Source: a virus (taxonomy: Duplodnaviria; Caudoviricetes). From it: DNA of 62,997 bases. A program made the translations under genes and the position numbers. Below are positions 1-62,997 of the stretch, in pieces. Numbering within the stretch: position 1 is the first letter of the stretch; the number at the start of each line of letters is the position of its first letter. Location: positions 1 to 62,997 of the IMG/VR virus record IMGVR_UViG_3300009149_000034; one strand, 5' to 3'. The notes beneath the pieces were generated by a model that worked only from the letters and a program-made list of their open reading frames with translations, made no database searches and was not told where the DNA came from.

Positions 1-339
1 TCCCGTACACGAACAATCTTCTCTAAAAGATACTTGTGCTTTTTCTTTAACGCGTTGTTCTCAGTATCATAAACAATGTCAGTTATAGGATACTCACCAA
101 ACTTACGTAAAGCAGAGTAAATATGTGTACTGTTATAAAACAGAAATTCGGACCACTTGAATACGTCTTTCAACCTTCGCGGGGTATATAACTGACTTTG
201 CGTATAGTACGGGCTCGAGTGCGGCGCTGTATTTCTACTCCAGTAAGGATCAGTGAAGCTCCAAGGATCTGACATCAGATAACTCCTTTACAGGATGCTG
301 AATTTATCGAAATAATAGGTTAATTTAGGAGTAACCGAT

Positions 340-2370
340 ATGGAAATAGCTTTCGATCTACTAAACAAAGTTCCCATTTTTGTTTCCCCTGATGCTTCCG
401 CAATGTGGAATCGCGTTTTTGGGGCTACTTACAACCCTAAAAGAGAGAAGTGGTTATTCCCAGCCTTCCCTCCATTTAAAGAGAGAGTACTACACGACCT
501 AAGCAAAGTCCACAAGGCTGTATGCTTTAGTGACGACGCCCAAAGTTGGATAAACGCTAACATGAGTTTAGAAGCTTCCGAAGAGTTAGTTGAGTCACTT
601 ACCTTACCCGTGAATAACTATGAGCATCAAGATCATGGGTTGGCTAGAGTTCTTTATAACCACCGGTACATCCTGCAGTGGGGTATGGGTACGGGTAAGA
701 CTAAGGTAATTTTAGATGCCGTGCGCATTTTACGCTGTAAAACAGTTGTGCTCTGCCCTCTCGTAGCAGCTGAAAATTGGATAAGTGAAGGTGCGAAGTT
801 AACCCCCGATTTAAAGATCCGTGCTATGACAGGATCCCGTAAGAAGAAGTTAACGTTCTTACAAGAGGCTGATGGCGCAGATATTCTTGTGATTCCGTAT
901 GACACTGCGAAGCTGTACGGTCTCCCCACTCTAAGCGCTGGGGCTACTAAAGCGTTTAATGCACGTCTAATACACCCAACACCCACACTCAAAAAAGCAA
1001 TAGCCCGAGTGAACAACCCTGACACACAACTACGTCTTGCTCTTGAAGCTGCTAATGGCCGCAAAACACGAGACATTAACCTAGAGACGCTAGAACTCAC
1101 AAAGGATGCACCTCAATGGTTAACGGATATTGAGTACGAGATGATCGTAGCTGACGAGTCACACCGCATTAAACGAATCCAAAGTGCTCGCACTAAAGCG
1201 TGTCTTAAGTTAGCTACGCGAGCTGCACGGCGATACTTATTGAGCGGTACACTAGATCTTGGGGATCCTCGTAACCTTTACCCTCAGTTTAAGTTCTTAG
1301 CTAAGTACCTAATGCCCGATGACTGGAGAACTTTTTGCGGTAAATACGTAGAAATGGCTCCATGGAATAAACACATTGTTAAGGGCTTTAAGAATGTACA
1401 CGTCTTAAATAAGAAGCTCTCTGAAGTATCCGACAAACGAACACTTGATGACTGCGTTGATATGCCCGAACGCATATTCAAAGACATTTTCTTCGATCTT
1501 TCTCCTGGACAACAGCGAGTCTATAATGACCTGGTATTAGGCGGGTTTATAGAACGCCCCGATCAAGAGCCCTATGAAGTTCCTAATGGGGCGGTAAAGG
1601 TCAATAAGCTCCTACAAGTAAGTAGTGGGTTTGTGTATGTTCCTAAGGACACCACCGTATGTGACACCTGTGTACATGTGCAAAAGTGTGTAGAGGATAG
1701 TATAGCCCCAGGGAGTTCTAGGTGTGTAGTAGACGTAGATATCGAAAGAGAAACGTTGCGGTTTGCCGACAATCCTAAACTCAAGATACTAGCGGATCTT
1801 CTCGAGGATATCCAAAGTGACCAGGTACCTAAAGTCATTGTGTGGGCGGAGTATCATGAGGAAATGGACGCAATTGAGCGACTCTTGATTAAACAAAAGA
1901 TAGGGTATGTACGGGTAGACGGTAAAACATCTAAACACATAGTAAAGTTCGGACGTCGTTTTCAAGAAGATCCCGAGTGTACTGTGTACTTAGGACAAAT
2001 CAAAACAGGTATCTCTGTAACTCTGACCGAAGCAGCACATATGATCTACTATGCGCGTAACTGGTACCTAGATGACTGGCTTCAATCTTTAGACCGTAAC
2101 TACCGCTTAGGTCAGACTAAGCGTATGGTGGTTTACCGCTTGTGTGCTCGGGGCACTGTCGAAGAACAACAGATCAAGGCGCTCGATATGCGACAAGACA
2201 TCTCTGCTACGCTAACTAAACGGGTAGACTGTTTAACTTGTAGTCAGTATGAGACGTGTGTAGAGAAAGAGATCTCCCCCTGGACTAATGACTGTATTCT
2301 AGATAGAAAAATGAAGCGGCACATTACTAAGGTGAAACCCATCAAACCTAAAGAGGAGAACTTGATATGA
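340..2370 (+). CDS. SNF2-family (SF2) helicase
   Basis: Walker A GMGTGKT, DESH box, LSGT motif III and C-terminal helicase motifs (RVDGKT, QSLDRNYRLGQ); AGGAG RBS upstream. Confidence 0.9.
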   Translation: MEIAFDLLNKVPIFVSPDASAMWNRVFGATYNPKREKWLFPAFPPFKERVLHDLSKVHKAVCFSDDAQSWINANMSLEASEELVESLTLPVNNYEHQDHGLARVLYNHRYILQWGMGTGKTKVILDAVRILRCKTVVLCPLVAAENWISEGAKLTPDLKIRAMTGSRKKKLTFLQEADGADILVIPYDTAKLYGLPTLSAGATKAFNARLIHPTPTLKKAIARVNNPDTQLRLALEAANGRKTRDINLETLELTKDAPQWLTDIEYEMIVADESHRIKRIQSARTKACLKLATRAARRYLLSGTLDLGDPRNLYPQFKFLAKYLMPDDWRTFCGKYVEMAPWNKHIVKGFKNVHVLNKKLSEVSDKRTLDDCVDMPERIFKDIFFDLSPGQQRVYNDLVLGGFIERPDQEPYEVPNGAVKVNKLLQVSSGFVYVPKDTTVCDTCVHVQKCVEDSIAPGSSRCVVDVDIERETLRFADNPKLKILADLLEDIQSDQVPKVIVWAEYHEEMDAIERLLIKQKIGYVRVDGKTSKHIVKFGRRFQEDPECTVYLGQIKTGISVTLTEAAHMIYYARNWYLDDWLQSLDRNYRLGQTKRMVVYRLCARGTVEEQQIKALDMRQDISATLTKRVDCLTCSQYETCVEKEISPWTNDCILDRKMKRHITKVKPIKPKEENLI

Positions 2371-2720
2371 AGATAATACTGGAACGAGAGGAACTCATAC
2401 GTCTCCTCGGTGAGGCTATGGGTGTGAACATAGCGGATGAAGATGTTGAAGTAACTACAGACCCTTTTGAAGTAATTATCAAGAAGATGACGCGTGTACA
2501 TAAAGAGGTACCGGAGTCTTCAGATAAAATAAATCCAGAGAAACAGGTACAAGAGGACATCGAAGAAGAAGAAGATCTTGATATCGCTGAATTGATGGGT
2601 GCAAGTGATTCATTAGTAAAAATAGCGCCGGTCAAAGGATCCAACAAACCTACGTTAGGACCTAACGCAACGAACAAAACTCCGCCCCCTCCGGGGCCTA
2701 GAGGTGAGGAGCAATTTTAA
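2367..2720 (+). CDS. hypothetical protein, acidic
   Basis: ATGA overlap with the helicase stop, GAGGAG RBS, abuts the next gene. Confidence 0.75.
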   Translation: MKIILEREELIRLLGEAMGVNIADEDVEVTTDPFEVIIKKMTRVHKEVPESSDKINPEKQVQEDIEEEEDLDIAELMGASDSLVKIAPVKGSNKPTLGPNATNKTPPPPGPRGEEQF

Positions 2721-3583
2721 TGACAAGCAGCATGTCGATGTATGGCGGTAAGGACTTAGTAATCCCGGATGACTTCACCGATCCAGGTTTACCTAGTAGA
2801 GGCGTATTCTCTGCGTCGCAGCATGGAATGTACCATCGGTGTCCTCGGCAATACTTTTATAGGTATATCCTAGGCGAAAAACAGAAACCCGGTATAGCCA
2901 TGACGAGAGGTAAAGCCGTACACAAGGGTGCCGAAGTTACGCATCAATCAACTATTGATACTGGTATGCCTCTCAAGAAAGAAGAAGCACTGGAAGCAGT
3001 CGCTAACGAGTTTGATAGAGATGTAGATAACATCGAATTAGAGAAAGACGATAACCCTGGGCACATTAAAGATCAGACAATACGGAACTTCAGCGTGTAC
3101 TACGATCAGGCGGTACCCATTGTACGTCCGGTCGAGGTTGAGCGCGGCTTCGCCATAAAATTTGGCACAGTACCTGTCATCGGTTTTATTGATCTTGTCG
3201 ATGAAGTTCTGGTAGAACGTGTAGAAGAGACTGATGTTCCTGGGGAAGGTCCGTTAGTTATTGAAGTTGTGTCTGACTTGAAGTTAACAGGGAAAAAGTG
3301 GGCGGCACAAAAGCTACGCCATGAACCCCAGTTAACATTTTATGCTCATGTAGTAGGCACACCTAACGTAAGAATTGACTTCTTACTTGACCTAAAGAGC
3401 GGAACTAGATACGTTCAAGAAAGGTCGTTAAGGAATCCAAATGATGTCAGGTTACTTGTAGAAGACGTGGAAGAGTCTGTGGACAATATAAAGAAGGGAC
3501 GATTCCCGCGGTGTGATCCTACGACCTGGGTATGCAATGACCGCTTCTGCGGCTTTTACGAGAAATGTAGGGGACCAAAATGA
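2720..3583 (+). CDS. PD-(D/E)XK nuclease, RecB/Cas4-like with probable Fe-S cluster
   Basis: SASQ...CPRQY at the N-terminus, E-R-G-F, GFIDLVD, DLK, QLTFY, three C-terminal Cys (CDP..WVC...FC..YEKC). Confidence 0.85.
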   Translation: MTSSMSMYGGKDLVIPDDFTDPGLPSRGVFSASQHGMYHRCPRQYFYRYILGEKQKPGIAMTRGKAVHKGAEVTHQSTIDTGMPLKKEEALEAVANEFDRDVDNIELEKDDNPGHIKDQTIRNFSVYYDQAVPIVRPVEVERGFAIKFGTVPVIGFIDLVDEVLVERVEETDVPGEGPLVIEVVSDLKLTGKKWAAQKLRHEPQLTFYAHVVGTPNVRIDFLLDLKSGTRYVQERSLRNPNDVRLLVEDVEESVDNIKKGRFPRCDPTTWVCNDRFCGFYEKCRGPK

Positions 3584-4761
3584 ACAAGAACCTCACCGAC
3601 TTTTCCTCTATGCCAGCCAAAAAGTTTTGGGATTTAGTAGCTAAGGATGGTGCTAAAGCTCAGCAAACAGTTGAGACGCTTTTCGAAAAAGCGGCGCAGC
3701 ACCTAACTACGCTAACGCAGGAGGAAGCCGTTGAGTGTCTGGATAGCTTGTTCATCTACTCTCATTACAGAATCAAAGAGCACAGTAATGTTCTTACTAA
3801 GTTCTACCCTACCAAGCAGCTAACCAAAAATAGACTGAAGAATTTAGAGTCCCTGTGGTGGGTAGACCACTTCACTGCAGGGATCTCTAAATGGTCTACA
3901 TTAAGTTGGTTCAGCTCGAATAAAACCAAGATAGGTAAAGACGGAAAGAAGAAGTACAACGGTGCCAGCACCCATTTTATACAGGGCTACCACGGATACC
4001 CCTTTTATATTATTCCTTTAATGCACGGTGCGTGGCATGAGCCCAAGAGAAACAAGGACTCCTATTCTATCGAATACGTTAACGCCGGCGGTCTGAAAAT
4101 GCACGAAGGCCGTTGGTGTTACTGGCCGCGTAAGTGGACTAGCCCCCTCCCCGTTGAATTAGTGTCTGAACTTAATCCTGTGAGGTTAGTTAAGCCGTAT
4201 AAAGAACATACGGCTATGCAACCATTCACTAAAGAGCAGTTAATCAACAGCATCATTCTGAAACGATTGATTGATAAAGCTATGCCTGAGAAGTTAGATA
4301 GATCGCGTATGAGCCAACACTCTGATTGGCGTGCATCCAAGAGTGATATGGGCCCTTTGTGGCCTCTTGAGGATGTTAATGATAGCGCCTTTGACAACTT
4401 ACCCGTTGATACATACGCGTTCATCCAAAACTACCAGGGCGAGGCTATCGAGGGTGAAAAAGCTGCTGATACCAAGGATGAGACTTCACACGACAATCCT
4501 GAATACGGTAATGATACACCGACACATGACGATGACCCTATTACTGAGGAAGACATACACCTCAGCACAGGCGAGGTTCAAGAGAAGCTAGTAAAAATAG
4601 GTATAAGGGTAGCAGTAGACAACAAGTTTGGTCCCAAGACCAAGGATGGTATAAAAGAGTTCCAACGTCGTTGGAACATAGCACATTCTACAGACCAACT
4701 AAAAGTGGATGGCATTGCAGGACCCGAGACCTGTAAACGCCTAATCAAAGAAAGCGAGTAG
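3580..4761 (+). CDS. N-acetylmuramoyl-L-alanine amidase (amidase_2-like) with C-terminal peptidoglycan-binding domain; putative endolysin
   Basis: VDHFTAG, ASTHF, AWHE..RN..SYSIE, QHSD...KSDMGP; C-terminal VDNKFGPKT..GIKEFQ...LKVDGIAGPET resembles PG_binding_1. Confidence 0.85.
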   Translation: MNKNLTDFSSMPAKKFWDLVAKDGAKAQQTVETLFEKAAQHLTTLTQEEAVECLDSLFIYSHYRIKEHSNVLTKFYPTKQLTKNRLKNLESLWWVDHFTAGISKWSTLSWFSSNKTKIGKDGKKKYNGASTHFIQGYHGYPFYIIPLMHGAWHEPKRNKDSYSIEYVNAGGLKMHEGRWCYWPRKWTSPLPVELVSELNPVRLVKPYKEHTAMQPFTKEQLINSIILKRLIDKAMPEKLDRSRMSQHSDWRASKSDMGPLWPLEDVNDSAFDNLPVDTYAFIQNYQGEAIEGEKAADTKDETSHDNPEYGNDTPTHDDDPITEEDIHLSTGEVQEKLVKIGIRVAVDNKFGPKTKDGIKEFQRRWNIAHSTDQLKVDGIAGPETCKRLIKESE

Positions 4762-4766
4762 CCCAG

Positions 4767-5075
4767 ATGCAATTCAACGAAGTGTGCGACAGGTGTGGTC
4801 GGTCTGAAGAGATCGGCGCAGACATGGATGAGCTCATCCTCCGAGTTGAGGAGAAGAAAGCTATCCAAGGTAACGCTGCAAAAATAGCGGCGTTCGTACA
4901 AAATGAAATTGACGGCCCTCTCCCCGCGGTTATCGTGATCAGTAACAACAAAATTGTTACGGTCATGGACCACCTTTGCTCCTCCAATGGAGGTAAACGC
5001 AAAGGATGCGAGGAGAGGGTGGCCACACTTATAAGTGACATCTTTTTGGATCACCCAAAGAAAGAAGAAGGCTGA
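4767..5075 (+). CDS. hypothetical protein with CxxC
   Basis: Co-directional and tightly packed; CDRC plus two further Cys. Confidence 0.7.
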   Translation: MQFNEVCDRCGRSEEIGADMDELILRVEEKKAIQGNAAKIAAFVQNEIDGPLPAVIVISNNKIVTVMDHLCSSNGGKRKGCEERVATLISDIFLDHPKKEEG

Positions 5076-5230
5076 TGGAGAAATACGGTGTAGAAGAGAA
5101 GAACGTTGAAGACAAGACGGCTGAAGATAAATCTCTCTGTCCTATCTGCGGTGGTGAGTTACGCGACACAGCTGAAACGGGTGTACTGATATGTCTAAAA
5201 TGCGGAACCGCACCATTCGAAAAGCAGTAG
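5075..5230 (+). CDS. small zinc-ribbon protein, 51 aa (absent from the ORF track)
   Basis: TGATG coupling to the previous gene; translates MEKYGVEEKNVEDKTAEDKSLCPICGGELRDTAETGVLICLKCGTAPFEKQ with CPICG and CLKCG. Confidence 0.75.
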   Translation: MEKYGVEEKNVEDKTAEDKSLCPICGGELRDTAETGVLICLKCGTAPFEKQ

Positions 5231-5442
5231 CATCTCCTAGAGAGATAGAAGCCGTTAAGTTAGATACGTTTAGAACGTTGTATTACCTAGTGTACAACGA
5301 TGATCGTGATCTTACACCGTTATCGATTGAATTATTTCATGTGTTAGGTGAGGTGCTCGAAGGCACGCCTCCAAGTCAACTCAGCCTTCATCGTATTGAC
5401 CGAGAACAGCTACTCAGAGAGTTAGCTGCTTTAGAAGATTAA
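5191..5442 (+). CDS. hypothetical protein
   Basis: Fills the gap before the ParB-like gene; start uncertain because it overlaps the zinc-ribbon ORF. Confidence 0.5.
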   Translation: MSKMRNRTIRKAVASPREIEAVKLDTFRTLYYLVYNDDRDLTPLSIELFHVLGEVLEGTPPSQLSLHRIDREQLLRELAALED

Positions 5443-5461
5443 ACACATCAAGGAGTAACTG

Positions 5462-6487
5462 ATGGAAGAGACAAAAACAGAAGAGACAGTTGTGCCCGAA
5501 ACAGCCGTGGAAGAACCCAAAACAGAAGAGAAGGCCGCGCCCAAGAAGAAGGCCGCGCCCAAGAAGAAGGCCGCGCCCAAGAAGAAGGCCGCGCCCAAGA
5601 AGAGCACGCAGATACAAAACCATGAGGTAAGTCTCCAAGACATCACGCTGACATCAGAATGGAATAGGGAGAAAGCGGGATCACTAGTTAGCCTCGTAAC
5701 GTCGCTCAAAGCGATTGGGCAGCTCGTACCTCTCGTTGTGAGGGAATCGGATAAACCCGGTAAATACATTCTAGTGGACGGTAGGCGTAGGTACATGGCG
5801 ATGAAGGAAGCAGGCATAAAAACAGCTATAGTGTCCTTCACAGATGGAGATGACGTAGTTGCTTATTCCAAAGCCATCGCCATAAACCTCAATCGTGAGG
5901 GCCACAACCCAGTGGAGATATCGGATGCTTTTGCGCATATCTCGGATGCGGGCATCAGCAATAGGGAGATAGCTAGGGCTAACGGCGTTAGTGACGCATT
6001 CGTATCCCAGCACCTGGCTCTCCGTGAACTCTCTGACGTTCTGCGGAATGAACTGAAGAAGGGCAATCTGTCTGTGTCTCAATCCAGGGAACTACTTCGT
6101 CTAGACCAAGAAGAAGATGAGGTGTTCTTTGAGCGCATGGCGCACAAGGCACTTGACGGAATGGACTCTGTAACACTCAAAGACGCGATCACCCTTTACT
6201 TCGAGAAGAAGAAGGCTAAAGAGGCAGCTAAACCCGAAAAAGGGAAGAAGAACAAGAAGGCTACGCCGTCAAAGAACGAGGGTGAGAAGAGCGAAGGTGG
6301 TCGTGGTAGGCCTATAGCTGTTCGAGATTTCGCTAAAGTACCTATCAAGTACATTAAGGCGGATGAGACTCGTCAACTGTTAACAGACATGGAAGAGAAG
6401 AAAGCCAAATCCTCCTCAACGCTGAATCAGAAGTATCTCAAAGGGTACATTGACGGTGCGATGGCAGTTGCTGGCCTGAAGGATTAG
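5462..6487 (+). CDS. ParB/Spo0J-like protein with N-terminal lysine-rich repeats
   Basis: GQLVPLVVR...YILVDGRRRYMA ParB motif, then NLNREGHNPVE and an HTH (NREIARANGVSDAFVSQHL); AAGGAG RBS. Confidence 0.88.
   Translation: MEETKTEETVVPETAVEEPKTEEKAAPKKKAAPKKKAAPKKKAAPKKSTQIQNHEVSLQDITLTSEWNREKAGSLVSLVTSLKAIGQLVPLVVRESDKPGKYILVDGRRRYMAMKEAGIKTAIVSFTDGDDVVAYSKAIAINLNREGHNPVEISDAFAHISDAGISNREIARANGVSDAFVSQHLALRELSDVLRNELKKGNLSVSQSRELLRLDQEEDEVFFERMAHKALDGMDSVTLKDAITLYFEKKKAKEAAKPEKGKKNKKATPSKNEGEKSEGGRGRPIAVRDFAKVPIKYIKADETRQLLTDMEEKKAKSSSTLNQKYLKGYIDGAMAVAGLKD
5531..5602 (+). repeat. perfect 18-bp tandem repeat x4 (AAGGCCGCGCCCAAGAAG) encoding KAAPKK
   Basis: Read directly from the sequence. 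Confidence 0.97.
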
Positions 6488-6489
6488 TC

Positions 6490-7518
6490 TCACCAAGCAA
6501 CATCTTCCAACGCTTTGATATCCCGACGTTTGAGTTCGCTACGTAGTTCTCTTAAAGTACGCTCTTTTATCTGTCGTACACGCTCAGGCGTTATGCCCGT
6601 TATCGCAGATAATTGAGGTAGACTCTTAGGTTCAGAGCGACGCTCAAACGTCGGCATGTCATAATAGCGAAGAATTATAAACTTATCGCGGGGTCTGAGG
6701 TTCAAACAGTTTAATGTTTTACGCAGTAATTGAGAGGTATCAGCCCCTACTGAGTCCCTCTCAATATTAGTATCATCGGTTAAAACTAAATCATCCATAG
6801 GCAAGGTGGTATTCAGAGTTTCAGTTTTCAATATGGGTACGAACTCGTGCTCCGAACTCTCTGGACACTCACTGTATGGCGCATTCCGTAATGATCCTTC
6901 TATGCGTAAATCGCAGTGACGACATATATATGCCCCGTGTTTTCTTAACTTCTGTTGTTCTTTTCTTTTATGCGATGGCAGATGAACTGTTGAATTAGAG
7001 TTAATCTCGTCCATCATCTCTTTACGCACCCACCATGCTGCGTATGTAAGAAACTTAGTTTTTATCTTAACATCGAACTTATCTACCGCGATCATGAGAC
7101 CAACATTTCCTGCGGAAATGAGTTCTAGTAGCTGTTCAAAGTTAGGAGAAAAAGACTTAGCGGTCTTTACAACGAATCGGAGGTTGGCGTTTATCAATTC
7201 TTCTCGTGCCTCTACGTCGCGGTCTGAGCCGCAAAGTGGGCAGTACTCAGGAGATATGTAAACGTCAAATTTAGTATTGCAATTACAACATGAGCATAGA
7301 CGTCCCCTAGTACGTTTAGGTAGCGGATCGCCACACTCTGGGCACCCCTTCCGCTTAACTTTCAAAGGAAAGTATTTATTGCAATGAGGACAAGTGCGGT
7401 AACGTATTAATAGTTTACGCTCTTGTTCATATGTTAATACTGGATGTTTACTTAGATCGTCGTAATACGTTTGGTATATGCGTGAAACATTCACATCCGG
7501 TGTAGCAGAATTGTACAT
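6490..7518 (-). CDS. sigma70-family RNA polymerase sigma factor with zinc-ribbon insertions
   Basis: Region 1.2 (YYDDLSKHPVLTYEQE), region 2 (ELINANLRFVVKTAK, LISAGNVGLMIAVDKFD, KFLTYAAWWVR), region 4 (GITPERVRQIKERTLRELR). Confidence 0.92.
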   Translation of the reverse strand: MYNSATPDVNVSRIYQTYYDDLSKHPVLTYEQERKLLIRYRTCPHCNKYFPLKVKRKGCPECGDPLPKRTRGRLCSCCNCNTKFDVYISPEYCPLCGSDRDVEAREELINANLRFVVKTAKSFSPNFEQLLELISAGNVGLMIAVDKFDVKIKTKFLTYAAWWVRKEMMDEINSNSTVHLPSHKRKEQQKLRKHGAYICRHCDLRIEGSLRNAPYSECPESSEHEFVPILKTETLNTTLPMDDLVLTDDTNIERDSVGADTSQLLRKTLNCLNLRPRDKFIILRYYDMPTFERRSEPKSLPQLSAITGITPERVRQIKERTLRELRSELKRRDIKALEDVAW

Positions 7519-7562
7519 CTACATCCTCCTCTGCATGTGTTCTACATTCTGTCAGAATGTAA

Positions 7563-7591
7563 TTGACTTGTCCAGAGGCCTGCCGTATGGT
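7563..7591 (+). promoter_or_regulatory. candidate sigma70-type promoter for the SSB-like gene
   Basis: TTGACT-17 bp-TATGGT about 30 bp upstream of ATG 7622. Confidence 0.55.
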
Positions 7592-7621
7592 GAAAACTCA
7601 CCATTCAAGGAGACGTAAACA

Positions 7622-8653
7622 ATGCCAAAAAAAGAGAAAAGTAACGCCAAAAATGAGACAACAGACGCAACGGAGACAACAGACGCAATTGAGAAAGTAG
7701 AAACTACAACAACAGAATTAGCGCCTTCTAATTCAACATCTGGGTACGCATCTCCCGTCTTGGAAGACCTGGCTAAGAGTAATCCCAACCCGCTATTCAA
7801 AGCTAACTTGGGATCAAAATTAACAAAGACCTCCAAGCCTTCCCTTTCTAAGATAGTCAGCGCTCTCAGTGCACTCCCTATGGAGACACAAGAGAATCTC
7901 AACGCTCTCTTGAAGAAGATGAGTACTGACAGGGTAGGTATGATCCTGTCGGATGATCGTCCTCAGTTTACTGAGCTACGTGTTTTTCACGGATCTGGGA
8001 ATGATCCGAATCGCCCAGAGAACTGCTTAGTGGGACACTTCTACCTCACATCCCGAGTTAACGTAGGTGCCGAGTTCGTCGGTACACCCATCGCGCTCTG
8101 GCAAGGTAGAACAATGTGGCCCGGTCAAGATGAAGGTCGTAAGTCTCCCATCTGTAGTAGTATGGATCGTAAGGTGGGTAGTAAGTACAGTGAGTGTGAT
8201 ACATGTCCCAACCGCCCTTGGAAAGATGGGCAACGCACAAACTGCAATAATGACGTAGTAGTATTCATGCTGAGTAAAGACCTAGACGAGCTGGTTATGG
8301 TGCGCTTTGCGCGTATATCCGCCAGTGGTGGTGAGCAACTTATCTCACAAGCTAAGCGCACCTTAGTCCCATGGCAACGATGGTTTAGCTTGACCAATGA
8401 AAAGAAGTCCTCGGGTGACTATAGATGGTATGAGATCAAAGCTGCCCCGCTGGATGAAGATGCCACAGTAGATCCCGCTCTGATGGAGGTAGGAGCCATA
8501 CTTAATGATATGGCGATGCATGACATGATCCTACCTGGGTTGGCCTATATCTATAGGTCTGCGCAGAACGCCATTACAGGTGATGGGGATGACGAGGGTG
8601 ACGCGGGTGAGTCCAAATCAGGAGACTCTGACGCTGAAGACTTCGACATGTAA
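7622..8653 (+). CDS. putative single-stranded DNA-binding/annealing protein
   Basis: Located in the replication module; CSSMD...CDTCP...C motif; strongly acidic tail ending EDFDM; own promoter and terminator. Confidence 0.55.
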   Translation: MPKKEKSNAKNETTDATETTDAIEKVETTTTELAPSNSTSGYASPVLEDLAKSNPNPLFKANLGSKLTKTSKPSLSKIVSALSALPMETQENLNALLKKMSTDRVGMILSDDRPQFTELRVFHGSGNDPNRPENCLVGHFYLTSRVNVGAEFVGTPIALWQGRTMWPGQDEGRKSPICSSMDRKVGSKYSECDTCPNRPWKDGQRTNCNNDVVVFMLSKDLDELVMVRFARISASGGEQLISQAKRTLVPWQRWFSLTNEKKSSGDYRWYEIKAAPLDEDATVDPALMEVGAILNDMAMHDMILPGLAYIYRSAQNAITGDGDDEGDAGESKSGDSDAEDFDM

Positions 8654-8662
8654 GTAACGCTC

Positions 8663-8714
8663 GAGAAGGGAGGGAGGCACACTATATAGTGTCTCCCTCT
8701 TCTTCTCTTTTTTT
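8663..8714 (+). terminator. intrinsic terminator
   Basis: GAGAAGGGAGGGAGGCAC / GTGTCTCCCTCTTCTTCTC stem followed by a T run. Confidence 0.8.
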
Positions 8715-8728
8715 CGAAGGAGTAACCC

Positions 8729-9550
8729 ATGTCGTCGATCACCCCCTCTTCGTTTGTAAAAGAGTATGGTCCTTGGTCAGTATCTAAGGCTAACACCGCT
8801 AAAGAGTGCCCTTATAAATTCTTTCTTACTTATGTAGAGAAACGTAAAGAAGGTACTCTTACTAACCCCGACGCGTTAGTAGGTAACGCGGTACACTCTA
8901 TTCTAGAATATATGTTAACAGGTCGTTCATGGCCTATGGCATTTGAGGGAGTAATAGATGAATACTCCTTAACATCTAATGAAATTGATCGCGTGGCATC
9001 TATGCAGTTCGCAGTACTCGATTTCATTGAGCGTCTAGTTGTATCAAAACGTAAATTCAATATTCAACAGACACAAGTAGAACAAAAATTAGCTATAGAT
9101 ATCGATGGTAACAAAGTAGGTTTCTTCGATAATAAGAAAGGTTTTTTACGCGATGTAATCGACTTAGCGTTAATCGCCAAAGACCCAATAGTAATACTCA
9201 TTGACCACAAAACGGGTAAAGTACGCGACATCAGCTACTACCGTAGACAGTTTGAAGTATACATGCTCTTAGCGAAAGCGCTAAATCCGCACCTAACACG
9301 TGCAAAATACGGGGTTCACTACTTACAGGAGAGCGACACCTTTTTTGCGAAAGGTACCGAAGATATTTCAGATATCACGCCGCTCATGGAAGGAATTATA
9401 AAATTCCTAAACGACTGCACCGTGGATACCCATAATTTCAAGGAAACACGCAAGTCACGCCTGTGCGATTGGTGTGACCATCGGGCTCATTGTCCTGCGT
9501 ATAAGGAAAGTGACAGTGACCATGGCAAACAAAAGGTCATCCAACAGTAA
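8729..9550 (+). CDS. second PD-(D/E)XK RecB/Cas4-like nuclease
   Basis: WSVSK...CPYKF, GNAVH, VEQKL, VIDL, IDHKTGK, QFEVY, C-terminal CDWC....HC. Confidence 0.88.
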   Translation: MSSITPSSFVKEYGPWSVSKANTAKECPYKFFLTYVEKRKEGTLTNPDALVGNAVHSILEYMLTGRSWPMAFEGVIDEYSLTSNEIDRVASMQFAVLDFIERLVVSKRKFNIQQTQVEQKLAIDIDGNKVGFFDNKKGFLRDVIDLALIAKDPIVILIDHKTGKVRDISYYRRQFEVYMLLAKALNPHLTRAKYGVHYLQESDTFFAKGTEDISDITPLMEGIIKFLNDCTVDTHNFKETRKSRLCDWCDHRAHCPAYKESDSDHGKQKVIQQ

Positions 9551-12500
9551 GAAAAAGGGATTCTCAAGAGAAAGAATTTGGAAAATTTGGGGCAGCGTCG
9601 GATCTCAGGGGTGGTTCGACCTTGCACAAGAATTCTCTAGAGATAGTAAATTTTCATACGCGGGTAAGGATATATTAAAGGGTATATGTCCCCGCAAAGA
9701 ACACGCAGACACTACACCTTCCTTTTATCTAAATGCAGGCAAAGGGTTTGCTCGGTGCTACGGGTGTGACTTCTTTACGTCCAACCCTCTTAACATGGCA
9801 TCTCTCCTTCTGGAGAAAACAGAGGATGAGTGTTTACACATTCTACAGGAGCGCTTCAACCTCACCTTCATTACTACGAAGGACATTGAAGACTTAGAAG
9901 CTCAGCGGCTAAATCAACAAACAAAACAGGTGATACAGAGAGCGACACATGCTGCACTCTGCGAAGCTGTTTACGACACGTCTTTTACAAAATACCCCAC
10001 AGGTAGAGCTGCTGTAGAATGGTTACTGACAGACCGTAAGATTCCTATCGACGCTATACCCTCTCTCCCGATAGGGTTAATGCCCCCATTAACAGAACTT
10101 GTTACACGAATAAGCCAAGATTATCTTACGGCGCATAGGGCATGGATTGCGGCGGGTAAAGCAACAAAAGAACCCCGTAATCTAAGTGATCATGTAGGAG
10201 TCTACTTAACCGCAATACACACACAACCTATCTTTAACGGTAGCGTCGTATTTCCTATGCATGTTACTCCCAATGACATTGGTAGATTTAAACTTCGCGC
10301 ACCTCATAGCCAAGCACACAAAGATATAATAATCCCAAAAGATCCCTACGAAGAAAACCTGGGCGTATACGGTATGGGCTGGAGTCCTTATCAGAGCATA
10401 GGAGATCCCACACACCCCACTGAATGGGTGTACCTAACTGAAGGTGAATTTGACGTTCTTACGTACATGGCACAGTCATTACAACAAGGAGGACCCAAAT
10501 TTATACTGTACTCTGTAGGCGGCACCAGTTCCTCTAAAGGCATTGAACCTATCCTTACAGCCGTTGGTTACAAAGGAGCTTACCTCATAGGGGATGCCCC
10601 GTATAAGGGTAGTCAAAACTCAGGTGATGTACTGAAGGATTGGATTAAACATACATCAAAACTTAGATCAAAAGTATTCGTGGGCTGGGACGAACTTGTT
10701 CCATCTAATGACCTAGATGAAGCAGTTCTTACACACGGTATAGCTAAAATAGAGGATACTCTTTGGAAAAATCCTGATGATACTTTTGAACCCACCTGGA
10801 AATGGGTAGCGCAAAATGCTTTAGAAGAATTACAAGGGGTCCCTGAGGATGACCGTCGCCTAATAATGGAAAAGGCCACTAGGCATGGTCAACTACTACG
10901 GAATAAAACAGACATTCAGTCTTTCGTAGATGAGATAGGCGCGGCCTACAACGTAAAAACATCACACCTTAAGCGCGAGATTGCATCTAGTGAAGACACA
11001 GAGATGGGCTTTATTCTTAGATGCACTGATGCATTACAAGACATGGTGTTCGTTGTGGGCACTGAAGTTGGTGCTGGTGGTCGTTGGTTAATCTTCTGCG
11101 AAAAAGAAACTAAGGCATTTCACCGTGTACGTCTAGATAGTGAACAGTCTATCGCGCAAGAAATAGCGCCTATGTGTGGAACGCTATTGTCCTTCATAGA
11201 TGATAAAGTAGGATTTCCTTCTTTCTTAGAAAATCCCGCAGACTCTGAAAATTTAATCTACAGCAAAGTAGATACACAACTGAGGTTTTACATGAAAGAG
11301 GCGTTTCACAATTTAGCGTTGGGATCTCCTAACTTTGATTCTGCGCAGCACCTACGGCAGGGGTATCACCACATTGAATCTGCTGATAAAACTACTAAGG
11401 AGTACATTGTATGCGGCACAGACGTGTTCCGTATTGAACGCGAAGGTGCATCCTGTGAATTTGTAGCTCTAGAGGGTCCATCAGACCAGGGTATAGTCTT
11501 TGATGTAGGGTTTGAAGGAGAACTAACACCCTCATGGTACCCTGGTGGACTATCTGTAGATATTCTTAACCAAGGTAAAAGCCTAAACATCAATGCACTA
11601 TACGACACGATTCATGACTTTCTCGACACAGGTTTTCAATTTAAAAACCATAATGTAACTGTAGAAATGTTGACTGCGCTATTACTATCCTTTCCTATTC
11701 ATACAGCTCTTCCACGCCAGCTTCTCATGTTTTTTACAGGAGATACGTCTTCAGGTAAAACTCACTTAGTGTCTGTATTCTCAGGATTCAGTGGTGAGAA
11801 GATACAGTTACTCCTATGTGCTAGAGGTATCGATCAATATACGCCAGCAGGGGTATTTGCAATGACTCACAGAGACTCTCGCCTTCTAGCGCTAGACGAA
11901 TTTGAGTCTACAGATCCTGAGAAGAGGGAACGTGTAGAGACTATTCTACAGGGGTTCCGTGGCTTAGTTACGGGAGAAACAGCGCGCGTTAAAGCTCGTC
12001 CTGATGGTTCATACAGTGTTAGTACGCACAAACTCCCCGTAATTTTCTCCGCTATTTCTAGCGCAGCTAAGCCACAAGATCTCAACCGCCTTCTGACTGT
12101 TGAGATGGACCGAGTAAAGAACAGGGATAAACCTACTACTCTCTTACATAAGAAGTACGGGCAATCTAAGATCGATAAATTGGCTAAGGATATAGCTATA
12201 GCAATGTACTCCCGAGTACCCGAATTCTTACAGTGTTACAGCGATATTGAACACGAGTTCAGCACATACCAAGCTACACTACCTTTCCAAGTTCCAAATC
12301 GATTTGCTACGTCCCTATTCGGTGCTCTTGCTATGATGAAAATGCTTGGGCGTGACTGGAAAGCATTCTTTAGAACCTATGTGATCCTACATGAGAGTGC
12401 GCTACATCGAGCATCAACTACTACCGAATCAGAGAGCTTCTTGAAAGCAATGATGTTCAACCCGGCATTACGCCAGATGGGGACGGACTCTGCAGCGTCG

Positions 12501-12665
12501 GTAGCACAATTACTAGCTAACAAAGAAAGGAGAACCGAGATCAATACCTCTGCATGTGGTGTATTCTATGATGAGAAAGAGAACTTGCTCCTAATTCTAT
12601 TAGAGCAGGCTATACCTCGTCTAATGCCGTACAACCATCGTGCACGTAACATCTCTAGCACATAG
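9522..12665 (+). CDS. primase-helicase: CHC2-type Zn finger, TOPRIM and C-terminal P-loop NTPase
   Basis: CP...H.DTTPSF...CYGC; YLTEGEFDV; Walker A GDTSSGKT; Walker B LALDEFE; start placed at ATG 9522 after an AAGGA RBS. Confidence 0.85.
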   Translation: MANKRSSNSKKKGFSRERIWKIWGSVGSQGWFDLAQEFSRDSKFSYAGKDILKGICPRKEHADTTPSFYLNAGKGFARCYGCDFFTSNPLNMASLLLEKTEDECLHILQERFNLTFITTKDIEDLEAQRLNQQTKQVIQRATHAALCEAVYDTSFTKYPTGRAAVEWLLTDRKIPIDAIPSLPIGLMPPLTELVTRISQDYLTAHRAWIAAGKATKEPRNLSDHVGVYLTAIHTQPIFNGSVVFPMHVTPNDIGRFKLRAPHSQAHKDIIIPKDPYEENLGVYGMGWSPYQSIGDPTHPTEWVYLTEGEFDVLTYMAQSLQQGGPKFILYSVGGTSSSKGIEPILTAVGYKGAYLIGDAPYKGSQNSGDVLKDWIKHTSKLRSKVFVGWDELVPSNDLDEAVLTHGIAKIEDTLWKNPDDTFEPTWKWVAQNALEELQGVPEDDRRLIMEKATRHGQLLRNKTDIQSFVDEIGAAYNVKTSHLKREIASSEDTEMGFILRCTDALQDMVFVVGTEVGAGGRWLIFCEKETKAFHRVRLDSEQSIAQEIAPMCGTLLSFIDDKVGFPSFLENPADSENLIYSKVDTQLRFYMKEAFHNLALGSPNFDSAQHLRQGYHHIESADKTTKEYIVCGTDVFRIEREGASCEFVALEGPSDQGIVFDVGFEGELTPSWYPGGLSVDILNQGKSLNINALYDTIHDFLDTGFQFKNHNVTVEMLTALLLSFPIHTALPRQLLMFFTGDTSSGKTHLVSVFSGFSGEKIQLLLCARGIDQYTPAGVFAMTHRDSRLLALDEFESTDPEKRERVETILQGFRGLVTGETARVKARPDGSYSVSTHKLPVIFSAISSAAKPQDLNRLLTVEMDRVKNRDKPTTLLHKKYGQSKIDKLAKDIAIAMYSRVPEFLQCYSDIEHEFSTYQATLPFQVPNRFATSLFGALAMMKMLGRDWKAFFRTYVILHESALHRASTTTESESFLKAMMFNPALRQMGTDSAASVAQLLANKERRTEINTSACGVFYDEKENLLLILLEQAIPRLMPYNHRARNISST

Positions 12666-12692
12666 CTAAAGGACGCTCTTGAGAGATACAAG

Positions 12693-12914
12693 ATGGCTCT
12701 CTCACCTGCTGAAGTAGCTAAATCGAAAATACTCAAACGGGTCACTCCCTACCTAGGCGCAAACATAGAAGCTAAGGACGTCGTTGTTATCCGCGCAGAC
12801 AGCTGGCTTATGAATGCACAAGAAGGGATTGACCATGCAGTGGAAGAAGCAGAGTCTGAGGAGACCTCCGAAGGAGACCCCCTCAAGGACACAGCTGCTG
12901 AGCATGAGTGGTAA
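12693..12914 (+). CDS. short ORF, probably the C-terminal tail of the primase-helicase beyond an in-frame TAG
   Basis: Same frame as 9522-12665, with no stop between TAG 12663-12665 and ATG 12693. Confidence 0.5.
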   Translation: MALSPAEVAKSKILKRVTPYLGANIEAKDVVVIRADSWLMNAQEGIDHAVEEAESEETSEGDPLKDTAAEHEW

Positions 12915-15908
12915 ATGATAGACTGTACCCTATGTGGTGACCATGCATGGCAGGGACCTGGTTGCTCTGAATGTGACCAATATAAGAACGCTCACTATAC
13001 AGAAGGTACCGGCGCGAACATTAAAAGTGATCCCGCCGCGTACTTCTGTATAGCTGAGTCTCCTGATGTTACAGGGGTCTCTGGCAAATTAAACGTCCAC
13101 CAAGGATGGTCTTTTGATATTGAGAAAACAATCAAAAGAGCATTCGCTACACATAAAGGAGAGATAGACCAAACCTTAATGGGTCTCACAGGGCGCTATA
13201 CATACGCAATGCGCTGCTCTAAAGAGAAACCCGTAAAGAAAGATATCCTAGCGTGTGCTCCTCTAGTACATGCTGAATTATTAGAATACGCCGTAAAAGA
13301 TAAGCCAATTATGGTTTTCGCCTTGGGTGAAAAAGTACTCACCTCTTTAGGGATTGCTGTTAAGAAGTATCGGTCGTTTCAAGGACGTTTTACTAAGACG
13401 ATGTTAGGAGATCGTGAAGTAATTGTTTACGCATCTTTGTCTAAACGCCAGTTAGTAGCTAAACCAGGTCATATAGAAATCCTCAAGAAACACATGATGG
13501 TTTTTATGGACGCGGTACACGCTATATCTAAAGGTAAGGACATCCGGACAAGGACGGAAATAGCTACGTTAACGGCCAAATACCATTTTCCTAAAAGTGT
13601 AAGTGCCCTTCGTAAACTTGTTGAATACATCACAGAATACACGTCGGGAGGTTTCGACGCTGATAAACTTCCTCTAGCAATCGACACAGAAACGAATACC
13701 GTTAATCCTCATCGAGATAAATTAAAGATACTATCCTTTGTAGTATCTTGGGCACCTGGAGAAGCAGCGTCTATCCCTCTAGAACATCCTCAAAGCTACT
13801 TTACATTTGAAGAAGCGGCTCCTTACGTACAGAGGATCTTAGATTGCGCTAAACCTAAGATCCTACATAATGCTAAGTTCGATCTAAAGGTGCTATGGCG
13901 GAAGGGGTGGAAAGTACGTAATTTTGCGTGGGATACGATGCTAGCGGAGCATCTTTTAGAAGAAGATAAGAAAGGATATTACAGTCTAAAAGAACTTACG
14001 CGCGTGATGCTTCCTGACTACGCTGATTATGAAGAAGACATTGACACCTTTATGACTGAGTTAAAAGCTAAAAAGGCTAAGAAGGAAACCGCCAGACTAA
14101 AGAAACTAAACCGTCCTCTCCCTCCGAAGCTAAAAGGCGCAGCTGCCAAGCTCGCGGATGATGGTGGGTACGAAGAAGTACCTCTGCGTATACTGAATCC
14201 TTATGGGGCGATTGACGCAGATGTAACTCGTCGCATTGCTATTATCCAACAAGCTAGGATGAAGCAAGAACAAAAAGATCAGCGTAAACTGCGGGATGAG
14301 CTACGTAAAAACCCCTATGCGACTAAGTATATACTGACACGTACAGCACCTACAGATAAGCCACTTCCTAATTTGATGCGAGAGCAACTTACATCCGCCA
14401 GTGAAGTTCTTGGCAACATGGAATTAGTGGGCATGCCCGTAGACAAAGACTACATAGAGGAACTCGTTGTAGAGCTCGACCGGTCTATTACTCTATCTAA
14501 GATTCAACTTAGTACTATGATACCGTCCTACGTATTCGAGGAGTTCAATCCTAGTAGTAACCCTCAACTCAGAAAGTTACTATATGGTACAGGGTATATA
14601 CATCCTGAGACAGGCGCGACTGTCTGTTACAAGGATATTGTGGAACCTCCTACTACTGCTAAGGGCGCAATATCTACTAATGCCGCCTTCTTAAAACAAC
14701 TAGTCAACCAAAATGACTGTGTGTTCTCAAAGGAACTTCTAATATTCAGAGCTATGTCTAAGGCTCGCAATACATTCGTAGAGAATATCAAAGTGCTGAG
14801 CGAAGAAGATGGGCGTATGCATACTTCCTTTCATATAGCTGGAACTTCCACTGGACGGTTAAGTTCCTCTAATGAAAATATGCAGAATGTCCCTAAACAA
14901 ATAGGTAAACACAATATCAAAAAGATCTTTGTACCTTCAGACAGAGAAAACAATATTATACTAAACGCCGATGCCAAAGCTGCTGAGGTGCGCATATACG
15001 CAGCATATAGCAAAGATAAAAATCTAATTGAGGCTCTCAATAATGGGATGGACCCACACTCGTTCTTCGCTTCAATGGTATACGCTCCTGAAAAGGTCTT
15101 AGCAAACGTACCACCTTCAGACTATAAGACCGTCATGGACACAATAGGAATTGACTCAGTGCACGCCTGGTCTTATGACGACTTTCAAAATCGCAGTGAC
15201 TTCATAGGTTCAAATAAGAATCCTGGACCAGACCCTACATATGGTAAACAACTAAATAAGTTGCGTACTAACATCAAGAGGGTGGTCTTTGGTATTCTCT
15301 ACGGCGCAAGTAAGTACAAGATTTCTTCTATAGTAGGGATCTCTGAGGAGCAAGGCGCGGCTATAATATCGTCGCTATTCACCATGTTCCCGTCTATCCC
15401 TGAATACATCAAGAGAACATATGAGCAACTGAATCATCTGAAAATGGTAGAGACATTCTTTGGACGACGCCGCAGGTTTGATACTGCGGGTATGCCGTTT
15501 AAAATGAAGAACAAAGCACAACGACAAGCAGTGAATTTCAAAATTCAAAGTACTAGTTCAGAGATAGTAATAAGAGTTATGAACGATATCGCAGAACCCA
15601 TCAAGCATGATTTCAACGGGCAATTAATGATCACCGTACACGACTCTGTCGTAGGTGAGATCCCGAAAAAATATATATCCCAGATGCCTGCATTCATGGA
15701 AGAGTACGGTGTAAATAGAGTAAGGAAACTCTATGACTGGCTTCCAGTCCCATTTCAGTGGGACGTTGAAGTAGGGCCCTCATATGGAGAGCTATCTCCC
15801 GTAGATCGTTATCTAGAAAATGACTCATCTGTGGTACAAGAGGAAGTCGTTGGCGCACTTGATTTCTTGGATCAAGAAATAAAGTCCGAACTCGCACAGA
15901 GCGTATAA
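12915..15908 (+). CDS. polA: family A DNA polymerase with N-terminal uracil-DNA-glycosylase-like domain and 3'-5' exonuclease
   Basis: Exo motifs IDTET, HNAKFD, YGAIDAD; pol motifs TGRLSS..N.QN, NADAKAAEVR, KRVVFGILYG, TVHDS; Cys-rich N-terminus with AESP, MRC, VFALG. Confidence 0.93.
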   Translation: MIDCTLCGDHAWQGPGCSECDQYKNAHYTEGTGANIKSDPAAYFCIAESPDVTGVSGKLNVHQGWSFDIEKTIKRAFATHKGEIDQTLMGLTGRYTYAMRCSKEKPVKKDILACAPLVHAELLEYAVKDKPIMVFALGEKVLTSLGIAVKKYRSFQGRFTKTMLGDREVIVYASLSKRQLVAKPGHIEILKKHMMVFMDAVHAISKGKDIRTRTEIATLTAKYHFPKSVSALRKLVEYITEYTSGGFDADKLPLAIDTETNTVNPHRDKLKILSFVVSWAPGEAASIPLEHPQSYFTFEEAAPYVQRILDCAKPKILHNAKFDLKVLWRKGWKVRNFAWDTMLAEHLLEEDKKGYYSLKELTRVMLPDYADYEEDIDTFMTELKAKKAKKETARLKKLNRPLPPKLKGAAAKLADDGGYEEVPLRILNPYGAIDADVTRRIAIIQQARMKQEQKDQRKLRDELRKNPYATKYILTRTAPTDKPLPNLMREQLTSASEVLGNMELVGMPVDKDYIEELVVELDRSITLSKIQLSTMIPSYVFEEFNPSSNPQLRKLLYGTGYIHPETGATVCYKDIVEPPTTAKGAISTNAAFLKQLVNQNDCVFSKELLIFRAMSKARNTFVENIKVLSEEDGRMHTSFHIAGTSTGRLSSSNENMQNVPKQIGKHNIKKIFVPSDRENNIILNADAKAAEVRIYAAYSKDKNLIEALNNGMDPHSFFASMVYAPEKVLANVPPSDYKTVMDTIGIDSVHAWSYDDFQNRSDFIGSNKNPGPDPTYGKQLNKLRTNIKRVVFGILYGASKYKISSIVGISEEQGAAIISSLFTMFPSIPEYIKRTYEQLNHLKMVETFFGRRRRFDTAGMPFKMKNKAQRQAVNFKIQSTSSEIVIRVMNDIAEPIKHDFNGQLMITVHDSVVGEIPKKYISQMPAFMEEYGVNRVRKLYDWLPVPFQWDVEVGPSYGELSPVDRYLENDSSVVQEEVVGALDFLDQEIKSELAQSV

Positions 15909-15910
15909 AA

Positions 15911-16255
15911 ATGGTACTGGATTTCTGCAGAACAAGCCAGAAATGGGAGAGGTTACCTCTCTAGTGCATTCCTTAATGTATGCACGCCACTAAAGGCAGG
16001 CAGGGGCCCTCTAGGCTATTGTTCTTGCGAACAACCGCCCTAGGGCCCCACGCCCCCACTTTCAGCTAGCAGTACCCATGGAGGAACGCCTAACTCTAGG
16101 GGTCGAATTGGACGTGTGGCGCCGACCTAAGCAGTTATACTAACTGGATAGTTTCTCTTACGGGAGAACAGGGGGTGCTACACCCCCATGGATTATTTGC
16201 TACCAGGCCGGGCCTTTTGGTGCCCATTCCGCACAAAAGAACCTACGTAGCAGTT
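15911..16255 (+). ncRNA. putative multi-hairpin structured non-coding RNA; the first domain is retron msr/msd-like
   Basis: About nine stem-loops in ~345 nt with long-range closing helices (GGTACTG 15913-15919 / CAGTACC 16070-16076; TGCTAC 16198-16203 / GTAGCA 16247-16252); G-U pairs and a UACG loop favour the + strand. Confidence 0.65.
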
Positions 16256-16262
16256 AGTAGGA

Positions 16263-16291
16263 AGAGAGCAGCCACGCGCTGCTCTTTTTTT
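16263..16291 (+). terminator. intrinsic terminator closing the structured element
   Basis: AGAGAGCAGC-CACGC-GCTGCTCT followed by a T run. Confidence 0.88.
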
Positions 16292-16293
16292 GC

Positions 16294-17880
16294 TTACTCC
16301 TGCCAGAACTTCATGTCCCCGTGTAAAACCTTCCACGCGATCCACCCAAACAACGCAGCATGCAAACAGTCATCAGACTTCTGAGGGAAGTGACGCCATA
16401 CCTTTTTACCTTGCGTAGTAACCTCTTCGAACTCATTCATCATATCGTCTAACGCAGGTTTCATCTCTAATAGAGGTCCAAACTCAACCTCTTTCTTCTT
16501 GAGAAGCATAAAGAAGTTATCTATGAGTGTAGTCCTATCCCCGTGGTACCGGTCTAACCCATTAAACTGTAACGCTGTCTTGAATGAACCATACTGTACT
16601 TGTGTAACCTTATGGTGCCCCAAAGATTTACGCAGTAAATCATTAGCTAACGCCCCCTCCCCTGCGTCACCTACGGCCATGGATACCCCGTATAATTTAC
16701 ATATATGTGCTATATCCTCATGCGCCTGTACAGGATTCATACCAGGGTAAATCTTATAGGTCACACAACACAATTTACTGTCGGTTGCGCGCTGTCCCCA
16801 AACCCATAAGACCGTTCGGGATACACCTGTAGTTCCACCCCCCGACCAGTCAATACCCGCAACATACTTGCTATACCCGCGTAACTTAGCAGACTGTGGG
16901 TACGCCACTAACTCAGGTCCAACGCACAACGCCTCGAGCTCCTCTAAGGATATAAGGCGAGATCCTATAGCGTCACTGACACCCAAAACCTCATTCCTAA
17001 AAAGGGAGATGGGTGACTCTTCATACTTTTGTTTTATACGCTGCCACCTGCGTTGTGCATGCTTGTACTCTACAGGTCTATTAACCATAGACAACGGCAC
17101 GTTCTTAGGCATTATAAGCTGACTAATGTGAAAACCTTTGAGCGTTTTTTTCGGCTGCATGTCCACCCATTGACCTAAGAATGGGTTTAGGTACGCAGAG
17201 CACTTAACACAAATGGGACCGTCTTTGCCCATGGCTCTCTCGCTATCTATGAACGAATACTTACCGCATGCAGAGCATTTCATAACCCACTCAGTCTGAG
17301 TACTGAGGTCCCACAAGAATTGGATTGTATTCTCCATCGTCTTGGGAGTACCTGCGTAGGTTTCATACGCATAGTTAGACTCAGACATGGTCTCATTGCC
17401 CACAGTTATAACTGGGTCATATAGAATATCCTGTACCTCATCGTACATGTTCCGGTCAGTTGAAGGACCACGGAGCCTGTCTGCGTCGTCACACCCATAT
17501 GTAAAGAGCATTTCTGCCCCATTAGTAAACTGTTTATGAAATACACGATCTGCTAGTTCAGTGTGTAAAAAGTTCTCTTTTAGGATAGGAGAGTACATCA
17601 TCGTTTTTCCAACACGACTATTAGAAAAACGGGTAGTTTGCTCCTTAGAAGGACTTACAAACATTGTCGAAAAAAAGGGTATAAGAGAACATTCAATGAT
17701 GGAGAAGTTGGCTAATGTTGTAGACTTCGCCACCTGGCGACTGGTCTTAAAAAGAGTACGCCTATATCGACCATCATAGAAAGCCTTGTGCATTGGCCAG
17801 TCGTCTAAGCGGAATGGTTTACCGTCTAAGCGAACCCAAGCCTCTGCCACTTGCGATAAGGTAGCACGATCAACAGTCAT
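16294..17880 (-). CDS. terL: terminase large subunit
   Basis: KTSRQVAKST Walker A, YDEVQD Walker B, GTPKT coupling motif, two CxxC, nuclease GIDWSGG and DDCLHA. Confidence 0.9.
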   Translation of the reverse strand: MTVDRATLSQVAEAWVRLDGKPFRLDDWPMHKAFYDGRYRRTLFKTSRQVAKSTTLANFSIIECSLIPFFSTMFVSPSKEQTTRFSNSRVGKTMMYSPILKENFLHTELADRVFHKQFTNGAEMLFTYGCDDADRLRGPSTDRNMYDEVQDILYDPVITVGNETMSESNYAYETYAGTPKTMENTIQFLWDLSTQTEWVMKCSACGKYSFIDSERAMGKDGPICVKCSAYLNPFLGQWVDMQPKKTLKGFHISQLIMPKNVPLSMVNRPVEYKHAQRRWQRIKQKYEESPISLFRNEVLGVSDAIGSRLISLEELEALCVGPELVAYPQSAKLRGYSKYVAGIDWSGGGTTGVSRTVLWVWGQRATDSKLCCVTYKIYPGMNPVQAHEDIAHICKLYGVSMAVGDAGEGALANDLLRKSLGHHKVTQVQYGSFKTALQFNGLDRYHGDRTTLIDNFFMLLKKKEVEFGPLLEMKPALDDMMNEFEEVTTQGKKVWRHFPQKSDDCLHAALFGWIAWKVLHGDMKFWQE

Positions 17881-17946
17881 ACTTGTAAATTACAGTAATA
17901 ACAACAACTTGCAAATCAAATAATTTTGCAAAGGAGGACAAAGGAA

Positions 17947-19188
17947 ATGAGCAGACCTAAAAAGGGTGAGGGAGAAGCACAACATTACTGCGAACTCAAC
18001 GACATCCCGAGAGCGTCGGTTAAGCAGATCAAGGATCAGATCAAGCTTTCGATGGATACGCAGCAACACAGAGGCGTCCCCTGCATCGTCGGAGAAGCGG
18101 GAATCGGAAAGTCGCAGATCGTGGCGCAGCTAGCAAAGGCTAGCGGTGCCAAGGTGTACGACATCAGGACTGCTCACTACGGGCTCGTCGGTGCCGGCAT
18201 CCCCAGCACCAAGAACGCACCAGAGGGATTCTTTGACGTGGTGGTCCCGTCAGTATTTCCCAAGCCCGGAGAAAAGAGCATCATGCTCTTCGAGGAGATC
18301 AACCAGGGTCTCCCACACGCTATCTCCATGTTCTTCAGTCTCATCGAGGACAGGCGCATGTTCAACTACGTGCTGCCGGAAGACACGACCGTTATAGCGC
18401 TGATGAACCCGGCCACTGCCCAATACGCAGTGACTGCGGTCGAGAAGAACGCAGCGCTGAAGAGGCGCCTGAAGTGGATCTTCGCGATAGCGAACTTCCG
18501 GGACTGGCTCGAGCATGCCAAAACGCCGGCGTTCCACGATTCCGACAGCGTCGCTTTCCAAGGAGAGCCCAAGCCCTGCCATCCGCAGGTCCTGTCGTAC
18601 GTGCAGATCTTCAACAGCAACCTGTACGACACCAAGGCAAGAGACCAGGGAAAAGTATACGCCTGCCCAGCAACGTGGCAGACGGTCTCCCTGGACATGT
18701 ACATGATGGAGAAGGGTGGATACGACGTCACGTCCCCCTTCGCGCTGAACAGGATCAGCGCGAGCATCGGGAACACCATGGGCATCCACTACCTGGAGTT
18801 CGTGAAGGATCACAGCACCGCAGTGCGTGCCGACGACGTAATCGAGGATTACACCAAGAGAGCCAAGAAGGCCGTGATCAGCCTTCTCGAGAGTTCACAA
18901 CACGAGAAGATCAACGAGCTCAACGTTAACGTTCTCCGGTATATGTTTGGTGTACAGCCCAAGGCGAAGAAGGCGGCGCACAACCTGGTGGAGTATCTCC
19001 TGGATCTCCCGAACGAGATGCGGTCTAGCGTCCTCAATCAGCTGCGCACGGTCTCGGATGAGAACGATGCGAACGACTACCTCTTCGACATCGTGCGAAA
19101 CTTGCAGCGCCACAAGAACTGGGTAGACGTCCACACACAGTTGGACGAGACCCAGACGCTGGTAGAGAAGGCGCTCGAAGAGGTCTAA
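17947..19188 (+). CDS. MoxR-like AAA+ ATPase
   Basis: Walker A GEAGIGKS, Walker B LFEEIN, ALMNP sensor, ALKRR arginine finger; start at ATG 17947 after AGGAGG. Confidence 0.85.
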   Translation: MSRPKKGEGEAQHYCELNDIPRASVKQIKDQIKLSMDTQQHRGVPCIVGEAGIGKSQIVAQLAKASGAKVYDIRTAHYGLVGAGIPSTKNAPEGFFDVVVPSVFPKPGEKSIMLFEEINQGLPHAISMFFSLIEDRRMFNYVLPEDTTVIALMNPATAQYAVTAVEKNAALKRRLKWIFAIANFRDWLEHAKTPAFHDSDSVAFQGEPKPCHPQVLSYVQIFNSNLYDTKARDQGKVYACPATWQTVSLDMYMMEKGGYDVTSPFALNRISASIGNTMGIHYLEFVKDHSTAVRADDVIEDYTKRAKKAVISLLESSQHEKINELNVNVLRYMFGVQPKAKKAAHNLVEYLLDLPNEMRSSVLNQLRTVSDENDANDYLFDIVRNLQRHKNWVDVHTQLDETQTLVEKALEEV

Positions 19189-19931
19189 ACCCCACGGAGC
19201 TTCATTACGGTGAGGCCTAAAACCTTAGCTTGTTCTTCCAAGAACAATCTACAGCTCGCTAACTTGGACAACTGGACTCCTAGGCGGTCCTCTGGAAACT
19301 CTGTGTTCTGGAGGACCGTCTTGTCCAGTTGCTTCCAAGCATAGCGTGTTTCACGCTGTAAATTTTTGGCGTCGGAGGATATTATATTGTCCAATACCCC
19401 TTGGCTGAAGTCTAACTCTTCAGGCGCTACAGCCCACCCCGCTCTCTTTAGAACCGTAGCTACGAACATCTGAACGTCGTCATCGAAATCAGGTACATCA
19501 TCGCCATAAGGATCTTGCCCTCGGATTACCGCGGCTTCTATAACTGCCCACGCCATGTGATACACGGAAGGTTCCTGCAAACACTCTGGATTAAAGGGCA
19601 TCCCGTTTAAAGCCTGCACAGTATTCTGGAATACTAGGTTATCCCAGTAGAAAGCTAAATTAGATTGTAAGGTTAAGGCCGCTTCTAGCTTATTTCTGGC
19701 CTCACTATCTAAGTCAATATCGTCCTGCTCTAGGGTTAACCAAAAAGTCTCAGGCTCCCAGTCTTGAATTTGAATACCGTAGAGAGTACGTACCGATGCG
19801 TAGATAGCAGACGCAGGGCAGTCTTCAGGGAGATCCTTCAACAGACTTCTGGCTTCATCCTTATTTTCACCAGAAAGATCAACTGTGAGTTTCACAGTAA
19901 GTTCAGCTAGTTTCTCAAATTCAGGGCGCAT
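19185..19931 (-). CDS. hypothetical protein, likely head/packaging module
   Basis: 248 aa ORF co-directional with the terminase; no recognisable motif. Confidence 0.7.
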   Translation of the reverse strand: MRPEFEKLAELTVKLTVDLSGENKDEARSLLKDLPEDCPASAIYASVRTLYGIQIQDWEPETFWLTLEQDDIDLDSEARNKLEAALTLQSNLAFYWDNLVFQNTVQALNGMPFNPECLQEPSVYHMAWAVIEAAVIRGQDPYGDDVPDFDDDVQMFVATVLKRAGWAVAPEELDFSQGVLDNIISSDAKNLQRETRYAWKQLDKTVLQNTEFPEDRLGVQLSKLASCRLFLEEQAKVLGLTVMKLRGV

Positions 19932-19934
19932 GCG

Positions 19935-20939
19935 TTACCGGTAAGCGGCCAGTTGTTTTTGCGCTATAGCCATCAAGTCAGCAGGTAAGGTGGGGAGTAA
20001 CTGATAGAGAGCCTCAGGATTAACTGTCTGTCCATCAGTGGATATTTCAGCCGCTATATCATCCCCCAGTAGGTCCTTCCAAAAATCTAGGGGTAACGCA
20101 GCGAGCTTCGACTTATCCATCATGAAGTCAGCCCCCAGAGACACCTGATCTTCCGCTATCTTTTCCGTGTTGAAAACAGTCAACATAGGGTCAGGTAACT
20201 TCGTGCCGTAGTACTTATCAATACCCGCCTCTTTGTCTAGCCCGTGTATTGTGCTAGCTAACTTGATCTGTAACTGGCGATCATTCCACATAGCAGCTTT
20301 TCCAGCGAACTCCTGTGCTATTTTACTGAATGCCCTACCAATAGGAGTGTCCCCACTAGCTGCAGAACGAGCATCCATGTAGTCCTTCAACGTACGGGTG
20401 CTAGTAACTGTAAATCCGGCCAATTTATAGGTAGAAGGAGATAACGTAACGTCATGCCGTTTAGCCGCTACACCCAATCGAGAGAAGGTTTGCGCCCTAT
20501 CTTCAATTGTGAGCTCGGCGTACTTATGGCGTAATGCAGTCTCTGCATACTTAACATCATCCGCAGATGCCACACGGTATCTACTTTTCTCAGGTAGGAG
20601 CCAGTACTCCTCTGACGCGGTCTTCTCCGTAGGAGATTCAACGTAAATATCTTTCTCTATCCCATAAAGTTCCGCAGCCTTATTTAGTTCTGCATCTACA
20701 GTAGCAGGAACGTTAGAAGCCAGCTTACGATACGCAATGGATAACGCAGCATGTTCTTTATTATGCACAGGAAATTTACGTTGTGCCGGCCATGCAAATG
20801 CAGAATCAGCTAACTTCTCAAATTCATCCTCGGCAATGTTCGCTGTCTTAGAGAATTCTTTAAGCGTGGGAAACTTGTCCGTAAGAACACGGAGGCGCGA
20901 GTACCCAGGGTCATTGGTTTGGTCGATCACTGTGGTCAT
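19935..20939 (-). CDS. hypothetical protein, possibly head assembly
   Basis: 334 aa; DSAFAWPAQRKFPVHNKEHA with a degenerate second copy; several EKTA/KLA motifs. Confidence 0.7.
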   Translation of the reverse strand: MTTVIDQTNDPGYSRLRVLTDKFPTLKEFSKTANIAEDEFEKLADSAFAWPAQRKFPVHNKEHAALSIAYRKLASNVPATVDAELNKAAELYGIEKDIYVESPTEKTASEEYWLLPEKSRYRVASADDVKYAETALRHKYAELTIEDRAQTFSRLGVAAKRHDVTLSPSTYKLAGFTVTSTRTLKDYMDARSAASGDTPIGRAFSKIAQEFAGKAAMWNDRQLQIKLASTIHGLDKEAGIDKYYGTKLPDPMLTVFNTEKIAEDQVSLGADFMMDKSKLAALPLDFWKDLLGDDIAAEISTDGQTVNPEALYQLLPTLPADLMAIAQKQLAAYR

Positions 20940-21007
20940 AGTGTACCTCGTCAGTTACCTAAACAAGGGGTGTGTTACATACCCGCCAAATTATAGGAGG
21001 TAGTGTA

Positions 21008-22414
21008 GTGGAAAACAAGGAAAACCCTTCGGTGAAAGAAATACGAGATGAGTCTTACAAAGCCATGGGCGCCGTCATGCAATGGCTCAGCAGCCCCCGT
21101 GGCGGAGACAACTTCTACGGACGGATCATGAATGGGTGCGGCAGAACGCCCAAGGAGGGGGTAAAAACAGCGTGTGTGACTCTTACCTCGGAGGGAAAGT
21201 ATCTCCTCCTCTGGGATCCAGCATGGTTCGTTAGCCGTAAGATGCCAGACCGCATCCTGACGGTGATCCATGAAGCGGGGCACATCGTCCTACAACATCT
21301 GGAAAGAGCCCTACGTCTGCGGCTCTCCGTACGAGAACCAGAAGTGTTCCAACGGCTCCTACCCATCTTTAATATCGCTGCTGACATGGCGTCAAACGAT
21401 ATTGCTCTCAGGCCCTTCGTAGATTCCGGAGTCTTCAAGAACTACAAGGACGGGTTTCTCTTCCCGGAGAACCCACAATACGATTTTCCAGAGAATCAGA
21501 CGTTCGAGAAGTACCTGGAACTCCTCATTCAGAAGGCTAAGTCCGAGGGGTACAACCCCAAAACAGGTGAGGGCGCTGTACCCCAATGGATGGAAGGGAT
21601 GCAGGGACACCTGCCCTGGTGGAATGAACTCGACTCAATGACAGAGGATGAGATCGAGAACATGCACCAGAGAGCGAAGAGGGAATCGAAGAAGATCGTT
21701 AAGAAGGCTGTCGAGCAGACAAAGAAAGACCGCGGAACAATGCCTTCAGGTCTGGAGGGTCTGATCGAAGGAATGCTCGAGGAACCTCAGGTTCCCTGGA
21801 CAGTGATGCTCCAGAACCTGATGAAGGGGAGCATTACCTCCAAGCTGGACGAGAGCACCGCGTGGCCTAACATCGGACTGCTCACGGAAGAGGCGATGGC
21901 GCAGGGGATGGAGCCTTATCCGGGTTTCCAGAAAAAGCCAGGTATCCACGTGACCGTGGCTATCGACACTTCTGGAAGTGTTTCGGACGAGAACTTCAAG
22001 AAGTTCATGGGTGAGATCCAAGGAATTATGAGCAGCGAACAGGCTGTGAGCGTGCACGTACTCATGTTTGATGCCGCTATCCAACATGAGTTCATCCTCA
22101 AGGAGGACTCCAATATCGATAACCAGCATCGTTATCGGTATGGGTACGGAGGAACATCCTTTACACCAGCACTCCGGCATATACTGGGAGTGGATGATGA
22201 CCAGAACTGGGAAGAAAACGCAGAACGTCTGAAAGAGCCCGCCCCTCGCCCAGACATGGTTGTCATGTTCACGGATGGTTACGCACCTGTAACCGAGGAA
22301 GAGGGCGGACCTATGCCCAAGTATGAACCCCCATGCCCACTAATGTGGGTGATCACCGAAGACGGTACTGTTCATCCAGGCATGGGCAGTAGGGTCGTCA
22401 AGATGGAGTACTAG
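21008..22414 (+). CDS. HExxH metallopeptidase-like plus VWA domain protein (MoxR partner)
   Basis: IHEAGH..LQH, FNIAAD...N; MIDAS motif AIDTSGSV, GGTSF, FTDGY; GTG start 7 nt after AGGAGG. Confidence 0.88.
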   Translation: MENKENPSVKEIRDESYKAMGAVMQWLSSPRGGDNFYGRIMNGCGRTPKEGVKTACVTLTSEGKYLLLWDPAWFVSRKMPDRILTVIHEAGHIVLQHLERALRLRLSVREPEVFQRLLPIFNIAADMASNDIALRPFVDSGVFKNYKDGFLFPENPQYDFPENQTFEKYLELLIQKAKSEGYNPKTGEGAVPQWMEGMQGHLPWWNELDSMTEDEIENMHQRAKRESKKIVKKAVEQTKKDRGTMPSGLEGLIEGMLEEPQVPWTVMLQNLMKGSITSKLDESTAWPNIGLLTEEAMAQGMEPYPGFQKKPGIHVTVAIDTSGSVSDENFKKFMGEIQGIMSSEQAVSVHVLMFDAAIQHEFILKEDSNIDNQHRYRYGYGGTSFTPALRHILGVDDDQNWEENAERLKEPAPRPDMVVMFTDGYAPVTEEEGGPMPKYEPPCPLMWVITEDGTVHPGMGSRVVKMEY

Positions 22415-22417
22415 CCC

Positions 22418-23029
22418 ATGAAGATCTACCGACTTAAACTGCGTCAGAGGCGTCTGGATAATACTCGGAAGCATGCTTTCCACTACTTCCCATTCGACAA
22501 TGTCTACTTCGTTCCGACGAACCAAGTATCGATTAGTCGGCGCCTATTCAGGTACTGCCTAATAATCGATGTTGATCCGACGTTACGGAGTGCCATTAAA
22601 GATGTGTCAGTACAGAAGCACCGAGTGTTAGAGATCCCTCGTAGAGACAACATCGCATGGACAGACACCGATAAGGACGAAGACGTTACAGAATTCCTGA
22701 ATAAGGGAGACTGGACTATGCTGGTACCTACATACGCCCGTGTAGACAAGCATACGAACACAGCTAAGCTAAGTTACGTCTTGTCCGACGCAGTTAAGGG
22801 TATGCACAATCTGACCGCGCACCTTCCAGGTGTTAAGATCCAAACACCTAAACGTACAGTGCCTGCAATTTGTGCCCTGTGTGCACAAGCAGCGAACTAC
22901 TACGCTAACAAGTGTTCACCTGGAAGGCGCGTGTGTGCCAATAACATAGCACTATCTAGCGATGCGCTAGACCTACAAACCATCGTTGACATTGAAGAGT
23001 CTATCCGTGGTGCAGGAGAAGTAAAATGA
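22418..23029 (+). CDS. hypothetical protein with C-terminal 4-Cys motif, directly upstream of the RT
   Basis: 3-nt gap after the VWA gene, ATGA overlap with the RT; CALC-x10-C-x6-C. Confidence 0.75.
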   Translation: MKIYRLKLRQRRLDNTRKHAFHYFPFDNVYFVPTNQVSISRRLFRYCLIIDVDPTLRSAIKDVSVQKHRVLEIPRRDNIAWTDTDKDEDVTEFLNKGDWTMLVPTYARVDKHTNTAKLSYVLSDAVKGMHNLTAHLPGVKIQTPKRTVPAICALCAQAANYYANKCSPGRRVCANNIALSSDALDLQTIVDIEESIRGAGEVK

Positions 23030-24207
23030 CTAATGGATACGAGGATACACGACTAGAGGAAATACACGTAAATACCAAGTTAGATCCTTTGATCATTGAT
23101 GACTTCTCCTTAGCCTTCTTCCTAGGCTTCCGGAATAAAACCTTGTGGCATGCGCTCTACGCAAATACCGGCAACATGTATAAGGTGTTCAAGATACCCA
23201 AGAAAACTGGGGGATACCGGATGATCCATGCGCCGGAGCCGCTGATGAAGCACTTATTGGACAGAGTACATGTACGTTTACTGATGCCCCTACAGGAAAA
23301 GTTAGGGGACCACGTCACCGCATACCGTGAAGGTAAATCCATAACGGATGCGGTGGCGTACCATATTCCTAAGTGCAAAATTTGCGATTCAGCTCCTCCA
23401 GACAAGACACCCAAGAAGCATGACTGCCCTAAACGTGGTGTCTACATACACATGGATCTCAAGAACTTCTTCTCTAACACCCGTCGAGCCTGGGTTCGTA
23501 ACTACTTCATGCACAAAGGATATAGCTTTTACGTTAGCGGGCTAATTGCGCAGCTTGTTACTGTCGACGACATCCCTAACCCTAGGTACCCCAATGCGGT
23601 AGGACACCAGAAAGACAAATTACGAGAATTCTTTACAGGTGTACCGCAAGGAGGACCCACGTCAGGGGCGATATGCAACTTGGTTGCAGACTATAGGATG
23701 GATAAACCCATACTAGAGTACATACGGGAACTAAACAAACGACATGGGTTAAACGGTGAAAGGTCCTGGAGGTATTCTCGTTACGCAGATGATATGACAT
23801 TCACCTGCGGAATAGATCTTACGAGAGAAGAGAAGACCCAAATAACTAAAGAGATCCAAAAGGTCGTCGAAAAGTCGGGCTACCGCATAAATGAAAAGAA
23901 GACGCGTATCTCTAACTCGTACTACCGTAAAACGATGTTAGGTGTAGTATTTAATCAAAAGCCTAATATACCAAAAGAGAAGTACATGCGTATGCGCGCC
24001 ATCATCCACAACTGTGTAACTCAAGGAATCAAAAGTCAGGTTAATAGAGTACACAGGAAAGACGCAGATGACCTAGTCCTCTACCTTAGAGGAATGGTTA
24101 GCTACTACTCACAAGTCCACCCTAAGAAGGCAGCAAAGCTTAAAGAGGAACTCGATGTGGCAATAGCTAATCACCTAAAGGAGGAAGGAGCGCAAGCTGC
24201 ATGTTAA
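23026..24207 (+). CDS. retron-type reverse transcriptase
   Basis: YKVFKIPKKTGGYRMIHAP, AYREGKSI.DAVAYH (NAxxH-like), DLKNFF, PQGGPTS...NL, YSRYADDMTF (YADD at 23782-23793), GYRINEKKT, MLGVVFN at the VTG position, thumb RAIIHN...LRGMVSY. Confidence 0.93.
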   Translation: MTNGYEDTRLEEIHVNTKLDPLIIDDFSLAFFLGFRNKTLWHALYANTGNMYKVFKIPKKTGGYRMIHAPEPLMKHLLDRVHVRLLMPLQEKLGDHVTAYREGKSITDAVAYHIPKCKICDSAPPDKTPKKHDCPKRGVYIHMDLKNFFSNTRRAWVRNYFMHKGYSFYVSGLIAQLVTVDDIPNPRYPNAVGHQKDKLREFFTGVPQGGPTSGAICNLVADYRMDKPILEYIRELNKRHGLNGERSWRYSRYADDMTFTCGIDLTREEKTQITKEIQKVVEKSGYRINEKKTRISNSYYRKTMLGVVFNQKPNIPKEKYMRMRAIIHNCVTQGIKSQVNRVHRKDADDLVLYLRGMVSYYSQVHPKKAAKLKEELDVAIANHLKEEGAQAAC

Positions 24208-25607
24208 AAAAAGAGGCTTACTACGAGGGACCTATATTTACACTAGCCCGTTCTAATGCAGAGGACCGTCCTGAGTTACTTTTCATCAATACTACACGTA
24301 ACGAAGATTTCAATGAAGAGGATATAGAGACTATTGCGGAGAGTTCCCTAGTAAAAAAATTACTGGGGGACTCTTTTATATTAGTACTAGCGCCACAACG
24401 AAAATGGAATCAACGTTATCGGTGGAATAGTGACCCCAAGGAACACGACTTAAAATTGAATGTACTGCATGTTACACCTGACGTTAGTAACTTACTAATT
24501 AATAGATTAGATGAACCTTATCTGCGAAATGCGAAGGTATGGTTACGGAAGTCAGATGGTACCTTAAAAGCTTATGTGCCAAATGATGTTCATAATTATT
24601 GTCCCTCTCCTGCAAAATACGTAATGTCCTGTGAAGACTGTATGAGGAAAGGTGAGTTTACTGCTTGTGAATTTAGCAAGTTTGCCTCGTACATATCCGA
24701 GGACTTTAGCGGTATGGATAACTTCGATGCTATTAGATCTAAGCTTATACACCGTAAAACTAAAGTAGGTCCGTACTTATTCGTAAGTGCTTCCATGACA
24801 CATCCAGGTATAGAACCGTACTTACGACCCGCACGTGAGCATTACTTTGAAGTCGTAGAATCTGTCGCAGATATCCGTCGAAAAGCTAACTTAGAAAGGA
24901 CCAGATTCAACAAATTTAAGAAAGCAGAGTGTGCCAATTGTATGCTGCATAATACTTGCCATACACGTTTGTATGATGATTACTTTATACGATACTGTAG
25001 TGGAAAGTATGAAGGCGACGAAAAGACAATAGCCTCCAGGATGGTTGATAAAGTTACGATCCCTTATACACCTACACAACTACGTTATCTCACTCTAAAT
25101 TCTGGGATATTAAATAAGCGTGTGAATAGGTGTAAGTACACGGCGACGTTCAAACTGTTTGAAGGACCCTATTATGATACTACGGATGGAACTACAACGT
25201 CGCGTCCTACGTTACTATTCGGTATACATAGAACTCTGCTCCCCGGCCAGTGCTCATTCATGCCTATAAGAGACTTCGATGATGCCGTGAGACTACTTAA
25301 TGGTAAAAAAGACTATGTGATACCTAAGGATCGAAAGTACTTTAACACCGTTCAAACTGCTACTCTTCTACAGTTGTGTCATCAGCAATACTCAGTAGCT
25401 CGAGGAGGATGGGGCTGTACGTCCTACCCGAGAGCGTTTACAACCTACGACAGACTCTATGACTGTTTCAAGAGTTACCACTACTATCCGCATAGCTCCA
25501 TAACAGCCAATTGGACAACGGTAGCAGCAAAAAATCTAAAAGATGTTTACATAGAATACAAGCGTTTCATGCTAGAGGAGAAATCAGTATCACCGTTGAG
25601 ACGATAA
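24201..25607 (+). CDS. Cys-rich hypothetical protein directly downstream of the RT
   Basis: Overlaps the RT stop by 7 nt; C...CEDC...C and CANC-x5-C-x12-C clusters. Confidence 0.75.
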   Translation: MLKKEAYYEGPIFTLARSNAEDRPELLFINTTRNEDFNEEDIETIAESSLVKKLLGDSFILVLAPQRKWNQRYRWNSDPKEHDLKLNVLHVTPDVSNLLINRLDEPYLRNAKVWLRKSDGTLKAYVPNDVHNYCPSPAKYVMSCEDCMRKGEFTACEFSKFASYISEDFSGMDNFDAIRSKLIHRKTKVGPYLFVSASMTHPGIEPYLRPAREHYFEVVESVADIRRKANLERTRFNKFKKAECANCMLHNTCHTRLYDDYFIRYCSGKYEGDEKTIASRMVDKVTIPYTPTQLRYLTLNSGILNKRVNRCKYTATFKLFEGPYYDTTDGTTTSRPTLLFGIHRTLLPGQCSFMPIRDFDDAVRLLNGKKDYVIPKDRKYFNTVQTATLLQLCHQQYSVARGGWGCTSYPRAFTTYDRLYDCFKSYHYYPHSSITANWTTVAAKNLKDVYIEYKRFMLEEKSVSPLRR

Positions 25608-25608
25608 T

Positions 25609-26715
25609 TTAAACAGAATTAGGGTCAAAGTCAGAACAAACACTACTAACCGCAGCTAGAGCCTCGCTCTCAGCTGTTTGGGCAGAGGCTAACGTAGCCT
25701 CTGCCTCTATTTTGGTTTCAACCGATGCGGCTAGTGCGGCGTTCTTTTGATTCAACTTATTAACAGACGCAGCATACTCACTGTTAGCCCAACCACAATA
25801 ACTCGTAACTAGCGAAGATAGATTTGATTCATATGTCTCGACGTTTTGACGAGGTAAAACAGCGGGATCAAATGTACCAAGTAAATACCCTCCAGGACCG
25901 TACATCGCTATAAGGGCATCGCGCATAGCACCACGCGCTGCCAGATCAGAACCTGTAGAAGGGGCAGTAGGCCATCGACTAGTGTCACCAGCAGATGTGC
26001 ACCAAGCGTCATAAGCCACGATCATACCACCGGACAAAATAGGATCTACATTAGTACGTAACCCTGTAGCTCCGATTACATACGTATGGAAGAAATTATT
26101 CACAGCTGGCTGATACGTAGTCCAATTACTCGTAAATTGAGTACAGTAGTTAACTGCCTCTTCCATTAAGTCTACGAGAGATTGCGCGTCAGAAGCAGCA
26201 CTCTGTGCCGCGGTTACGGCAGCTTCCGCTGCGGTTAACTCCACCTCGGCTAACTGACGTGCTGAGCGTGCTGAAGTAAAGTCGTCTTCTAGTTGCTGCA
26301 CGAAAGCAGGAGATACGGATGGGTGTGAAGACATCGAATCAACAGCGTAGAAGCTAGTCTTATACAGATACCAATCACTACTAAGAGTATCTACTTTAGA
26401 GTAGATAGCGTCCTTAGCTAGCACCGCATCTGTCAACTTATCAAAGTTTACCGAAAACTCTGCGTCTAAATAATACGTATCACCAGCCGCAATAGCAGCA
26501 GCACGACTGACTGCCAAGGTCTGAAGATCCCGAGGGGTCCCAACACGGGTGAATGTGTCTAAGGCTACATCCGCAGGATCCGCGATTGTAAATACAAAGA
26601 TCTGATATTGGGGTAATTCCCCTGGGGAAGTTACAACCGTTCTTATACGGTATGGGCGAGTACCATCAGGTAGTGTAATCTGCTGTCTATCCTGTTCCAA
26701 CGCAGTGTATTCCAT
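25609..26715 (-). CDS. hypothetical virion protein with coiled-coil segments
   Basis: Ala-rich heptad segments; N-terminus resembles the next two genes. Confidence 0.7.
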   Translation of the reverse strand: MEYTALEQDRQQITLPDGTRPYRIRTVVTSPGELPQYQIFVFTIADPADVALDTFTRVGTPRDLQTLAVSRAAAIAAGDTYYLDAEFSVNFDKLTDAVLAKDAIYSKVDTLSSDWYLYKTSFYAVDSMSSHPSVSPAFVQQLEDDFTSARSARQLAEVELTAAEAAVTAAQSAASDAQSLVDLMEEAVNYCTQFTSNWTTYQPAVNNFFHTYVIGATGLRTNVDPILSGGMIVAYDAWCTSAGDTSRWPTAPSTGSDLAARGAMRDALIAMYGPGGYLLGTFDPAVLPRQNVETYESNLSSLVTSYCGWANSEYAASVNKLNQKNAALAASVETKIEAEATLASAQTAESEALAAVSSVCSDFDPNSV

Positions 26716-26717
26716 GA

Positions 26718-27092
26718 TTAACCCTCTATATACGTGTAGTCAAACACACCAGGAAACTCCCCGGTAGCTTCACTGTACGCCCTTGCTAACCCTTCAGTAC
26801 GTGACCGGGTGTAGACTGCAAATTCCAACGCGGTCTCTATAGAAGGATACTCACGATAAGCCTCATCCGATAGGTAGTAGGGAGAACCAATCACAATCGC
26901 TTCCTCTTTACTAGCGGGAGTATTATCTATATGCCACACGGTAGCTACGTGTTCAAAGTAATCCGTCTCAGTATTCATAACGAATATTTCCCGTTCGATC
27001 CCTATACTACGAGTTACCTTGTTAGTTACTCGATACATGGGAACACCAGGTATGACTTCCTGCGTTTGTCTCAACTCAATCGTGATACTCAT
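26718..27092 (-). CDS. hypothetical virion protein, single-domain paralog
   Basis: YRV...IFV...FEHVAT...YYL pattern shared with its neighbours. Confidence 0.7.
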   Translation of the reverse strand: MSITIELRQTQEVIPGVPMYRVTNKVTRSIGIEREIFVMNTETDYFEHVATVWHIDNTPASKEEAIVIGSPYYLSDEAYREYPSIETALEFAVYTRSRTEGLARAYSEATGEFPGVFDYTYIEG

Positions 27093-28399
27093 TCGAATGT
27101 CTCCGTCGATACTGACGAGAAGTTGTCAGCGTCGAATGCGTCTACTAACGACTGTGCTTGCGTTTTCATCGCTGCTAATAAACTTTGGGCCTCATTAAAG
27201 TCAGATACGACTGTATCATATGTGTCTACTCTATAATAGAGCTCGTCATCTCCTGTTATATTCCTCGCAGCTACACCATCATCATACGGACCATATACAC
27301 TAATACCGCGTGTTACAGTGTACGTAAGCGCCCCCTCGTACGCTGTAAATCCCGAGGAAACTACTGCTTCATCCCCCACACTTGAACTAACCGTATTAGT
27401 AACGGTAGGAGGCACGACCCCCATCTCTTCCCATAGCGGTGTAGTATCAATCGTCAGGGTATCACCTGTAGTCGCAGATCCCCCTGGAAGTTCTAATAGA
27501 TATGCAGACAAGAATTTAGTTAAAGCCGGAACACTCGTCACTACGTTATCTAAGTCACTCAGCGTAGCAACCCTCACGAGTTGTTCTCGCGTGTCCTCCA
27601 ATGCTCTTCTAAAAACGATACTATCATGCAGGTCTGTTTCGGTAGTAGCAGTGTCCACTTCTACGTGAAAGTAGTAACCATCTGTACCAGCAGGCGACCC
27701 CATAGCTTTAGTAATATACCTCAGTCTAAGTTGGGTACCCATCGTTCCAGTGTAAAGTACCCACTCATCGGATTCAAACTGATTTAAGTCATAAGAGTCA
27801 GCGAGAGTTTGTAGGTCGTCGCGCATAGTATTCACGAGAGTCACGATAGAAGTCTTGCTAGTATCGAAGAAAGAATAATCGCCTACTAAAAACTCGGTAC
27901 CTACGAATCCGGTGTAATCCCTGTCAGCTTGTCCGTCACTATAAGGCCCATATACAGCGGTTCCTCTAGTTACTGTAAACTTTATATTTTGAGCATACGC
28001 TAAAAAATTCTCTCCTACTATGCCGTCTACGCCTACGACACTATTCACAGTATATGTTTTACCTGCGGATACACCCATTTCCCGCCATACTGGCGAGAGC
28101 GGAGACATGATAGTTATCACATCACCAGCCAGGAAGGTTCCTACAGCTCCCAGAAAACTAGTGGAGCGTATTAAATTAACAGGAGGTACATCCACAGAAA
28201 GTGTAGCCAGATCAGACAGGGTAGCTACTCTCGTATACTGTTCTGCTGTCGGAAAAGAGGCTTTGGTAATCACGAACGGCGTTTCTAACTCATCCGGCGT
28301 AGTAGAAGTTTCAACTTTAGTTCTAACAAAATAACCGTCATCCCCTGGGGGAGATCCGATAGCTCTCTTCGTAAAAGTTACTGTTATCTTTGAAGGCAT
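27089..28399 (-). CDS. hypothetical virion protein made of two tandem homologous halves
   Basis: GSPPGDDGYF/GSPAGTDGYY, RVATLSDL x2, W.EMGV x2, VYGPY.DG x2. Confidence 0.75.
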   Translation of the reverse strand: MPSKITVTFTKRAIGSPPGDDGYFVRTKVETSTTPDELETPFVITKASFPTAEQYTRVATLSDLATLSVDVPPVNLIRSTSFLGAVGTFLAGDVITIMSPLSPVWREMGVSAGKTYTVNSVVGVDGIVGENFLAYAQNIKFTVTRGTAVYGPYSDGQADRDYTGFVGTEFLVGDYSFFDTSKTSIVTLVNTMRDDLQTLADSYDLNQFESDEWVLYTGTMGTQLRLRYITKAMGSPAGTDGYYFHVEVDTATTETDLHDSIVFRRALEDTREQLVRVATLSDLDNVVTSVPALTKFLSAYLLELPGGSATTGDTLTIDTTPLWEEMGVVPPTVTNTVSSSVGDEAVVSSGFTAYEGALTYTVTRGISVYGPYDDGVAARNITGDDELYYRVDTYDTVVSDFNEAQSLLAAMKTQAQSLVDAFDADNFSSVSTETFE

Positions 28400-28442
28400 T
28401 CGCCATTGACCTTTCTAGTGAGACCTGAAAAAATGTTATGCA

Positions 28443-29036
28443 ATGTGTCCCTTACAGTCAAGATTCTACATAGGTGTCGATCCCTCTGTCACTAGCACAG
28501 GTGTAGTAATTATAGGCCAAAATGAAACGTATGTTCACCGTATACAACCAGGCAAACGACGTGGTCCTGAATGCTTAGACTATATAGTCACACATTTAGA
28601 TATGGCTATAGCGAATAGCGAGATCGCAGATACGTGGAAAAGTCTTACCCCCGGTGAATTACTAGCCGCAGTAGAAGGACCAGCGCTAGGTGCAACCAGT
28701 CGTGCAGATGACCTAGGGCAAGTACGGGGAGTAATCCTACTTACGTTATATAGGCACGGGATACCTTCTTTGATTGTAGCGCCTACATCTCTAAAAAAAT
28801 TTGCAACCGGGCATGGACAAGCTAAAAAAGATAAGATGATCCAAACAGCGGTAGCAGAACTAAAACGAGAACTCAACGATGACGAGGCAGATGCCTACTG
28901 GCTAAGTAGAATAGCTCAAGCATATCATGACGAGGGCGAGACTCTCACCAGAGCACAAAGAGAAGTTTTACATGGTATAAGAAACCCGAAGACTCGAATG
29001 CAGAGTCCGATGTTTACAAGAGACATCTCGGTATAA
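28443..29036 (+). CDS. ruvC: RuvC-like Holliday junction resolvase
   Basis: IGVDPS..STG, AVEG, PTSLKKFATGHGQAKK, DDEADA. Confidence 0.9.
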   Translation: MCPLQSRFYIGVDPSVTSTGVVIIGQNETYVHRIQPGKRRGPECLDYIVTHLDMAIANSEIADTWKSLTPGELLAAVEGPALGATSRADDLGQVRGVILLTLYRHGIPSLIVAPTSLKKFATGHGQAKKDKMIQTAVAELKRELNDDEADAYWLSRIAQAYHDEGETLTRAQREVLHGIRNPKTRMQSPMFTRDISV

Positions 29037-29062
29037 CAAACCCCCTAAAGGAGTAATTCAAT

Positions 29063-31741
29063 ATGCTAAAGATAGGTCGAGTACTGTCCCAAGAAGGGGA
29101 AGATCCCTACAGCAACGTTTACTGGGAAGCTGCTGAAATCGATGTAAAGAACGACATGGGAGAATGCATATTCTACTTAAAGACAAGTGCGTTTCCAACA
29201 GAATGGTCAGAATCTGCACGAAAGACAGTAGCCCAAAAATACTTTAGAGCATCTAGAACAGACAACTACCAAGAGACCAGTGTTAAGGACATGGTCGAAA
29301 GAGTTGTAAACTACATCAAGACTGAGGGTATTAGTCAGGGGTACTTTGAAGACGGAGAGAATGCTAACATCTTTGCAGATGAACTAACCCTTATCCTGCT
29401 AAATCAAATGGCCTCCTTCAATAGTCCCGTGTGGTTCAATGTAGGAGTTCCTGGAGTAGACAAACCCACAGCCTCTGCGTGCTTCATTAATGAAGTACGC
29501 GATGACATGTCTAGCATCCTGAATTTGGCTAAAACAGAAGGTCTAGTATTCAAGGAGGGCTCAGGTAGTGGTGTGAATTTTTCTGCGCTGCGAGGATCAA
29601 GAGAACCTATCCGGGGGGGTGGTACTGCCTCTGGACCAGTGTCATTCATGCAAGGGTATGACGCGTTTGCTAATGTAATACTCAGTGGGGGACGAACTCG
29701 ACGCGCCGCTAGGATGTGTATCTTAGATATCGATCATCCTGATATCGAACAGTTCATCAACTGTAAAGCAGATGAAGAGGATATCGTTAAACTCCTGGCA
29801 CTAGGAGGTATGACTACGAACTTCACAGCACCCAACTCCGCATATGGTGTCGTTAAACATCAAAGCGGGAATAACAGTGTACGTCTTACCGACGACTTCA
29901 TGTCATTGGTCAGACAGGTATTACATGGGTATGACGAAGACAGGAACTGGGATCTTGTGAATAGATCAGATGGTAAGGCCGCTGAAACAGTGTCTGTTAA
30001 GCACATCTTCCGATCCCTGGCCAAAGCTGCGCACAAATGTGGTGATCCAGGAGTACAATTCCACGACACTATCAACCTGTACAACACGTGTTCTAACGAT
30101 GGAACTATTGAGGCGTCCAATCCATGCAGCGAGTTTATGTGGCTGAACAATTCAGCATGTAATTTAGCATCAATAAACCTCGCACAGTTCTCAAAAGAGC
30201 CCAAGAGCTTTGATACTAAACTGTTTAAACACGTCGTACGCATGCTGATCATAGCTCAAGATATCCTGGTAACTAACTCGAGTTACCCTACCGAAGAGAT
30301 TGAAAACAACTCTCAGGCGTACCGACCTCTCGGGTTAGGTTACGCCAATATCGGTGGTCTCTTGATGTCGTGGGGAATTCCGTATGATTCCGCTGCAGGT
30401 ACTAACTTCGCAGCCAGCATCACGTCCCTTATGACAGCACAAGCCTATCTGACCAGTGTCGAGCTCGCAGAGAACCTGGGTGCGTTCCCACGCTACGAGC
30501 ACAACGTAAGCCCTATGGAAGACGTTCTACAGCTACACTACGACAAAACTAAGCGCCTATCCCCGGATATGGTCGGCATTAACAAGCAAGCCAAAACTAC
30601 CTGGCAGGAGGTAATGGGACTAGGATTCGGGCGAAAGAAGACAATGGATGAAGGGCTAGGTTTCCGTAATTCTCAAGTAACCTTACTGGCTCCAACCGGA
30701 ACTATTTCATTCATGATGGATTGCGCTACTACTGGAATTGAACCTGAGATGGCCCTAGTTAAGTACAAGTCTATGGTAGGAGGGGAGACTATAAAAATAG
30801 TCAATCCTACCGTCAAGGAAGCACTCAAGAACCTGGGTTACGCTGAAAAGGACCAGGAGTCCATAGTGGCATACGCGGAGAAACACGGGCATCTGGAGGG
30901 CTCTGGATTGAAGGACAAGGACCTTCCTGTATTTGACTGCTCCTTCCGTGCAGATGGGCAAAAGAGGCAGCTAGCGGTAGACGCCCACTTGAATATGGTA
31001 GCGGCCATACAGCCCTTCCTATCGGGTGCTGTTTCTAAGACCTACAATGTCCCACATGATGCGACAGTTGACCAGATAGAACGTACCTTCCTGCGCTCCT
31101 GGGAAATGGGACTAAAGTGTGTGACGATTTATCGAGAGGGATCCAAGCTCAGTGAACCCATGCGTGTGCGAGAAATCCAAAAGAAAAAGAAGGAGGGAGA
31201 ACAACAGACGCTGTACCGAAGACGCTTACCTGATGAGAGAGATGCAGTAACACACCACTTCAACGTGGCATCTCATGACGGGTATGTGACCATCGGGAAG
31301 TATGCAGACGGTAGTCCAGGGGAACTGTTTATCCGTATGGCAGGTCATGGTTCAGTCGTATCCGGCATTCTAGATGCCTTCGCTACGTCTGTCTCACTCA
31401 ACTTGCAATACGGAGTACCCCTACGAGTACTAATCGATAAATTTGCCATCATGAACTTCGCGCCTAACGGGGTAACTCAAAATAGGGCCATTCCTTTTGC
31501 TAAGTCCATTATCCACTACATCTTCACATACATGGAGAAGAAATTCTTAGGTGAAGAAGCAGCCGAGATAGAATCTAACTCAATAATACCTCCACCCTAT
31601 ACCTCACCTGGAAATGGAAACGGCGAAGAACTTGCACGTCTAGATGGCGAGATGTGTCCTAATTGTGGTAATATCATGCGACAGGCTGGGACATGTTCTT
31701 ACTGTCCTAACTGCGCACATAGCTCAGGAGTATGCTCATGA
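29063..31741 (+). CDS. nrdJ: class II (B12-dependent) ribonucleotide reductase with C-terminal TSCPD-like and zinc-ribbon domains
   Basis: FNSPVWFN, SACFI, GG.TRRAA, SNPCSE, CNLAS.N, APTGTIS, SGAVSKT; C-terminal CPNC...CPNC..S.CS. Confidence 0.93.
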   Translation: MLKIGRVLSQEGEDPYSNVYWEAAEIDVKNDMGECIFYLKTSAFPTEWSESARKTVAQKYFRASRTDNYQETSVKDMVERVVNYIKTEGISQGYFEDGENANIFADELTLILLNQMASFNSPVWFNVGVPGVDKPTASACFINEVRDDMSSILNLAKTEGLVFKEGSGSGVNFSALRGSREPIRGGGTASGPVSFMQGYDAFANVILSGGRTRRAARMCILDIDHPDIEQFINCKADEEDIVKLLALGGMTTNFTAPNSAYGVVKHQSGNNSVRLTDDFMSLVRQVLHGYDEDRNWDLVNRSDGKAAETVSVKHIFRSLAKAAHKCGDPGVQFHDTINLYNTCSNDGTIEASNPCSEFMWLNNSACNLASINLAQFSKEPKSFDTKLFKHVVRMLIIAQDILVTNSSYPTEEIENNSQAYRPLGLGYANIGGLLMSWGIPYDSAAGTNFAASITSLMTAQAYLTSVELAENLGAFPRYEHNVSPMEDVLQLHYDKTKRLSPDMVGINKQAKTTWQEVMGLGFGRKKTMDEGLGFRNSQVTLLAPTGTISFMMDCATTGIEPEMALVKYKSMVGGETIKIVNPTVKEALKNLGYAEKDQESIVAYAEKHGHLEGSGLKDKDLPVFDCSFRADGQKRQLAVDAHLNMVAAIQPFLSGAVSKTYNVPHDATVDQIERTFLRSWEMGLKCVTIYREGSKLSEPMRVREIQKKKKEGEQQTLYRRRLPDERDAVTHHFNVASHDGYVTIGKYADGSPGELFIRMAGHGSVVSGILDAFATSVSLNLQYGVPLRVLIDKFAIMNFAPNGVTQNRAIPFAKSIIHYIFTYMEKKFLGEEAAEIESNSIIPPPYTSPGNGNGEELARLDGEMCPNCGNIMRQAGTCSYCPNCAHSSGVCS

Positions 31742-31932
31742 AATGTGTTCAAGAAGGTTGTGATAATTCCAATGGTCCCGAAGCTTTAGAGATAAGGCAC
31801 AAGGGAGAAATCACGTGCTTCGTGTGTGAGAAGTGCCTGGGTAGAGCGAAAGGTCTAAAGGTATTTCTCAAGAAGAATGACGCCGGCCTCTACTCGATAG
31901 AGCAGTTGACACATCTGGAGAATCCACACTAA
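31738..31932 (+). CDS. small Cys-containing hypothetical protein
   Basis: ATGA overlap with the nrdJ stop; C-x4-C and CEKC. Confidence 0.65.
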   Translation: MKCVQEGCDNSNGPEALEIRHKGEITCFVCEKCLGRAKGLKVFLKKNDAGLYSIEQLTHLENPH

Positions 31933-32405
31933 TGGCACTCGTCTCAAGTTCGTTAGCTAGTGGCCTTATAGCCGCGGAAGATCCTCCAGCGGAAACAAGC
32001 GCTGTTGCTGCAGACCGATTTAGTAGTGCTTTCATAAGTTACTTCAAAACGGCACAAACGACTTTGGGACCGGTTAATCCACTAACCTGTGACCTCCCAT
32101 CAGCTAAACAAGCGCTGGTGGGAGGGATCACGGGTGCATTCAATACTACCGGAGGGAATGCTGTAGCTAACCTAATAGGTGTAGCAATTCTGGCGTATCT
32201 GAACGCAGGTCCTGCTAGTCTTTTTTTTGACACCGCAACATCCGTAGCTATAGTGACACCTCTAGGGACATACATGTCGAGCATATCAACACCTGTCGCA
32301 CAACAACAGGCAGCTAAGAACGCAGTAGCTGCAGCGATACAGACGTGGTTAGCTAGTGGGGTTCAAGTGACGTTTCCGGGACCTAATGTTTCGGGGATTA
32401 CTTAG
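31932..32405 (+). CDS. hypothetical Ala/Gly-rich protein
   Basis: TAATG coupling; composition resembles virion proteins. Confidence 0.65.
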   Translation: MALVSSSLASGLIAAEDPPAETSAVAADRFSSAFISYFKTAQTTLGPVNPLTCDLPSAKQALVGGITGAFNTTGGNAVANLIGVAILAYLNAGPASLFFDTATSVAIVTPLGTYMSSISTPVAQQQAAKNAVAAAIQTWLASGVQVTFPGPNVSGIT

Positions 32406-35281
32406 GGCTTAGAAAAGCCCACGAGATACCAACCGGACCCGTCACATACAAGCGTGACACCCTCATACTGCATAAGCTCTATATTGCCCGAGGGACTATA
32501 TATATCCTGAGTACCGCCGTGTTGGTCTAGCAAATCAACTTGGTTAGCACTATCATTGTAGATATAAATTATCTGGCCAGCTACCCCGTTAGTAAAAGAT
32601 TGTACATCACCGGGATTAGTAGGAGCAGTTATGTGTAGCACCGAACGTCCAGTTACATCATAATCTGTCAACGGAGAACCTGTCCCAACAGTTTCAGTCA
32701 CATAATCCGTAGCTACCGAACCAGCTACATGTAGAGTAGTGAGAGGTATAGTAATTCCTACACCAACGTGGCCACTCTCAGCAAGAACCAACTGGTCAGA
32801 GTTAAGCCCAGTAGCGGTAGAATTAGCTGTTTCTAATACCATATTACCTGATGTAGCAACTAATCCAGTAGCCGTACCTTGTGTTATAGTTATTCTAGCG
32901 GCAGTCACAAATCCAGAACCACCGCTATTTACACCGGAAAACTGAATCTGAGCTAGATCATCACCCGTCGTCGCGGCGGTTAATGAACCTATGATACCAT
33001 TCGCGGAGTGTCCCACCTGTATAACGGCAGGTTGATTAGAAAGCGCAGTGTAGTTGTGTACAGTAAGTCCTACATCTCCAGCAGGACCATTAGCTCCTAA
33101 TACACCACCTTTCTGAGTCCACCCGCCCGACTGTAATGAATTACCTCGTAATGTAGCTGTACCGTCTACAGAGCCAGCATTATCATAGGCTATCATCTCA
33201 AGAGAGGCTGCAACACCCGCGGCCCCTGCTGTACCTACCTGCGTTACCTCAATAGCCGCCGCAGTAGCCGCTGCAGTAGTCGCGTCAACACCCTTGAAAC
33301 GTACTATACCTAGAGCATCACCATCCGAAGTCGTAGTTAGAGTACCCACCGTGGTTCCGCGGGATCGCTGTAACGTCAATAGAGATGTATCCGTGGCACT
33401 ATTAGAATACGCGTCAACTTGAGCAGTGACCATAGTAGTGCCTGCAACATGTAAGAGCTCGGCAGGATCAGTACCTATACCAAGAGGGCTCTCAAGAACA
33501 TTACCCAAATTCAAAGCACCGCTTTGGTAAATGCCGTAATCCACATTAGTTGCGCTCTCAAAGAGAGCGACATAACTGTGATTAGAACCCGTGGGTGCTC
33601 CGCCAGATACGTCCGTCTCAACATGTAAACCTATGACATCCTGCAATGCTGTTACTGTAGCGGTAGCCTGTACCGCAGAGCTCTTAAGCCCTACAATCTT
33701 TGGTCCTAAAAGAGAACCTGAACCTAACGCAGACAAGGGACCAGCCTCGGCACTAAATGCCCCACCATACATATTAGTAGCATCTCCTTGAAGGAGATCC
33801 GCAGTACCACTAATACCCGTTAAAATACCTAGAGCACCCGTAGGCTCATTACCCTGTACTACATACTCGCCACCCGTGAGATCTAGTGTAGTGTAGCTAT
33901 CTGCTGTTATAGTTGTGCTCTTGGCTGTAAACGCAGAATAGGCTGCAGCGTTGAACGCTGGAACATTAGTGTACTCTAATACTGATGTAATAGGTGTCGT
34001 CCAATAACCATAGGTTCCTTCGAATGTCCAGTTACCCGTGACCACTTCTGCTAAATCTAAGTCAGGCTTGCTATTGATAGCGTCTACGGCGTTCTCTGCA
34101 AAATCTTGGAGAGTGTCCGTAGCCAATATACCTATTGGGTTAAGGGTCAATGGGGAAGCATCCGTGTACGCATTCATCACAATGATGGTAGAGCCACCTA
34201 CGATTCGGTCTATTGTATAGGCATGTTCTCCAAAGTAGATGGGGGTTGTCAGGGATCCAGCTTCACCCTTAACCACAGTACCGTCTAAAAAGAAGAGGTC
34301 ATCTCCGACGCGTTTACACAATGGAATACAGAGAGGTAGTTTCTCAGGCTCAACGGAAGACAAGAATAAATCAGGCGCTACAACGCCCACAGATGCACCG
34401 TACTTCTGCCGGCGTCCTACAGCGGTAGTCGCCGCTGGATTAAACCAATCGGTGAGATCCGTTAACTCTGAGAAGTAAATCCCTACAGTATCCCCATCTG
34501 CTATCGGATTTATGGCGTTCCAAGGATTCCACGTAGAGGGCTGCAAGAGATGCATCTCTCTCTCGTAGGTACCCAAAGAGTCATACGTTTGGGCGGTAGG
34601 ATAGCTAGGACCTGACGAGGTAATAGCTGTATTTAAGTTACCCCCGGAAGCAATAGTATACGTTATCCCAAAGTCACCAGACGCTAAAAGTAAAGACACA
34701 AGTGTGCTAACTAAGACCGATCCATCATCAGAGACTAGGATCTCGAAGATATTAGAAGGGTCTCCAATAGGCGTAAGCGTACATACCCCAGAATTCACAG
34801 TGTCGTAGGTAAGGCGAATCTCAGGAGTATCACCACCCTTGGCCGCTGGTAGTCTCCCAGTAAATATTAGTGTCGCAGCCGGAGAAGTAACACCGTCATC
34901 AAATGTCCACGTGTGTACAGTGCCCTTATCTACATCAGGCGTAACAGCCGGTTGAATATAAATGTCATCTGCGAACTGTAACAGCCCCGTGGTGTGGTCC
35001 CACATAGTAATCAACGGTATTGGGCTACCAAGAGCGCCAGTAGTACCTGAAATTAACCACTTAATATTAGTGTCAGAGAGATACTTTAACGCCTCTAACT
35101 CTTGTCGATCTACTTCAGTACGATTCCGCAGATTCTCTGGGGGGCGTACAAACACAGAAGCGGCTGCTCGTTCTCCATCTGTATATGGTTTAATGGAGTC
35201 TGCACCACCCGTAGAATAACGTGCGCCAGAATCACCCGTTAAGGTGGAACCTGATTCATAATTGACTCTCTGATCGGCCAT
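32402..35281 (-). CDS. tail fibre-like protein
   Basis: 959 aa, G/T/S/A-rich; repeated GD.L..I.F.GV module and GIGT.P...LHVAG motifs. Confidence 0.7.
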   Translation of the reverse strand: MADQRVNYESGSTLTGDSGARYSTGGADSIKPYTDGERAAASVFVRPPENLRNRTEVDRQELEALKYLSDTNIKWLISGTTGALGSPIPLITMWDHTTGLLQFADDIYIQPAVTPDVDKGTVHTWTFDDGVTSPAATLIFTGRLPAAKGGDTPEIRLTYDTVNSGVCTLTPIGDPSNIFEILVSDDGSVLVSTLVSLLLASGDFGITYTIASGGNLNTAITSSGPSYPTAQTYDSLGTYEREMHLLQPSTWNPWNAINPIADGDTVGIYFSELTDLTDWFNPAATTAVGRRQKYGASVGVVAPDLFLSSVEPEKLPLCIPLCKRVGDDLFFLDGTVVKGEAGSLTTPIYFGEHAYTIDRIVGGSTIIVMNAYTDASPLTLNPIGILATDTLQDFAENAVDAINSKPDLDLAEVVTGNWTFEGTYGYWTTPITSVLEYTNVPAFNAAAYSAFTAKSTTITADSYTTLDLTGGEYVVQGNEPTGALGILTGISGTADLLQGDATNMYGGAFSAEAGPLSALGSGSLLGPKIVGLKSSAVQATATVTALQDVIGLHVETDVSGGAPTGSNHSYVALFESATNVDYGIYQSGALNLGNVLESPLGIGTDPAELLHVAGTTMVTAQVDAYSNSATDTSLLTLQRSRGTTVGTLTTTSDGDALGIVRFKGVDATTAAATAAAIEVTQVGTAGAAGVAASLEMIAYDNAGSVDGTATLRGNSLQSGGWTQKGGVLGANGPAGDVGLTVHNYTALSNQPAVIQVGHSANGIIGSLTAATTGDDLAQIQFSGVNSGGSGFVTAARITITQGTATGLVATSGNMVLETANSTATGLNSDQLVLAESGHVGVGITIPLTTLHVAGSVATDYVTETVGTGSPLTDYDVTGRSVLHITAPTNPGDVQSFTNGVAGQIIYIYNDSANQVDLLDQHGGTQDIYSPSGNIELMQYEGVTLVCDGSGWYLVGFSKP

Positions 35282-35293
35282 TTGTGTCCTCCC

Positions 35294-35857
35294 CTAGGTG
35301 TAGATTGTCACACCTAGGCGCCAGTCGTATACAATAGACATTGTAGCTGTGAGAGTGATGCCTGGATGCACTTGACGTGCGTACATCCTACGAAACCCTA
35401 CGGGATACAAGGGTGAAAGGGTAGGATCGTCGACAGCTCCTCGTGTAAAAATACCTGCTTCGGTTACGGTAGAACCCGTCAGTGTCCCAGGGGGGACTGT
35501 TTTACTTATCTCAATAGCAAAATCGGGTGCTCCGAAAGAAGCCGGGCGTTCCGACGAAATAGGATTAAACTTACTTATCCAAAGCTGACTATGTAAATCT
35601 GTGTCAGCGGACGTAGGCGGCGTTGGATCATCGCCAACACCTAATGAATGAATCCTATTGTAGATGGGGTTTTGTTGAAAAAGGTCGCCACCCTCAACTG
35701 AGGTAGCTTGCGCTAATAACCCTATTACAATATCTCGTCCATCGTCAGTAATTTGATTTCGATTCTCGTACCGAAAAATGCGTTGAAGTATACCGTTTTT
35801 TACGTCGTATGCGGCTACAGCCATCTGGCCATAGAGCTTCATTTTGATGTCTTGCAT
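35294..35857 (-). CDS. tail/baseplate fibre-attachment-like protein
   Basis: NQITDDG, GVGDDPTPPTSADTDL, TEAGIF pattern; the ORF-track start at 35932 overlaps the upstream gene, so ATG 35857 is preferred. Confidence 0.6.
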   Translation of the reverse strand: MQDIKMKLYGQMAVAAYDVKNGILQRIFRYENRNQITDDGRDIVIGLLAQATSVEGGDLFQQNPIYNRIHSLGVGDDPTPPTSADTDLHSQLWISKFNPISSERPASFGAPDFAIEISKTVPPGTLTGSTVTEAGIFTRGAVDDPTLSPLYPVGFRRMYARQVHPGITLTATMSIVYDWRLGVTIYT

Positions 35858-35900
35858 TACCTGCACCTTTCCAGATACCACACCGTAACACAAATTACCT

Positions 35901-38900
35901 CTACGGGTAAATATATGGTGATCCTCCGTCATTCACAAACAGACTAATAGCCCTATCCACCATCTCTGACGGGGACGGAGAAGCGCCTATAACCTTGCGT
36001 ACGTACCCAGGATCTTCCCCCCCAATACATATAGGCGTGAGTCCTATCGTAGTATCCGGAATAGGGGTAGTTCCTACATTAACTACGTCTAACCCTAAAC
36101 CCGTAAAATCTACAGTAATTCCAGCATCCCAGGCGGTAAGTGGAGTAACTGTGAATGCTGTAGCCGAGTCAGGGTCATAGTCAACAGTGTAATCAGTATT
36201 CTCGACTAGCGGATCACCCCCGTTAACTGTCGCATTTAGTATAAACTTAAGTATGCGTTCACTTGCGGCCATAGGTAGAACAAAAGGAGCGTCCACACCA
36301 CCTGATGTAACAAATCCAACAGGTACCGCAATAAATTTAACATACCTAAAATAGTCACCAATCTTCATATACCTATCAGATAACCCGATACCTAAAAAAT
36401 GATCAGGTGTATCTAAGGTATCGGCTCCATATCCAAATGAAAACGCCCAATAGTAATCGAAGACTTCGGTTAACGCCGCAATATCTTCATATGGACGTAC
36501 GGGCTCTACATAAGGATATGTATAAGACGGCTTAGCTACCAGAACTAACTCATCTAAATCTTGAATGAACTCATCGGTATAATCTAACTTATCGGAGAAT
36601 TTCACATAGAACATGTGAAACTTCAGGTATCTATCAAACAGTATGAAGGCGGCACAGTGTCTTAATGAAGCAGCGTCAGGGACTAAAGTAACGTTACCAT
36701 CATCATCAGCACCTATGAATAAACCAGGATCTCCTATCCTGGCATCATCCGAAGGACCAATGATATTCTCATATAGCTCAGTAGCAGCTATACGTCTAGG
36801 TCGGGAGGCACTAGGCCAAAGCATCTCAGGAATTACCTTATCGTAGTACCACTGTGCATCTTCTATATAATCCGTAACAGTAAATGCCGTAGTCAGGGGC
36901 TCAAATGACCTAAATGTTAATGTGCCCCAATTAGACGAGTCCATGATATCGTCACGTATCGGAATGTTATAGGGGTACTGGTATACACGTTGATCCGTCG
37001 TTATTGTTTTTAAGTAATCTCTTGTTTCTACCCACTCAAGAGTAGCCTCATTAACTACACCGTATTCTGCCTCTACTTCAACGGTGTTAGTATCAATGAC
37101 ATTCAAAATCTTAAAGCGCCCTATATTCAATTCCTCTGTAGCTTGTTCAATAACAATACTACGTCCCACATCTATCTCCGCGAATGTAGCAGACAAAGAC
37201 TGAAAGCGAGGATAGGGATGCAGTGCTGTGGGTGATAAGAATTCACCATCCGCACCGCTCTGAGTTACCCCATTACCGTAAGACTGGAGAATCTCACCAT
37301 CATTGCGCACTAAACGCAAACCTGCAGTTACGTTCAAAGCAGCCTCAATACGCTCCAGAGATGGTCCCAGGATATACAGCTGCATAATACCACGTAAAAA
37401 CGACTTGTACACTTCAGACGAAACGCTGAACCTATTTAAGAGGTCACCATAAACATAAAATAGGTTGAAGCGGTCAACAGTAACTTGTGGTACCCAAAAT
37501 GCTACCTGCTTAACCTTACCCTCGGTGTACTCCTCGAGAGACCCACCTGTACCGAATACAACTTCGTGCAACCATGTATAGGTACATGTATGTATTAACA
37601 GAGGCTCTATAGGTCGAAGAGGTGTGAAACGACCGTTAAGGTAATCTACTTCATAGTCGACGCCCTCTACAACTCTGCCTGAGTAATACCGATGCGCATG
37701 AGCTACAAAGTTACTGATATGTCTCACGCCGGGAAATACTGTTTGAGGTGCTGTTTGTGCTATTGTCCAAGAGGTAGATGAAGTCGATGTTGTATCAGCG
37801 TCGGCCACTAAGTAATCAATGATAGCTATATTAGCAGCTACCCACTCCTTTATGACATAGACACCGGCGTTAGGGTTACCTTCAGGAATTATAAACCACT
37901 TATAGTCAGACAACGCTGTAGGGCCACCTAAGTCATCAGTCCCTATACCTAAATAAAAAGGTGACACTGTATTTGTTGTTACCTGTACATAGGTACCTGC
38001 AAACGACAAGGTCACAGCACTGGGGAATGTAGTCTCAGTCGCTATGGTAGGTAGAGTGTTAAGTGGTGTACCTATAGCTTCTAACCCAGGACGCTCTCTA
38101 ACCACTGAATATATGACATCAGACGGCACAGACAAAGAGAAGGGGCTATCTACATCTCCTACTAGGTATGTATCATCGATATAGTCAATTCTAGAATCCC
38201 TAAACTCCTCAAAGTAAACACCCCGGCGCAACTTCCAACTCAATGGTCCTGGAGCTGTCACTAAAGGTGAATGCTGTGTGACATGTAACCGTACAGACGC
38301 AGGGCTCAGGATAGCACTAATGACATAAAGACCGTTATACTCAGGATTAGTTGCATCATAAATCTGGATAACATCTTGTAAGTTATTCGATGTGAATCCT
38401 GTGTAAGTAGCTGATACAAAAGTTATTGTTGATCCCGCTACAGTATATGTGCCATCAGAAGCTAACGGAAAAGTAGCAGTATCTAAATCAACGCCGGCGT
38501 AACCATCCAGTCGAAGCGTATCACCTCTTTGTACATCCGTATTCGAATACCATGACTCTGTACGACGGACGTCAGTCATGCGGTTACCCGTATTCAGTGT
38601 AATATATCTCCACGCTACGCCCTGCAGTGGTAACACATCACCTTCTACGGTGGTATGAACTCGAAAGATGTCATCCTTGAATCGAATATAGCCGTCATTA
38701 TTCTCTACTTCAAAATCAACGTCTCTCTCTAAGAGAACATCAGGAGAAAATATAGTATTCTGTAGATAGTTGATACTGACACTATCTCCAGGCATGTCGT
38801 AATAGAACCTGTTATCCTCTGGGGCACTTCCCTCTATGAAGAGAAGTTCATCTTCTCGAATCGAGAATAATTTCCACTGTTCTTTGTTGAAGATAGGTGT

Positions 38901-39077
38901 GTCTACTATCCCGATATTTAAGATAGTACCCATCAAGTCTAGGTATGTTTGACCCAGATAAATTTCAGATGACTGGTAGTATGCCTCAAGATCTTCGGTG
39001 TCCCTCCAAAACCTTTGCCAGAAGGACGACAGCCCTTCAAGTAAAACGGATGATAGATCGCCTATGTTGGTAGCCAT
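35901..39077 (-). CDS. large baseplate wedge-like structural protein
   Basis: Follows the baseplate J-like gene; beta-rich, with EGVDYEVDY and ENTDYTVDY repeats and AKPSYT. Confidence 0.6.
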   Translation of the reverse strand: MATNIGDLSSVLLEGLSSFWQRFWRDTEDLEAYYQSSEIYLGQTYLDLMGTILNIGIVDTPIFNKEQWKLFSIREDELLFIEGSAPEDNRFYYDMPGDSVSINYLQNTIFSPDVLLERDVDFEVENNDGYIRFKDDIFRVHTTVEGDVLPLQGVAWRYITLNTGNRMTDVRRTESWYSNTDVQRGDTLRLDGYAGVDLDTATFPLASDGTYTVAGSTITFVSATYTGFTSNNLQDVIQIYDATNPEYNGLYVISAILSPASVRLHVTQHSPLVTAPGPLSWKLRRGVYFEEFRDSRIDYIDDTYLVGDVDSPFSLSVPSDVIYSVVRERPGLEAIGTPLNTLPTIATETTFPSAVTLSFAGTYVQVTTNTVSPFYLGIGTDDLGGPTALSDYKWFIIPEGNPNAGVYVIKEWVAANIAIIDYLVADADTTSTSSTSWTIAQTAPQTVFPGVRHISNFVAHAHRYYSGRVVEGVDYEVDYLNGRFTPLRPIEPLLIHTCTYTWLHEVVFGTGGSLEEYTEGKVKQVAFWVPQVTVDRFNLFYVYGDLLNRFSVSSEVYKSFLRGIMQLYILGPSLERIEAALNVTAGLRLVRNDGEILQSYGNGVTQSGADGEFLSPTALHPYPRFQSLSATFAEIDVGRSIVIEQATEELNIGRFKILNVIDTNTVEVEAEYGVVNEATLEWVETRDYLKTITTDQRVYQYPYNIPIRDDIMDSSNWGTLTFRSFEPLTTAFTVTDYIEDAQWYYDKVIPEMLWPSASRPRRIAATELYENIIGPSDDARIGDPGLFIGADDDGNVTLVPDAASLRHCAAFILFDRYLKFHMFYVKFSDKLDYTDEFIQDLDELVLVAKPSYTYPYVEPVRPYEDIAALTEVFDYYWAFSFGYGADTLDTPDHFLGIGLSDRYMKIGDYFRYVKFIAVPVGFVTSGGVDAPFVLPMAASERILKFILNATVNGGDPLVENTDYTVDYDPDSATAFTVTPLTAWDAGITVDFTGLGLDVVNVGTTPIPDTTIGLTPICIGGEDPGYVRKVIGASPSPSEMVDRAISLFVNDGGSPYIYP

Positions 39078-39081
39078 ATGA

Positions 39082-41259
39082 CTAACCCTTTATATAGAAG
39101 CTGATGTTACTAGACTTGGCACGGTAGTTAACCGTTCTATCCGTTATCCCTAAATACCCATACCAACTAACTAGCGCCCCAGGAGTATTTATAAACGTCA
39201 ACGAGGACAACACTTGAGGCGCAACGATGCTATTACCATTGAGAAGTGTAGCTCCATTTGAGTTTAAATCAAAAATGGATACTACATCCTCTGTGGAGTA
39301 ACTGGCTATTTGACCATCTGGAGAATGTAGATGGTAATAGATAGTAAATGGGAATACTACGCCTATACCCGCGTACTCATTCCGCAGCTGCGTAGCTAAG
39401 TCAGAAAAATCGAGATCATCATTAGGATCAAAATTATTGATGTAGGTAGCCAAGAACTCTGCCGCGGCGCTATGGTCTAATGTATCTCCTGATGTAGGTT
39501 TCATCCTATAAGGAATGGTCATCTCGAGCCATATAGGATTCCTGGCCCGCACAAGTTGATTTGCGGCAGATATACGCCGGTCTCTGTTAGTTACGTAATC
39601 CGCCACATTGGTGAAGTCACTTAAGGTCTTGTACACTACACGTAAATTCTGCCCATCGAAATGATCTAAGTAGGATACCGCAGGACTAACTGATGGATCG
39701 ATATATCCTACTTGAATAAGTGTAACCGTATCTGCCGACTGGCCAGAAGTAGGGTTCAAAACCTGCACGCGGTACTGCGTTAATGACGGTTCTAGCATAG
39801 GCCCGACAGGATCAGAGTTAACCCTGTTGTTAAACACTATCGTCCCCGTAGACGGGTTGATTATTGCACCATCAGAAGCTAATGGCGACGTTATCTCTAC
39901 CCAAGTAACATCTTGTATAGGTACCCCTGCTAATACAATTACACCAGGTTCTTGTATATGCCGTGATGTACCTACGGGTATTGTAGGATCTGACGTAGAC
40001 TGTAAAGCGGTACGAACATAGTCACCGGGTAAGAGGGGAATATCATCGAAGCTGGGTGCGATATGCCCAATAGAATAAATTAAACCAGGGTCAGGATTAA
40101 GGGGTACTGACCAATCAACGGTCTTCTCGTCGTAAGCTTCGGAAAAAGGTACCCCCGCACTAATTAACAACTCAGTAGGGCGTACTTCCGTAACTGTATA
40201 ACCGAGTGGCGCACCAGATATACCCTCCCTAATATATATTACGTCACCTACACTTACCGCCGGCGCGTCCGTAAACTTGCGTCCTCCAGGATACCCATCC
40301 GCCGTATGGTCATCATTAGTGAGCCACGGATCACGAAACACGACCGCCTTACTATCGGGACGAGGGAAGTATCCTCCGATGGTACCCGACTCCTCCGCAT
40401 CAGTGTAAGGCATCTCTACATAGGTATCGAAGAATCCCCCTGTATGGATATCAATATGCGGGGCTATCTCGTATTTACGATCACGTACCATCTCAACCTC
40501 GCCCATACCAATGGTAAGGGTTTCAGTTATAGCAGGAAACTCTTCTTGAAGAACGGTGTCGCAAGAACGATTATTGATTAGATTACGAACAGTTATAGCT
40601 GTCTGCGCGCGATCAATCAAATCAGTTGTCGTCTCTACATTTTTACCTGTCTTTATATCGTAAAGATTCTCTGCGTAAGAGAAGTATGGAATACCGTTCT
40701 CAGAGTCGTATCCCACAAATTGTCCCGCCTCAATATTGTAGGATTCGCCTACAGCAGAAGCTACCAATGGTATGTCAACTACGTAGTCCACTAGTACACC
40801 ACTGCTATTGTACACAGGCAGAAGTGTTGAAGCAGGGATCGTATAAGGATCAACTAATGCATCGATGTAAAAAGCAGTCTCATTAGTTCTCCAGAATTTT
40901 GTGTCCAACGCGATAGATAGTGCTGTCTTCTGTAAGAAGTGGAACCTAGCTGTTGTTCTAGCAGCAGTACCTGTCTTTCTACTCAAGAACCAGTTAGACA
41001 GGATCTCATCCGCCGCTTGTGTTATGTCGTCTGCGTCTAAATCAGCCGCTTCGGATATACGGTATAGCGATTGTCGATCTCCAACTAAGTCTATCTCTCC
41101 ACGCAGATACGCGAATAAATAAGTAAAAGCTTTAACCGCTAGATCACGCATAGCGGTGCCTTTTTTGAATGAGGCGTCAGGCACCTGTTCAGTTAGAAAC
41201 GCGACTAAGAAATTCTCAGCATCCGTTAAATCTTCTTGTGAAATTCTTATGTCAGCCAT
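39082..41259 (-). CDS. baseplate J/gp6-like wedge protein
   Basis: GTAMRDL, FLSRKTGTAA, VGESYNIEAG, GKNVETTTDLIDR pattern; follows the gp25-like gene. Confidence 0.75.
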   Translation of the reverse strand: MADIRISQEDLTDAENFLVAFLTEQVPDASFKKGTAMRDLAVKAFTYLFAYLRGEIDLVGDRQSLYRISEAADLDADDITQAADEILSNWFLSRKTGTAARTTARFHFLQKTALSIALDTKFWRTNETAFYIDALVDPYTIPASTLLPVYNSSGVLVDYVVDIPLVASAVGESYNIEAGQFVGYDSENGIPYFSYAENLYDIKTGKNVETTTDLIDRAQTAITVRNLINNRSCDTVLQEEFPAITETLTIGMGEVEMVRDRKYEIAPHIDIHTGGFFDTYVEMPYTDAEESGTIGGYFPRPDSKAVVFRDPWLTNDDHTADGYPGGRKFTDAPAVSVGDVIYIREGISGAPLGYTVTEVRPTELLISAGVPFSEAYDEKTVDWSVPLNPDPGLIYSIGHIAPSFDDIPLLPGDYVRTALQSTSDPTIPVGTSRHIQEPGVIVLAGVPIQDVTWVEITSPLASDGAIINPSTGTIVFNNRVNSDPVGPMLEPSLTQYRVQVLNPTSGQSADTVTLIQVGYIDPSVSPAVSYLDHFDGQNLRVVYKTLSDFTNVADYVTNRDRRISAANQLVRARNPIWLEMTIPYRMKPTSGDTLDHSAAAEFLATYINNFDPNDDLDFSDLATQLRNEYAGIGVVFPFTIYYHLHSPDGQIASYSTEDVVSIFDLNSNGATLLNGNSIVAPQVLSSLTFINTPGALVSWYGYLGITDRTVNYRAKSSNISFYIKG

Positions 41260-41262
41260 GAT

Positions 41263-41709
41263 TTACCTATCCACTCCTTGCGGAGCTACTTGCACAGGTA
41301 TACTAGTGCCCGCCTCGTTAGATATCCTTACCCAAATAACTAACCCGTCCTTACCATCCGATGATCTAATAGAGAGGAGGTACGCATTCTGTAAACGTTC
41401 CTCAGGGGGAGACATACTCTCAATGTCCTGCGTCTTAACTTGGTCATTAGCATCAGAAAGAGCTACATACACAGCGTCTTCCGCGCTACTAACATCACTC
41501 ATATTACCGCCTACGAGAGTAGGGAAACTCGTACCGTAGTTAGGATCTAACGGGTCACTCCCCTTCTGGGTCATAAACGTTTTCAACCATCTATCTACTA
41601 GTGCCCATGCACCTGATATTTTAACAGATGCTTCATACCCAAAAGTAAACGTGCGAAATCCTCTCACCTCGTCTTCTGGTACCCCCCTAAAAAAGATGTC
41701 ATACGCCAT
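41263..41709 (-). CDS. gp25-like baseplate wedge/sheath initiator
   Basis: FMTQKGSDPLDPNYGTSF motif; start at ATG 41709. Confidence 0.7.
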   Translation of the reverse strand: MAYDIFFRGVPEDEVRGFRTFTFGYEASVKISGAWALVDRWLKTFMTQKGSDPLDPNYGTSFPTLVGGNMSDVSSAEDAVYVALSDANDQVKTQDIESMSPPEERLQNAYLLSIRSSDGKDGLVIWVRISNEAGTSIPVQVAPQGVDR

Positions 41710-41711
41710 AA

Positions 41712-43070
41712 TTAGCCCCACACTTCCTCTTCGTCCCATCCCCCCTGGTCTTCTTGTTCTAAGCCCTCTTCAACCCAGCTACTCGGAGTATTCTCTGACT
41801 GCTGGTAGAAAGTATACGCATTTGCGGTGGTTAGATCCATGTTACGTGACTCTTCTAGAGTTTCATTCGCTGACGAGTAATTACGTTCAGATCGCCCCGC
41901 GTTAGCAAATGAGATAGCCCGTGCCCGACCTATACCAGCGTAATAGATAGGAGACAACGCTTGTTCAGTAATACCTGATACCGACGATGCCGAGATAGGC
42001 TGCGTAATTATGTCCTTACTTGAATCTATATATTTAGAAGGAGCTACCCAGATATTCGATACATCAATAGTCGTATGTGAGGATACTAAAGCAAAAAATG
42101 AATCCCAAAGAGACTGATCTAAAAAGTGAGGAGATATATCAGGAAAAGATGACCCCTTAATGAAGTCATGCATCGTATACCCTGGCGCACTACCACTGTC
42201 CAATGAACGTCGAGAAATGCTAATAGTCTGCGGTATATTAAATGCGACCTCTAACTTCCTATATACAATACTTAATGTCAGTAATTGTGCGGACGTAAAA
42301 GCAAAATACTGAACATTACCTCCTGTATTCGGCGGTGTACCATCTGGACTCCACGTAGCACGCTCCTCGTTAGGGTGTTTCACCAAGTAAAACGCCTCTT
42401 CTAGCGTAATCGCTACCGCACTTTCGTTGGCAGCGTCAGATGAAAACATAATGTAATTAGCGTCTCCTACAACGGTTAAGTTGCCGGATCTATCAATCAT
42501 ATAATGCATGCATGTTCGAGATTTAGAACCTACAGCTGCTTGCAATGCGCCACTAACACGCTGGGGGTGTGACAATGTAGTACTATCAGAACCTTGCGCG
42601 ATGTACACCGTCTTGCCTTCGTGCTCATAAGGTACAACACCCATACCCGCTGCAGCGTTATTTAACCATCCACCCCAGCCGCGGCTACCTGGTACATTAG
42701 TGGCGTGCCAGGCATGGCCGTATGAATGTAAAACAATGTGCTTTATCTCTCTGGGAGTTCCAGGCATCTCATACCCTAACTTAGGCGCTGGTACATGAGA
42801 TACAGTCACTGTCGATGGAAACCCTTCTGCGCTCATTACCCGTTGTGGTATCGTACCACTCTGGCTAGGTCGTTCAGATCGAGCGCGAAGGTTATACTTT
42901 GCCGCGGCATTACCTTTAGTTTCCAATGCTAACTTATGCAACGAGTCAAGCCATGGACTAACTGCGTAAGCATCAGTAACGTCAGGTGCTTCATAACCAG
43001 AAACTAAGTCTTCTGGCATACGCGTCTCGAGTGCCGTCAAGGCATCTTGTTGTTCCTGCGTAAGCGCCAT
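41712..43070 (-). CDS. amidase_2-like domain protein in the baseplate module
   Basis: HIVLHS, HYMIDRSG, ANESAVAITLE, FTSAQL, MHD...PD pattern. Confidence 0.65.
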   Translation of the reverse strand: MALTQEQQDALTALETRMPEDLVSGYEAPDVTDAYAVSPWLDSLHKLALETKGNAAAKYNLRARSERPSQSGTIPQRVMSAEGFPSTVTVSHVPAPKLGYEMPGTPREIKHIVLHSYGHAWHATNVPGSRGWGGWLNNAAAGMGVVPYEHEGKTVYIAQGSDSTTLSHPQRVSGALQAAVGSKSRTCMHYMIDRSGNLTVVGDANYIMFSSDAANESAVAITLEEAFYLVKHPNEERATWSPDGTPPNTGGNVQYFAFTSAQLLTLSIVYRKLEVAFNIPQTISISRRSLDSGSAPGYTMHDFIKGSSFPDISPHFLDQSLWDSFFALVSSHTTIDVSNIWVAPSKYIDSSKDIITQPISASSVSGITEQALSPIYYAGIGRARAISFANAGRSERNYSSANETLEESRNMDLTTANAYTFYQQSENTPSSWVEEGLEQEDQGGWDEEEVWG

Positions 43071-43768
43071 TAGTACTTACCACCCTGGATATCTTTAATG
43101 CTATCGACGAACTTACGTTTACGATAACTTAACTGTCCTTGTGTAAGATTGTGCTGGCGCATCAACTCTGTGTTATTCAAGGATCTTCCTCCCCCGTACC
43201 CAGTGATGTCCTCAAACAGCTTCTGGTCAGACTTAGGTAAACCGTGGTAATAAAAATCAACTAGTCCGTTATCGGATGTACTATCTTCGACGAATGCACC
43301 TTCCGACTCCACTAATTCCCGCCTACCAAAAGACCGCGTAAAATCTTCTACCTTCTTAGGGGTCCAACCTAATTCATCAGCCAACTCTTCAGTTGTAGCG
43401 TCTTGCCCCGTAGAGTCGTATATCTTATTCTTCGCTACAGCGAAGGTATTGAAGAGTACCTGCTTATTCTCAGGTAACCTGGCTACATTCTGATAGGGAT
43501 AAACATGCCGAGACAGTTTACGTAGACGGCTGGCTACGTGTGTACCTATCGCAGCCCCCATATTAGGGTTATATGTGTCTAACGCCCCTACAGTGAGCAT
43601 CCTAGCTTTAGACTCTAACGCGGGTCTGGGTACAGTACTTCCCCACTTCTGCACCTCACGTTGCATTAGAGGATTAAGTCTATCCAAGAGTAACTTGAGC
43701 GTTTGTGGATCTTTCGTCTTTCTCCACTCACCCCATAATTCTAGGTCTTCTTCTTGCCTACTCTGCAT
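43070..43768 (-). CDS. compact sigma-factor-like protein (regions 2-4)
   Basis: ALDTYNPNMGAAIGTH (region 2), GQDATTEELADELGW (region 3), C-terminal HTH. Confidence 0.75.
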   Translation of the reverse strand: MQSRQEEDLELWGEWRKTKDPQTLKLLLDRLNPLMQREVQKWGSTVPRPALESKARMLTVGALDTYNPNMGAAIGTHVASRLRKLSRHVYPYQNVARLPENKQVLFNTFAVAKNKIYDSTGQDATTEELADELGWTPKKVEDFTRSFGRRELVESEGAFVEDSTSDNGLVDFYYHGLPKSDQKLFEDITGYGGGRSLNNTELMRQHNLTQGQLSYRKRKFVDSIKDIQGGKY

Positions 43769-43771
43769 AAC

Positions 43772-46333
43772 CTACTCCTGGAACGCGATATGTCCATCAG
43801 AAGAATATAGGATTTTCCTGTACAACTCCAATGTAGTATCCCAGTCATATCTGGTCTGAGGGATATCTCCATGGGTATCGTCCATAGGACGCCAACCGTC
43901 TGTACCTGTACCTGTGGGAGAACGTTCTTCATCGTCGCTAACGTTCGTAAATTTAGATCCCGGATCAATCCCCGTACCTTGTTTTAGCTTATAAATTCTA
44001 GACCAGAAAACAGCCCCCCCTGTTTCTTTGTCTGGTGTAGGATCACGTAACTTACTGTAGAAGGACGTATTTTTACCTTGTAAAACGTTATCTTTAATCA
44101 ACGTATCAATAGGTTTATTGTGCCACAACTCAACATACTCTTCTAAAGTACAAACCGGCCTTGAGATTAGACGCATGGCATCATCGTAATTATCGAATGC
44201 TGCCTTATATTGCTCTGTAGGTGCCAGGATAAGCCTGTCAGTATCCTCGTACTGAAGAACATCGTCCTGATTATATACTACAGCTTTACCAGTCGTAGTA
44301 AGTATATCCGGGTCCTTACGGAAGAAGAGAGAGTCATAAAAGGTCGACGCCTTCTCAGGATCTTGTAATATATCTCGTACGGTACTTAGCGGCTCTTTCA
44401 CCTGATCCCTGGAGTTCTCAACTAGTGTACGGGTGAAAGACATAATGATACTAGTCGACATAGTAGGTGTATCCCCACCTGCAACCCACCGGTGCTGTAC
44501 AGAACCAATATACCCTATAAGATGTAGCCCAGACATTTTTGAGTCAAAGACTACTCCTGGGAATCCTGGAACAGCGTAAGGATTAAAATTTGATCCTGCA
44601 CTGGATTGACGCGCCTCGTACCTAGCACGATAATACTCATACTTAGTGTACATAGCTAAAAGGGCTTTAGCACCCTTAGTAAATTTTACAGACTTATTCT
44701 TTGGTTTAACCGTGGTATCCGCCTGTGGCGTATTCTGTAATTCTGCAATAGCCTCATCTGGTATTTCGACACCATTATATGTACCAGCCTTAGGCCCACT
44801 AGACTTCTTAGTACCACTATAACTCTTCTGAATATTACGTATCCAAGGGGGTGTACTGAGTTCTCTAATTACAGGGCCCTTGTATGTCTCTTCTGATGAG
44901 ATGATAAAGTTATCTTCATTTGACCCTGGAGCCTTAATGTACTGCTGCATACGCTTATATACAGCCCATGGAAAACCTGAAGATAGTTCTTGTTGTACTA
45001 GCTTACGAAATAGCGGTCCCGTACCCGATGATAACTTCCTAGCCATAGAAGATCCACGCCCACCACGCATCTTTACACGGGTAGGTTGCTCCATATAGTT
45101 CTCTGTAAAAGAGATCCGTTCTACCATAGAAGGAAAGAACATATTACACATCGGTGCTAACGATACAAAACATTGTGGTTTAACGAAGAAATTAGCTAAC
45201 CCTCTGAAGTTGGAATCACCCTTAGCTTCCTTACCTACAATGTTACCTACTATCTTTTGTACACCAACAGCTGGGGGTGAAGGGATCATTGCTACTTCCA
45301 TGTACATCTTAGTGTACACACGCATAAACATATCCCACGCATTTCCAGCTCTACTACCAGCATGTTTCTTTAAAGCACGTAAGGCTTTATAGCCACCTGT
45401 CTCCTTGATAAGAGGAAATATACCTCCCCCGGTGTAGTCATCCTCAAATAAGGGGAGAGCGACCCATCGTTTATGAAATCCTACCATCTTCATCCACCGA
45501 GCGAAAAAATTCTTCATAATTACGCCGGCTTGAGCTCGTGATAGCTTCTGTTGTGACTTGGCATAAGCGTCATTACTTACAGCTAATTCATTGAGACTCT
45601 CTACTTTTGCATTTAGCGCATCTCGTTCCGCGTCTGTAATACCTGGCTTATCCAATTCAGCATTGATCTTCTCTAGGTCATTCTTACTAGGAGACGCAAC
45701 AGGGCGCAGGATAGATTTCAAAACGAAAAGGACTAGATCGATGGGTCGTGATATAGGGCTACTCTTCAAAATATCTACGGTATACGGCTTTACCGCAGCT
45801 GCTGAAACATTCTCCGCTGCGCCCGCGTCTACCGTAGTATCTAATTCTGACTCAAAATTATCAGTTACAGACCCAGTATATCCTGCGTCTACACCATCAA
45901 GGTTATTCTCACCTGTAAAAGGGTTGAGATACTCGCCGGCGTCTTTACGTTTAACTTTTTCATTATATGCTGACAACTTACTAAAGCGTATCTGCTTGAA
46001 TATTTGTATCTGAGATACACAATGCAAAACTAAACTGCGCCCATTAGATGACGACGCATACGACCATCCTATTACCTCAAATTCACCCATGAGTCTGAAT
46101 TGGGGGTTAGCGGGTTCAATAAACTCATCTAAAAAGAATAGTGCTATCTGCAAACGATCCTGTTCACCTATACGTTCGATTATAGGGTGCGGCGTCATAG
46201 TTATATTAGCTGTTGGCATCTGCCATACGCCGTATGAGATATCCACGCCATTGACGGGTATCTCTAAGCCATTGATGTAGCAGAGCCACGCCGCCTGATA
46301 GAACTTAGTGGGTGTAAAGGTCTTATTCGCCAT
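43772..46333 (-). CDS. putative baseplate hub/tail protein
   Basis: 853 aa; N-terminal LCYINGLEIPV and FNPYAVPGFPG...GYIGSVQH; position in the tail module. Confidence 0.5.
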   Translation of the reverse strand: MANKTFTPTKFYQAAWLCYINGLEIPVNGVDISYGVWQMPTANITMTPHPIIERIGEQDRLQIALFFLDEFIEPANPQFRLMGEFEVIGWSYASSSNGRSLVLHCVSQIQIFKQIRFSKLSAYNEKVKRKDAGEYLNPFTGENNLDGVDAGYTGSVTDNFESELDTTVDAGAAENVSAAAVKPYTVDILKSSPISRPIDLVLFVLKSILRPVASPSKNDLEKINAELDKPGITDAERDALNAKVESLNELAVSNDAYAKSQQKLSRAQAGVIMKNFFARWMKMVGFHKRWVALPLFEDDYTGGGIFPLIKETGGYKALRALKKHAGSRAGNAWDMFMRVYTKMYMEVAMIPSPPAVGVQKIVGNIVGKEAKGDSNFRGLANFFVKPQCFVSLAPMCNMFFPSMVERISFTENYMEQPTRVKMRGGRGSSMARKLSSGTGPLFRKLVQQELSSGFPWAVYKRMQQYIKAPGSNEDNFIISSEETYKGPVIRELSTPPWIRNIQKSYSGTKKSSGPKAGTYNGVEIPDEAIAELQNTPQADTTVKPKNKSVKFTKGAKALLAMYTKYEYYRARYEARQSSAGSNFNPYAVPGFPGVVFDSKMSGLHLIGYIGSVQHRWVAGGDTPTMSTSIIMSFTRTLVENSRDQVKEPLSTVRDILQDPEKASTFYDSLFFRKDPDILTTTGKAVVYNQDDVLQYEDTDRLILAPTEQYKAAFDNYDDAMRLISRPVCTLEEYVELWHNKPIDTLIKDNVLQGKNTSFYSKLRDPTPDKETGGAVFWSRIYKLKQGTGIDPGSKFTNVSDDEERSPTGTGTDGWRPMDDTHGDIPQTRYDWDTTLELYRKILYSSDGHIAFQE

Positions 46334-46334
46334 C

Positions 46335-46829
46335 CTACACCCCTAGTTCTATTAGAGTAGCAATAACAATGATCGCGCAATAGCCTGACACACGTACAAT
46401 CGGACTATGTGAACTTACTGCAGAGGAAACAACATCTGCTTGTGGTCCCTGTAATCCATGTACTTTTAACAACTGAGGGGCCGTTGTGTACTCAACCCCC
46501 TGGTATGCTATGTCCATATCTATGTTTATAGCTGTACGTTTTTCACAAATGAGTGTTTGTAATAGTGCTCGGTCATTGTACACGTTTGTGACAATAGGTC
46601 CGAGGTCGCTATTTACAGTACGTAAAACACACTCCCTAGTTCTAACGGCGGCTAATTGTGTATCTACAATATATGCCAACAGTGTTTTACGTTGTAATTC
46701 AATGTCAGCCATAATAGTGAATGGTTGAGCCATGCGCACTTCCAGATCCGTCATGGGACCCCTATGGCAATCCCGTATCGACGGTTCTGCCGGGTATCCA
46801 GAAGTATAAAAGTCCCACTCAAAGCTCAT
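46335..46829 (-). CDS. hypothetical protein
   Basis: Tightly packed in the - strand operon. Confidence 0.7.
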   Translation of the reverse strand: MSFEWDFYTSGYPAEPSIRDCHRGPMTDLEVRMAQPFTIMADIELQRKTLLAYIVDTQLAAVRTRECVLRTVNSDLGPIVTNVYNDRALLQTLICEKRTAINIDMDIAYQGVEYTTAPQLLKVHGLQGPQADVVSSAVSSHSPIVRVSGYCAIIVIATLIELGV

Positions 46830-46832
46830 AGT

Positions 46833-47273
46833 TTAATCCCAGTACACCGGAAGTGTTTTAGTGGCCTCTTGATCATGCTCATCTAAACCCATGAAACGAA
46901 CTACTACTCTACCAGCCTGTACCCACAAAAGAGTCTTATCTATTATGACAGTAATTCGCTGACTATCGGAGCGAAAAATCTTAGAGTTAGTTCCGTCGTA
47001 GGGCGCGTGAAATACTTGACCTAAAGTCATAACAGGTAAGAAAGTGACACCCGAGTCCTCACTGATCTCTACTGAGACATCATCTAACTCTGTCCAGTCA
47101 GAAAAGTAGTATGTAGTGAACTCTAAGAACTGGTCACGCGGAACATTGACCTGATGATCTGCCGGGTTGGAATAACTGTAGCGGGGCTCTACGGCGCTAG
47201 CTGCGTTACCGTACTCTGAACGGCCAAAGGACGCTAGTCCATACCCCCCTTTACGGGAATTAGATGATGCCAT
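46833..47273 (-). CDS. Ig-like domain virion protein
   Basis: PRYSYSNPADHQVNVPRDQFLEF resembles the start of Big_5/SbsA Ig-like domains; GAGGAG RBS. Confidence 0.55.
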   Translation of the reverse strand: MASSNSRKGGYGLASFGRSEYGNAASAVEPRYSYSNPADHQVNVPRDQFLEFTTYYFSDWTELDDVSVEISEDSGVTFLPVMTLGQVFHAPYDGTNSKIFRSDSQRITVIIDKTLLWVQAGRVVVRFMGLDEHDQEATKTLPVYWD

Positions 47274-47299
47274 TCAGAAATACTCCTCACCGCCACAGT

Positions 47300-47872
47300 C
47301 TACTCCTCGTCTACCGTAGCAACTACCTCTAACGGTTTGGGGGAATCGTCATCATCGATATCCCACTGTAAAATGCCGCACTCTAAGAGAACTGTCATGT
47401 CATTTCCATTGAGGATACCCTCAGGACAGACAGACATCTTTAACTGGTAGGGCTCGAATTCTACTTCTTCATCTAGTAGAGCTACGAAATCTTTACGTCT
47501 AGCTTCTTCATCTTTGATTACTGACGGGTACTCTTCACGCAACTTTTCAATAGCAGCGTCGAATTCTTCCTTGCGTTCTACAATCTGGAATGTCTCGCCC
47601 TCGCCAGGGCGCGCTCCTGGTGTAGCACGTTTAATTGTCTGTCCGTCCTCACCCTTGTCCGCGTACTCCTCGCATAGTGCGATACGATCACGCGTAAAAG
47701 CTTGGAACTCAGGTAGGGGTGTTTGTCCCTTCTCCAGAGCTTCCAAGATGTTCTTTATCCGTGATTGATTACGCGCTATAGCGTACGCAAAACGCGGGAG
47801 GGTCTCATCGCCTAATCGCCGTAGGACTTGATTCAATGCAGGAAACGTCTTGTGGGGCACCTTAACTTTCAT
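47300..47872 (-). CDS. hypothetical phage protein, helical and acidic
   Basis: AAGGAG RBS, 190 aa. Confidence 0.75.
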   Translation of the reverse strand: MKVKVPHKTFPALNQVLRRLGDETLPRFAYAIARNQSRIKNILEALEKGQTPLPEFQAFTRDRIALCEEYADKGEDGQTIKRATPGARPGEGETFQIVERKEEFDAAIEKLREEYPSVIKDEEARRKDFVALLDEEVEFEPYQLKMSVCPEGILNGNDMTVLLECGILQWDIDDDDSPKPLEVVATVDEE

Positions 47873-47970
47873 TGTGGTTACTCCTTGTTACGTAAAAGGT
47901 GTTAACCGATATTAACCACATGAAAGTTTCCTGTCTAGTCTATTGTAGGGATAATGCCTTACAGCCATAG

Positions 47971-48231
47971 TTAACTAGCCCAGGGCCAAAGCATTACCGG
48001 GCTTGAAAACTCGACGATTTTACCACAATCGTCACACTGCAGCTTCCACTCGTCTTCAACTTTGGACCAGGAAGTATGTCCACAAGTTTGCTCCTGGGAT
48101 CGCGCTTCCGCAGCGATCACGCCAATCTGAGCATTCTTAGTTGCTATATCACTATCTGCACTATCCCGGAGAGCCTCAATTTCTTGCTCAAGAGCCCTGA
48201 TAGCTGCCAAATTTTCTTCATACGTTGCCAT
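47971..48231 (-). CDS. small coiled-coil plus zinc-finger protein, possibly a fibre chaperone
   Basis: Follows the tail spike gene; CGH...CDDCG. Confidence 0.65.
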   Translation of the reverse strand: MATYEENLAAIRALEQEIEALRDSADSDIATKNAQIGVIAAEARSQEQTCGHTSWSKVEDEWKLQCDDCGKIVEFSSPVMLWPWAS

Positions 48232-48239
48232 ACTGACTC

Positions 48240-51200
48240 CTAGTAGTTTGCCCCTGAAGCCTCATTGACGTTACTAGTACCATACTGATTGGTGGTATTC
48301 GTACCTGAAGTTGCGGCGTCAAGCGTTGACGAACTAGACGAATTACCCAGGATAGTACTTCTACTAAACTGATCTACGTATATCCCTACAGTACCTGATG
48401 CCATGTAGCAAACATTGCCGACAATAACCCAGCTATAACAAGCATTGGTCGCACTTGCTGCTACACATCTGCCTAGTGTATCGCCATCATGTCTAAGGAA
48501 ATTGCCTACAATTATGCCATAATGAGCACCAGCCACACCCCAAATTGCCGAACTTACTTGGTAAGAACCATTATTTGAAACAGCCGATCCAATATAACAT
48601 CCATTAACTCTAGTATAATCAGCACCTGAATTAAGAAATAAGTTACATTTGCTGTTAGTACCAATTATTCGGCAATTAGAAAATCCATTGTAATAACCAT
48701 TTACATGCACCATTCCATCTGTTGGATTACCTGCTAAAGTATAATCCATCATTCGCTGATACCAATAACAATTAGAAAACTGGTTCTGCTGACCCGTAAT
48801 ATAAGTATTTCTTGAAGAACAGTTTGTTGAAGTGTTCCAACCAGTATTAAAAGTGCAATTGTCAAAATGACAATTGTCTGCTTCTACAGTTAAACATTGT
48901 GGATTATGCCCAGTTTGATCTGATTCTCCAGCATAAACTTCAACATTGGAAAATCTAGAGTCATTTCCCTGGCAGTAAAGAACGGTAGCGTAGCTCGAAC
49001 CGTAGGCACAATTATAATAACAATCTGACATTTTTGTACTTACAGCATTAGATGTCATCCATACAGAACCACCAGTACAAGTTGAATTTACACTACTGAC
49101 CTTAGAAATATGGGCACCTGTACCTGTGACATATATTAACCAATCAGATGGGAAGAGCGTATTAAAAGAAACGTTGTCGAGTGTACAATAGTCTCCCGCA
49201 ACACTAATCGCGTAACCATAAGACCCAGGTCCTTGAGGATTTATCTGGAAGATGCAGTCTCGTATACTCGAATAATCTGCGCCTAACTGTACCCCGTACA
49301 CCTGATTCGTCATGGTTGTAGAGCGAGTGAACGCGACACTCTGAATCTCTACATGGTTGGTAAAGTTCAAGCAACAGTCTGCATCCCCCGAAGTAAAGCG
49401 TATAAACGTATTACCTGCGCCCGAACCTACAATCTTCAACTCATATGCAAAGGTCTGTACAGTAGTCCAAGATATGTCATGCGTTCCCGCTCCAAGAATG
49501 ATCTGCGCATCTCCCGTAAGATTTTGAAGCAGTGTTGCAAACGCCGTCGAATTCGAACCATTTACGTAGTAAACTCCGTCAATCAGCGAATACCCTGTAC
49601 CTATAGTCTCCGTACTGAAAACCTGACCGCTAAGTGGCGTAAACGCAATTCCGCCAGCAGTTGTTATCTCAGCTCTCAGATTAGCTGCGGCTGTACCGTC
49701 TTGGTACCACTGAAACTGTGTGTCCGCGCGATACCGATGACCCCCTGTGGAGTCAATAAAAACGTCACCTCCGGCAGTTACACTCAAATCGTCTGTAGGT
49801 GTAAGATTTACATCCGCACCCGCTGACAAAAGAATATCTCCCGTTACCCCAATAGTTGAAATAGTAAAATCTTGCCCTGAAGCAGGCGTCATGGTCATGG
49901 CACCTGAGGTATTAATCCACAGCCTACTCTCACTATTTTGTGTGATATAGACATTTGATAGTGTGGACGTACCTAATGAGAGCTGTCCTGCTGTAGAGAA
50001 CAGCCCAGTATCCCCGGAAATAAACTGAATATCTCCGTTCCCTGTAGTCGTAACTGTAAAGTTAGCCGACGCTCCAGGAGTCCACGCCACTACGCCAGTA
50101 GAATCAATATCCAGAATCAAATGATCATCTTCATAGACCTGGTACCTACCCGCACCATTCAGATTGTTATAAATGGTAGTGACGTCGAAGTCCCCGTCCA
50201 GGTCAATCGCTGCCCCTGCTCCGGCTGCCCGTAACAAGATGTGGGGCTCCGTAACCAGTGAGTCCGTAACGGTGAGCGTGATATTCGCATCCGTTAGTGC
50301 GTCCAGAGAGATGCCGCTACTGAAGGTCGCTACCGCAGTAGCATTATTCTTTATGTAAAAAGAACTACCTGCTGCGTCCTTGTCGTAAACGAGATTAACA
50401 ACTCCGTCAGATTCAACATTAACAGTCGCAGAACTCCCCCCGCTCGCAGTAGCCCGAAGACTTGCACTGCTGGCACCCCCTCCAGTAGCGGTAGCCGTCC
50501 AATCCACAATACTGCCACCAGTGCCTGAGTTAGTAACGGTACCTCCAAGCCCTACATTCGCAGAGGTACTGAGTATGGCCGACGCTGCGATACCTTCCAT
50601 GCCTGCGGGAAGATCCCCTAGAAGAATGCCTATATTAGTCGTATCCGCAGCCAACGCCAAATTGTCAGACGCAGACACCGTAATGTCCCCACTCGTAGTG
50701 GTCTGTACAGTCAGGTTCGCGCCTGCAACTGTGAAGTTCGATGTTCCTGCTGCATCCAGAGAAATCGACGCACTGTCTATCGTGGTCGCACCTGTAGTAT
50801 TGATATCAACAATACTCGAAGTAAGGTCGATCTCTCTATCCGCCGAGATATTTACATCCGCAAGAGTAGTAGCAGAGGTGGCCCCTACATTCAGAGCAAC
50901 GGTTCCGGTTCCAGTAACTGTTAGGTTTGAAGTACCGGTAGCGTCTATAGAAAACGTAGCGCTATCCATGGTTAGCGCTGTAACCGAATTGAGATCAATG
51001 ACGTTAGCAGTTAAGTCAAACTCTCCACTTACGCAATCTACAAAAATATCACTAATGGACGTCAGCAGAATATCTCCCGAAACAACTGTTTCAAGAGAAA
51101 GGTTACCGTTCTGTACCGCAAAATTAGATGCGCCTCCCGCATCAATTGTTACCGCACCAGAGGCATTGATGTCTACTGTAGCTGCAGTTAAATCAATTTG

Positions 51201-52412
51201 AGAACTTGCTGAAACTAAAACATTAGCATCCCCACTACTACTAGTAGCGGCTAATGTGAGCGCGACCGCTGCAGTTCCAGTAACTGTAAAGTTAGAGGAC
51301 GTCACAGCATCAATTGAAATAGAAGCCCCACTATCCACCGTTACAGTAGATGTCGCGTTAATATCGACATGTAGCGCTGTAAGGTCTACTTCATAATCTG
51401 CGTCTAATCTAATGTCCGCAGTACTCGAAGTAAGAATGATGTCGTTAACCGCATCAACCGTAACACCTGTAACCGAATTGAGATCAATGACATTAGCGGT
51501 TAAATCAAATTCCCCGCTAGAGCAATCCACGAAAATATCGCTAATAGACGTCAGCAGAATATCTCCCGAAACAACTGTTTCGAGAGAAAGGTTACCGTTC
51601 TGTACGGCAAAATTGGATGCGCCTCCTGCATCCAACGAAATCGCATTAGTAGCGTCTACAAGGAAAGAACCTGTAATATTCGTATCAACATCCCCCGCAT
51701 TGGCAGTAATATCTACGCCACGCGCAGAAGTCAGAGCTATGTTTCCACTCCCCGTAGTCTGTAATGTCAAATCCGCGGCGACAGTGAAATCAGAAGCAGC
51801 CCCTGCCCCGAGAGAGATCGCTCCAGTAGCATCAATATACACCGGTCCAGCAGTAGCATCGATATCTACATAGTCCCCGCCAGAAAGAGTCAGACGATCT
51901 ACAGACGTTACTGAAATATGTCCCGACGTGACTGTCTCTAGAGTGATACCTGCGGTGCCGTCTACTGTTACGGCGGAAGTATCTCCTCCTTGTAAGTACA
52001 CTTGTGTCTCAGAGAAAGAGGCTTTCTGTGATCCTCCAACCGCGACACCTATCGTATTAGAGGATACATTGTAAAAACCAGTATCTACATCCTCTTCGAA
52101 AGCATATCCGGGGGCACCTACTGTACCCGCTCCAGCAGCTACAGTATCCCCAGCGGTATCAGGGTGAAGTACAGTTCCAGTTCTATCCCAATAAGCTATA
52201 CCAGAAACAGCATTATCTACATAGGTCTTTACAGCTAACTGTGTAGGAACAGCGGCATTAACAGCACCAACACCACCGAGATCCGTAGCCGTATTGAAGT
52301 TGGTTATAGTGGTCCCCGTCTTTAAGGTGAATCCACCAGCCGTAATACTAGCCTGAAGAACATCATTAATCTCAAAATTGAAGTCTCCAGTGGTATCCCA
52401 TTCGTAGCTCAT
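48240..52412 (-). CDS. long tail fibre/spike with C-terminal right-handed beta-helix (pectin-lyase-like) domain
   Basis: 1390 aa; T/G/S/A-rich repeats, then IILGAGTH...LKIVGSGAGNTFI and Asn/Cys-ladder repeats (DNCTF, SNC.., IVGN). Confidence 0.8.
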   Translation of the reverse strand: MSYEWDTTGDFNFEINDVLQASITAGGFTLKTGTTITNFNTATDLGGVGAVNAAVPTQLAVKTYVDNAVSGIAYWDRTGTVLHPDTAGDTVAAGAGTVGAPGYAFEEDVDTGFYNVSSNTIGVAVGGSQKASFSETQVYLQGGDTSAVTVDGTAGITLETVTSGHISVTSVDRLTLSGGDYVDIDATAGPVYIDATGAISLGAGAASDFTVAADLTLQTTGSGNIALTSARGVDITANAGDVDTNITGSFLVDATNAISLDAGGASNFAVQNGNLSLETVVSGDILLTSISDIFVDCSSGEFDLTANVIDLNSVTGVTVDAVNDIILTSSTADIRLDADYEVDLTALHVDINATSTVTVDSGASISIDAVTSSNFTVTGTAAVALTLAATSSSGDANVLVSASSQIDLTAATVDINASGAVTIDAGGASNFAVQNGNLSLETVVSGDILLTSISDIFVDCVSGEFDLTANVIDLNSVTALTMDSATFSIDATGTSNLTVTGTGTVALNVGATSATTLADVNISADREIDLTSSIVDINTTGATTIDSASISLDAAGTSNFTVAGANLTVQTTTSGDITVSASDNLALAADTTNIGILLGDLPAGMEGIAASAILSTSANVGLGGTVTNSGTGGSIVDWTATATGGGASSASLRATASGGSSATVNVESDGVVNLVYDKDAAGSSFYIKNNATAVATFSSGISLDALTDANITLTVTDSLVTEPHILLRAAGAGAAIDLDGDFDVTTIYNNLNGAGRYQVYEDDHLILDIDSTGVVAWTPGASANFTVTTTGNGDIQFISGDTGLFSTAGQLSLGTSTLSNVYITQNSESRLWINTSGAMTMTPASGQDFTISTIGVTGDILLSAGADVNLTPTDDLSVTAGGDVFIDSTGGHRYRADTQFQWYQDGTAAANLRAEITTAGGIAFTPLSGQVFSTETIGTGYSLIDGVYYVNGSNSTAFATLLQNLTGDAQIILGAGTHDISWTTVQTFAYELKIVGSGAGNTFIRFTSGDADCCLNFTNHVEIQSVAFTRSTTMTNQVYGVQLGADYSSIRDCIFQINPQGPGSYGYAISVAGDYCTLDNVSFNTLFPSDWLIYVTGTGAHISKVSSVNSTCTGGSVWMTSNAVSTKMSDCYYNCAYGSSYATVLYCQGNDSRFSNVEVYAGESDQTGHNPQCLTVEADNCHFDNCTFNTGWNTSTNCSSRNTYITGQQNQFSNCYWYQRMMDYTLAGNPTDGMVHVNGYYNGFSNCRIIGTNSKCNLFLNSGADYTRVNGCYIGSAVSNNGSYQVSSAIWGVAGAHYGIIVGNFLRHDGDTLGRCVAASATNACYSWVIVGNVCYMASGTVGIYVDQFSRSTILGNSSSSSTLDAATSGTNTTNQYGTSNVNEASGANY
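50978..51632 (-). repeat. 166-bp internal direct repeat (50978-51143 and 51467-51632)
   Basis: Both copies encode DAGGASNFAVQNGNLSLETVVSGDILLTSISDIFVDC.SGEFDLTANVIDLNSVT; differences are mostly synonymous. Confidence 0.92.
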
Positions 52413-52451
52413 ACTAGTCCTCGCTGTGAGACTGCAGGTTCATGACGGGAA

Positions 52452-52500
52452 GAGAAGAAGAGGAGGCATTTTTTACGACGTAAATAACCTCCTCCTCTTT
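52452..52500 (-). terminator. terminator-like hairpin between two fibre genes
   Basis: On the - strand GAGGAGG...CCTCCTC stem followed by a pyrimidine run. Confidence 0.55.
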
Positions 52501-52515
52501 CACCTCACCTCAGGA

Positions 52516-55500
52516 CTAGGCCGACGCTACTAGAGCCTCCGACGTAATTAGCGTCCCGGTCCACTCGATATTCTCATCCGCGGTCCCGTTACACGTAATC
52601 CTTAATTCTCCACCTGTACCAGCTTCGGTAGCAGCAGTTACAGTTACATCCCAATCATCTGCATTCCCCTGCTCACCAAACTTATTCACATTAGTCGATC
52701 CCGACACCAGTGTGGGGGCACCACCCGTGGTAGCTCCACCTAGTACTAGGAAAGTAACATCCCAACCCGCTACAGCGGTTCCACCACTCTGCTTGGCAAC
52801 GACTGTGCACTTACAAGAGTAAGCCTTATTTACCGCGAGGCTCAGAGTTCCTGCAGCATCAGGGGTTAGGTAATCAGTAGTGGTACCCGTAGTAGTGTGT
52901 GCACGGAGGTGTGCAACCGCTCCCTGAGAATCTCCATCCGCAGCTAGTGCTCCACTCGAGATAACCAGCGCATCATTCCAAGTAGCAAGAGCATCAGCAC
53001 CGAATACATATCCATCAGCATTAAAGAAGATATCATCTGCTGAAGTTAGGTATATATCTCCGGAAGTAGTAGTACTGAGCGTAAGGTCTGCGCCAGCAAC
53101 CGTGAAGTTCGAAGCTGCGGCTGCGTCAAGCTGGATGGTAGTACCTGTGTTAAACGAAATTGCCTGCGCTACATCCACGGAAAATCCGCCAGTACCAACA
53201 TTCGCAAAGTAAACCCCTGCGTTCCCGATACGAAGTTTATCAGAATTTCCTACAGAGAATGTCAACTCAGATGCTGCATTATCCCAATACATACCTGACG
53301 TAACTGCATTGAGGAAGCTATACGTCGGTGTGAGGGCTACGCCGTCTACCGCATTGATATGCCCAGAAGAATCAAACCTGAATATCTGCGCCGGGGTACC
53401 TGCGCCGTTGTAAACATCGATGTTCTTAGCGCCAGATCCCGGAACATTATTTATCTCAAAATTACCGCTGTCCAGCCACATCGAGATATTACCAGCAGAA
53501 GTACTCTTATCCGCCATCGTAAGAGAGTACGCAGCCGCTGATGTGGATGTCGGATCCCCGATCATCACCGTTCCGGGGCCTACTCCAGGACCGCCAGTCG
53601 GGTCAAACCCAAAGCCCACCGCGCCCTCAGTCGAGATGGTAACAGCGGCATTACCGTTATTCGTGAAGATGGTCTTAGCTGCCGAGGTGACGTTAACATT
53701 CCCGGAAGTCGTAGTAGACAGTGTAAGATCTCCAGTATCAGACACGATGGACCGTGTCCCAGCACCCTCGAGAGAGATCGTCGCCGCGGAACTAGCCGTT
53801 GAAAGTATTAAACCCTTTGTATCAGTGTCACTTTGCGTGAGGGTTAATACCGCTATGTTCTGACCGTCAGCTACCGAAAATGCCAGGGCCCCTTCTGCAG
53901 AAGTTGCAGCAATCGTATTCCCAGCCTCGTACGCACCCTGGAGAGTCTCTACGGAGATGTGGTTATCTACATAAGCTTTGATGGACTCACTCGTAGCCAA
54001 AGTTACAGCTGAAGCAGTAGCCATCGTATCGTCATCGATGATCCCGCTCACCCCCGTAGTACCGTTGATGTCGAAGCCCCCACTTGGAACATCAATACTA
54101 ACTGTTGTCGAACCAGTGGTATTACCAATGATAACTTCCGAAGTAAAAGCACCAGTCGCTATACTAACAGTACGCTCTCCCTGAGTACCGATGTTAATGT
54201 TCTGATCGACATCATCAGTACCGATTCCTATGGCACCCGCCGAAGAATTCAACTCTAAAACACCAGCAGAATCGATGTTCACCGAAGTTGTCCCGTCGAT
54301 GTCCAGGGTATCTACATTGATCACACCATCAATATTGCCAGATCCGTCTCCCGTGAAGCTTACAACATCGTTGGTAGAGGTAACTTTGAAAGCGTAAGAC
54401 GTTCCAGCAAGCTGGAAGTCCACGTCGTAGGAATCAACACCCACATTAGCATTGGCTCCACTTGTATACGCATCATCCAACGTCCAGGTCTTGATGACTA
54501 CCTGGTTACTAGAAATCTCGAGAGTTGTGTTGTCAACTGCAACAGCGAGATCATTCGCCTGGAAATCAATACCTCCTCGAGACTCAATAGTCCCACTGCC
54601 TACATTGATAGTATTACCAGTCTTGGTGAGACCAGTACCCGCGGTCACCATACCAGCGCCAGAGAACTGCGAAAACGCTAATGGTGTAGTATCTACGGTT
54701 ATAGTACCGTTCGTTATTAGTACCCAGCCACTATCCGCATTAGCAGTACCTTCCTGTACGAACATAAAGTCGCCGCCCTGAACCTCGCTAACAGGAGAAC
54801 CATCGAAGTCAGTCGTACGGGTAATTTTCCAGGGGGTTCCTGCGTCACCGACAACTGTTACTTCGTAAACACCGTTATCGGCATCTGCTGTTTCCGCACC
54901 TGCAGCCGCGTTCTTGAAAAGAATTCGGTCGCCTACTGTGAGATCAGTTACACCATCGATCCCGCCAGTATTGATCGACCCATTAGCGTCGGCTTCAAGG
55001 TACGCTCCAACACCCGTGCCTGTTTTAGTATACGCAGGTAGGTCAGCAGCAGTAGCAACCCTAACAGCCGCTTTGGGATGAAGACCTTCAGCGACGGTAT
55101 CAACATACCCCTTGGTAGCCAGGTGACTATCGAGAGTAGGAGTTACACCAACCACAACACCAGAAAAGTCACGAGAACCCGTAGCTAACATGTATTGAGT
55201 ATGGTCATCGTCACCTAGACCTGATATGGATCCGTGATCAATGCTAGCCTCTACTACATCTAAACTAATAATGTCAGATGCTGGTGACGAGATGGAAAGC
55301 TTAGAACTTCCTGCACCGAGAGTATAAAACTCGAGATCTAACACGTTCTTAGTCTTGTAAAGTCCCTGCCCTGTACCTTGGTTACTGGCAGTATTAGCCT
55401 CACCACCTGCAGAAACCAGGTTCTCAATCTTATTGATATTCTCAACCAGAAGACCTGCTAGAGAATAATCCGACCCTACAAAATAACTAGCCCCCGTGAT

Positions 55501-55629
55501 GGCCGTGTCCAGGTTACCAAAGCTGGATGCTTCTGACAAACCAAAGGCCGCACCTAAGTTGGTGTACCCACCAGCATAGTTAGCGTCAACAAAGGTAATG
55601 TCGCCAGTCGTTTTGAAATTGTAAGCCAT
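52516..55629 (-). CDS. tail fibre-like protein
   Basis: ATKGYVD...AVRVAT...VGDRILFKN...NGVY...FVQEGTANADSGW...FSQFSGAG..TAGTGLTKTGN module typical of phage fibres; GAGGAGG RBS. Confidence 0.8.
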   Translation of the reverse strand: MAYNFKTTGDITFVDANYAGGYTNLGAAFGLSEASSFGNLDTAITGASYFVGSDYSLAGLLVENINKIENLVSAGGEANTASNQGTGQGLYKTKNVLDLEFYTLGAGSSKLSISSPASDIISLDVVEASIDHGSISGLGDDDHTQYMLATGSRDFSGVVVGVTPTLDSHLATKGYVDTVAEGLHPKAAVRVATAADLPAYTKTGTGVGAYLEADANGSINTGGIDGVTDLTVGDRILFKNAAAGAETADADNGVYEVTVVGDAGTPWKITRTTDFDGSPVSEVQGGDFMFVQEGTANADSGWVLITNGTITVDTTPLAFSQFSGAGMVTAGTGLTKTGNTINVGSGTIESRGGIDFQANDLAVAVDNTTLEISSNQVVIKTWTLDDAYTSGANANVGVDSYDVDFQLAGTSYAFKVTSTNDVVSFTGDGSGNIDGVINVDTLDIDGTTSVNIDSAGVLELNSSAGAIGIGTDDVDQNINIGTQGERTVSIATGAFTSEVIIGNTTGSTTVSIDVPSGGFDINGTTGVSGIIDDDTMATASAVTLATSESIKAYVDNHISVETLQGAYEAGNTIAATSAEGALAFSVADGQNIAVLTLTQSDTDTKGLILSTASSAATISLEGAGTRSIVSDTGDLTLSTTTSGNVNVTSAAKTIFTNNGNAAVTISTEGAVGFGFDPTGGPGVGPGTVMIGDPTSTSAAAYSLTMADKSTSAGNISMWLDSGNFEINNVPGSGAKNIDVYNGAGTPAQIFRFDSSGHINAVDGVALTPTYSFLNAVTSGMYWDNAASELTFSVGNSDKLRIGNAGVYFANVGTGGFSVDVAQAISFNTGTTIQLDAAAASNFTVAGADLTLSTTTSGDIYLTSADDIFFNADGYVFGADALATWNDALVISSGALAADGDSQGAVAHLRAHTTTGTTTDYLTPDAAGTLSLAVNKAYSCKCTVVAKQSGGTAVAGWDVTFLVLGGATTGGAPTLVSGSTNVNKFGEQGNADDWDVTVTAATEAGTGGELRITCNGTADENIEWTGTLITSEALVASA

Positions 55630-55738
55630 GATACGTGTCCTCCTCAGGGGGTGTTTATAAGTTCCTACAAGGAACCTTTTGTACTATGTCATCGTCTTTG
55701 TAATTATAGGAAATTGGCGGGAGACACTAAAAGAAAAA

Positions 55739-56917
55739 TTACGCGCCTTCAGAGACCATGGCTCCATAAAGTGCGCCACACCAATGGACGTCTGCTACGT
55801 CAGAATAAGGCCAGATCTCTATTGTTGAATCTGACGTATTCACATTCACTGTAACATCCCATGAGGAAGCACCTGCGTCTGCCGCAAACTTGTTGTAATT
55901 CACGGTACCTACGATACGTGGCACCCCACCATTAGCCACACAAAACTCTACTACCCACGCAGCTGCGGTATTATTGAAGAATCCCATGAGGTTAAGCCTG
56001 AAGATATACCCCATACTGCGCCCGATAGATAAGGGACTTGCTGACGCAGGGGCTATCGTTCCTTCTGGACCAATTTTTGTCGAATAACCTGCGCCAGAAA
56101 CATCAACAGTCTCTCCGTAGACCGGTACTTCTGTTACTTGACTCGATCCTGCAATACCCGCGGATACCATACCCCCCGCTAGAGCTCGCTGTGCAGGCCA
56201 AGTAGCATTCGCACCATACCCGAAAGCAGAAGCGTAATTATGTGCCGCGGTAGAAAGGTTACCGTAAGACAGCGCATGGATCCCGCCTGACGCTAAACAA
56301 GTGTTACCCTCTGCTCGGGAGTAATCTGTTAATGCTCTACAAGCATTACCAAAAGCGTGTGCGTAATCACCCTGTGCTAAGTTGCTTTGCCCGTCTGCAA
56401 AACTGTAATTGCCTGTAGCCAAATCACCGTAGAGAGGCAACAGCGCAGCGCCTGTGCCGGAGCCTGCTCCAAATACGCCACTTCCACCCCCTCCAATGTT
56501 GGCGTCTACCCATTTAATAAACGCCGTGAGCTTGGGCTCAAAACCACGCTCTCCTGTATGGGGAGCAAGTGAATTATCCTGATTGGTCTCAAAAGCCGCA
56601 GGGATAGCCAAGCCGCTAACCCCGAGAGGGATACCTCCTAATAATGTTGACACATCTTTAGTAGGAAGCCCGTCATCGACAGTCAACTTTATGAGATAAC
56701 TACCTACTTCTGTAATCGTTGCTGCTGTAGTAGCTAATGTAGGTGTAGCGATAGTAGCTGCGGTGGATCCCAGAGGTTCAGAAAAGAATTCCCAAAGATA
56801 CGTCGTGTGTGCTGAAGGGCAACTAAGTGTTATTCCCCCAGAACTTAGATCTGCCCTTGAAATGCCCAACACCCCTGCGGGCTTAGCAGTTTGATCTATT
56901 GTGAACAGTGCTGACAT
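55739..56917 (-). CDS. fibre/adhesin-like protein with PKD-like N-terminus and YadA-head-like repeats
   Basis: TYLWEF...GSYLIKLTVDDG; 14-aa repeats such as ATGNYSFADGQSNL and AQGDYAHAFGNACR; start at ATG 56917 directly after the upstream stop. Confidence 0.65.
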   Translation of the reverse strand: MSALFTIDQTAKPAGVLGISRADLSSGGITLSCPSAHTTYLWEFFSEPLGSTAATIATPTLATTAATITEVGSYLIKLTVDDGLPTKDVSTLLGGIPLGVSGLAIPAAFETNQDNSLAPHTGERGFEPKLTAFIKWVDANIGGGGSGVFGAGSGTGAALLPLYGDLATGNYSFADGQSNLAQGDYAHAFGNACRALTDYSRAEGNTCLASGGIHALSYGNLSTAAHNYASAFGYGANATWPAQRALAGGMVSAGIAGSSQVTEVPVYGETVDVSGAGYSTKIGPEGTIAPASASPLSIGRSMGYIFRLNLMGFFNNTAAAWVVEFCVANGGVPRIVGTVNYNKFAADAGASSWDVTVNVNTSDSTIEIWPYSDVADVHWCGALYGAMVSEGA

Positions 56918-56918
56918 T

Positions 56919-57869
56919 CTAAACCTCTGTTGTTGTCTCAGGAAGTTGTTGGATCCCGCCCCCTGTTGGACCTTCTCCTCCACCAGTGTCTGTGACATCA
57001 CCACCAGTGTCATAATCCGGAACGCCCTCCGGTCCCGGTGCACCAGGAGGAGTACCTACGTAAGTTTTTCCCGCGCCGCTATACGTACTCAACGCTTGCG
57101 CCTCTACATCATACGGTAAAAACACGCTGTCATCCGGCGATATGGTAGCTACCATCTTGAGGTCAGTCGGGTAACCCGTAGCTCCTAGTGCTATATTGAT
57201 ACTCTTAACCAGGTACTGAAAAGAAAACTGCGTGGCACCCTCGCGTCCAGCGTTCAACTGCCAAGTCAGGTTCATCATAGCACCGGATACGATCATAGAA
57301 TCATACCTGAGATGCATCACGAATCCTCGTCGAGCCAGCATTGTCCCCCTACCTAAATAGGTAAATAGCCGGAACATGTTCATCGTCCAATCATCTTGGT
57401 ACGTATTCATTAATGTACCGGAGTAATTGAACACCGGGGGGGATGTACCGTAAAAAAATGCTACATAGTTATCTGCTAGATTCTCTGACAACTGGACTTT
57501 CTCATTGAAAGAGTGTGTTGCCGACTCCAACAAGAAATCTAAATAGCCCAGCCCCCCAGTTGAAGTGGTTAAGTCAGACGCGACAACTCGCGCTATCTGC
57601 TCCATCGTGAAGTCACTCATCTCTTCTACGAGTGCCTCTAGTCCACCCTCTGGAATCTGAATGAGCATGCGCGCCATGCTGCCCTCAAATTCATGATGTC
57701 GACCCTCACGATGCCGCATGTACTTAGGTGTTGCGAGAGGAGTGTCCGCGAAAACCCCTTGTGCAAACATCTCTCTACCTACGAGATAATTGCCCTCCTC
57801 ATTAGCAACATTCAGAGGCACTAAAACGTTATCATCTAAAAAACTACCTTGTAGAGGTACAATTGCCAT
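56919..57869 (-). CDS. tail tube-like/baseplate initiator candidate
   Basis: Just downstream of the tape measure gene; beta-rich FFYGTSPPVFNYSGTL...QFSFQY. Confidence 0.5.
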   Translation of the reverse strand: MAIVPLQGSFLDDNVLVPLNVANEEGNYLVGREMFAQGVFADTPLATPKYMRHREGRHHEFEGSMARMLIQIPEGGLEALVEEMSDFTMEQIARVVASDLTTSTGGLGYLDFLLESATHSFNEKVQLSENLADNYVAFFYGTSPPVFNYSGTLMNTYQDDWTMNMFRLFTYLGRGTMLARRGFVMHLRYDSMIVSGAMMNLTWQLNAGREGATQFSFQYLVKSINIALGATGYPTDLKMVATISPDDSVFLPYDVEAQALSTYSGAGKTYVGTPPGAPGPEGVPDYDTGGDVTDTGGGEGPTGGGIQQLPETTTEV

Positions 57870-58078
57870 TATTGCCGCGCTTTCAGTGCAGTACTCTCGA
57901 GGTAATCCCTATAAGGAACAGCCCCAGTCTCATTTACCATGATATATGCACGCTCAATCAGAGGAGGAAATACCACATGAGCTTCATGCTTATTCCGTAG
58001 ATTACCTACGATGTTACGATTAGCTACCCTGAGAAAATTCTCAGGTTTTGGGAGCATATACTTTACACGTTTATCCAT
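57869..58078 (-). CDS. hypothetical protein
   Basis: Abuts both neighbours. Confidence 0.65.
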   Translation of the reverse strand: MDKRVKYMLPKPENFLRVANRNIVGNLRNKHEAHVVFPPLIERAYIMVNETGAVPYRDYLESTALKARQ

Positions 58079-61000
58079 CTACTTCGTCTCCTCTAACTTA
58101 GCCGTGATTTTCTCTGTTGCTACGCCGAAAGCTTTCACGCTTTTATTAAATATAACAGCGGAGTCATTGAATGACTTGCCACTTCCTGGAGCTGCACCAC
58201 CACCTAATAAACCAGTGAGAGTATCTGCAATATTACCTAACGCGCTCTTAGCCTTACTCTCTTTTTCTGTAGGTGCCGCAGTTAAAGCGATATCTTCCTC
58301 TATAGCTACAGACTCCGCACCCGCTAAACCTGAAATTCGTCTGTAAGCAGCTTCTTTAGTCTGCAAACCTGCTTTAACAAGATTAGCTTGAAGTCCTATA
58401 ATCTTACCTGCTCCACCAGAAGCAATCATTTTATCAATATCTTCTTTACTCTTACCCTCTAAACCTAAGTCATCCCATTGTGCTATATTCCCCTTCTTAG
58501 CAGATTCTGAAATCCCCGAGACGGGCCTGAGTAATGACTCGAACCCCGCTTGCGTTTTTGTATATTGCCCTGTAACTGCCAGATTAGCGAATAGTTGATC
58601 TCTTTGGGTGTCACTCTTTGTCGCACCTCTATTCATAAGAGAAAAAACCTCACGCTGTTCTTCCGTAAGACCCCTACCCTGTTCACGTACACTCTCCCAA
58701 AACTCTCCAAACCCCGCGTCAGACTTCTTATCCTTAATCCACCTAGCACGAGTATCGTCAAAACCCGATCCCCCCCGCATGTATGCACTTAAAGCTCTCG
58801 CCTTTTCCTCCGTTATTCCTTCCGTAATACCACCTAGTGTCTTCTGTTGCGCCTTTGTTAACCCTCCCCCACGCTCTCGTATACCAAAGAGAGATCCGCG
58901 CTGACCTGCTAAAGTCTTTTTACGCTCCTCCAAACTCAAATCACCGAAGGCATCTTCCTCCGCCTTCAGAAACCCACTAGCATCCTTAAATTGTTTCGTC
59001 ATTTGCCCCCGCATCTGCTTTTCGGCTTCTCCCGATCCTTGCGCGCCTATCTCACCTATCATCCCATAAAGTTTAGCTTTATTCTCTTCACTTAACCCTT
59101 CGAATTTACCAATACTAGTACCGGCACCCTGCATACCCTGCATAGCATAATTTCTAAAATCTTCAGTTAACCACGCTCCCCCATCACCAGTACCACCTCT
59201 CTTTACCGTATAATCTGCACCAAGAGCCGCGGCACCTTTTTCAACAATGCTTTCTACGTCTGTTTCGCTAACCCCTAGAGCTTTAGCTAATTCACTCTTA
59301 CCTCGAGCACGTCCTTCTTTACTTTTGTATCTCTCCATACCCCCAAAAACTTTAGACATGGTGCGAGACTCACTACGAGCAAAATCAATCATCTTATCTT
59401 TACCAAAAAGTTTTTCTACCTTATCACCATATATGAATTTATTTAAACCTGAGTCCATACCGAACTCCAAACTATTACCTGCCATAGTCTCTACGATACC
59501 TTGGTCAGCACCAAAATAAGATGCTAACCCTCCCGCCATAGACATAGCATCACTCACCATATTACCTGCATAACGCCAGTCGACGCCCCCTTTACCAGCA
59601 GCAGTTCTTTCGTATGCTGCACCGGTCTTATTGGCCATAAGACCATAAGCGTACATCATATCTTTTCCGCGGTAATTAACGTCAGATGCTGCAAAATCTG
59701 TTTTTTCTGAACCAGTCAGCTGTGCCCCACGCTTCATAATTTTGCCAGCATTACGTTGTAAAAAAGCCCGCTCTGACGCAGAATGCGTTACTTGTATATC
59801 ATCACGCCGGCGAATATACCTTCCTTCTTCAGCGGCGGCACGATCCTCAAAGAAATTAGACACGCCCGAACCTATACCGGAAAAGAACCCACCTAATGTA
59901 TCTATATCCTGCCCAAAAGCCTGAGACGTAGTAGTTCCTACTTCACTAAGTCTCCTACCCCCTGCCGAACGTGAAACCATCCCTCCTAATCTTCCCCAAT
60001 AACCAGGAGCAGCGTCCTGTGTTTTCTTATAATCTTCCATCGACCTTTCTTGAATACTCTGATTCAAAGACTTCTTCTGCATATCCCAGAACTCAGTGGA
60101 TCCCCCTAACTCCATCATCTGTATAGCTGCGTCATCCCCGAACAACCTACGTGCTCCAAAACCTAGCGCTGCTTTACCCTGAAGGCCCTCTTCTCTACCT
60201 GTATCAATAGCCATTCGGTACTGCATGGCCATCATCTCTTGTGGAGATAGTTGATCAACCGCCTGAGACATGAGTTCTCTTTGCCGGAGAGGGTACATCG
60301 CCATCTCACTCATAGATGCACCCTTGAACTGCTTCTTGGCGCGCTTCCTCAAACTCTTGAGCCCCATAGCCCCAGGGCTAGATAGATCCCCAAGAGCCTC
60401 CTTATCCAGGGCCCAGTCCCCTCCAGTGCGCATACTAACAGCCAACCCTAAAGCCTCATTGGACATCATAGAGGCACCTATCTGCATATTACGTCCCGCT
60501 ACACCCTCAACACCCCCGAGCATCTGAAGTTGTCGTGGAGTCATAGACCCAGCCGCAACACCCTGTCGGGCAGACGCCAATGAGTACATACCGTAGTTAT
60601 ACCCAGTGCCTGCGCCTAATCCCGCGCCAGCAAAAGTAGCTGCACCAGCCATACCACCACTAGATTGAATAGCCTCTATAGACGCACCCGCTGCTCTCGA
60701 GTAAGTCCTCATGCCCGATGCTGCTTCACGCATCTGCATTTGATCCATACCAAGTTGTGTACCCATCTGCGACATTGTTCGAATGACGTTGCTCACATCA
60801 GGGTCTTGCGTAAGCTGCATGAATTCTTTGATCGTACGCGCGGTAGTTCGAAGATTCTGTTTAATAGCCTGCACATCCTGGCTTTGATCCATCAAACCAG
60901 ACTGCCCACCCTGCTTGAGGATATTCATCAAGTCCATCTGGTTGAACATCCCGCCCGTCTCAGACTTAAATGAACTACTACCTGCTAACCCCCTAACTTC

Positions 61001-61855
61001 CCCTGCAAGGTCTATCGAGTGAGATTTGCTGAGCCCAGGACCTAACGGACCTACATTACTACCGCCCAAAACCCAACTTCTAGACATATTCTGAATGGAC
61101 GCGCCCATCTCTCTATCTTGACGTCCTCCTGCAAATGGGAACATAGCGGCGTTACCCATAGCCGGAGCTGCGCCACTAAAGTGAGCAGCCGCTGCACCTC
61201 CTAGAGCACCTACTACAGCACTTACCCCCCCAAATCTAGACCCTATACTTGCGCCTAAACCTGCGCCTATACCGTACCCCGCTGTCTGACCAGCTATACG
61301 CGGTGTTTGTGCCGCAGCAGAATACAACATATCTGCACGTTGCTCTCTATTACGGATCTCTTGCTCCCATGCAGATTGAAACATTGGGGCAGAAGGAGGC
61401 TGAGGAGTAAACGGAGTAGATATGACAGACATAGGTGGCATTCTAGGAACAGGTGCTTGAGACAGAGGAGACGTGGCATAACCGTACCCGCCCATCTGAG
61501 GAGGAGACACCAACAAGGGTGAGGGCGATGCATAACCTCCCATACCACCAAAGCCACCACCCATACTACCGTAACCACCACCTACACCACCCATATCAAT
61601 ACCGGGTAATCCTGCGTATTGTTGAGAATATTGCCCTGTGGATAGGTGACCACCGATCTGCTGTGCTATGGATGCAGTAGAAGGTGAGGCACCTATAAAC
61701 TGCGAAGCTGTCTGTATCTGCTGAGAGGCCATCGACTGTGCGGTTAATGCTTGCTCTGAAAGAGCCATAGCTGCTTGCGCAGGGCTAGGCGTAACTGACT
61801 GTGCAGGAGCCCCTTGCCCTTGCATCAACCCCAGATTAGCTTGCATTGTGTTCAT
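58079..61855 (-). CDS. tape measure protein
   Basis: 1258 aa, G/A/M/Q-rich and helical; directly downstream of the frameshifted chaperone pair. Confidence 0.8.
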   Translation of the reverse strand: MNTMQANLGLMQGQGAPAQSVTPSPAQAAMALSEQALTAQSMASQQIQTASQFIGASPSTASIAQQIGGHLSTGQYSQQYAGLPGIDMGGVGGGYGSMGGGFGGMGGYASPSPLLVSPPQMGGYGYATSPLSQAPVPRMPPMSVISTPFTPQPPSAPMFQSAWEQEIRNREQRADMLYSAAAQTPRIAGQTAGYGIGAGLGASIGSRFGGVSAVVGALGGAAAAHFSGAAPAMGNAAMFPFAGGRQDREMGASIQNMSRSWVLGGSNVGPLGPGLSKSHSIDLAGEVRGLAGSSSFKSETGGMFNQMDLMNILKQGGQSGLMDQSQDVQAIKQNLRTTARTIKEFMQLTQDPDVSNVIRTMSQMGTQLGMDQMQMREAASGMRTYSRAAGASIEAIQSSGGMAGAATFAGAGLGAGTGYNYGMYSLASARQGVAAGSMTPRQLQMLGGVEGVAGRNMQIGASMMSNEALGLAVSMRTGGDWALDKEALGDLSSPGAMGLKSLRKRAKKQFKGASMSEMAMYPLRQRELMSQAVDQLSPQEMMAMQYRMAIDTGREEGLQGKAALGFGARRLFGDDAAIQMMELGGSTEFWDMQKKSLNQSIQERSMEDYKKTQDAAPGYWGRLGGMVSRSAGGRRLSEVGTTTSQAFGQDIDTLGGFFSGIGSGVSNFFEDRAAAEEGRYIRRRDDIQVTHSASERAFLQRNAGKIMKRGAQLTGSEKTDFAASDVNYRGKDMMYAYGLMANKTGAAYERTAAGKGGVDWRYAGNMVSDAMSMAGGLASYFGADQGIVETMAGNSLEFGMDSGLNKFIYGDKVEKLFGKDKMIDFARSESRTMSKVFGGMERYKSKEGRARGKSELAKALGVSETDVESIVEKGAAALGADYTVKRGGTGDGGAWLTEDFRNYAMQGMQGAGTSIGKFEGLSEENKAKLYGMIGEIGAQGSGEAEKQMRGQMTKQFKDASGFLKAEEDAFGDLSLEERKKTLAGQRGSLFGIRERGGGLTKAQQKTLGGITEGITEEKARALSAYMRGGSGFDDTRARWIKDKKSDAGFGEFWESVREQGRGLTEEQREVFSLMNRGATKSDTQRDQLFANLAVTGQYTKTQAGFESLLRPVSGISESAKKGNIAQWDDLGLEGKSKEDIDKMIASGGAGKIIGLQANLVKAGLQTKEAAYRRISGLAGAESVAIEEDIALTAAPTEKESKAKSALGNIADTLTGLLGGGAAPGSGKSFNDSAVIFNKSVKAFGVATEKITAKLEETK

Positions 61856-62228
61856 TGCTTAGTCTTCTCACCATGTAAAAGAGGTGAATTTGCAGTAATA
61901 CGATCAAGCTTACTCATGATTCTCATGCGCCCTTCGACCTTAGCCACAAATTCAGCCAACCGGCGCTCACTCGCCGGGGTATATCCTGAATTATACCGCA
62001 CTTGGTACAGCTCTTCACTGTAGTCTTCTAAAAGACCTTCAGTATATTCTACTGATGCTCCACTTATGGGACTCAAAACTTTCACTAAAAGTGCAGCAAA
62101 AGCGAACTTCTCATTACGCTCTCGCATAAGTAATTCAGATAATACGCGTTCTTGAAAAGACCCAAGAGGTGGTAGCGGGGCACCTCGGAGTAGTGCTTGG
62201 GACCGGGCTTGACCCGCTACCGAACTTA
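61852..62228 (-). CDS. tail assembly chaperone, -1 frame extension (gpT-like)
   Basis: The frame of ORF 61852-62127 stays open upstream to the slip site: LSSVAGQARSQALLRGAPLPPLGSFQERVLSELL-MRERNEK. Confidence 0.8.
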
Positions 62229-62235
62229 AAAATCC
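62161..62235 (-). promoter_or_regulatory. programmed -1 frameshift signal with downstream stem/pseudoknot
   Basis: G GAT TTT TAA at 62235-62226; 9-bp stem 62213-62221/62171-62179; 6-bp second stem 62196-62201/62161-62166. Confidence 0.8.
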
Positions 62236-62828
62236 TCGGGGGATCCATCAGCAAAAACAGCCGCTATTTTACTGTCGAAAGTATGCAAAAGCCGCATCAT
62301 TTTAAACGCAATGGGACCAGGTCTACCCATAACGAATCGCAACTTTTTAGTGAACAGCTCTTCCGCCGCTTCCTCATCCGTGTCGTAACTCAGGAATTCA
62401 AACTTACGCTCCCCGAGTGCTCCAAGAGATGCTGCTAAATTATACCTCGCAGACAACTCGGAAACAGTCATGTTATATGTGGGGTTCTGTTCCTCAATAA
62501 GTTGCTGTGTACATACAACATCTCGGTACAAACGCGTACGCAACTTTAATGACAAAGAGCCTATGTGATACGTCTCTTCGTAGTAATCATGCGTCGCCAA
62601 ATGCTCCATAATTTGGCGTGCTTCCAATAAATCAATGCCCGCCTCTTTTAAACCCTCCTCGTACGTAGGGGGTTTAGATGTGACAGGGCCGTCCGTATTC
62701 TCCTCTTTTTTCTTCTGAATATCTTCAGGTCTCTTCTCCTCTGTTTTACGTGGTACAGCGTCCACTGGCTGCGCATCAGAAGAGTCTATAATGTCTAAGA
62801 GAGGTAATCCTTCATTCTTGTCCGTCAT
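62226..62828 (-). CDS. tail assembly chaperone (gpG-like)
   Basis: 200 aa, AGGAG RBS, ends at the slippery site upstream of the tape measure gene. Confidence 0.8.
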   Translation of the reverse strand: MTDKNEGLPLLDIIDSSDAQPVDAVPRKTEEKRPEDIQKKKEENTDGPVTSKPPTYEEGLKEAGIDLLEARQIMEHLATHDYYEETYHIGSLSLKLRTRLYRDVVCTQQLIEEQNPTYNMTVSELSARYNLAASLGALGERKFEFLSYDTDEEAAEELFTKKLRFVMGRPGPIAFKMMRLLHTFDSKIAAVFADGSPEDF

Positions 62829-62919
62829 GAGTTACTCCTACAGTAATGGGTTATTGAAGACTATACAAAAAAGAGTGGTATAAGGAAAGGCGAAATACAC
62901 ACCAAAGGGGCTTAATACG

Positions 62920-62997
62920 ATGATATGTAAGAAATGTTTTTACACGGTCAACTACGCACAGGACCCCACCGCCACGAAATGCACCATGTGCGGTGAA
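62920..62997 (+). CDS. partial zinc-ribbon protein truncated by the window edge
   Basis: MICKKCFYTVNYAQDPTATKCTMCGE; AAGGGG RBS-like sequence upstream. Confidence 0.6.
   Translation, partial: MICKKCFYTVNYAQDPTATKCTMCGE

Follow-up and report, generated by a model that had tools for sequence, protein, structure and literature searches.

Tandem retron msr/msd-like units in a phage polA-terL gap as candidate templates for a separately encoded reverse transcriptase

The window analysed here, a stretch of 62,997 nt of DNA from a large uncultured tailed phage, contains a 385-nt noncoding gap between the convergent genes polA and terL. This gap is probably a + strand gene for a small noncoding RNA with two msr/msd-like units. 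We consider it likely that the units are trans-encoded retron msr/msd-like templates for the phage reverse transcriptase (RT), whose gene lies 6.9 kb from unit 1 with seven genes between them. Retrons are bacterial anti-phage systems in which the template RNA lies beside the RT gene, the two being normally co-transcribed. Arrays of such units, with freely covarying arms, are present in related phage contigs of ~60-190 kb, and the co-occurrence of arrays and RT suggests a phage-owned retron with its RNA and enzyme genes separated.

Two tandem units between polA and terL

The polA-terL gap is the longest stretch in the window free of ORFs of at least 70 aa. It holds two tandem retron-like units followed by a hairpin and T7, with the following features, all on the + strand.

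15903..15908 (+): -10-like hexamer GTATAA, overlapping the polA stop codon (15906-15908), 4 nt upstream of unit 1 a1
15913..15919 (+): unit 1 a1 arm GGTACTG, paired with 16070-16076 in the MFE and centroid structures
15920 (+): candidate branching (priming) G of unit 1, unpaired, directly 3' of a1
15921..15997 (+): msr-like part of unit 1, four short hairpins (fold)
15921-15944 (+): unit 1 hairpin P2 (fold)
15946-15962 (+): unit 1 triloop hairpin P3, GGAGAGG-TTA-CCTCTCT (fold)
15964-15985 and 15986-15997 (+): third and fourth short hairpins of unit 1 (fold)
15999..16054 (+): long imperfect GC-rich hairpin of unit 1, msd-like (fold)
16055..16069 (+): unpaired spacer of unit 1 ending in AG, with G16069 as candidate opposing G
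16070..16076 (+): unit 1 a2 arm CAGTACC (sequence, fold)
16077..16137 (+): inter-unit spacer with small hairpins (MFE of the whole gap)
16138..16259 (+): unit 2 as a whole (signature scan, fold)
16138-16146 and 16251-16259 (+): unit 2 a1 TACTAACTG and a2 CAGTTAGTA, 9-bp arms
16147 and 16250 (+): junction bases of unit 2, G after a1 and G before a2
16154-16167 (+): unit 2 hairpin (fold)
16171-16187 (+): unit 2 triloop hairpin GGGGGTG-CTA-CACCCCC (fold)
16210-16243 (+): longer hairpin of unit 2, only ~10 bp (fold)
16266..16291 (+): hairpin GAGCAGC-CACGC-GCTGCTC followed by T7, terminator-like for + strand transcripts (sequence, fold)

The sequence confirmed the inverted repeat of unit 1 and the G at 15920 that the sequence-only reading had reported. 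The four hairpins it had named are all present, the MFE structure being its model plus one small extra hairpin. It had taken unit 1 for a single orphan domain of 169 nt, which proved wrong, as this is one of two units here and relatives carry multi-unit arrays. Its retron-like reading came through all the sequence-level tests made, on the helix, the G/G junction, the hairpins, the retron-type RT and the co-occurrence; the lone domain did not.

The + strand from 15905 to 16085 folds at -69.2 kcal/mol compared with a shuffle mean of -53.5 (sd 4.4), and none of 200 shuffles was as good (z -3.56), so that the folding check proposed for the element returned structure beyond chance. The fold of the whole polA-terL gap gave a z of -5.35 (0 of 100 shuffles). 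The - strand of the unit 1 region also folds well (-81.3, z -5.14), which is expected of any hairpin set. An alternative pairing of CAGTTA (16132-16137) with TAACTG (16141-16146), closing a TAC loop, would sequester the a1 of unit 2.

Judging from its letters, the GTATAA at 15903-15908 may serve as a promoter. In 7 of the 14 tabulated arrays (the window, L002, L003, L012, L019, L071 and L091), a GTA[TA]AA box precedes the first a1 by 8-12 nt; by eye, the G001 and G002 arrays lack it. Both this box and the hairpin with T7 are our own reading and were not picked by the consensus scan of 15500-16700, which returned 0 promoter-like (no sigma-70) and 0 terminator-like sites. The patterns TGNTATAAW and GCGTATAAAAA showed no useful enrichment in the window, and a general phage promoter motif was not established. 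The L003 and G002 arrays close with the same kind of hairpin and U-run. A weak Rfam sbrA match aligns to 16266-16291 plus its U-run; this match, Tymo_tRNA-like (21.6 bits against a threshold of 40) and two snoRNA models were sub-threshold at 15700-16500 and were taken as chance. At the gathering threshold, neither the window nor any of six related loci had an Rfam match. ARAGORN found no tRNA or tmRNA in the window, and the gap had no blastn match among 50,697 phage records. The sequencing runs listed with the region comprise one DNA run (contigs) and no RNA run.

Conservation, covariation and strand of the unit family

Units were scored by a signature with four elements: a P1 helix of at least 6 bp; an a1 whose last base is G, with another G behind it; an a2 that begins with C and is preceded by AG; and a triloop hairpin of the form G-NNA-C. 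This signature, which was defined partly on the same data, picked out 31 a1/a2 pairings in 11.1 kb of polA-terL gaps, every one of them on the + strand and none on the - strand, and outside the gaps 28 in ~1.13 Mb with both strands counted. The two pairings of the window gap were matched in 3 of 2000 shuffles, and the sixteen other gaps held 29 against a shuffle mean of 0.23 and a maximum of 4. Units were also found in loci fetched once the signature was fixed (L070, L071, L074, L091, L090, L092 and L135). A cluster of triloop hairpins at 87.4 kb of the RT-negative G005 was rejected as a unit, being a short tandem repeat of identical sequence.

In P1 and P3, 10 of 12 pairs changed on both sides and 100% of cells are paired, the pairing in alignments A4 and A5 being partly by construction. 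The a1/a2 arms covary across 22 units and also in 8 unselected homologues, and are 6-9 bp long in most units. When RNAalifold was applied to 8 sequence-homologous first units, which were not chosen by the scan, P1, P2 and P3 were recovered with compensatory changes at 10 of 18 pairs. GTACTGG and AGCAGT are invariant in this alignment (A7), where the G after a1 and the AG before a2 are each kept in 8 of 8 rows; the a1 arm of unit 1 is conserved or compensated in relatives. Even the variant units of G011 and G012 keep the junction Gs (UA/G ... G/UA). The long hairpin of unit 1 is unalignable between relatives and variable in length, and across 23 folded units the long hairpins are equally unalignable and measure about 30-130 nt.

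Covariation had been suggested as a check on the element, and came out in part: compensatory changes were found by RNAalifold, but the covariance model R1 was poor. Built on 14 units and overfitted to non-conserved columns, R1 matched its training set, L009 11945-12156 (E 0.04), L013 8506-8672 (E 0.027) and one sequence at E 2.7, and missed the units of L003, L011, G001 and G002. Therefore, the scripted signature with shuffles and strand controls was used instead.

The arrays are not uniform. L071 carries one 5' module and four 'hairpin-AG-a2' modules, L091 has three such modules, and the arms differ between copies within a genome (three different in L011, four in L013). Terminal inverted repeats with a variable copy number and genomic position would suit MITE-like small non-autonomous mobile elements inserted in tandem. 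This has almost no chance of being correct, as a transposase would not recognise inverted repeats that differ within one genome; in addition, no target-site duplications were seen, and the window holds no further copies elsewhere.

The strand evidence also bears on an element that acts at the DNA level. Both strands fold well, and the element sits between the DNA polymerase and large terminase genes, where hairpin-forming DNA might act as replication origin, packaging site or recombination hot spot. However, the signature shows the strand asymmetry given above, and the short hairpins contain 36 G-U pairs on the + strand and 10 on the - strand. These two asymmetries disfavour the replication origin that the sequence-only reading had kept as an alternative. 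Furthermore, the arms covary and only the junction bases are fixed, whereas a DNA repeat recognised by a protein would keep its sequence, and the location is not tied to polA/terL. A DNA-level element is thus extremely unlikely. The long hairpins have 56 G-U pairs on the + strand and 79 on the - strand (short versus long, Fisher p = 1.6e-5). This wobble pattern fits short hairpins that act only as + strand RNA and long ones that also fold as complementary DNA, while the strand symmetry of the long hairpins could instead be relaxed constraint.

The reverse transcriptase and its co-occurrence with the arrays

The candidate enzyme is encoded in an operon with two conserved neighbours.

23026..24207 (+): retron-type RT (Pfam RVT_1 4.4e-21; PADLOC RT_XIII 3e-59)
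22418-23029 (203 aa) and 24201-25607 (468 aa): ORFs flanking the RT in its operon, conserved with the RT in relatives

The RT named from the letters alone is a real one by these matches and its YADD, and lies downstream of unit 1 as described. The best 25 PADLOC models listed are all retron RT models with RT_XIII on top, 12 of the 13 PDB matches are retron RTs, and the catalytic Y[ACS]DD is kept in the RT alignment. The RT scores below every NCBIfam retron cut-off. It lacks strict NAXXH and VTG, named as retron RT motifs in PMC7736814, and has [D/H]AVxxH and (M/L)LG instead, as placed by eye in a three-RT alignment. It also carries a CxxC...HxC insertion. A DGR was rejected because the mismatches of the only long repeat (179 nt, 50978/51467, 87% identity) are not adenine-specific; there are 23 of mixed type, and the repeat lies inside one ORF of 1390 aa. 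A DGR-type RT was rejected as well, the RT matching retron models and not DGR models.

No intergenic space exceeds 45 nt from 17881 to 26715, leaving no noncoding room beside the RT, and the RT synteny is kept in relatives. The flanking 203-aa and 468-aa ORFs match nothing in Pfam (even at E 5), PHROG, PADLOC or NCBIfam, and an atlas search gave scores of at most 0.77 and TM values of at most 0.30, with no lead.

Co-occurrence with the RT, also proposed earlier as a check, was borne out in the records examined: an array is present in 6 of 6 RT-positive records and a noncoding unit in 0 of 4 RT-negative ones, two of them complete with terminal repeats; the variants of G003, G011 and G012 were recognised by eye, and RT-negative genomes were inspected by eye with equal care only in polA-terL gaps. 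The variants of G012 and G003 are likewise arrays. Among terL-centred loci, the gap holds a unit in 12 of the 25 with the RT and in none of the 10 without it (naive Fisher p = 0.007), a difference resting on very few independent events because RT presence changes only 3 times on the terL tree. A paired phylogenetic test of RT against unit had only 1-3 usable pairs and no power.

The position of the arrays is variable. Three RT-positive records have no polA-terL gap and carry the array elsewhere (G001 117730-117988, G002 14847-14976 and G011 ~51.1-51.6 kb), with array-RT distances of ~60 and ~100 kb in G001 and G011. The placement behind the DNA polymerase, as first described, holds in the window but not in these three relatives. 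The same evidence bears on the possibility that the structures of the gap concern RNA 3' ends, RNA stability or termination where the convergent polA and terL meet, as a long structured 3' UTR without a function of its own. Convergent genes do flank the gap, it does end in a hairpin and T7, and its content varies, other relatives having ORFs or a tRNA there. However, five relatives have no gap whatever between polA and terL, and the arrays of G001, G002, G011 and G012 lie away from these genes, between co-directional ones. Multibranch units of 110-330 nt whose junction nucleotides are conserved also go far beyond what termination requires, and we hold the 3' UTR reading to be very unlikely.

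A further account is that the units are structured phage small RNAs that act independently of the RT (decoys, regulators or protein-binding scaffolds, for instance), and that the co-occurrence reflects shared ancestry only. We judge this unlikely. It leaves unexplained the retron-like G and G borders of the helix, the repeated 'long hairpin + AG + a2' modules behind a single 5' module, the missing + strand wobble bias of the long hairpins, and a unit of the same anatomy upstream of a bacterial RT with the same best profile (see below); nor does any Rfam family match in the window or the six relatives. In its favour, the structure, covariation and strand evidence suit any structured ncRNA, the array position is unlinked to the RT gene, the co-occurrence is weak with only 3 RT changes on the tree, and the RT is without strict NAXXH/VTG.

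Comparison with known retrons and a proposed mechanism

As candidate trans-encoded templates for the phage RT, the units invite comparison with bacterial retrons. A retron ncRNA is recognised by terminal inverted repeats, an msr of 1-3 short stem-loops and a long msd hairpin that varies (PMC7736814); next to the repeats stand a branching G and, opposing it, a second G (PMC13402713). The inverted repeats (arms of 7 and 9 bp), short hairpins, long hairpin and G/G are all found in both window units. Bacterial retrons such as Retron-Eco8 or Ec86 (PMC13402713, PMC7736814) and the phage units have a1/a2 closure, the G/G junction and a retron-family RT in common. In contrast, the phage RNA gene stands apart from the RT gene (by 6.9 kb here and by up to ~100 kb in relatives), the units come in tandem, two to four or more of them, and the system belongs to the genes that a large phage lineage conserves and not to a bacterial defence island. 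The phage system also differs in the altered motifs and the CxxC...HxC insertion of its RT and in the absence of a recognisable effector.

The best-scoring RT profile is shared with type XIII retrons. Mestre et al. 2020 (PMC7736814) define type XIII by a WH-SWIM protein encoded beside the RT, in most cases together with a HEAT/ARM-repeat protein, whereas the two phage RT-flanking ORFs are without a Pfam, PHROG or PADLOC match. Among the bacterial RT relatives L187-L206, a clean adjacent unit was seen only at L201, a gammaproteobacterial MAG, while L194, L203 and L191 have long inverted repeats. L201 is a predicted type-XIII-like retron with two parts.

5947-6843: RT, with RT_XIII as best PADLOC model (3.8e-82)
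5820-5943: ncRNA-like unit, directly upstream of the RT

The L201 unit consists of an 11-bp a1 ending in CUG, a G, three short hairpins (one a purine-rich G-C-closed triloop), a long hairpin, a G and a2. Both the best RT model and the unit anatomy are those of the phage. However, the L201 unit is single and abuts the RT start codon in the canonical layout, its triloop is UUU and the phage triloop NUA, the RT identity is only ~27%, and L201 is itself a prediction.

Engineered retrons provide a second parallel. The preprint bioRxiv 10.1101/2023.07.17.549397 describes arrays, 'multitrons', in which one msr can serve arrayed msds and the ncRNA functions in trans to the RT gene. The phage arrays appear to follow the same design, with several templates on one transcript, a single msr and one RT. 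The 'multitrons' of that text are synthetic and come from Retron-Eco1, whereas the phage arrays (L071, L091) are natural, with the msr-like module in cis at the array 5' end.

Based on the established retron mechanism, we propose the following route. Once the gap is transcribed, a1/a2 pairing would set the unpaired G (15920 in unit 1; 16147 in unit 2) opposite the conserved G (16069; 16250). The phage RT, acting in trans, would recognise the unit's short hairpins, with the conserved G-C-closed triloop hairpin as the probable target, and would prime from the 2'-OH of the G after a1. Copying of the RNA 5' of a2, that is the spacer and the long hairpin, would then yield a small single-stranded DNA. 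In relatives with a single 5' module and several 'long hairpin + AG + a2' modules, one primer module might give rise to several cDNAs.

A wider proposal, which we regard as evenly balanced between right and wrong, is that a retron belongs to the conserved genes of a whole lineage of uncultured phages that are large (about 140-190 kb), with the RT in a fixed operon and unlinked msr/msd-like arrays, some of them natural 'multitrons' in which three or four different template hairpins share one primer module. During infection, the phage would then make a set of small ssDNAs for its own benefit. Such a system was undescribed in the full-text literature searched (supplements and subscription journals outside coverage). 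If true, it would be new in three respects: a retron-type system in the core of a phage lineage, template RNA genes fully separate from the RT gene and able to change their place in the genome, and natural arrays in which a single primer module serves several templates, a design so far seen only in engineered 'multitrons'. Such arrays would be compact, naturally multiplexed producers of RT-DNA for genome engineering, and would raise the question of the role of msDNA in phages. Possible uses of the ssDNAs made by the phage include decoying host defences and providing substrates for replication or recombination; retrons, usually anti-phage systems of bacteria, would then have their role reversed.

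Structured units in the gap between polA and terL

The window, an IMG/VR virus record of 62,997 bases with an estimated completeness of 35%, has its longest stretch without an ORF of at least 70 aa in the 385-nt gap between the convergent DNA polymerase and large-terminase genes. Among named relatives, the terminase comes closest to those of Salmonella phage Arash and of Vibrio phages (about 28-31% identity).

Features of the window discussed in the text
12915-15908, + strand: family-A DNA polymerase gene, polA (Pfam DNA_pol_A, 1.8e-71)
15913-16076, + strand: unit 1
16138-16259, + strand: unit 2, with 9-bp arms TACTAACTG/CAGTTAGTA, G16147 after a1 and AG before a2; same build as unit 1
16266-16291, + strand: hairpin followed by T7, read from the sequence
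16294-17880, - strand: large-terminase gene, terL (GpA_ATPase, 5.3e-12)
22418-23029: 203-aa ORF overlapping the RT gene, conserved with RT in relatives
23026-24207, + strand: reverse transcriptase (RT) gene (RVT_1, 4.4e-21)
24201-25607: cysteine-rich 468-aa ORF overlapping the RT gene, conserved with RT in relatives

The sequence-only reading had described 15911-16079 as an orphan retron msr/msd-like RNA domain, and every feature it listed is present at its coordinates. The proposed fold is the minimum-free-energy structure of the + strand over 15905-16085, comprising a 7-bp a1/a2 closing helix, the unpaired G15920, short hairpins and a long GC-rich hairpin, with -69.2 kcal/mol against -53.5 ± 4.4 for shuffles (z -3.56; 0/200 as good). 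The - strand of this region folds even better (z -5.14), so folding by itself does not reveal the strand; the entire gap is highly structured (z -5.35). The element stands, but not as a single domain, as unit 2 shares the gap with it.

A GTATAA box lies 4 nt before a1 of unit 1 and overlaps the polA stop codon; of the 14 arrays tabulated, 7 have GTA[TA]AA 8-12 nt ahead of their first a1. The hairpin with T7 at 16266-16291 was absent from the list of a simple terminator scan. With this putative promoter and terminator, the gap may be read as a separate + strand RNA gene. That the units are 3'-end structures seems very improbable.

The a1 arm of unit 2 also takes part in a perfect 6-bp hairpin, CAGTTA-TAC-TAACTG (16132-16146), which has AAG in front of it, as an a2 does. 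Either this hairpin is left over from a module further upstream, or it is a second way of folding that competes with unit 2's own closing helix. Rfam gave no family match in the window or in six related loci. A weak Tymovirus tRNA-like hit at 16135-16205, spanning the start of unit 2 and its triloop hairpin and ending in ACCA, was treated as chance (21.6 bits against a threshold of 40; E 0.043).

A family of units in related phages

Relatives were collected from IMG/VR through polA (25 loci), RT (4 loci) and terL (80 loci). Gene order is strongly kept: primase-helicase, polA, the gap, terL (-), AAA_5 ATPase, two (-) ORFs, VWA/DUF2201 protein, 203-aa ORF, RT and 468-aa ORF. Gap length runs from 0 to over 3 kb, and where the gap is noncoding in close relatives it carries units on the polA strand, from a single one to four or more. 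The closing helix of a unit has 6-15 bp and differs freely in sequence between units (GGTACTG, TACTAACTG, GACGTTG, TCAGTGTTG, TTGCGCTG, CACAGGTTTCTG and others), with fixed junctions, ...YG|G[A/C] and [A/C/T]AG|C.... Each unit contains a small hairpin, a 4-8-bp G-C-closed hairpin with a purine-rich 5' strand and a three-base loop (UUA, CUA, AUA or UAA), and a long hairpin variable in length and sequence.

A scripted signature found 31 a1/a2 pairings on the + strand and none on the - strand in 11.1 kb of gaps, compared with 28 in about 1.13 Mb outside the gaps, both strands counted. The two pairings in the window's gap were reached in 3 of 2000 dinucleotide shuffles, and sixteen other gaps held 29 against a shuffle mean of 0.23, statistics that are generous because the signature was defined on the same data. 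Units are also present in loci fetched after that definition (L070, L071, L074, L091, L090, L092 and L135).

Covariation in related phages had been proposed as a check. Eight sequence-homologous first units were aligned by MAFFT without the signature scan, and RNAalifold recovered the closing helix (P1), the small hairpin (P2) and the triloop hairpin (P3), with compensatory changes in 10 of 18 pairs; GTACTGG and AGCAGT are invariant in this alignment. Across 14 units, both sides change in 10 of 12 P1/P3 pairs and every cell is paired, partly by construction. The element is real and is one member of a conserved RNA family, structured and on the + strand.

Several arrays have a single 5' module. 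In L071, one a1-G-P2-P3 module precedes four others, whose long hairpins all differ and are each followed by AG and the same a2; in L091, three hairpin-AG-a2 modules stand behind one 5' module, and the one-a1/several-a2 pattern recurs in L002, L010, L019 and L070. A mobile repeat is the least probable account of the units.

The gap varies in both length and content. It has zero length in L014, L015, L017, L018, L021, L081, L085 and L141, holds unit arrays in close RT-positive relatives, and holds one to three ORFs in others, plus tRNA-Val in L103 (12156-12228). The polA match (L020/L024, L021, L023) or terL match (L118, L129, L132, L133, L136, L144) contains 0.4-1.2 kb of extra DNA or is split in two, pointing to possible inteins, introns or homing-gene insertions.

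The reverse transcriptase and co-occurrence with units

Among PADLOC models RT_XIII matched the RT best (3e-59), and the best 25 models listed are all retron RT models; scores against the NCBIfam retron models fall below every cut-off. A profile of three phage RTs gave 13 PDB matches, 12 retron RTs and one DRT1. The alignment shows a conserved YxDD and, read by eye, [D/H]AVxxH and (M/L)LG at the places of NAXXH and VTG, named retron RT motifs in passages of PMC7736814. A conserved CxxC...HxC insertion at residues ~113-135 (HIPxCxIC ... HxCP, with invariant H..C..C and H.C in three aligned phage RTs) looks like a small zinc-binding module within the fingers region. All intergenic spaces in 17881-26715 are 45 nt or shorter, so a canonical RT-adjacent ncRNA has no room there. 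Neither the 203-aa nor the 468-aa ORF matched a family in Pfam, PHROGs, PADLOC or NCBIfam; their products are candidate effectors or accessory factors of an RT-based system.

Elsewhere in the window, a 179-nt direct repeat (50978-51156/51467-51645, 87% identity) inside a 1390-aa ORF (48240-52412, -) was ruled out as a DGR template/variable pair by 23 mismatches of mixed types, and is probably an internal duplication within a fibre or tail gene. An 18-nt unit (AGAAGGCCGCGCCCAAGA) in five to six tandem copies at 5511-5618 would encode a lysine/alanine/proline-rich peptide repeat, if in frame.

Co-occurrence with the RT, another proposed check, was followed in ten records, the window included, each over its whole available sequence. 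Units or arrays were found in 6/6 RT-positive records and noncoding units in 0/4 RT-negative ones.

Units in the ten records
Window, RT-positive: two units in the polA-terL gap
G001, RT-positive, no gap: two units, 117730-117988, ~60 kb from RT
G002, RT-positive, no gap: one unit with 11-bp arms, 14847-14976, followed by a terminator
G011, RT-positive, no gap: variant array at ~51.1-51.6 kb, ~100 kb from RT
G012, RT-positive: variant arrays at 44.1, 128.3 and 135.5 kb
G003, RT-positive: at least three variant units in the gap, with palindromic AAGATCTT arms
G004, G005 (partial), G006, G007 (complete, terminal repeats): RT not found, no noncoding unit found; by-eye inspection covered the polA-terL gaps, which hold ORFs

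The variant arrays (G003, G011, G012) were recognised by eye. With strict criteria, a single isolated pairing turned up in each of G006 and G007, in both cases within a long ORF and with an atypical loop. Placement behind the DNA polymerase, as originally proposed, thus holds in the window but not in G001, G002 and G011, where the array lies elsewhere.

Among 41 terL-centred loci covering the RT zone, six have no definable gap, and units occupy the gap in 12/25 RT-positive and 0/10 RT-negative loci, which fits a link between RT and units but is not an independent test because RT presence changes only three times on the terL tree. The RT-negative clade L089/L098/L102/L103, nested among RT-positive clades, has no units, whereas its RT-positive neighbours L090, L092 and L135 have them, an informative contrast. 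A structured RNA acting independently of the RT is an unlikely, though serious, alternative to an RT template.

Retron-like anatomy and strand

Passages of PMC7736814 give, as the defining features of a retron ncRNA, complementary a1/a2 ends, a conserved branching G, an msr with 1-3 short stem-loops and an msd with a long variable hairpin; according to PMC13402713, the inverted repeats are flanked by the branching G and an opposing G. The retron order claimed for unit 1 is borne out at the sequence level by all of these hallmarks, in unit 2 as well, and the variant units that G011 and G012 carry keep the G...G border too. Predicted short hairpins contain 36 G-U pairs on the + strand against 10 in the folded complement, indicating that they act as + strand RNA; the long hairpins have 56 against 79 (short versus long, Fisher p = 1.6e-5). 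This strand symmetry of the long hairpins is consistent with their also folding as cDNA, and relaxed constraint predicts the same. A DNA-level element is slightly less probable still than 3'-end structures.

An RT alignment search of bacterial and archaeal genome contigs yielded 22 loci, all bacterial RTs at 23-32% identity except L186, where a contig of the phage lineage (78,677 bases, equal in length to the IMG/VR record of L020/L077) was deposited within an Archaeoglobales MAG; this is probably a binning artefact and not host evidence. In L201, a gammaproteobacterial MAG locus whose RT also matches RT_XIII best (3.8e-82), a predicted 124-nt unit lies directly upstream of the RT start, with an 11-bp a1 ending CUG, G, three short hairpins (one an 8-bp G-C-closed triloop), a long hairpin, G and a2. 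This predicted unit shares the anatomy of the phage units, in the canonical retron layout.

The literature searched, subscription journals aside, held no account of a retron in a phage core gene set, of a retron RNA gene uncoupled from its RT, or of natural arrays with several templates. In engineered retrons, according to passages of bioRxiv 10.1101/2023.07.17.549397, the ncRNA functions apart from the RT gene and one msr serves several arrayed msds. We propose that the units are probably templates of the retron type, encoded in trans to the phage RT that would copy them, with transcription, priming and cDNA synthesis as putative steps.

Follow-up and report, generated by a model that had tools for sequence, protein, structure and literature searches.

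A predicted retron-family reverse transcriptase and two cysteine-rich proteins form a three-gene unit in an uncultured lineage of large tailed phages

Retron-family reverse transcriptases (RTs) are understood as bacterial anti-phage devices. The best-scoring RT model for the phage enzyme studied here is that of the type XIII retrons, which combine an RT of clade 10 with a WH-SWIM zinc-finger protein and a HEAT/ARM protein (Mestre et al. 2020, PMC7736814). As far as the type is outlined there, it resembles the phage locus in being a multi-gene cassette whose RT travels with a (putatively) zinc-binding and a second accessory protein, and in being inherited largely vertically. Furthermore, a metagenomic survey distinguished the retron-like viral RT clades RTC3 (‘Retrons-like’) and RTC5 (hLife 2024, PMC13681634); the parts of the survey considered here describe no cassette, partner proteins, phage lineage, or gain and loss for these clades, and the comparison with them is one of descriptions only. 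Stand-alone retron-family RTs (‘Retron-type’) also occur in large virulent phages, namely the Staphylococcus jumbo phages PALS_2, Madawaska, S6, and others, but share only 24–26% identity with the RT analyzed here.

The window, i.e., the whole stretch of DNA analyzed, comprises 62,997 nucleotides of the IMG/VR virus record IMGVR_UViG_3300009149_000034 and represents approximately 35% of a genome; the sole public run found to contain this DNA is the probable source assembly. The carriers belong to an uncultured lineage of large tailed phages, with related contigs reaching up to about 170–197 kb. According to the list of open reading frames (ORFs) in the window, four plus-strand ORFs follow one another in series, encoding a VWA/metallopeptidase protein, orf203, the RT, and orf468. 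These genes, their motifs, and a distant spacer are located as follows:

21008..22414, plus strand: VWA gene, DUF2201_N metallopeptidase and VWA-like, upstream neighbour of the unit (Pfam)
22418..23029, plus strand: orf203, small partner protein, first gene of the unit (ORF list, homolog alignment)
22871..22936, plus strand: orf203 Cys4 motif CxxC-x10-C-x6-C, residues 152–173 (42/42 sequences)
23026..24207, plus strand: predicted retron-family RT, 393 aa, middle gene of the unit (RVT_1, PADLOC RT_XIII)
23374..23427, plus strand: RT Cys/His insertion, C117, C120 ... H132, C134 (RT alignment)
23782..23793, plus strand: catalytic YADD of the RT, residues 253–256 (ORF translation, clade alignment)
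24201..25607, plus strand: orf468, large partner protein, third gene of the unit (ORF list, homolog alignment)
24600..24668, plus strand: orf468 first Cys4 cluster, C134, C144, C147, C156 (38/38 sequences)
24930..24998, plus strand: orf468 second Cys cluster, C244, C247, C253, C266 (homolog alignment)
15909..16293, no strand given: structured spacer between the DNA polymerase and terminase genes, with a AGCAGTAC-type motif (folding z-scores, motif search)

Direct reading of the junctions confirmed the tight packing of the four genes that had been described in the original prediction. The VWA gene ends at 22414; its start was placed at 20972 in the ORF list and at 21008 in the original prediction, the latter being likelier because its GTG lies 8 nt past AGGAGG. 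The TAG stop of this gene is separated from the orf203 ATG by a 3-nt gap (ccc), orf203 and the RT gene have ATGA in common (GGAGAAG upstream), and the RT and orf468 genes overlap by the 7 nt ATGTTAA (AAGGAGG upstream). A convergent gene (25609–26715) has its stop 1 nt from that of orf468. Hence, between 21008 and 25609, genes either overlap or lie 1–3 nt apart, leaving, as had been noted before, no non-coding space beside the RT. These junctions show that orf203, RT, and orf468 constitute a self-contained, translationally coupled three-gene module. It is located at a fixed site downstream of the VWA/metallopeptidase gene, adjoining terminase, RuvC, and ribonucleotide reductase (RNR) genes, with helicase, primase, and PolA genes also in the surroundings.

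The sole Pfam match of the RT was RVT_1 (4.4e-21). Its best PADLOC model, RT_XIII (3e-59), scored 199 bits, whereas genuine type XIII RTs reached 517–544 bits; the latter range was obtained for four bacterial RTs, including those of loci L088 and L101 with confirmed SWIM_XIII and HEAT-ARM_XIII partners, and L140 with SWIM_XIII. All of the best 25 of 69 PADLOC matches were retron RT models, and the NCBIfam retron models were likewise the top matches, yet remained below their cutoffs (143 vs. 450 and 133 vs. 235 bits). Among solved proteins, the RT alignment profile (A1) was closest to the retron RTs Ec67 (6e-25) and Ec86 (5e-24), followed remotely by a group II intron RT (1.6e-8) and DRT1/2 (about 3e-4). 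Judged by these profile matches, the window RT is a retron-family enzyme. Motifs of its palm and fingers can be aligned with those of the solved retron RTs Ec67/Eco2, Ec86/Eco1, Kva2, and Ec78/Eco7, the aligned boxes including motif 1 (IPKK.GG.R), motif A, YxDD, and the thumb box. Since YxDD, motif A, and P(Q/P)G were present in all 48 distinct RTs of the clade, the enzyme is, as far as its motifs tell, catalytically intact rather than dead.

The statement that the locus features no intron maturase/endonuclease domain, no diversity-generating retroelement (DGR) signature, and no Cas1 was also borne out. The maturase model TIGR04416 reached 74.6 bits against a cutoff of 300, and no intron RNA was found in Rfam. 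No family of direct repeats of at least 35 nt was detected within positions 12000–34000, so that no DGR template/variable pair lies near the RT, and none of the RT neighbours matched Cas1 or other defence models. Concerning a UG/Abi lineage, Drt2 was the sole scoring model, with 31 bits against a cutoff of 390.

Placement of the RT in a phylogeny (quick IQ-TREE, composed without a non-retron outgroup) yielded a branch (SH-aLRT 97) that divides 48 phage RT rows from 78 rows of bacterial type XIII. By this tree, the phage enzymes form a separate, phage-only clade; this, the low RT_XIII score, and the missing SWIM and HEAT/ARM partners place the RT outside any described retron type. Further differences from type XIII are evident: orf203 and orf468 match neither SWIM_XIII (CxCx12CxH) nor HEAT-ARM_XIII, and their HMMs found nothing in the 78 bacterial type XIII loci; the SWIM gene lies an estimated 0.7 kb or so from its RT, whereas the phage genes overlap; and the carrier is a bacterial chromosome there, but a phage here. 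In contrast to the solved retron RTs, the window RT features a 50-residue N-terminal extension, a predicted binder of orf203, and the phage module has no nuclease, ATPase, NDT, or TIR effector, either fused to the RT or next to it. Moreover, a CxxC...HxC insertion between the NAxxH-like motif and motif A, missing from the solved enzymes, was found in 28 of the 48 distinct clade RTs and in none of the 78 bacterial type XIII RTs. Its residues C117, C120, H132, and C134 are invariant in the 44 closest RTs, and the insertion probably binds zinc. At the VTG position, kept as VTG in 71 of the 78 type XIII RTs, the phage clade mostly has (L/M/V)LG, i.e., LLG, MLG, or VLG; the NAxxH position reads DAVxxH or is more diverged, with H113 being invariant. 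Due to these alterations, retron-style 2′-OH priming on an msr RNA is not to be assumed.

No Rfam family reached its gathering score, and the matches at E ≤ 5 were at chance level. The DNA beside the RT holds no contiguous msr-msd ncRNA gene flanked by inverted repeats, and a 15-nt inverted repeat within orf203 (22818/22917) lacks conservation: 10 of 15 loci have no such repeat. The distant polymerase–terminase spacer had been proposed to provide the RNA for the RT, which would then use it as an msr/msd-like template. Its structure was confirmed: the spacer folds well beyond shuffled sequences (z −4.7 on the plus and −6.25 on the minus strand), holds no ORF of at least 60 aa wholly inside, and has strongly structured equivalents in L009 (z −7.58) and L003 (z −6.14). 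Plus-strand copies of the motif AGCAGTAC occur in the window spacer and in those of L002, L003 (four copies), L005 (three), L008 (two), L009, L011, and L032. However, no relative showed nucleotide similarity to the spacer, though the flanking genes align at 64–72%; polymerase and terminase genes abut, overlap, or lie 10 nt apart in nine RT-bearing loci (L013, L017–L022, L027, and L034); and the records of L020 (97% complete), L017, and L013 contain no cluster of the motif anywhere. The L007 spacer is unexceptional (z −1.95), and the window spacer is flanked by convergent genes, where terminators are expected. As the spacer is unconserved and missing from many RT-bearing relatives, its distribution does not follow that of the RT module, and a role as the RT template is highly improbable.

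The neighbouring proteins had been described as Cys-rich and unlike known retron effectors, and both descriptions held. Neither orf203 nor orf468 had matches in Pfam, PHROG, PADLOC, or NCBIfam. In the orf203 alignment (A3, n = 42), Y30, C152, C155, C166, and C173 are invariant, Y30 being part of an FPFDxVY-like motif at the N-terminus and the cysteines forming a Cys4 knuckle at the C-terminus. The AF2 model of orf203 is mixed alpha/beta (pLDDT 87.7, pTM 0.84) and had no Foldseek match in the PDB at E ≤ 1e-3. The orf468 alignment (A2, n = 38) has a mean column identity of 17%; C134, C144, C147, C156, C244, C247, and C266 are invariant and C253 occurs in at least 90% of sequences, resulting in the patterns Cx9CxxCx8C and CxxCx5Cx12C. 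Its AF2 model is also mixed alpha/beta (pLDDT 88.7, pTM 0.80), with a long basic helix (216–242) ahead of the second Cys cluster; Foldseek searches of BFVD and the PDB gave no match at E ≤ 1e-3. In 3 of the 38 members, there was a weak, below-cutoff match to the region of Pfam DDE_Tnp_1_6 that holds its Cys motif. Confident models and invariant cysteines indicate that both are real proteins; no feature of either points to an activity.

For the RT with orf203, complex modelling yielded an ipSAE of 0.76 (runs 0.76, 0.75, and 0.81) against 0.11 for the best control; at least 83% of the contacts were common to the three runs, and the partner pLDDT was at least 78. Calibration of the tool had 58 of 80 solved complexes reaching this mark, compared with 2 of 110 mismatched pairs; these figures apply only roughly, own alignments having been supplied here. 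The model supports binding of orf203 by the RT, the N-terminal extension of which is predicted to dock onto orf203 by strand pairing. Alternatively, the RT might make DNA without a dedicated structured ncRNA, being protein-primed (e.g., by Tyr30 of orf203) and/or template-independent as in AbiK and some DRTs. AbiK, DRT4, and DRT9 offer a possible analogy of DNA synthesis without a neighbouring structured template, but, as far as their descriptions go, represent another RT lineage and bacterial defence genes. The missing ncRNA space, the diverged RNA-recognition motifs, and the one invariant tyrosine besides four cysteines in orf203, a predicted RT binder with residues 27–28 in the interface list, are consistent with this explanation. 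However, the RT groups with retron rather than Abi/UG enzymes, Tyr30 does not appear in the list of confident contacts, and the tyrosine may be merely structural; we consider protein-primed or template-independent synthesis improbable.

Neighbourhood conservation was evaluated from two directions. In loci seeded with the RT, gene order and strands recurred in about 55 viral contigs, an orf203 homolog being in place in 55 of 57 loci (L057 additionally has a diverged copy identified by eye) and an orf468 homolog in 49 of the 50 reaching that far. This recurrence is far beyond chance, and the neighbours do not vary randomly beside RT homologs. A TerL-seeded search, which is not conditioned on the RT, provided 40 informative loci, in which orf203, RT, and orf468 were either all present (34/40) or all absent (6/40). 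The six loci without the unit belong to one TerL clade (SH-aLRT 100), and all 39 other determinable rows were RT-positive. In these six, VWA, AAA, and the downstream gene are still in place; in L219, nothing but a hairpin lies between the two flanking genes, which abut. No other RT was detected in five partial records (13–74% complete) of this sister clade, and the module is likewise missing from two cultured, distantly related phages, Arash and Vibrio D181. RT distances follow TerL distances (Spearman 0.83, 33 loci), indicating vertical descent of the module. Its three genes are passed on or lost together, which gives the module the look of a novel RT system serving the virus. The proposal of an undescribed phage RT system is thus upheld by the separate clade, the missing SWIM/HEAT-ARM partners, the stable neighbours, and the intact motifs.

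The original prediction had also counted the VWA protein, which matches DUF2201_N (putative metallopeptidase, 8.6e-13), DUF2201 (VWA-like, 5e-15), and VWA in Pfam, as a component. A system of four or five genes, with this protein and the MoxR-like ATPase (17926–19188) functioning alongside the RT, would accord with the 3-nt gap and with the position of the VWA gene ahead of the unit in all 57 RT-seeded loci. Against this, VWA, AAA, and the downstream gene persist in the six TerL-related loci that have neither orf203 nor RT nor orf468; therefore, the unit is orf203–RT–orf468 and VWA only a neighbour. Homologs of the VWA gene were found in 167 phage records, including many N4-like ones; the N4-like Alteromonas phage AD45-P1 has the gene beside a MoxR ATPase without any RT. 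Conversely, tblastn detected the RT in only 15 phage records, none being among the 25 VWA-bearing records listed (of 167). The larger system is quite improbable; the VWA gene is probably co-transcribed with the unit, but outside what is gained and lost.

Regarding its role, we give an even chance to the module reverse-transcribing RNA in infection, with a product that would help the phage in its conflicts with host or rival phages. In this process, orf203 would hold the RT, the nucleic-acid-binding-looking orf468 would work alongside, and RNA would be copied into a small DNA or RNA–DNA product. Since no dedicated RNA gene adjoins the module, either a phage transcript or an RNA with a gene at another site would act as the template. 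The complex of product and proteins may act in counter-defence, as a decoy, or in exclusion rather than in virion building. We infer a conflict role from the dispensability of the module in the sister clade and, by analogy, from retron biology; absence from syntenic relatives and the lack of a toxin-like protein make it the most likely role. A function in replication or repair would accord just as well with the DNA-metabolism neighbourhood of the module. As an accessory of DNA metabolism, the module would contribute RNA-templated priming, gap repair, or recombination support to the replication of a large genome. Its position amid the helicase, primase, PolA, TerL, RNR, and RuvC genes, its vertical inheritance across deep divergence, the lack of a toxin-like effector, and the apparent resemblance of the Zn-knuckle proteins orf203 and orf468 to nucleic-acid binders agree with such a function. 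However, the syntenic sister clade, with no other RT in its five partial records, as well as Arash and Vibrio D181 manage without it, and to our knowledge no retron-family RT acts in replication, which also counts against this role; we regard it as rather unlikely.

A more specific form of the conflict role, which we hold to be doubtful, is that these lytic dsDNA phages keep a private RT machine, consisting of an orf203-bound RT and the new-fold orf468, that makes DNA without a neighbouring retron RNA for use against immunity or rivals. The DNA would arise by copying a phage message or by priming on the invariant tyrosine of the partner, and the machine would have been kept while the terminase diverged to <50% identity. 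If true, it would represent a new functional class of viral reverse transcription, apart from DGRs, retrons, and defence RTs. In any case, a predicted retron-family RT appears here as a long-kept phage possession with partners matching nothing known. Should a DNA product be made, the use of reverse transcription by lytic phages beyond DGR mutagenesis would become a testable question, and the compact set of RT and cofactors could possibly serve in producing DNA inside cells. Experiments could start from the clear-cut presence or absence of the module and from the predicted RT–orf203 interface.

Profile searches recovered 234 RT relatives (E ≤ 0.001) and 377 orf468 representatives (E ≤ 1e-3), indicating a common feature of an environmental phage group rather than a one-off. 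The best 150 of the 377 orf468 representatives are 237–562 aa long; in most of them, the match spans almost the entire profile, in the shorter ones part of it.

The reverse transcriptase (RT, 393 aa) encoded in the window was shown to be an intact polymerase of the retron family, residing in a three-gene unit together with two Zn-type proteins, orf203 and orf468. The window (62,997 bases) has an estimated completeness of 35%. The following genes are referred to in the analysis:

16294–17880, minus strand, large terminase (TerL)
21008–22414, plus strand, ORF designated VWA, with a DUF2201_N metallopeptidase and a VWA-like domain (Pfam)
22418–23029, plus strand, ORF designated orf203
23026–24207, plus strand, ORF of the RT, with RVT_1 as its only Pfam domain
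24201–25607, plus strand, ORF designated orf468

The tight packing of the four plus-strand genes, as described in the original prediction, was reproduced by reading the junctions base by base (TAG-ccc-ATG for VWA/orf203, an ATGA overlap for orf203/RT, and an ATGTTAA overlap for RT/orf468). Each junction is preceded by a Shine-Dalgarno-like run, and a single nucleotide separates the stop codon of orf468 from that of the convergent gene. A Megablast search of the region from 17 to 29 kb against GenBank phages, as well as single-protein IMG/VR scans with the RT and with orf468, yielded no match.

Concerning the family placement of the RT, the 25 best PADLOC matches shown, out of 69, were all retron RT models, with RT_XIII at the top (3e-59, 199 bits). 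A profile built from 44 close homologs and compared with solved proteins likewise placed retron RTs first (Ec67, 6e-25; Ec86, 5e-24), followed by group II intron RTs (1.6e-8) and DRT1/DRT2 (about 3e-4). The NCBIfam group II and Drt2 models scored far below their cutoffs, no direct repeats of at least 35 nt were found between 12 and 34 kb of the window, and no Rfam family reached its gathering score; because of these three results together, the group II intron, DGR, and DRT readings were excluded, in line with the earlier statement that the RT has neither a maturase/endonuclease nor a DGR identity. A Cas-linked reading of the RT was also rejected.

A scan of prokaryotes represented by one genome per species yielded 353 RT relatives, 80 of which were kept. 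Among these, 78 were bacterial, mostly from Planctomycetota and Myxococcota, with identities of 24–32%, and the remaining two (L082 and L083) were contigs of the phage group residing in MAGs labelled Archaeoglobales and Bathyarchaeia; their archaeal placement probably reflects faulty binning rather than an archaeal host. The sampled bacterial loci featured HEAT-ARM_XIII and SWIM_XIII neighbours and RT_XIII scores of 517–544 bits, and hence are typical for type XIII retrons, a composition agreeing with the consulted parts of the description by Mestre et al. 2020 (PMC7736814). In a tree of 148 RTs, calculated with a short IQ-TREE search and comprising no non-retron outgroup, the 48 distinct phage-group RTs were separated by one branch (SH-aLRT 97) and the 78 bacterial RTs by another (SH-aLRT 90). 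Because of its own score of 199 bits versus 517–544 bits and its position on a separate branch, the RT of the window is, judged by its sequence, a relative of the type XIII retron RTs and not a member of this type, so that the expected placement outside of the described retron type was borne out.

As far as can be deduced from its motifs, the RT does not appear to be catalytically dead, since YxDD, motif A (D[LI]xxFF), and P(Q/P)G were all present in each of the 48 distinct phage-group RTs. A Cys/His insertion of the form CxxC...HxC (residues 117–134 in the window), located between the NAxxH-like motif and motif A, was found in 28 out of 48 phage-group RTs versus none of the 78 type XIII RTs. 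Further differences concern two boxes that are usually tied to the recognition of retron RNA: VTG is kept in 71 out of the 78 type XIII RTs, but the phage group has for the most part LLG, MLG, or VLG in its place, and NAxxH is altered there to DAVxxH or weaker forms.

To evaluate the conservation of the neighbourhood, IMG/VR was scanned with the RT, resulting in 302 relatives (80 kept) and 57 loci of this phage group on contigs of up to 197,792 bases. The contig of L082 mentioned above, 78,677 bases long, is identical to one IMG/VR virus record. The common gene order was TerL, a MoxR-like AAA gene, two minus-strand genes, VWA, orf203, RT, orf468, and a minus-strand gene family, followed by RuvC in most loci and by RNR where the locus extends that far. 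Iterative HMM searches of the ORFs located the orf203 and orf468 homologs at the same position and on the same strand. VWA was present in all 57 loci, orf203 in 55 (exceptions L057 and L056, the former encoding a diverged orf203 with a Cys4 end), and orf468 in 49 out of the 50 loci reaching its place, including L047, in which it was missed by the HMM and recognised by eye. The exception is again L057, the most basal RT-bearing locus, in which an ORF of 162 aa lacking cysteines (L057:9321-9809) occupies this place; the third gene may thus have joined the unit later, or another ORF may have taken its place in L057.

Because this first sample had been chosen by the RT, a second search was seeded with TerL (219 relatives, 80 kept), and the 40 loci whose contig extends all the way from VWA to the downstream gene were regarded as informative. 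All three genes were found in 34 of these loci, many of their contigs overlapping with the RT-seeded set, and none of the three in six loci (L219, L233, L235, L236, L237, and L241; four distinct), which nevertheless retain TerL, AAA, VWA, and the downstream gene. Since the loci carry either all three genes or none while VWA and the downstream gene stay in place, the unit that was gained or lost is exactly orf203-RT-orf468, and the neighbours of the RT do not vary at random. In the TerL tree, the module-less loci fall within one clade of eight rows (SH-aLRT 100), all 39 other rows with a readable state being RT-positive; one gain or one loss explains this pattern, the tree being unrooted. RVT_1 was not detected elsewhere in five partial module-less records. 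Pairwise distances determined for 33 RT-bearing loci correlated between RT and TerL (Spearman 0.83) and between RT and orf468 (Spearman 0.77), and more loosely between RT and orf203 (Spearman 0.45, Pearson 0.83). The unit was thus shown to be inherited vertically and to be removable in its entirety.

The site that separates VWA from the downstream gene acts as a cargo hotspot. In L219 the two genes abut (site 5326-5376), separated by no more than a terminator-like hairpin, and in other module-less loci the site is filled by differing genes (L233:3098-5526; L236:3686-5549; L241:4073-4796). A protein of 383–392 aa is common to L233 and L236 at this site, and L233 also encodes a Cys-rich protein of 185 aa.

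These results also bear on the proposed coupling of VWA and RT in one operon, of which the tight packing stands, but the membership of VWA in the gained or lost unit does not. VWA homologs were found in 167 GenBank phage records, including Alteromonas phage AD45-P1, in which the homolog lies beside a MoxR-like ATPase and no RT is present. Among cultured phages, Salmonella phage Arash (31%) and Vibrio phage D181 (28%) have the nearest terminases, and neither genome contained a match to the RT profile. Being kept in the module-less loci and present in RT-free phages, VWA is a resident backbone gene, just downstream of which the module is located. That VWA and the ATPase are true components of the system, as their constant vicinity might suggest, is accordingly regarded as very improbable.

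The Cys-rich character noted for both RT neighbours was found to extend to their homologs: Y30 and CxxC-x10-C-x6-C were kept in all 42 aligned orf203 sequences, and Cx9CxxCx8C and CxxCx5Cx12C across the 38 orf468 sequences, at mean column identities of only 20% (orf203) and 17% (orf468), compared to 48% for the RT. AlphaFold2 models calculated from the proteins' own alignments achieved a pLDDT of 87.7 and a pTM of 0.84 for orf203, and of 88.7 and 0.80 for orf468. No match was obtained for either protein in Pfam, PHROGs, PADLOC, or NCBIfam, by Foldseek against the PDB (E≤1e-3), or by profile searches of PDB sequences with both alignments (E≤1); for orf468, Foldseek against BFVD (E≤1e-3) was also negative. 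The best ESM Atlas scores (0.85 for orf203 and 0.77 for orf468) were below the lead level of 0.9, and all structural rows had TM<0.4 against poor Atlas models. An exhaustive profile search with orf468 revealed 377 representative relatives at E≤1e-3, versus a single protein in a word-index search, which reflects the weak sensitivity of the latter. The best 150 of these 377 relatives are 237–562 aa long, and most of them span nearly the whole profile, the shorter ones being partial, which points to a closed family. The sole family-level hint for orf468 was a sub-threshold match of three out of 38 homologs to positions 7–48 of Pfam DDE_Tnp_1_6 (16.8–20.3 bits, cutoff 25.1); it covers the second Cys cluster only, representing a motif-level likeness, and a transposase identity was rejected. 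Isolated weak Pfam matches of orf203 homologs were disregarded. When applied to the surroundings of the bacterial type XIII RTs, the HMMs of orf203 and orf468 found no match, a further difference between these loci and the phage unit.

Modelling of the RT together with orf203, carried out with their own alignments, predicted that the two proteins bind each other (score 0.76, with runs of 0.76, 0.75, and 0.81, versus 0.11 for the best control). At least 83% of the contacts were common to the runs, with a partner pLDDT of 78 or more. In the calibration, which is roughly valid here with own alignments used, the 0.76-level mark was reached by 58 out of 80 solved complexes and two out of 110 mismatched pairs. 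To our knowledge, no like complex is known, and it is therefore unlikely that the score reflects a memorised structure; it nevertheless expresses the confidence of a model, as opposed to measured binding. The predicted interface joins RT residues 3–37, as well as 83–84 and 162–170, with orf203 strands 1–10 and 63–78; strand pairing is predicted to involve RT residues 8–13 and orf203 residues 3–7 and 64–71. Residues 3–37 represent an N-terminal extension; two printed retron RT alignments, both with Ec67, start at profile position 49.

No room for an RNA gene was found within or beside orf203-RT-orf468, the genes overlapping or nearly abutting throughout, as had been noted for the surroundings of the RT. 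DNA synthesis that is protein-primed or template-free, a conceivable mode for a polymerase with no adjoining RNA gene, is considered improbable for this retron-family enzyme. In the original prediction, the RNA was sought in the distant spacer at 15911–16291. The spacer between polymerase and terminase (15909–16293, 385 nt) is indeed strongly structured (z -4.7 and -6.25), which also applies to its counterparts in L009 (z -7.58) and L003 (z -6.14), but not to the one in L007 (z -1.95). Plus-strand copies of the motif AGCAGTAC are present in the window's spacer and in those of L002, L003, L005, L008, L009, L011, and L032, and the motif was not enriched elsewhere in the genomes. However, no relative shows nucleotide similarity to the spacer, even though its flanking genes align at 64–72%; polymerase and terminase abut, overlap, or are separated by only 10 nt in nine of the loci that carry the RT, and no AGCAGTAC cluster was found in the records of L020 (97% complete), L017, and L013. 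Since its distribution does not track the module, the notion of the spacer as a conserved partner of the RT was abandoned, and its RNA is highly improbable as the template. The spacer element is specific to certain subclades and missing from others; it might serve as an origin or as a packaging site, or contain stacked terminators or small RNAs. Hairpins are interleaved with the plus-strand motif AGCAGTAC(C) in this spacer between convergent genes, and two to four copies of the motif were seen in several relatives (L003:230-560, L005:760-960, L008:500-660).

A sliding-window structure scan from 15.5 to 26 kb (20–25 shuffles) singled out no candidate, many coding windows having z<-3. The stretch 22780–22970, one of those flagged, achieved no more than z -2.3 with 200 shuffles. 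Within orf203, about 100–200 nt upstream of the RT start, a 15-nt inverted repeat (22818–22832/22917–22931, 93% complementary) brackets the Cys4 codons; it was rejected as the mark of an RNA, being absent from 10 out of 15 loci and represented in L002 by a 16-nt repeat located elsewhere. The most pronounced local structure of the entire scan (19200–19400, z about -8 on both strands) is located where the AAA gene and a gene encoding 248 aa converge, and is probably a bidirectional terminator. The segment 21540–21860 within VWA folds better than all of 100 shuffles (z -4.0). Among the sequencing runs holding the stretch, no RNA run is listed; one DNA run, available as contigs only, is probably the source.

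During infection, the RT complex would turn an RNA into a small DNA product, which would serve the phage in its conflict with the defences of the host or with rival phages. The chances of this proposal, which we infer from the absence of the unit in a sister clade that manages without it, from the lack of any component looking toxic or structural, and from the otherwise exclusive devotion of the RT family to phage–host conflict, are judged to be about even. The module is surrounded by genes for a helicase, a primase, a family A DNA polymerase, the large terminase, ribonucleotide reductase, baseplate/tail proteins, and a RuvC-like resolvase, and a function in replication or repair, to which several of these belong, appears unlikely for a unit that the sister clade dispenses with.

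A survey (PMC13681634) records clusters of viral RTs that are related to those of retrons and have an unknown function. In the literature searched, no description of the cassette was found, as far as the consulted parts of the sources extend; the clade may sit among the clusters of this survey or in the Mestre tree. Although its RT is of the retron family, the system differs from described retrons in that its partners are new, a contiguous RNA is lacking, and its owner is a phage.

Downstream of the module, three minus-strand genes (25609–28399; 368, 124, and 436 aa) apparently have an N-terminal domain in common, which is seemingly duplicated in the 436-aa protein; homologs of the 368-aa protein were drawn in by an HMM seeded with the 124-aa protein.
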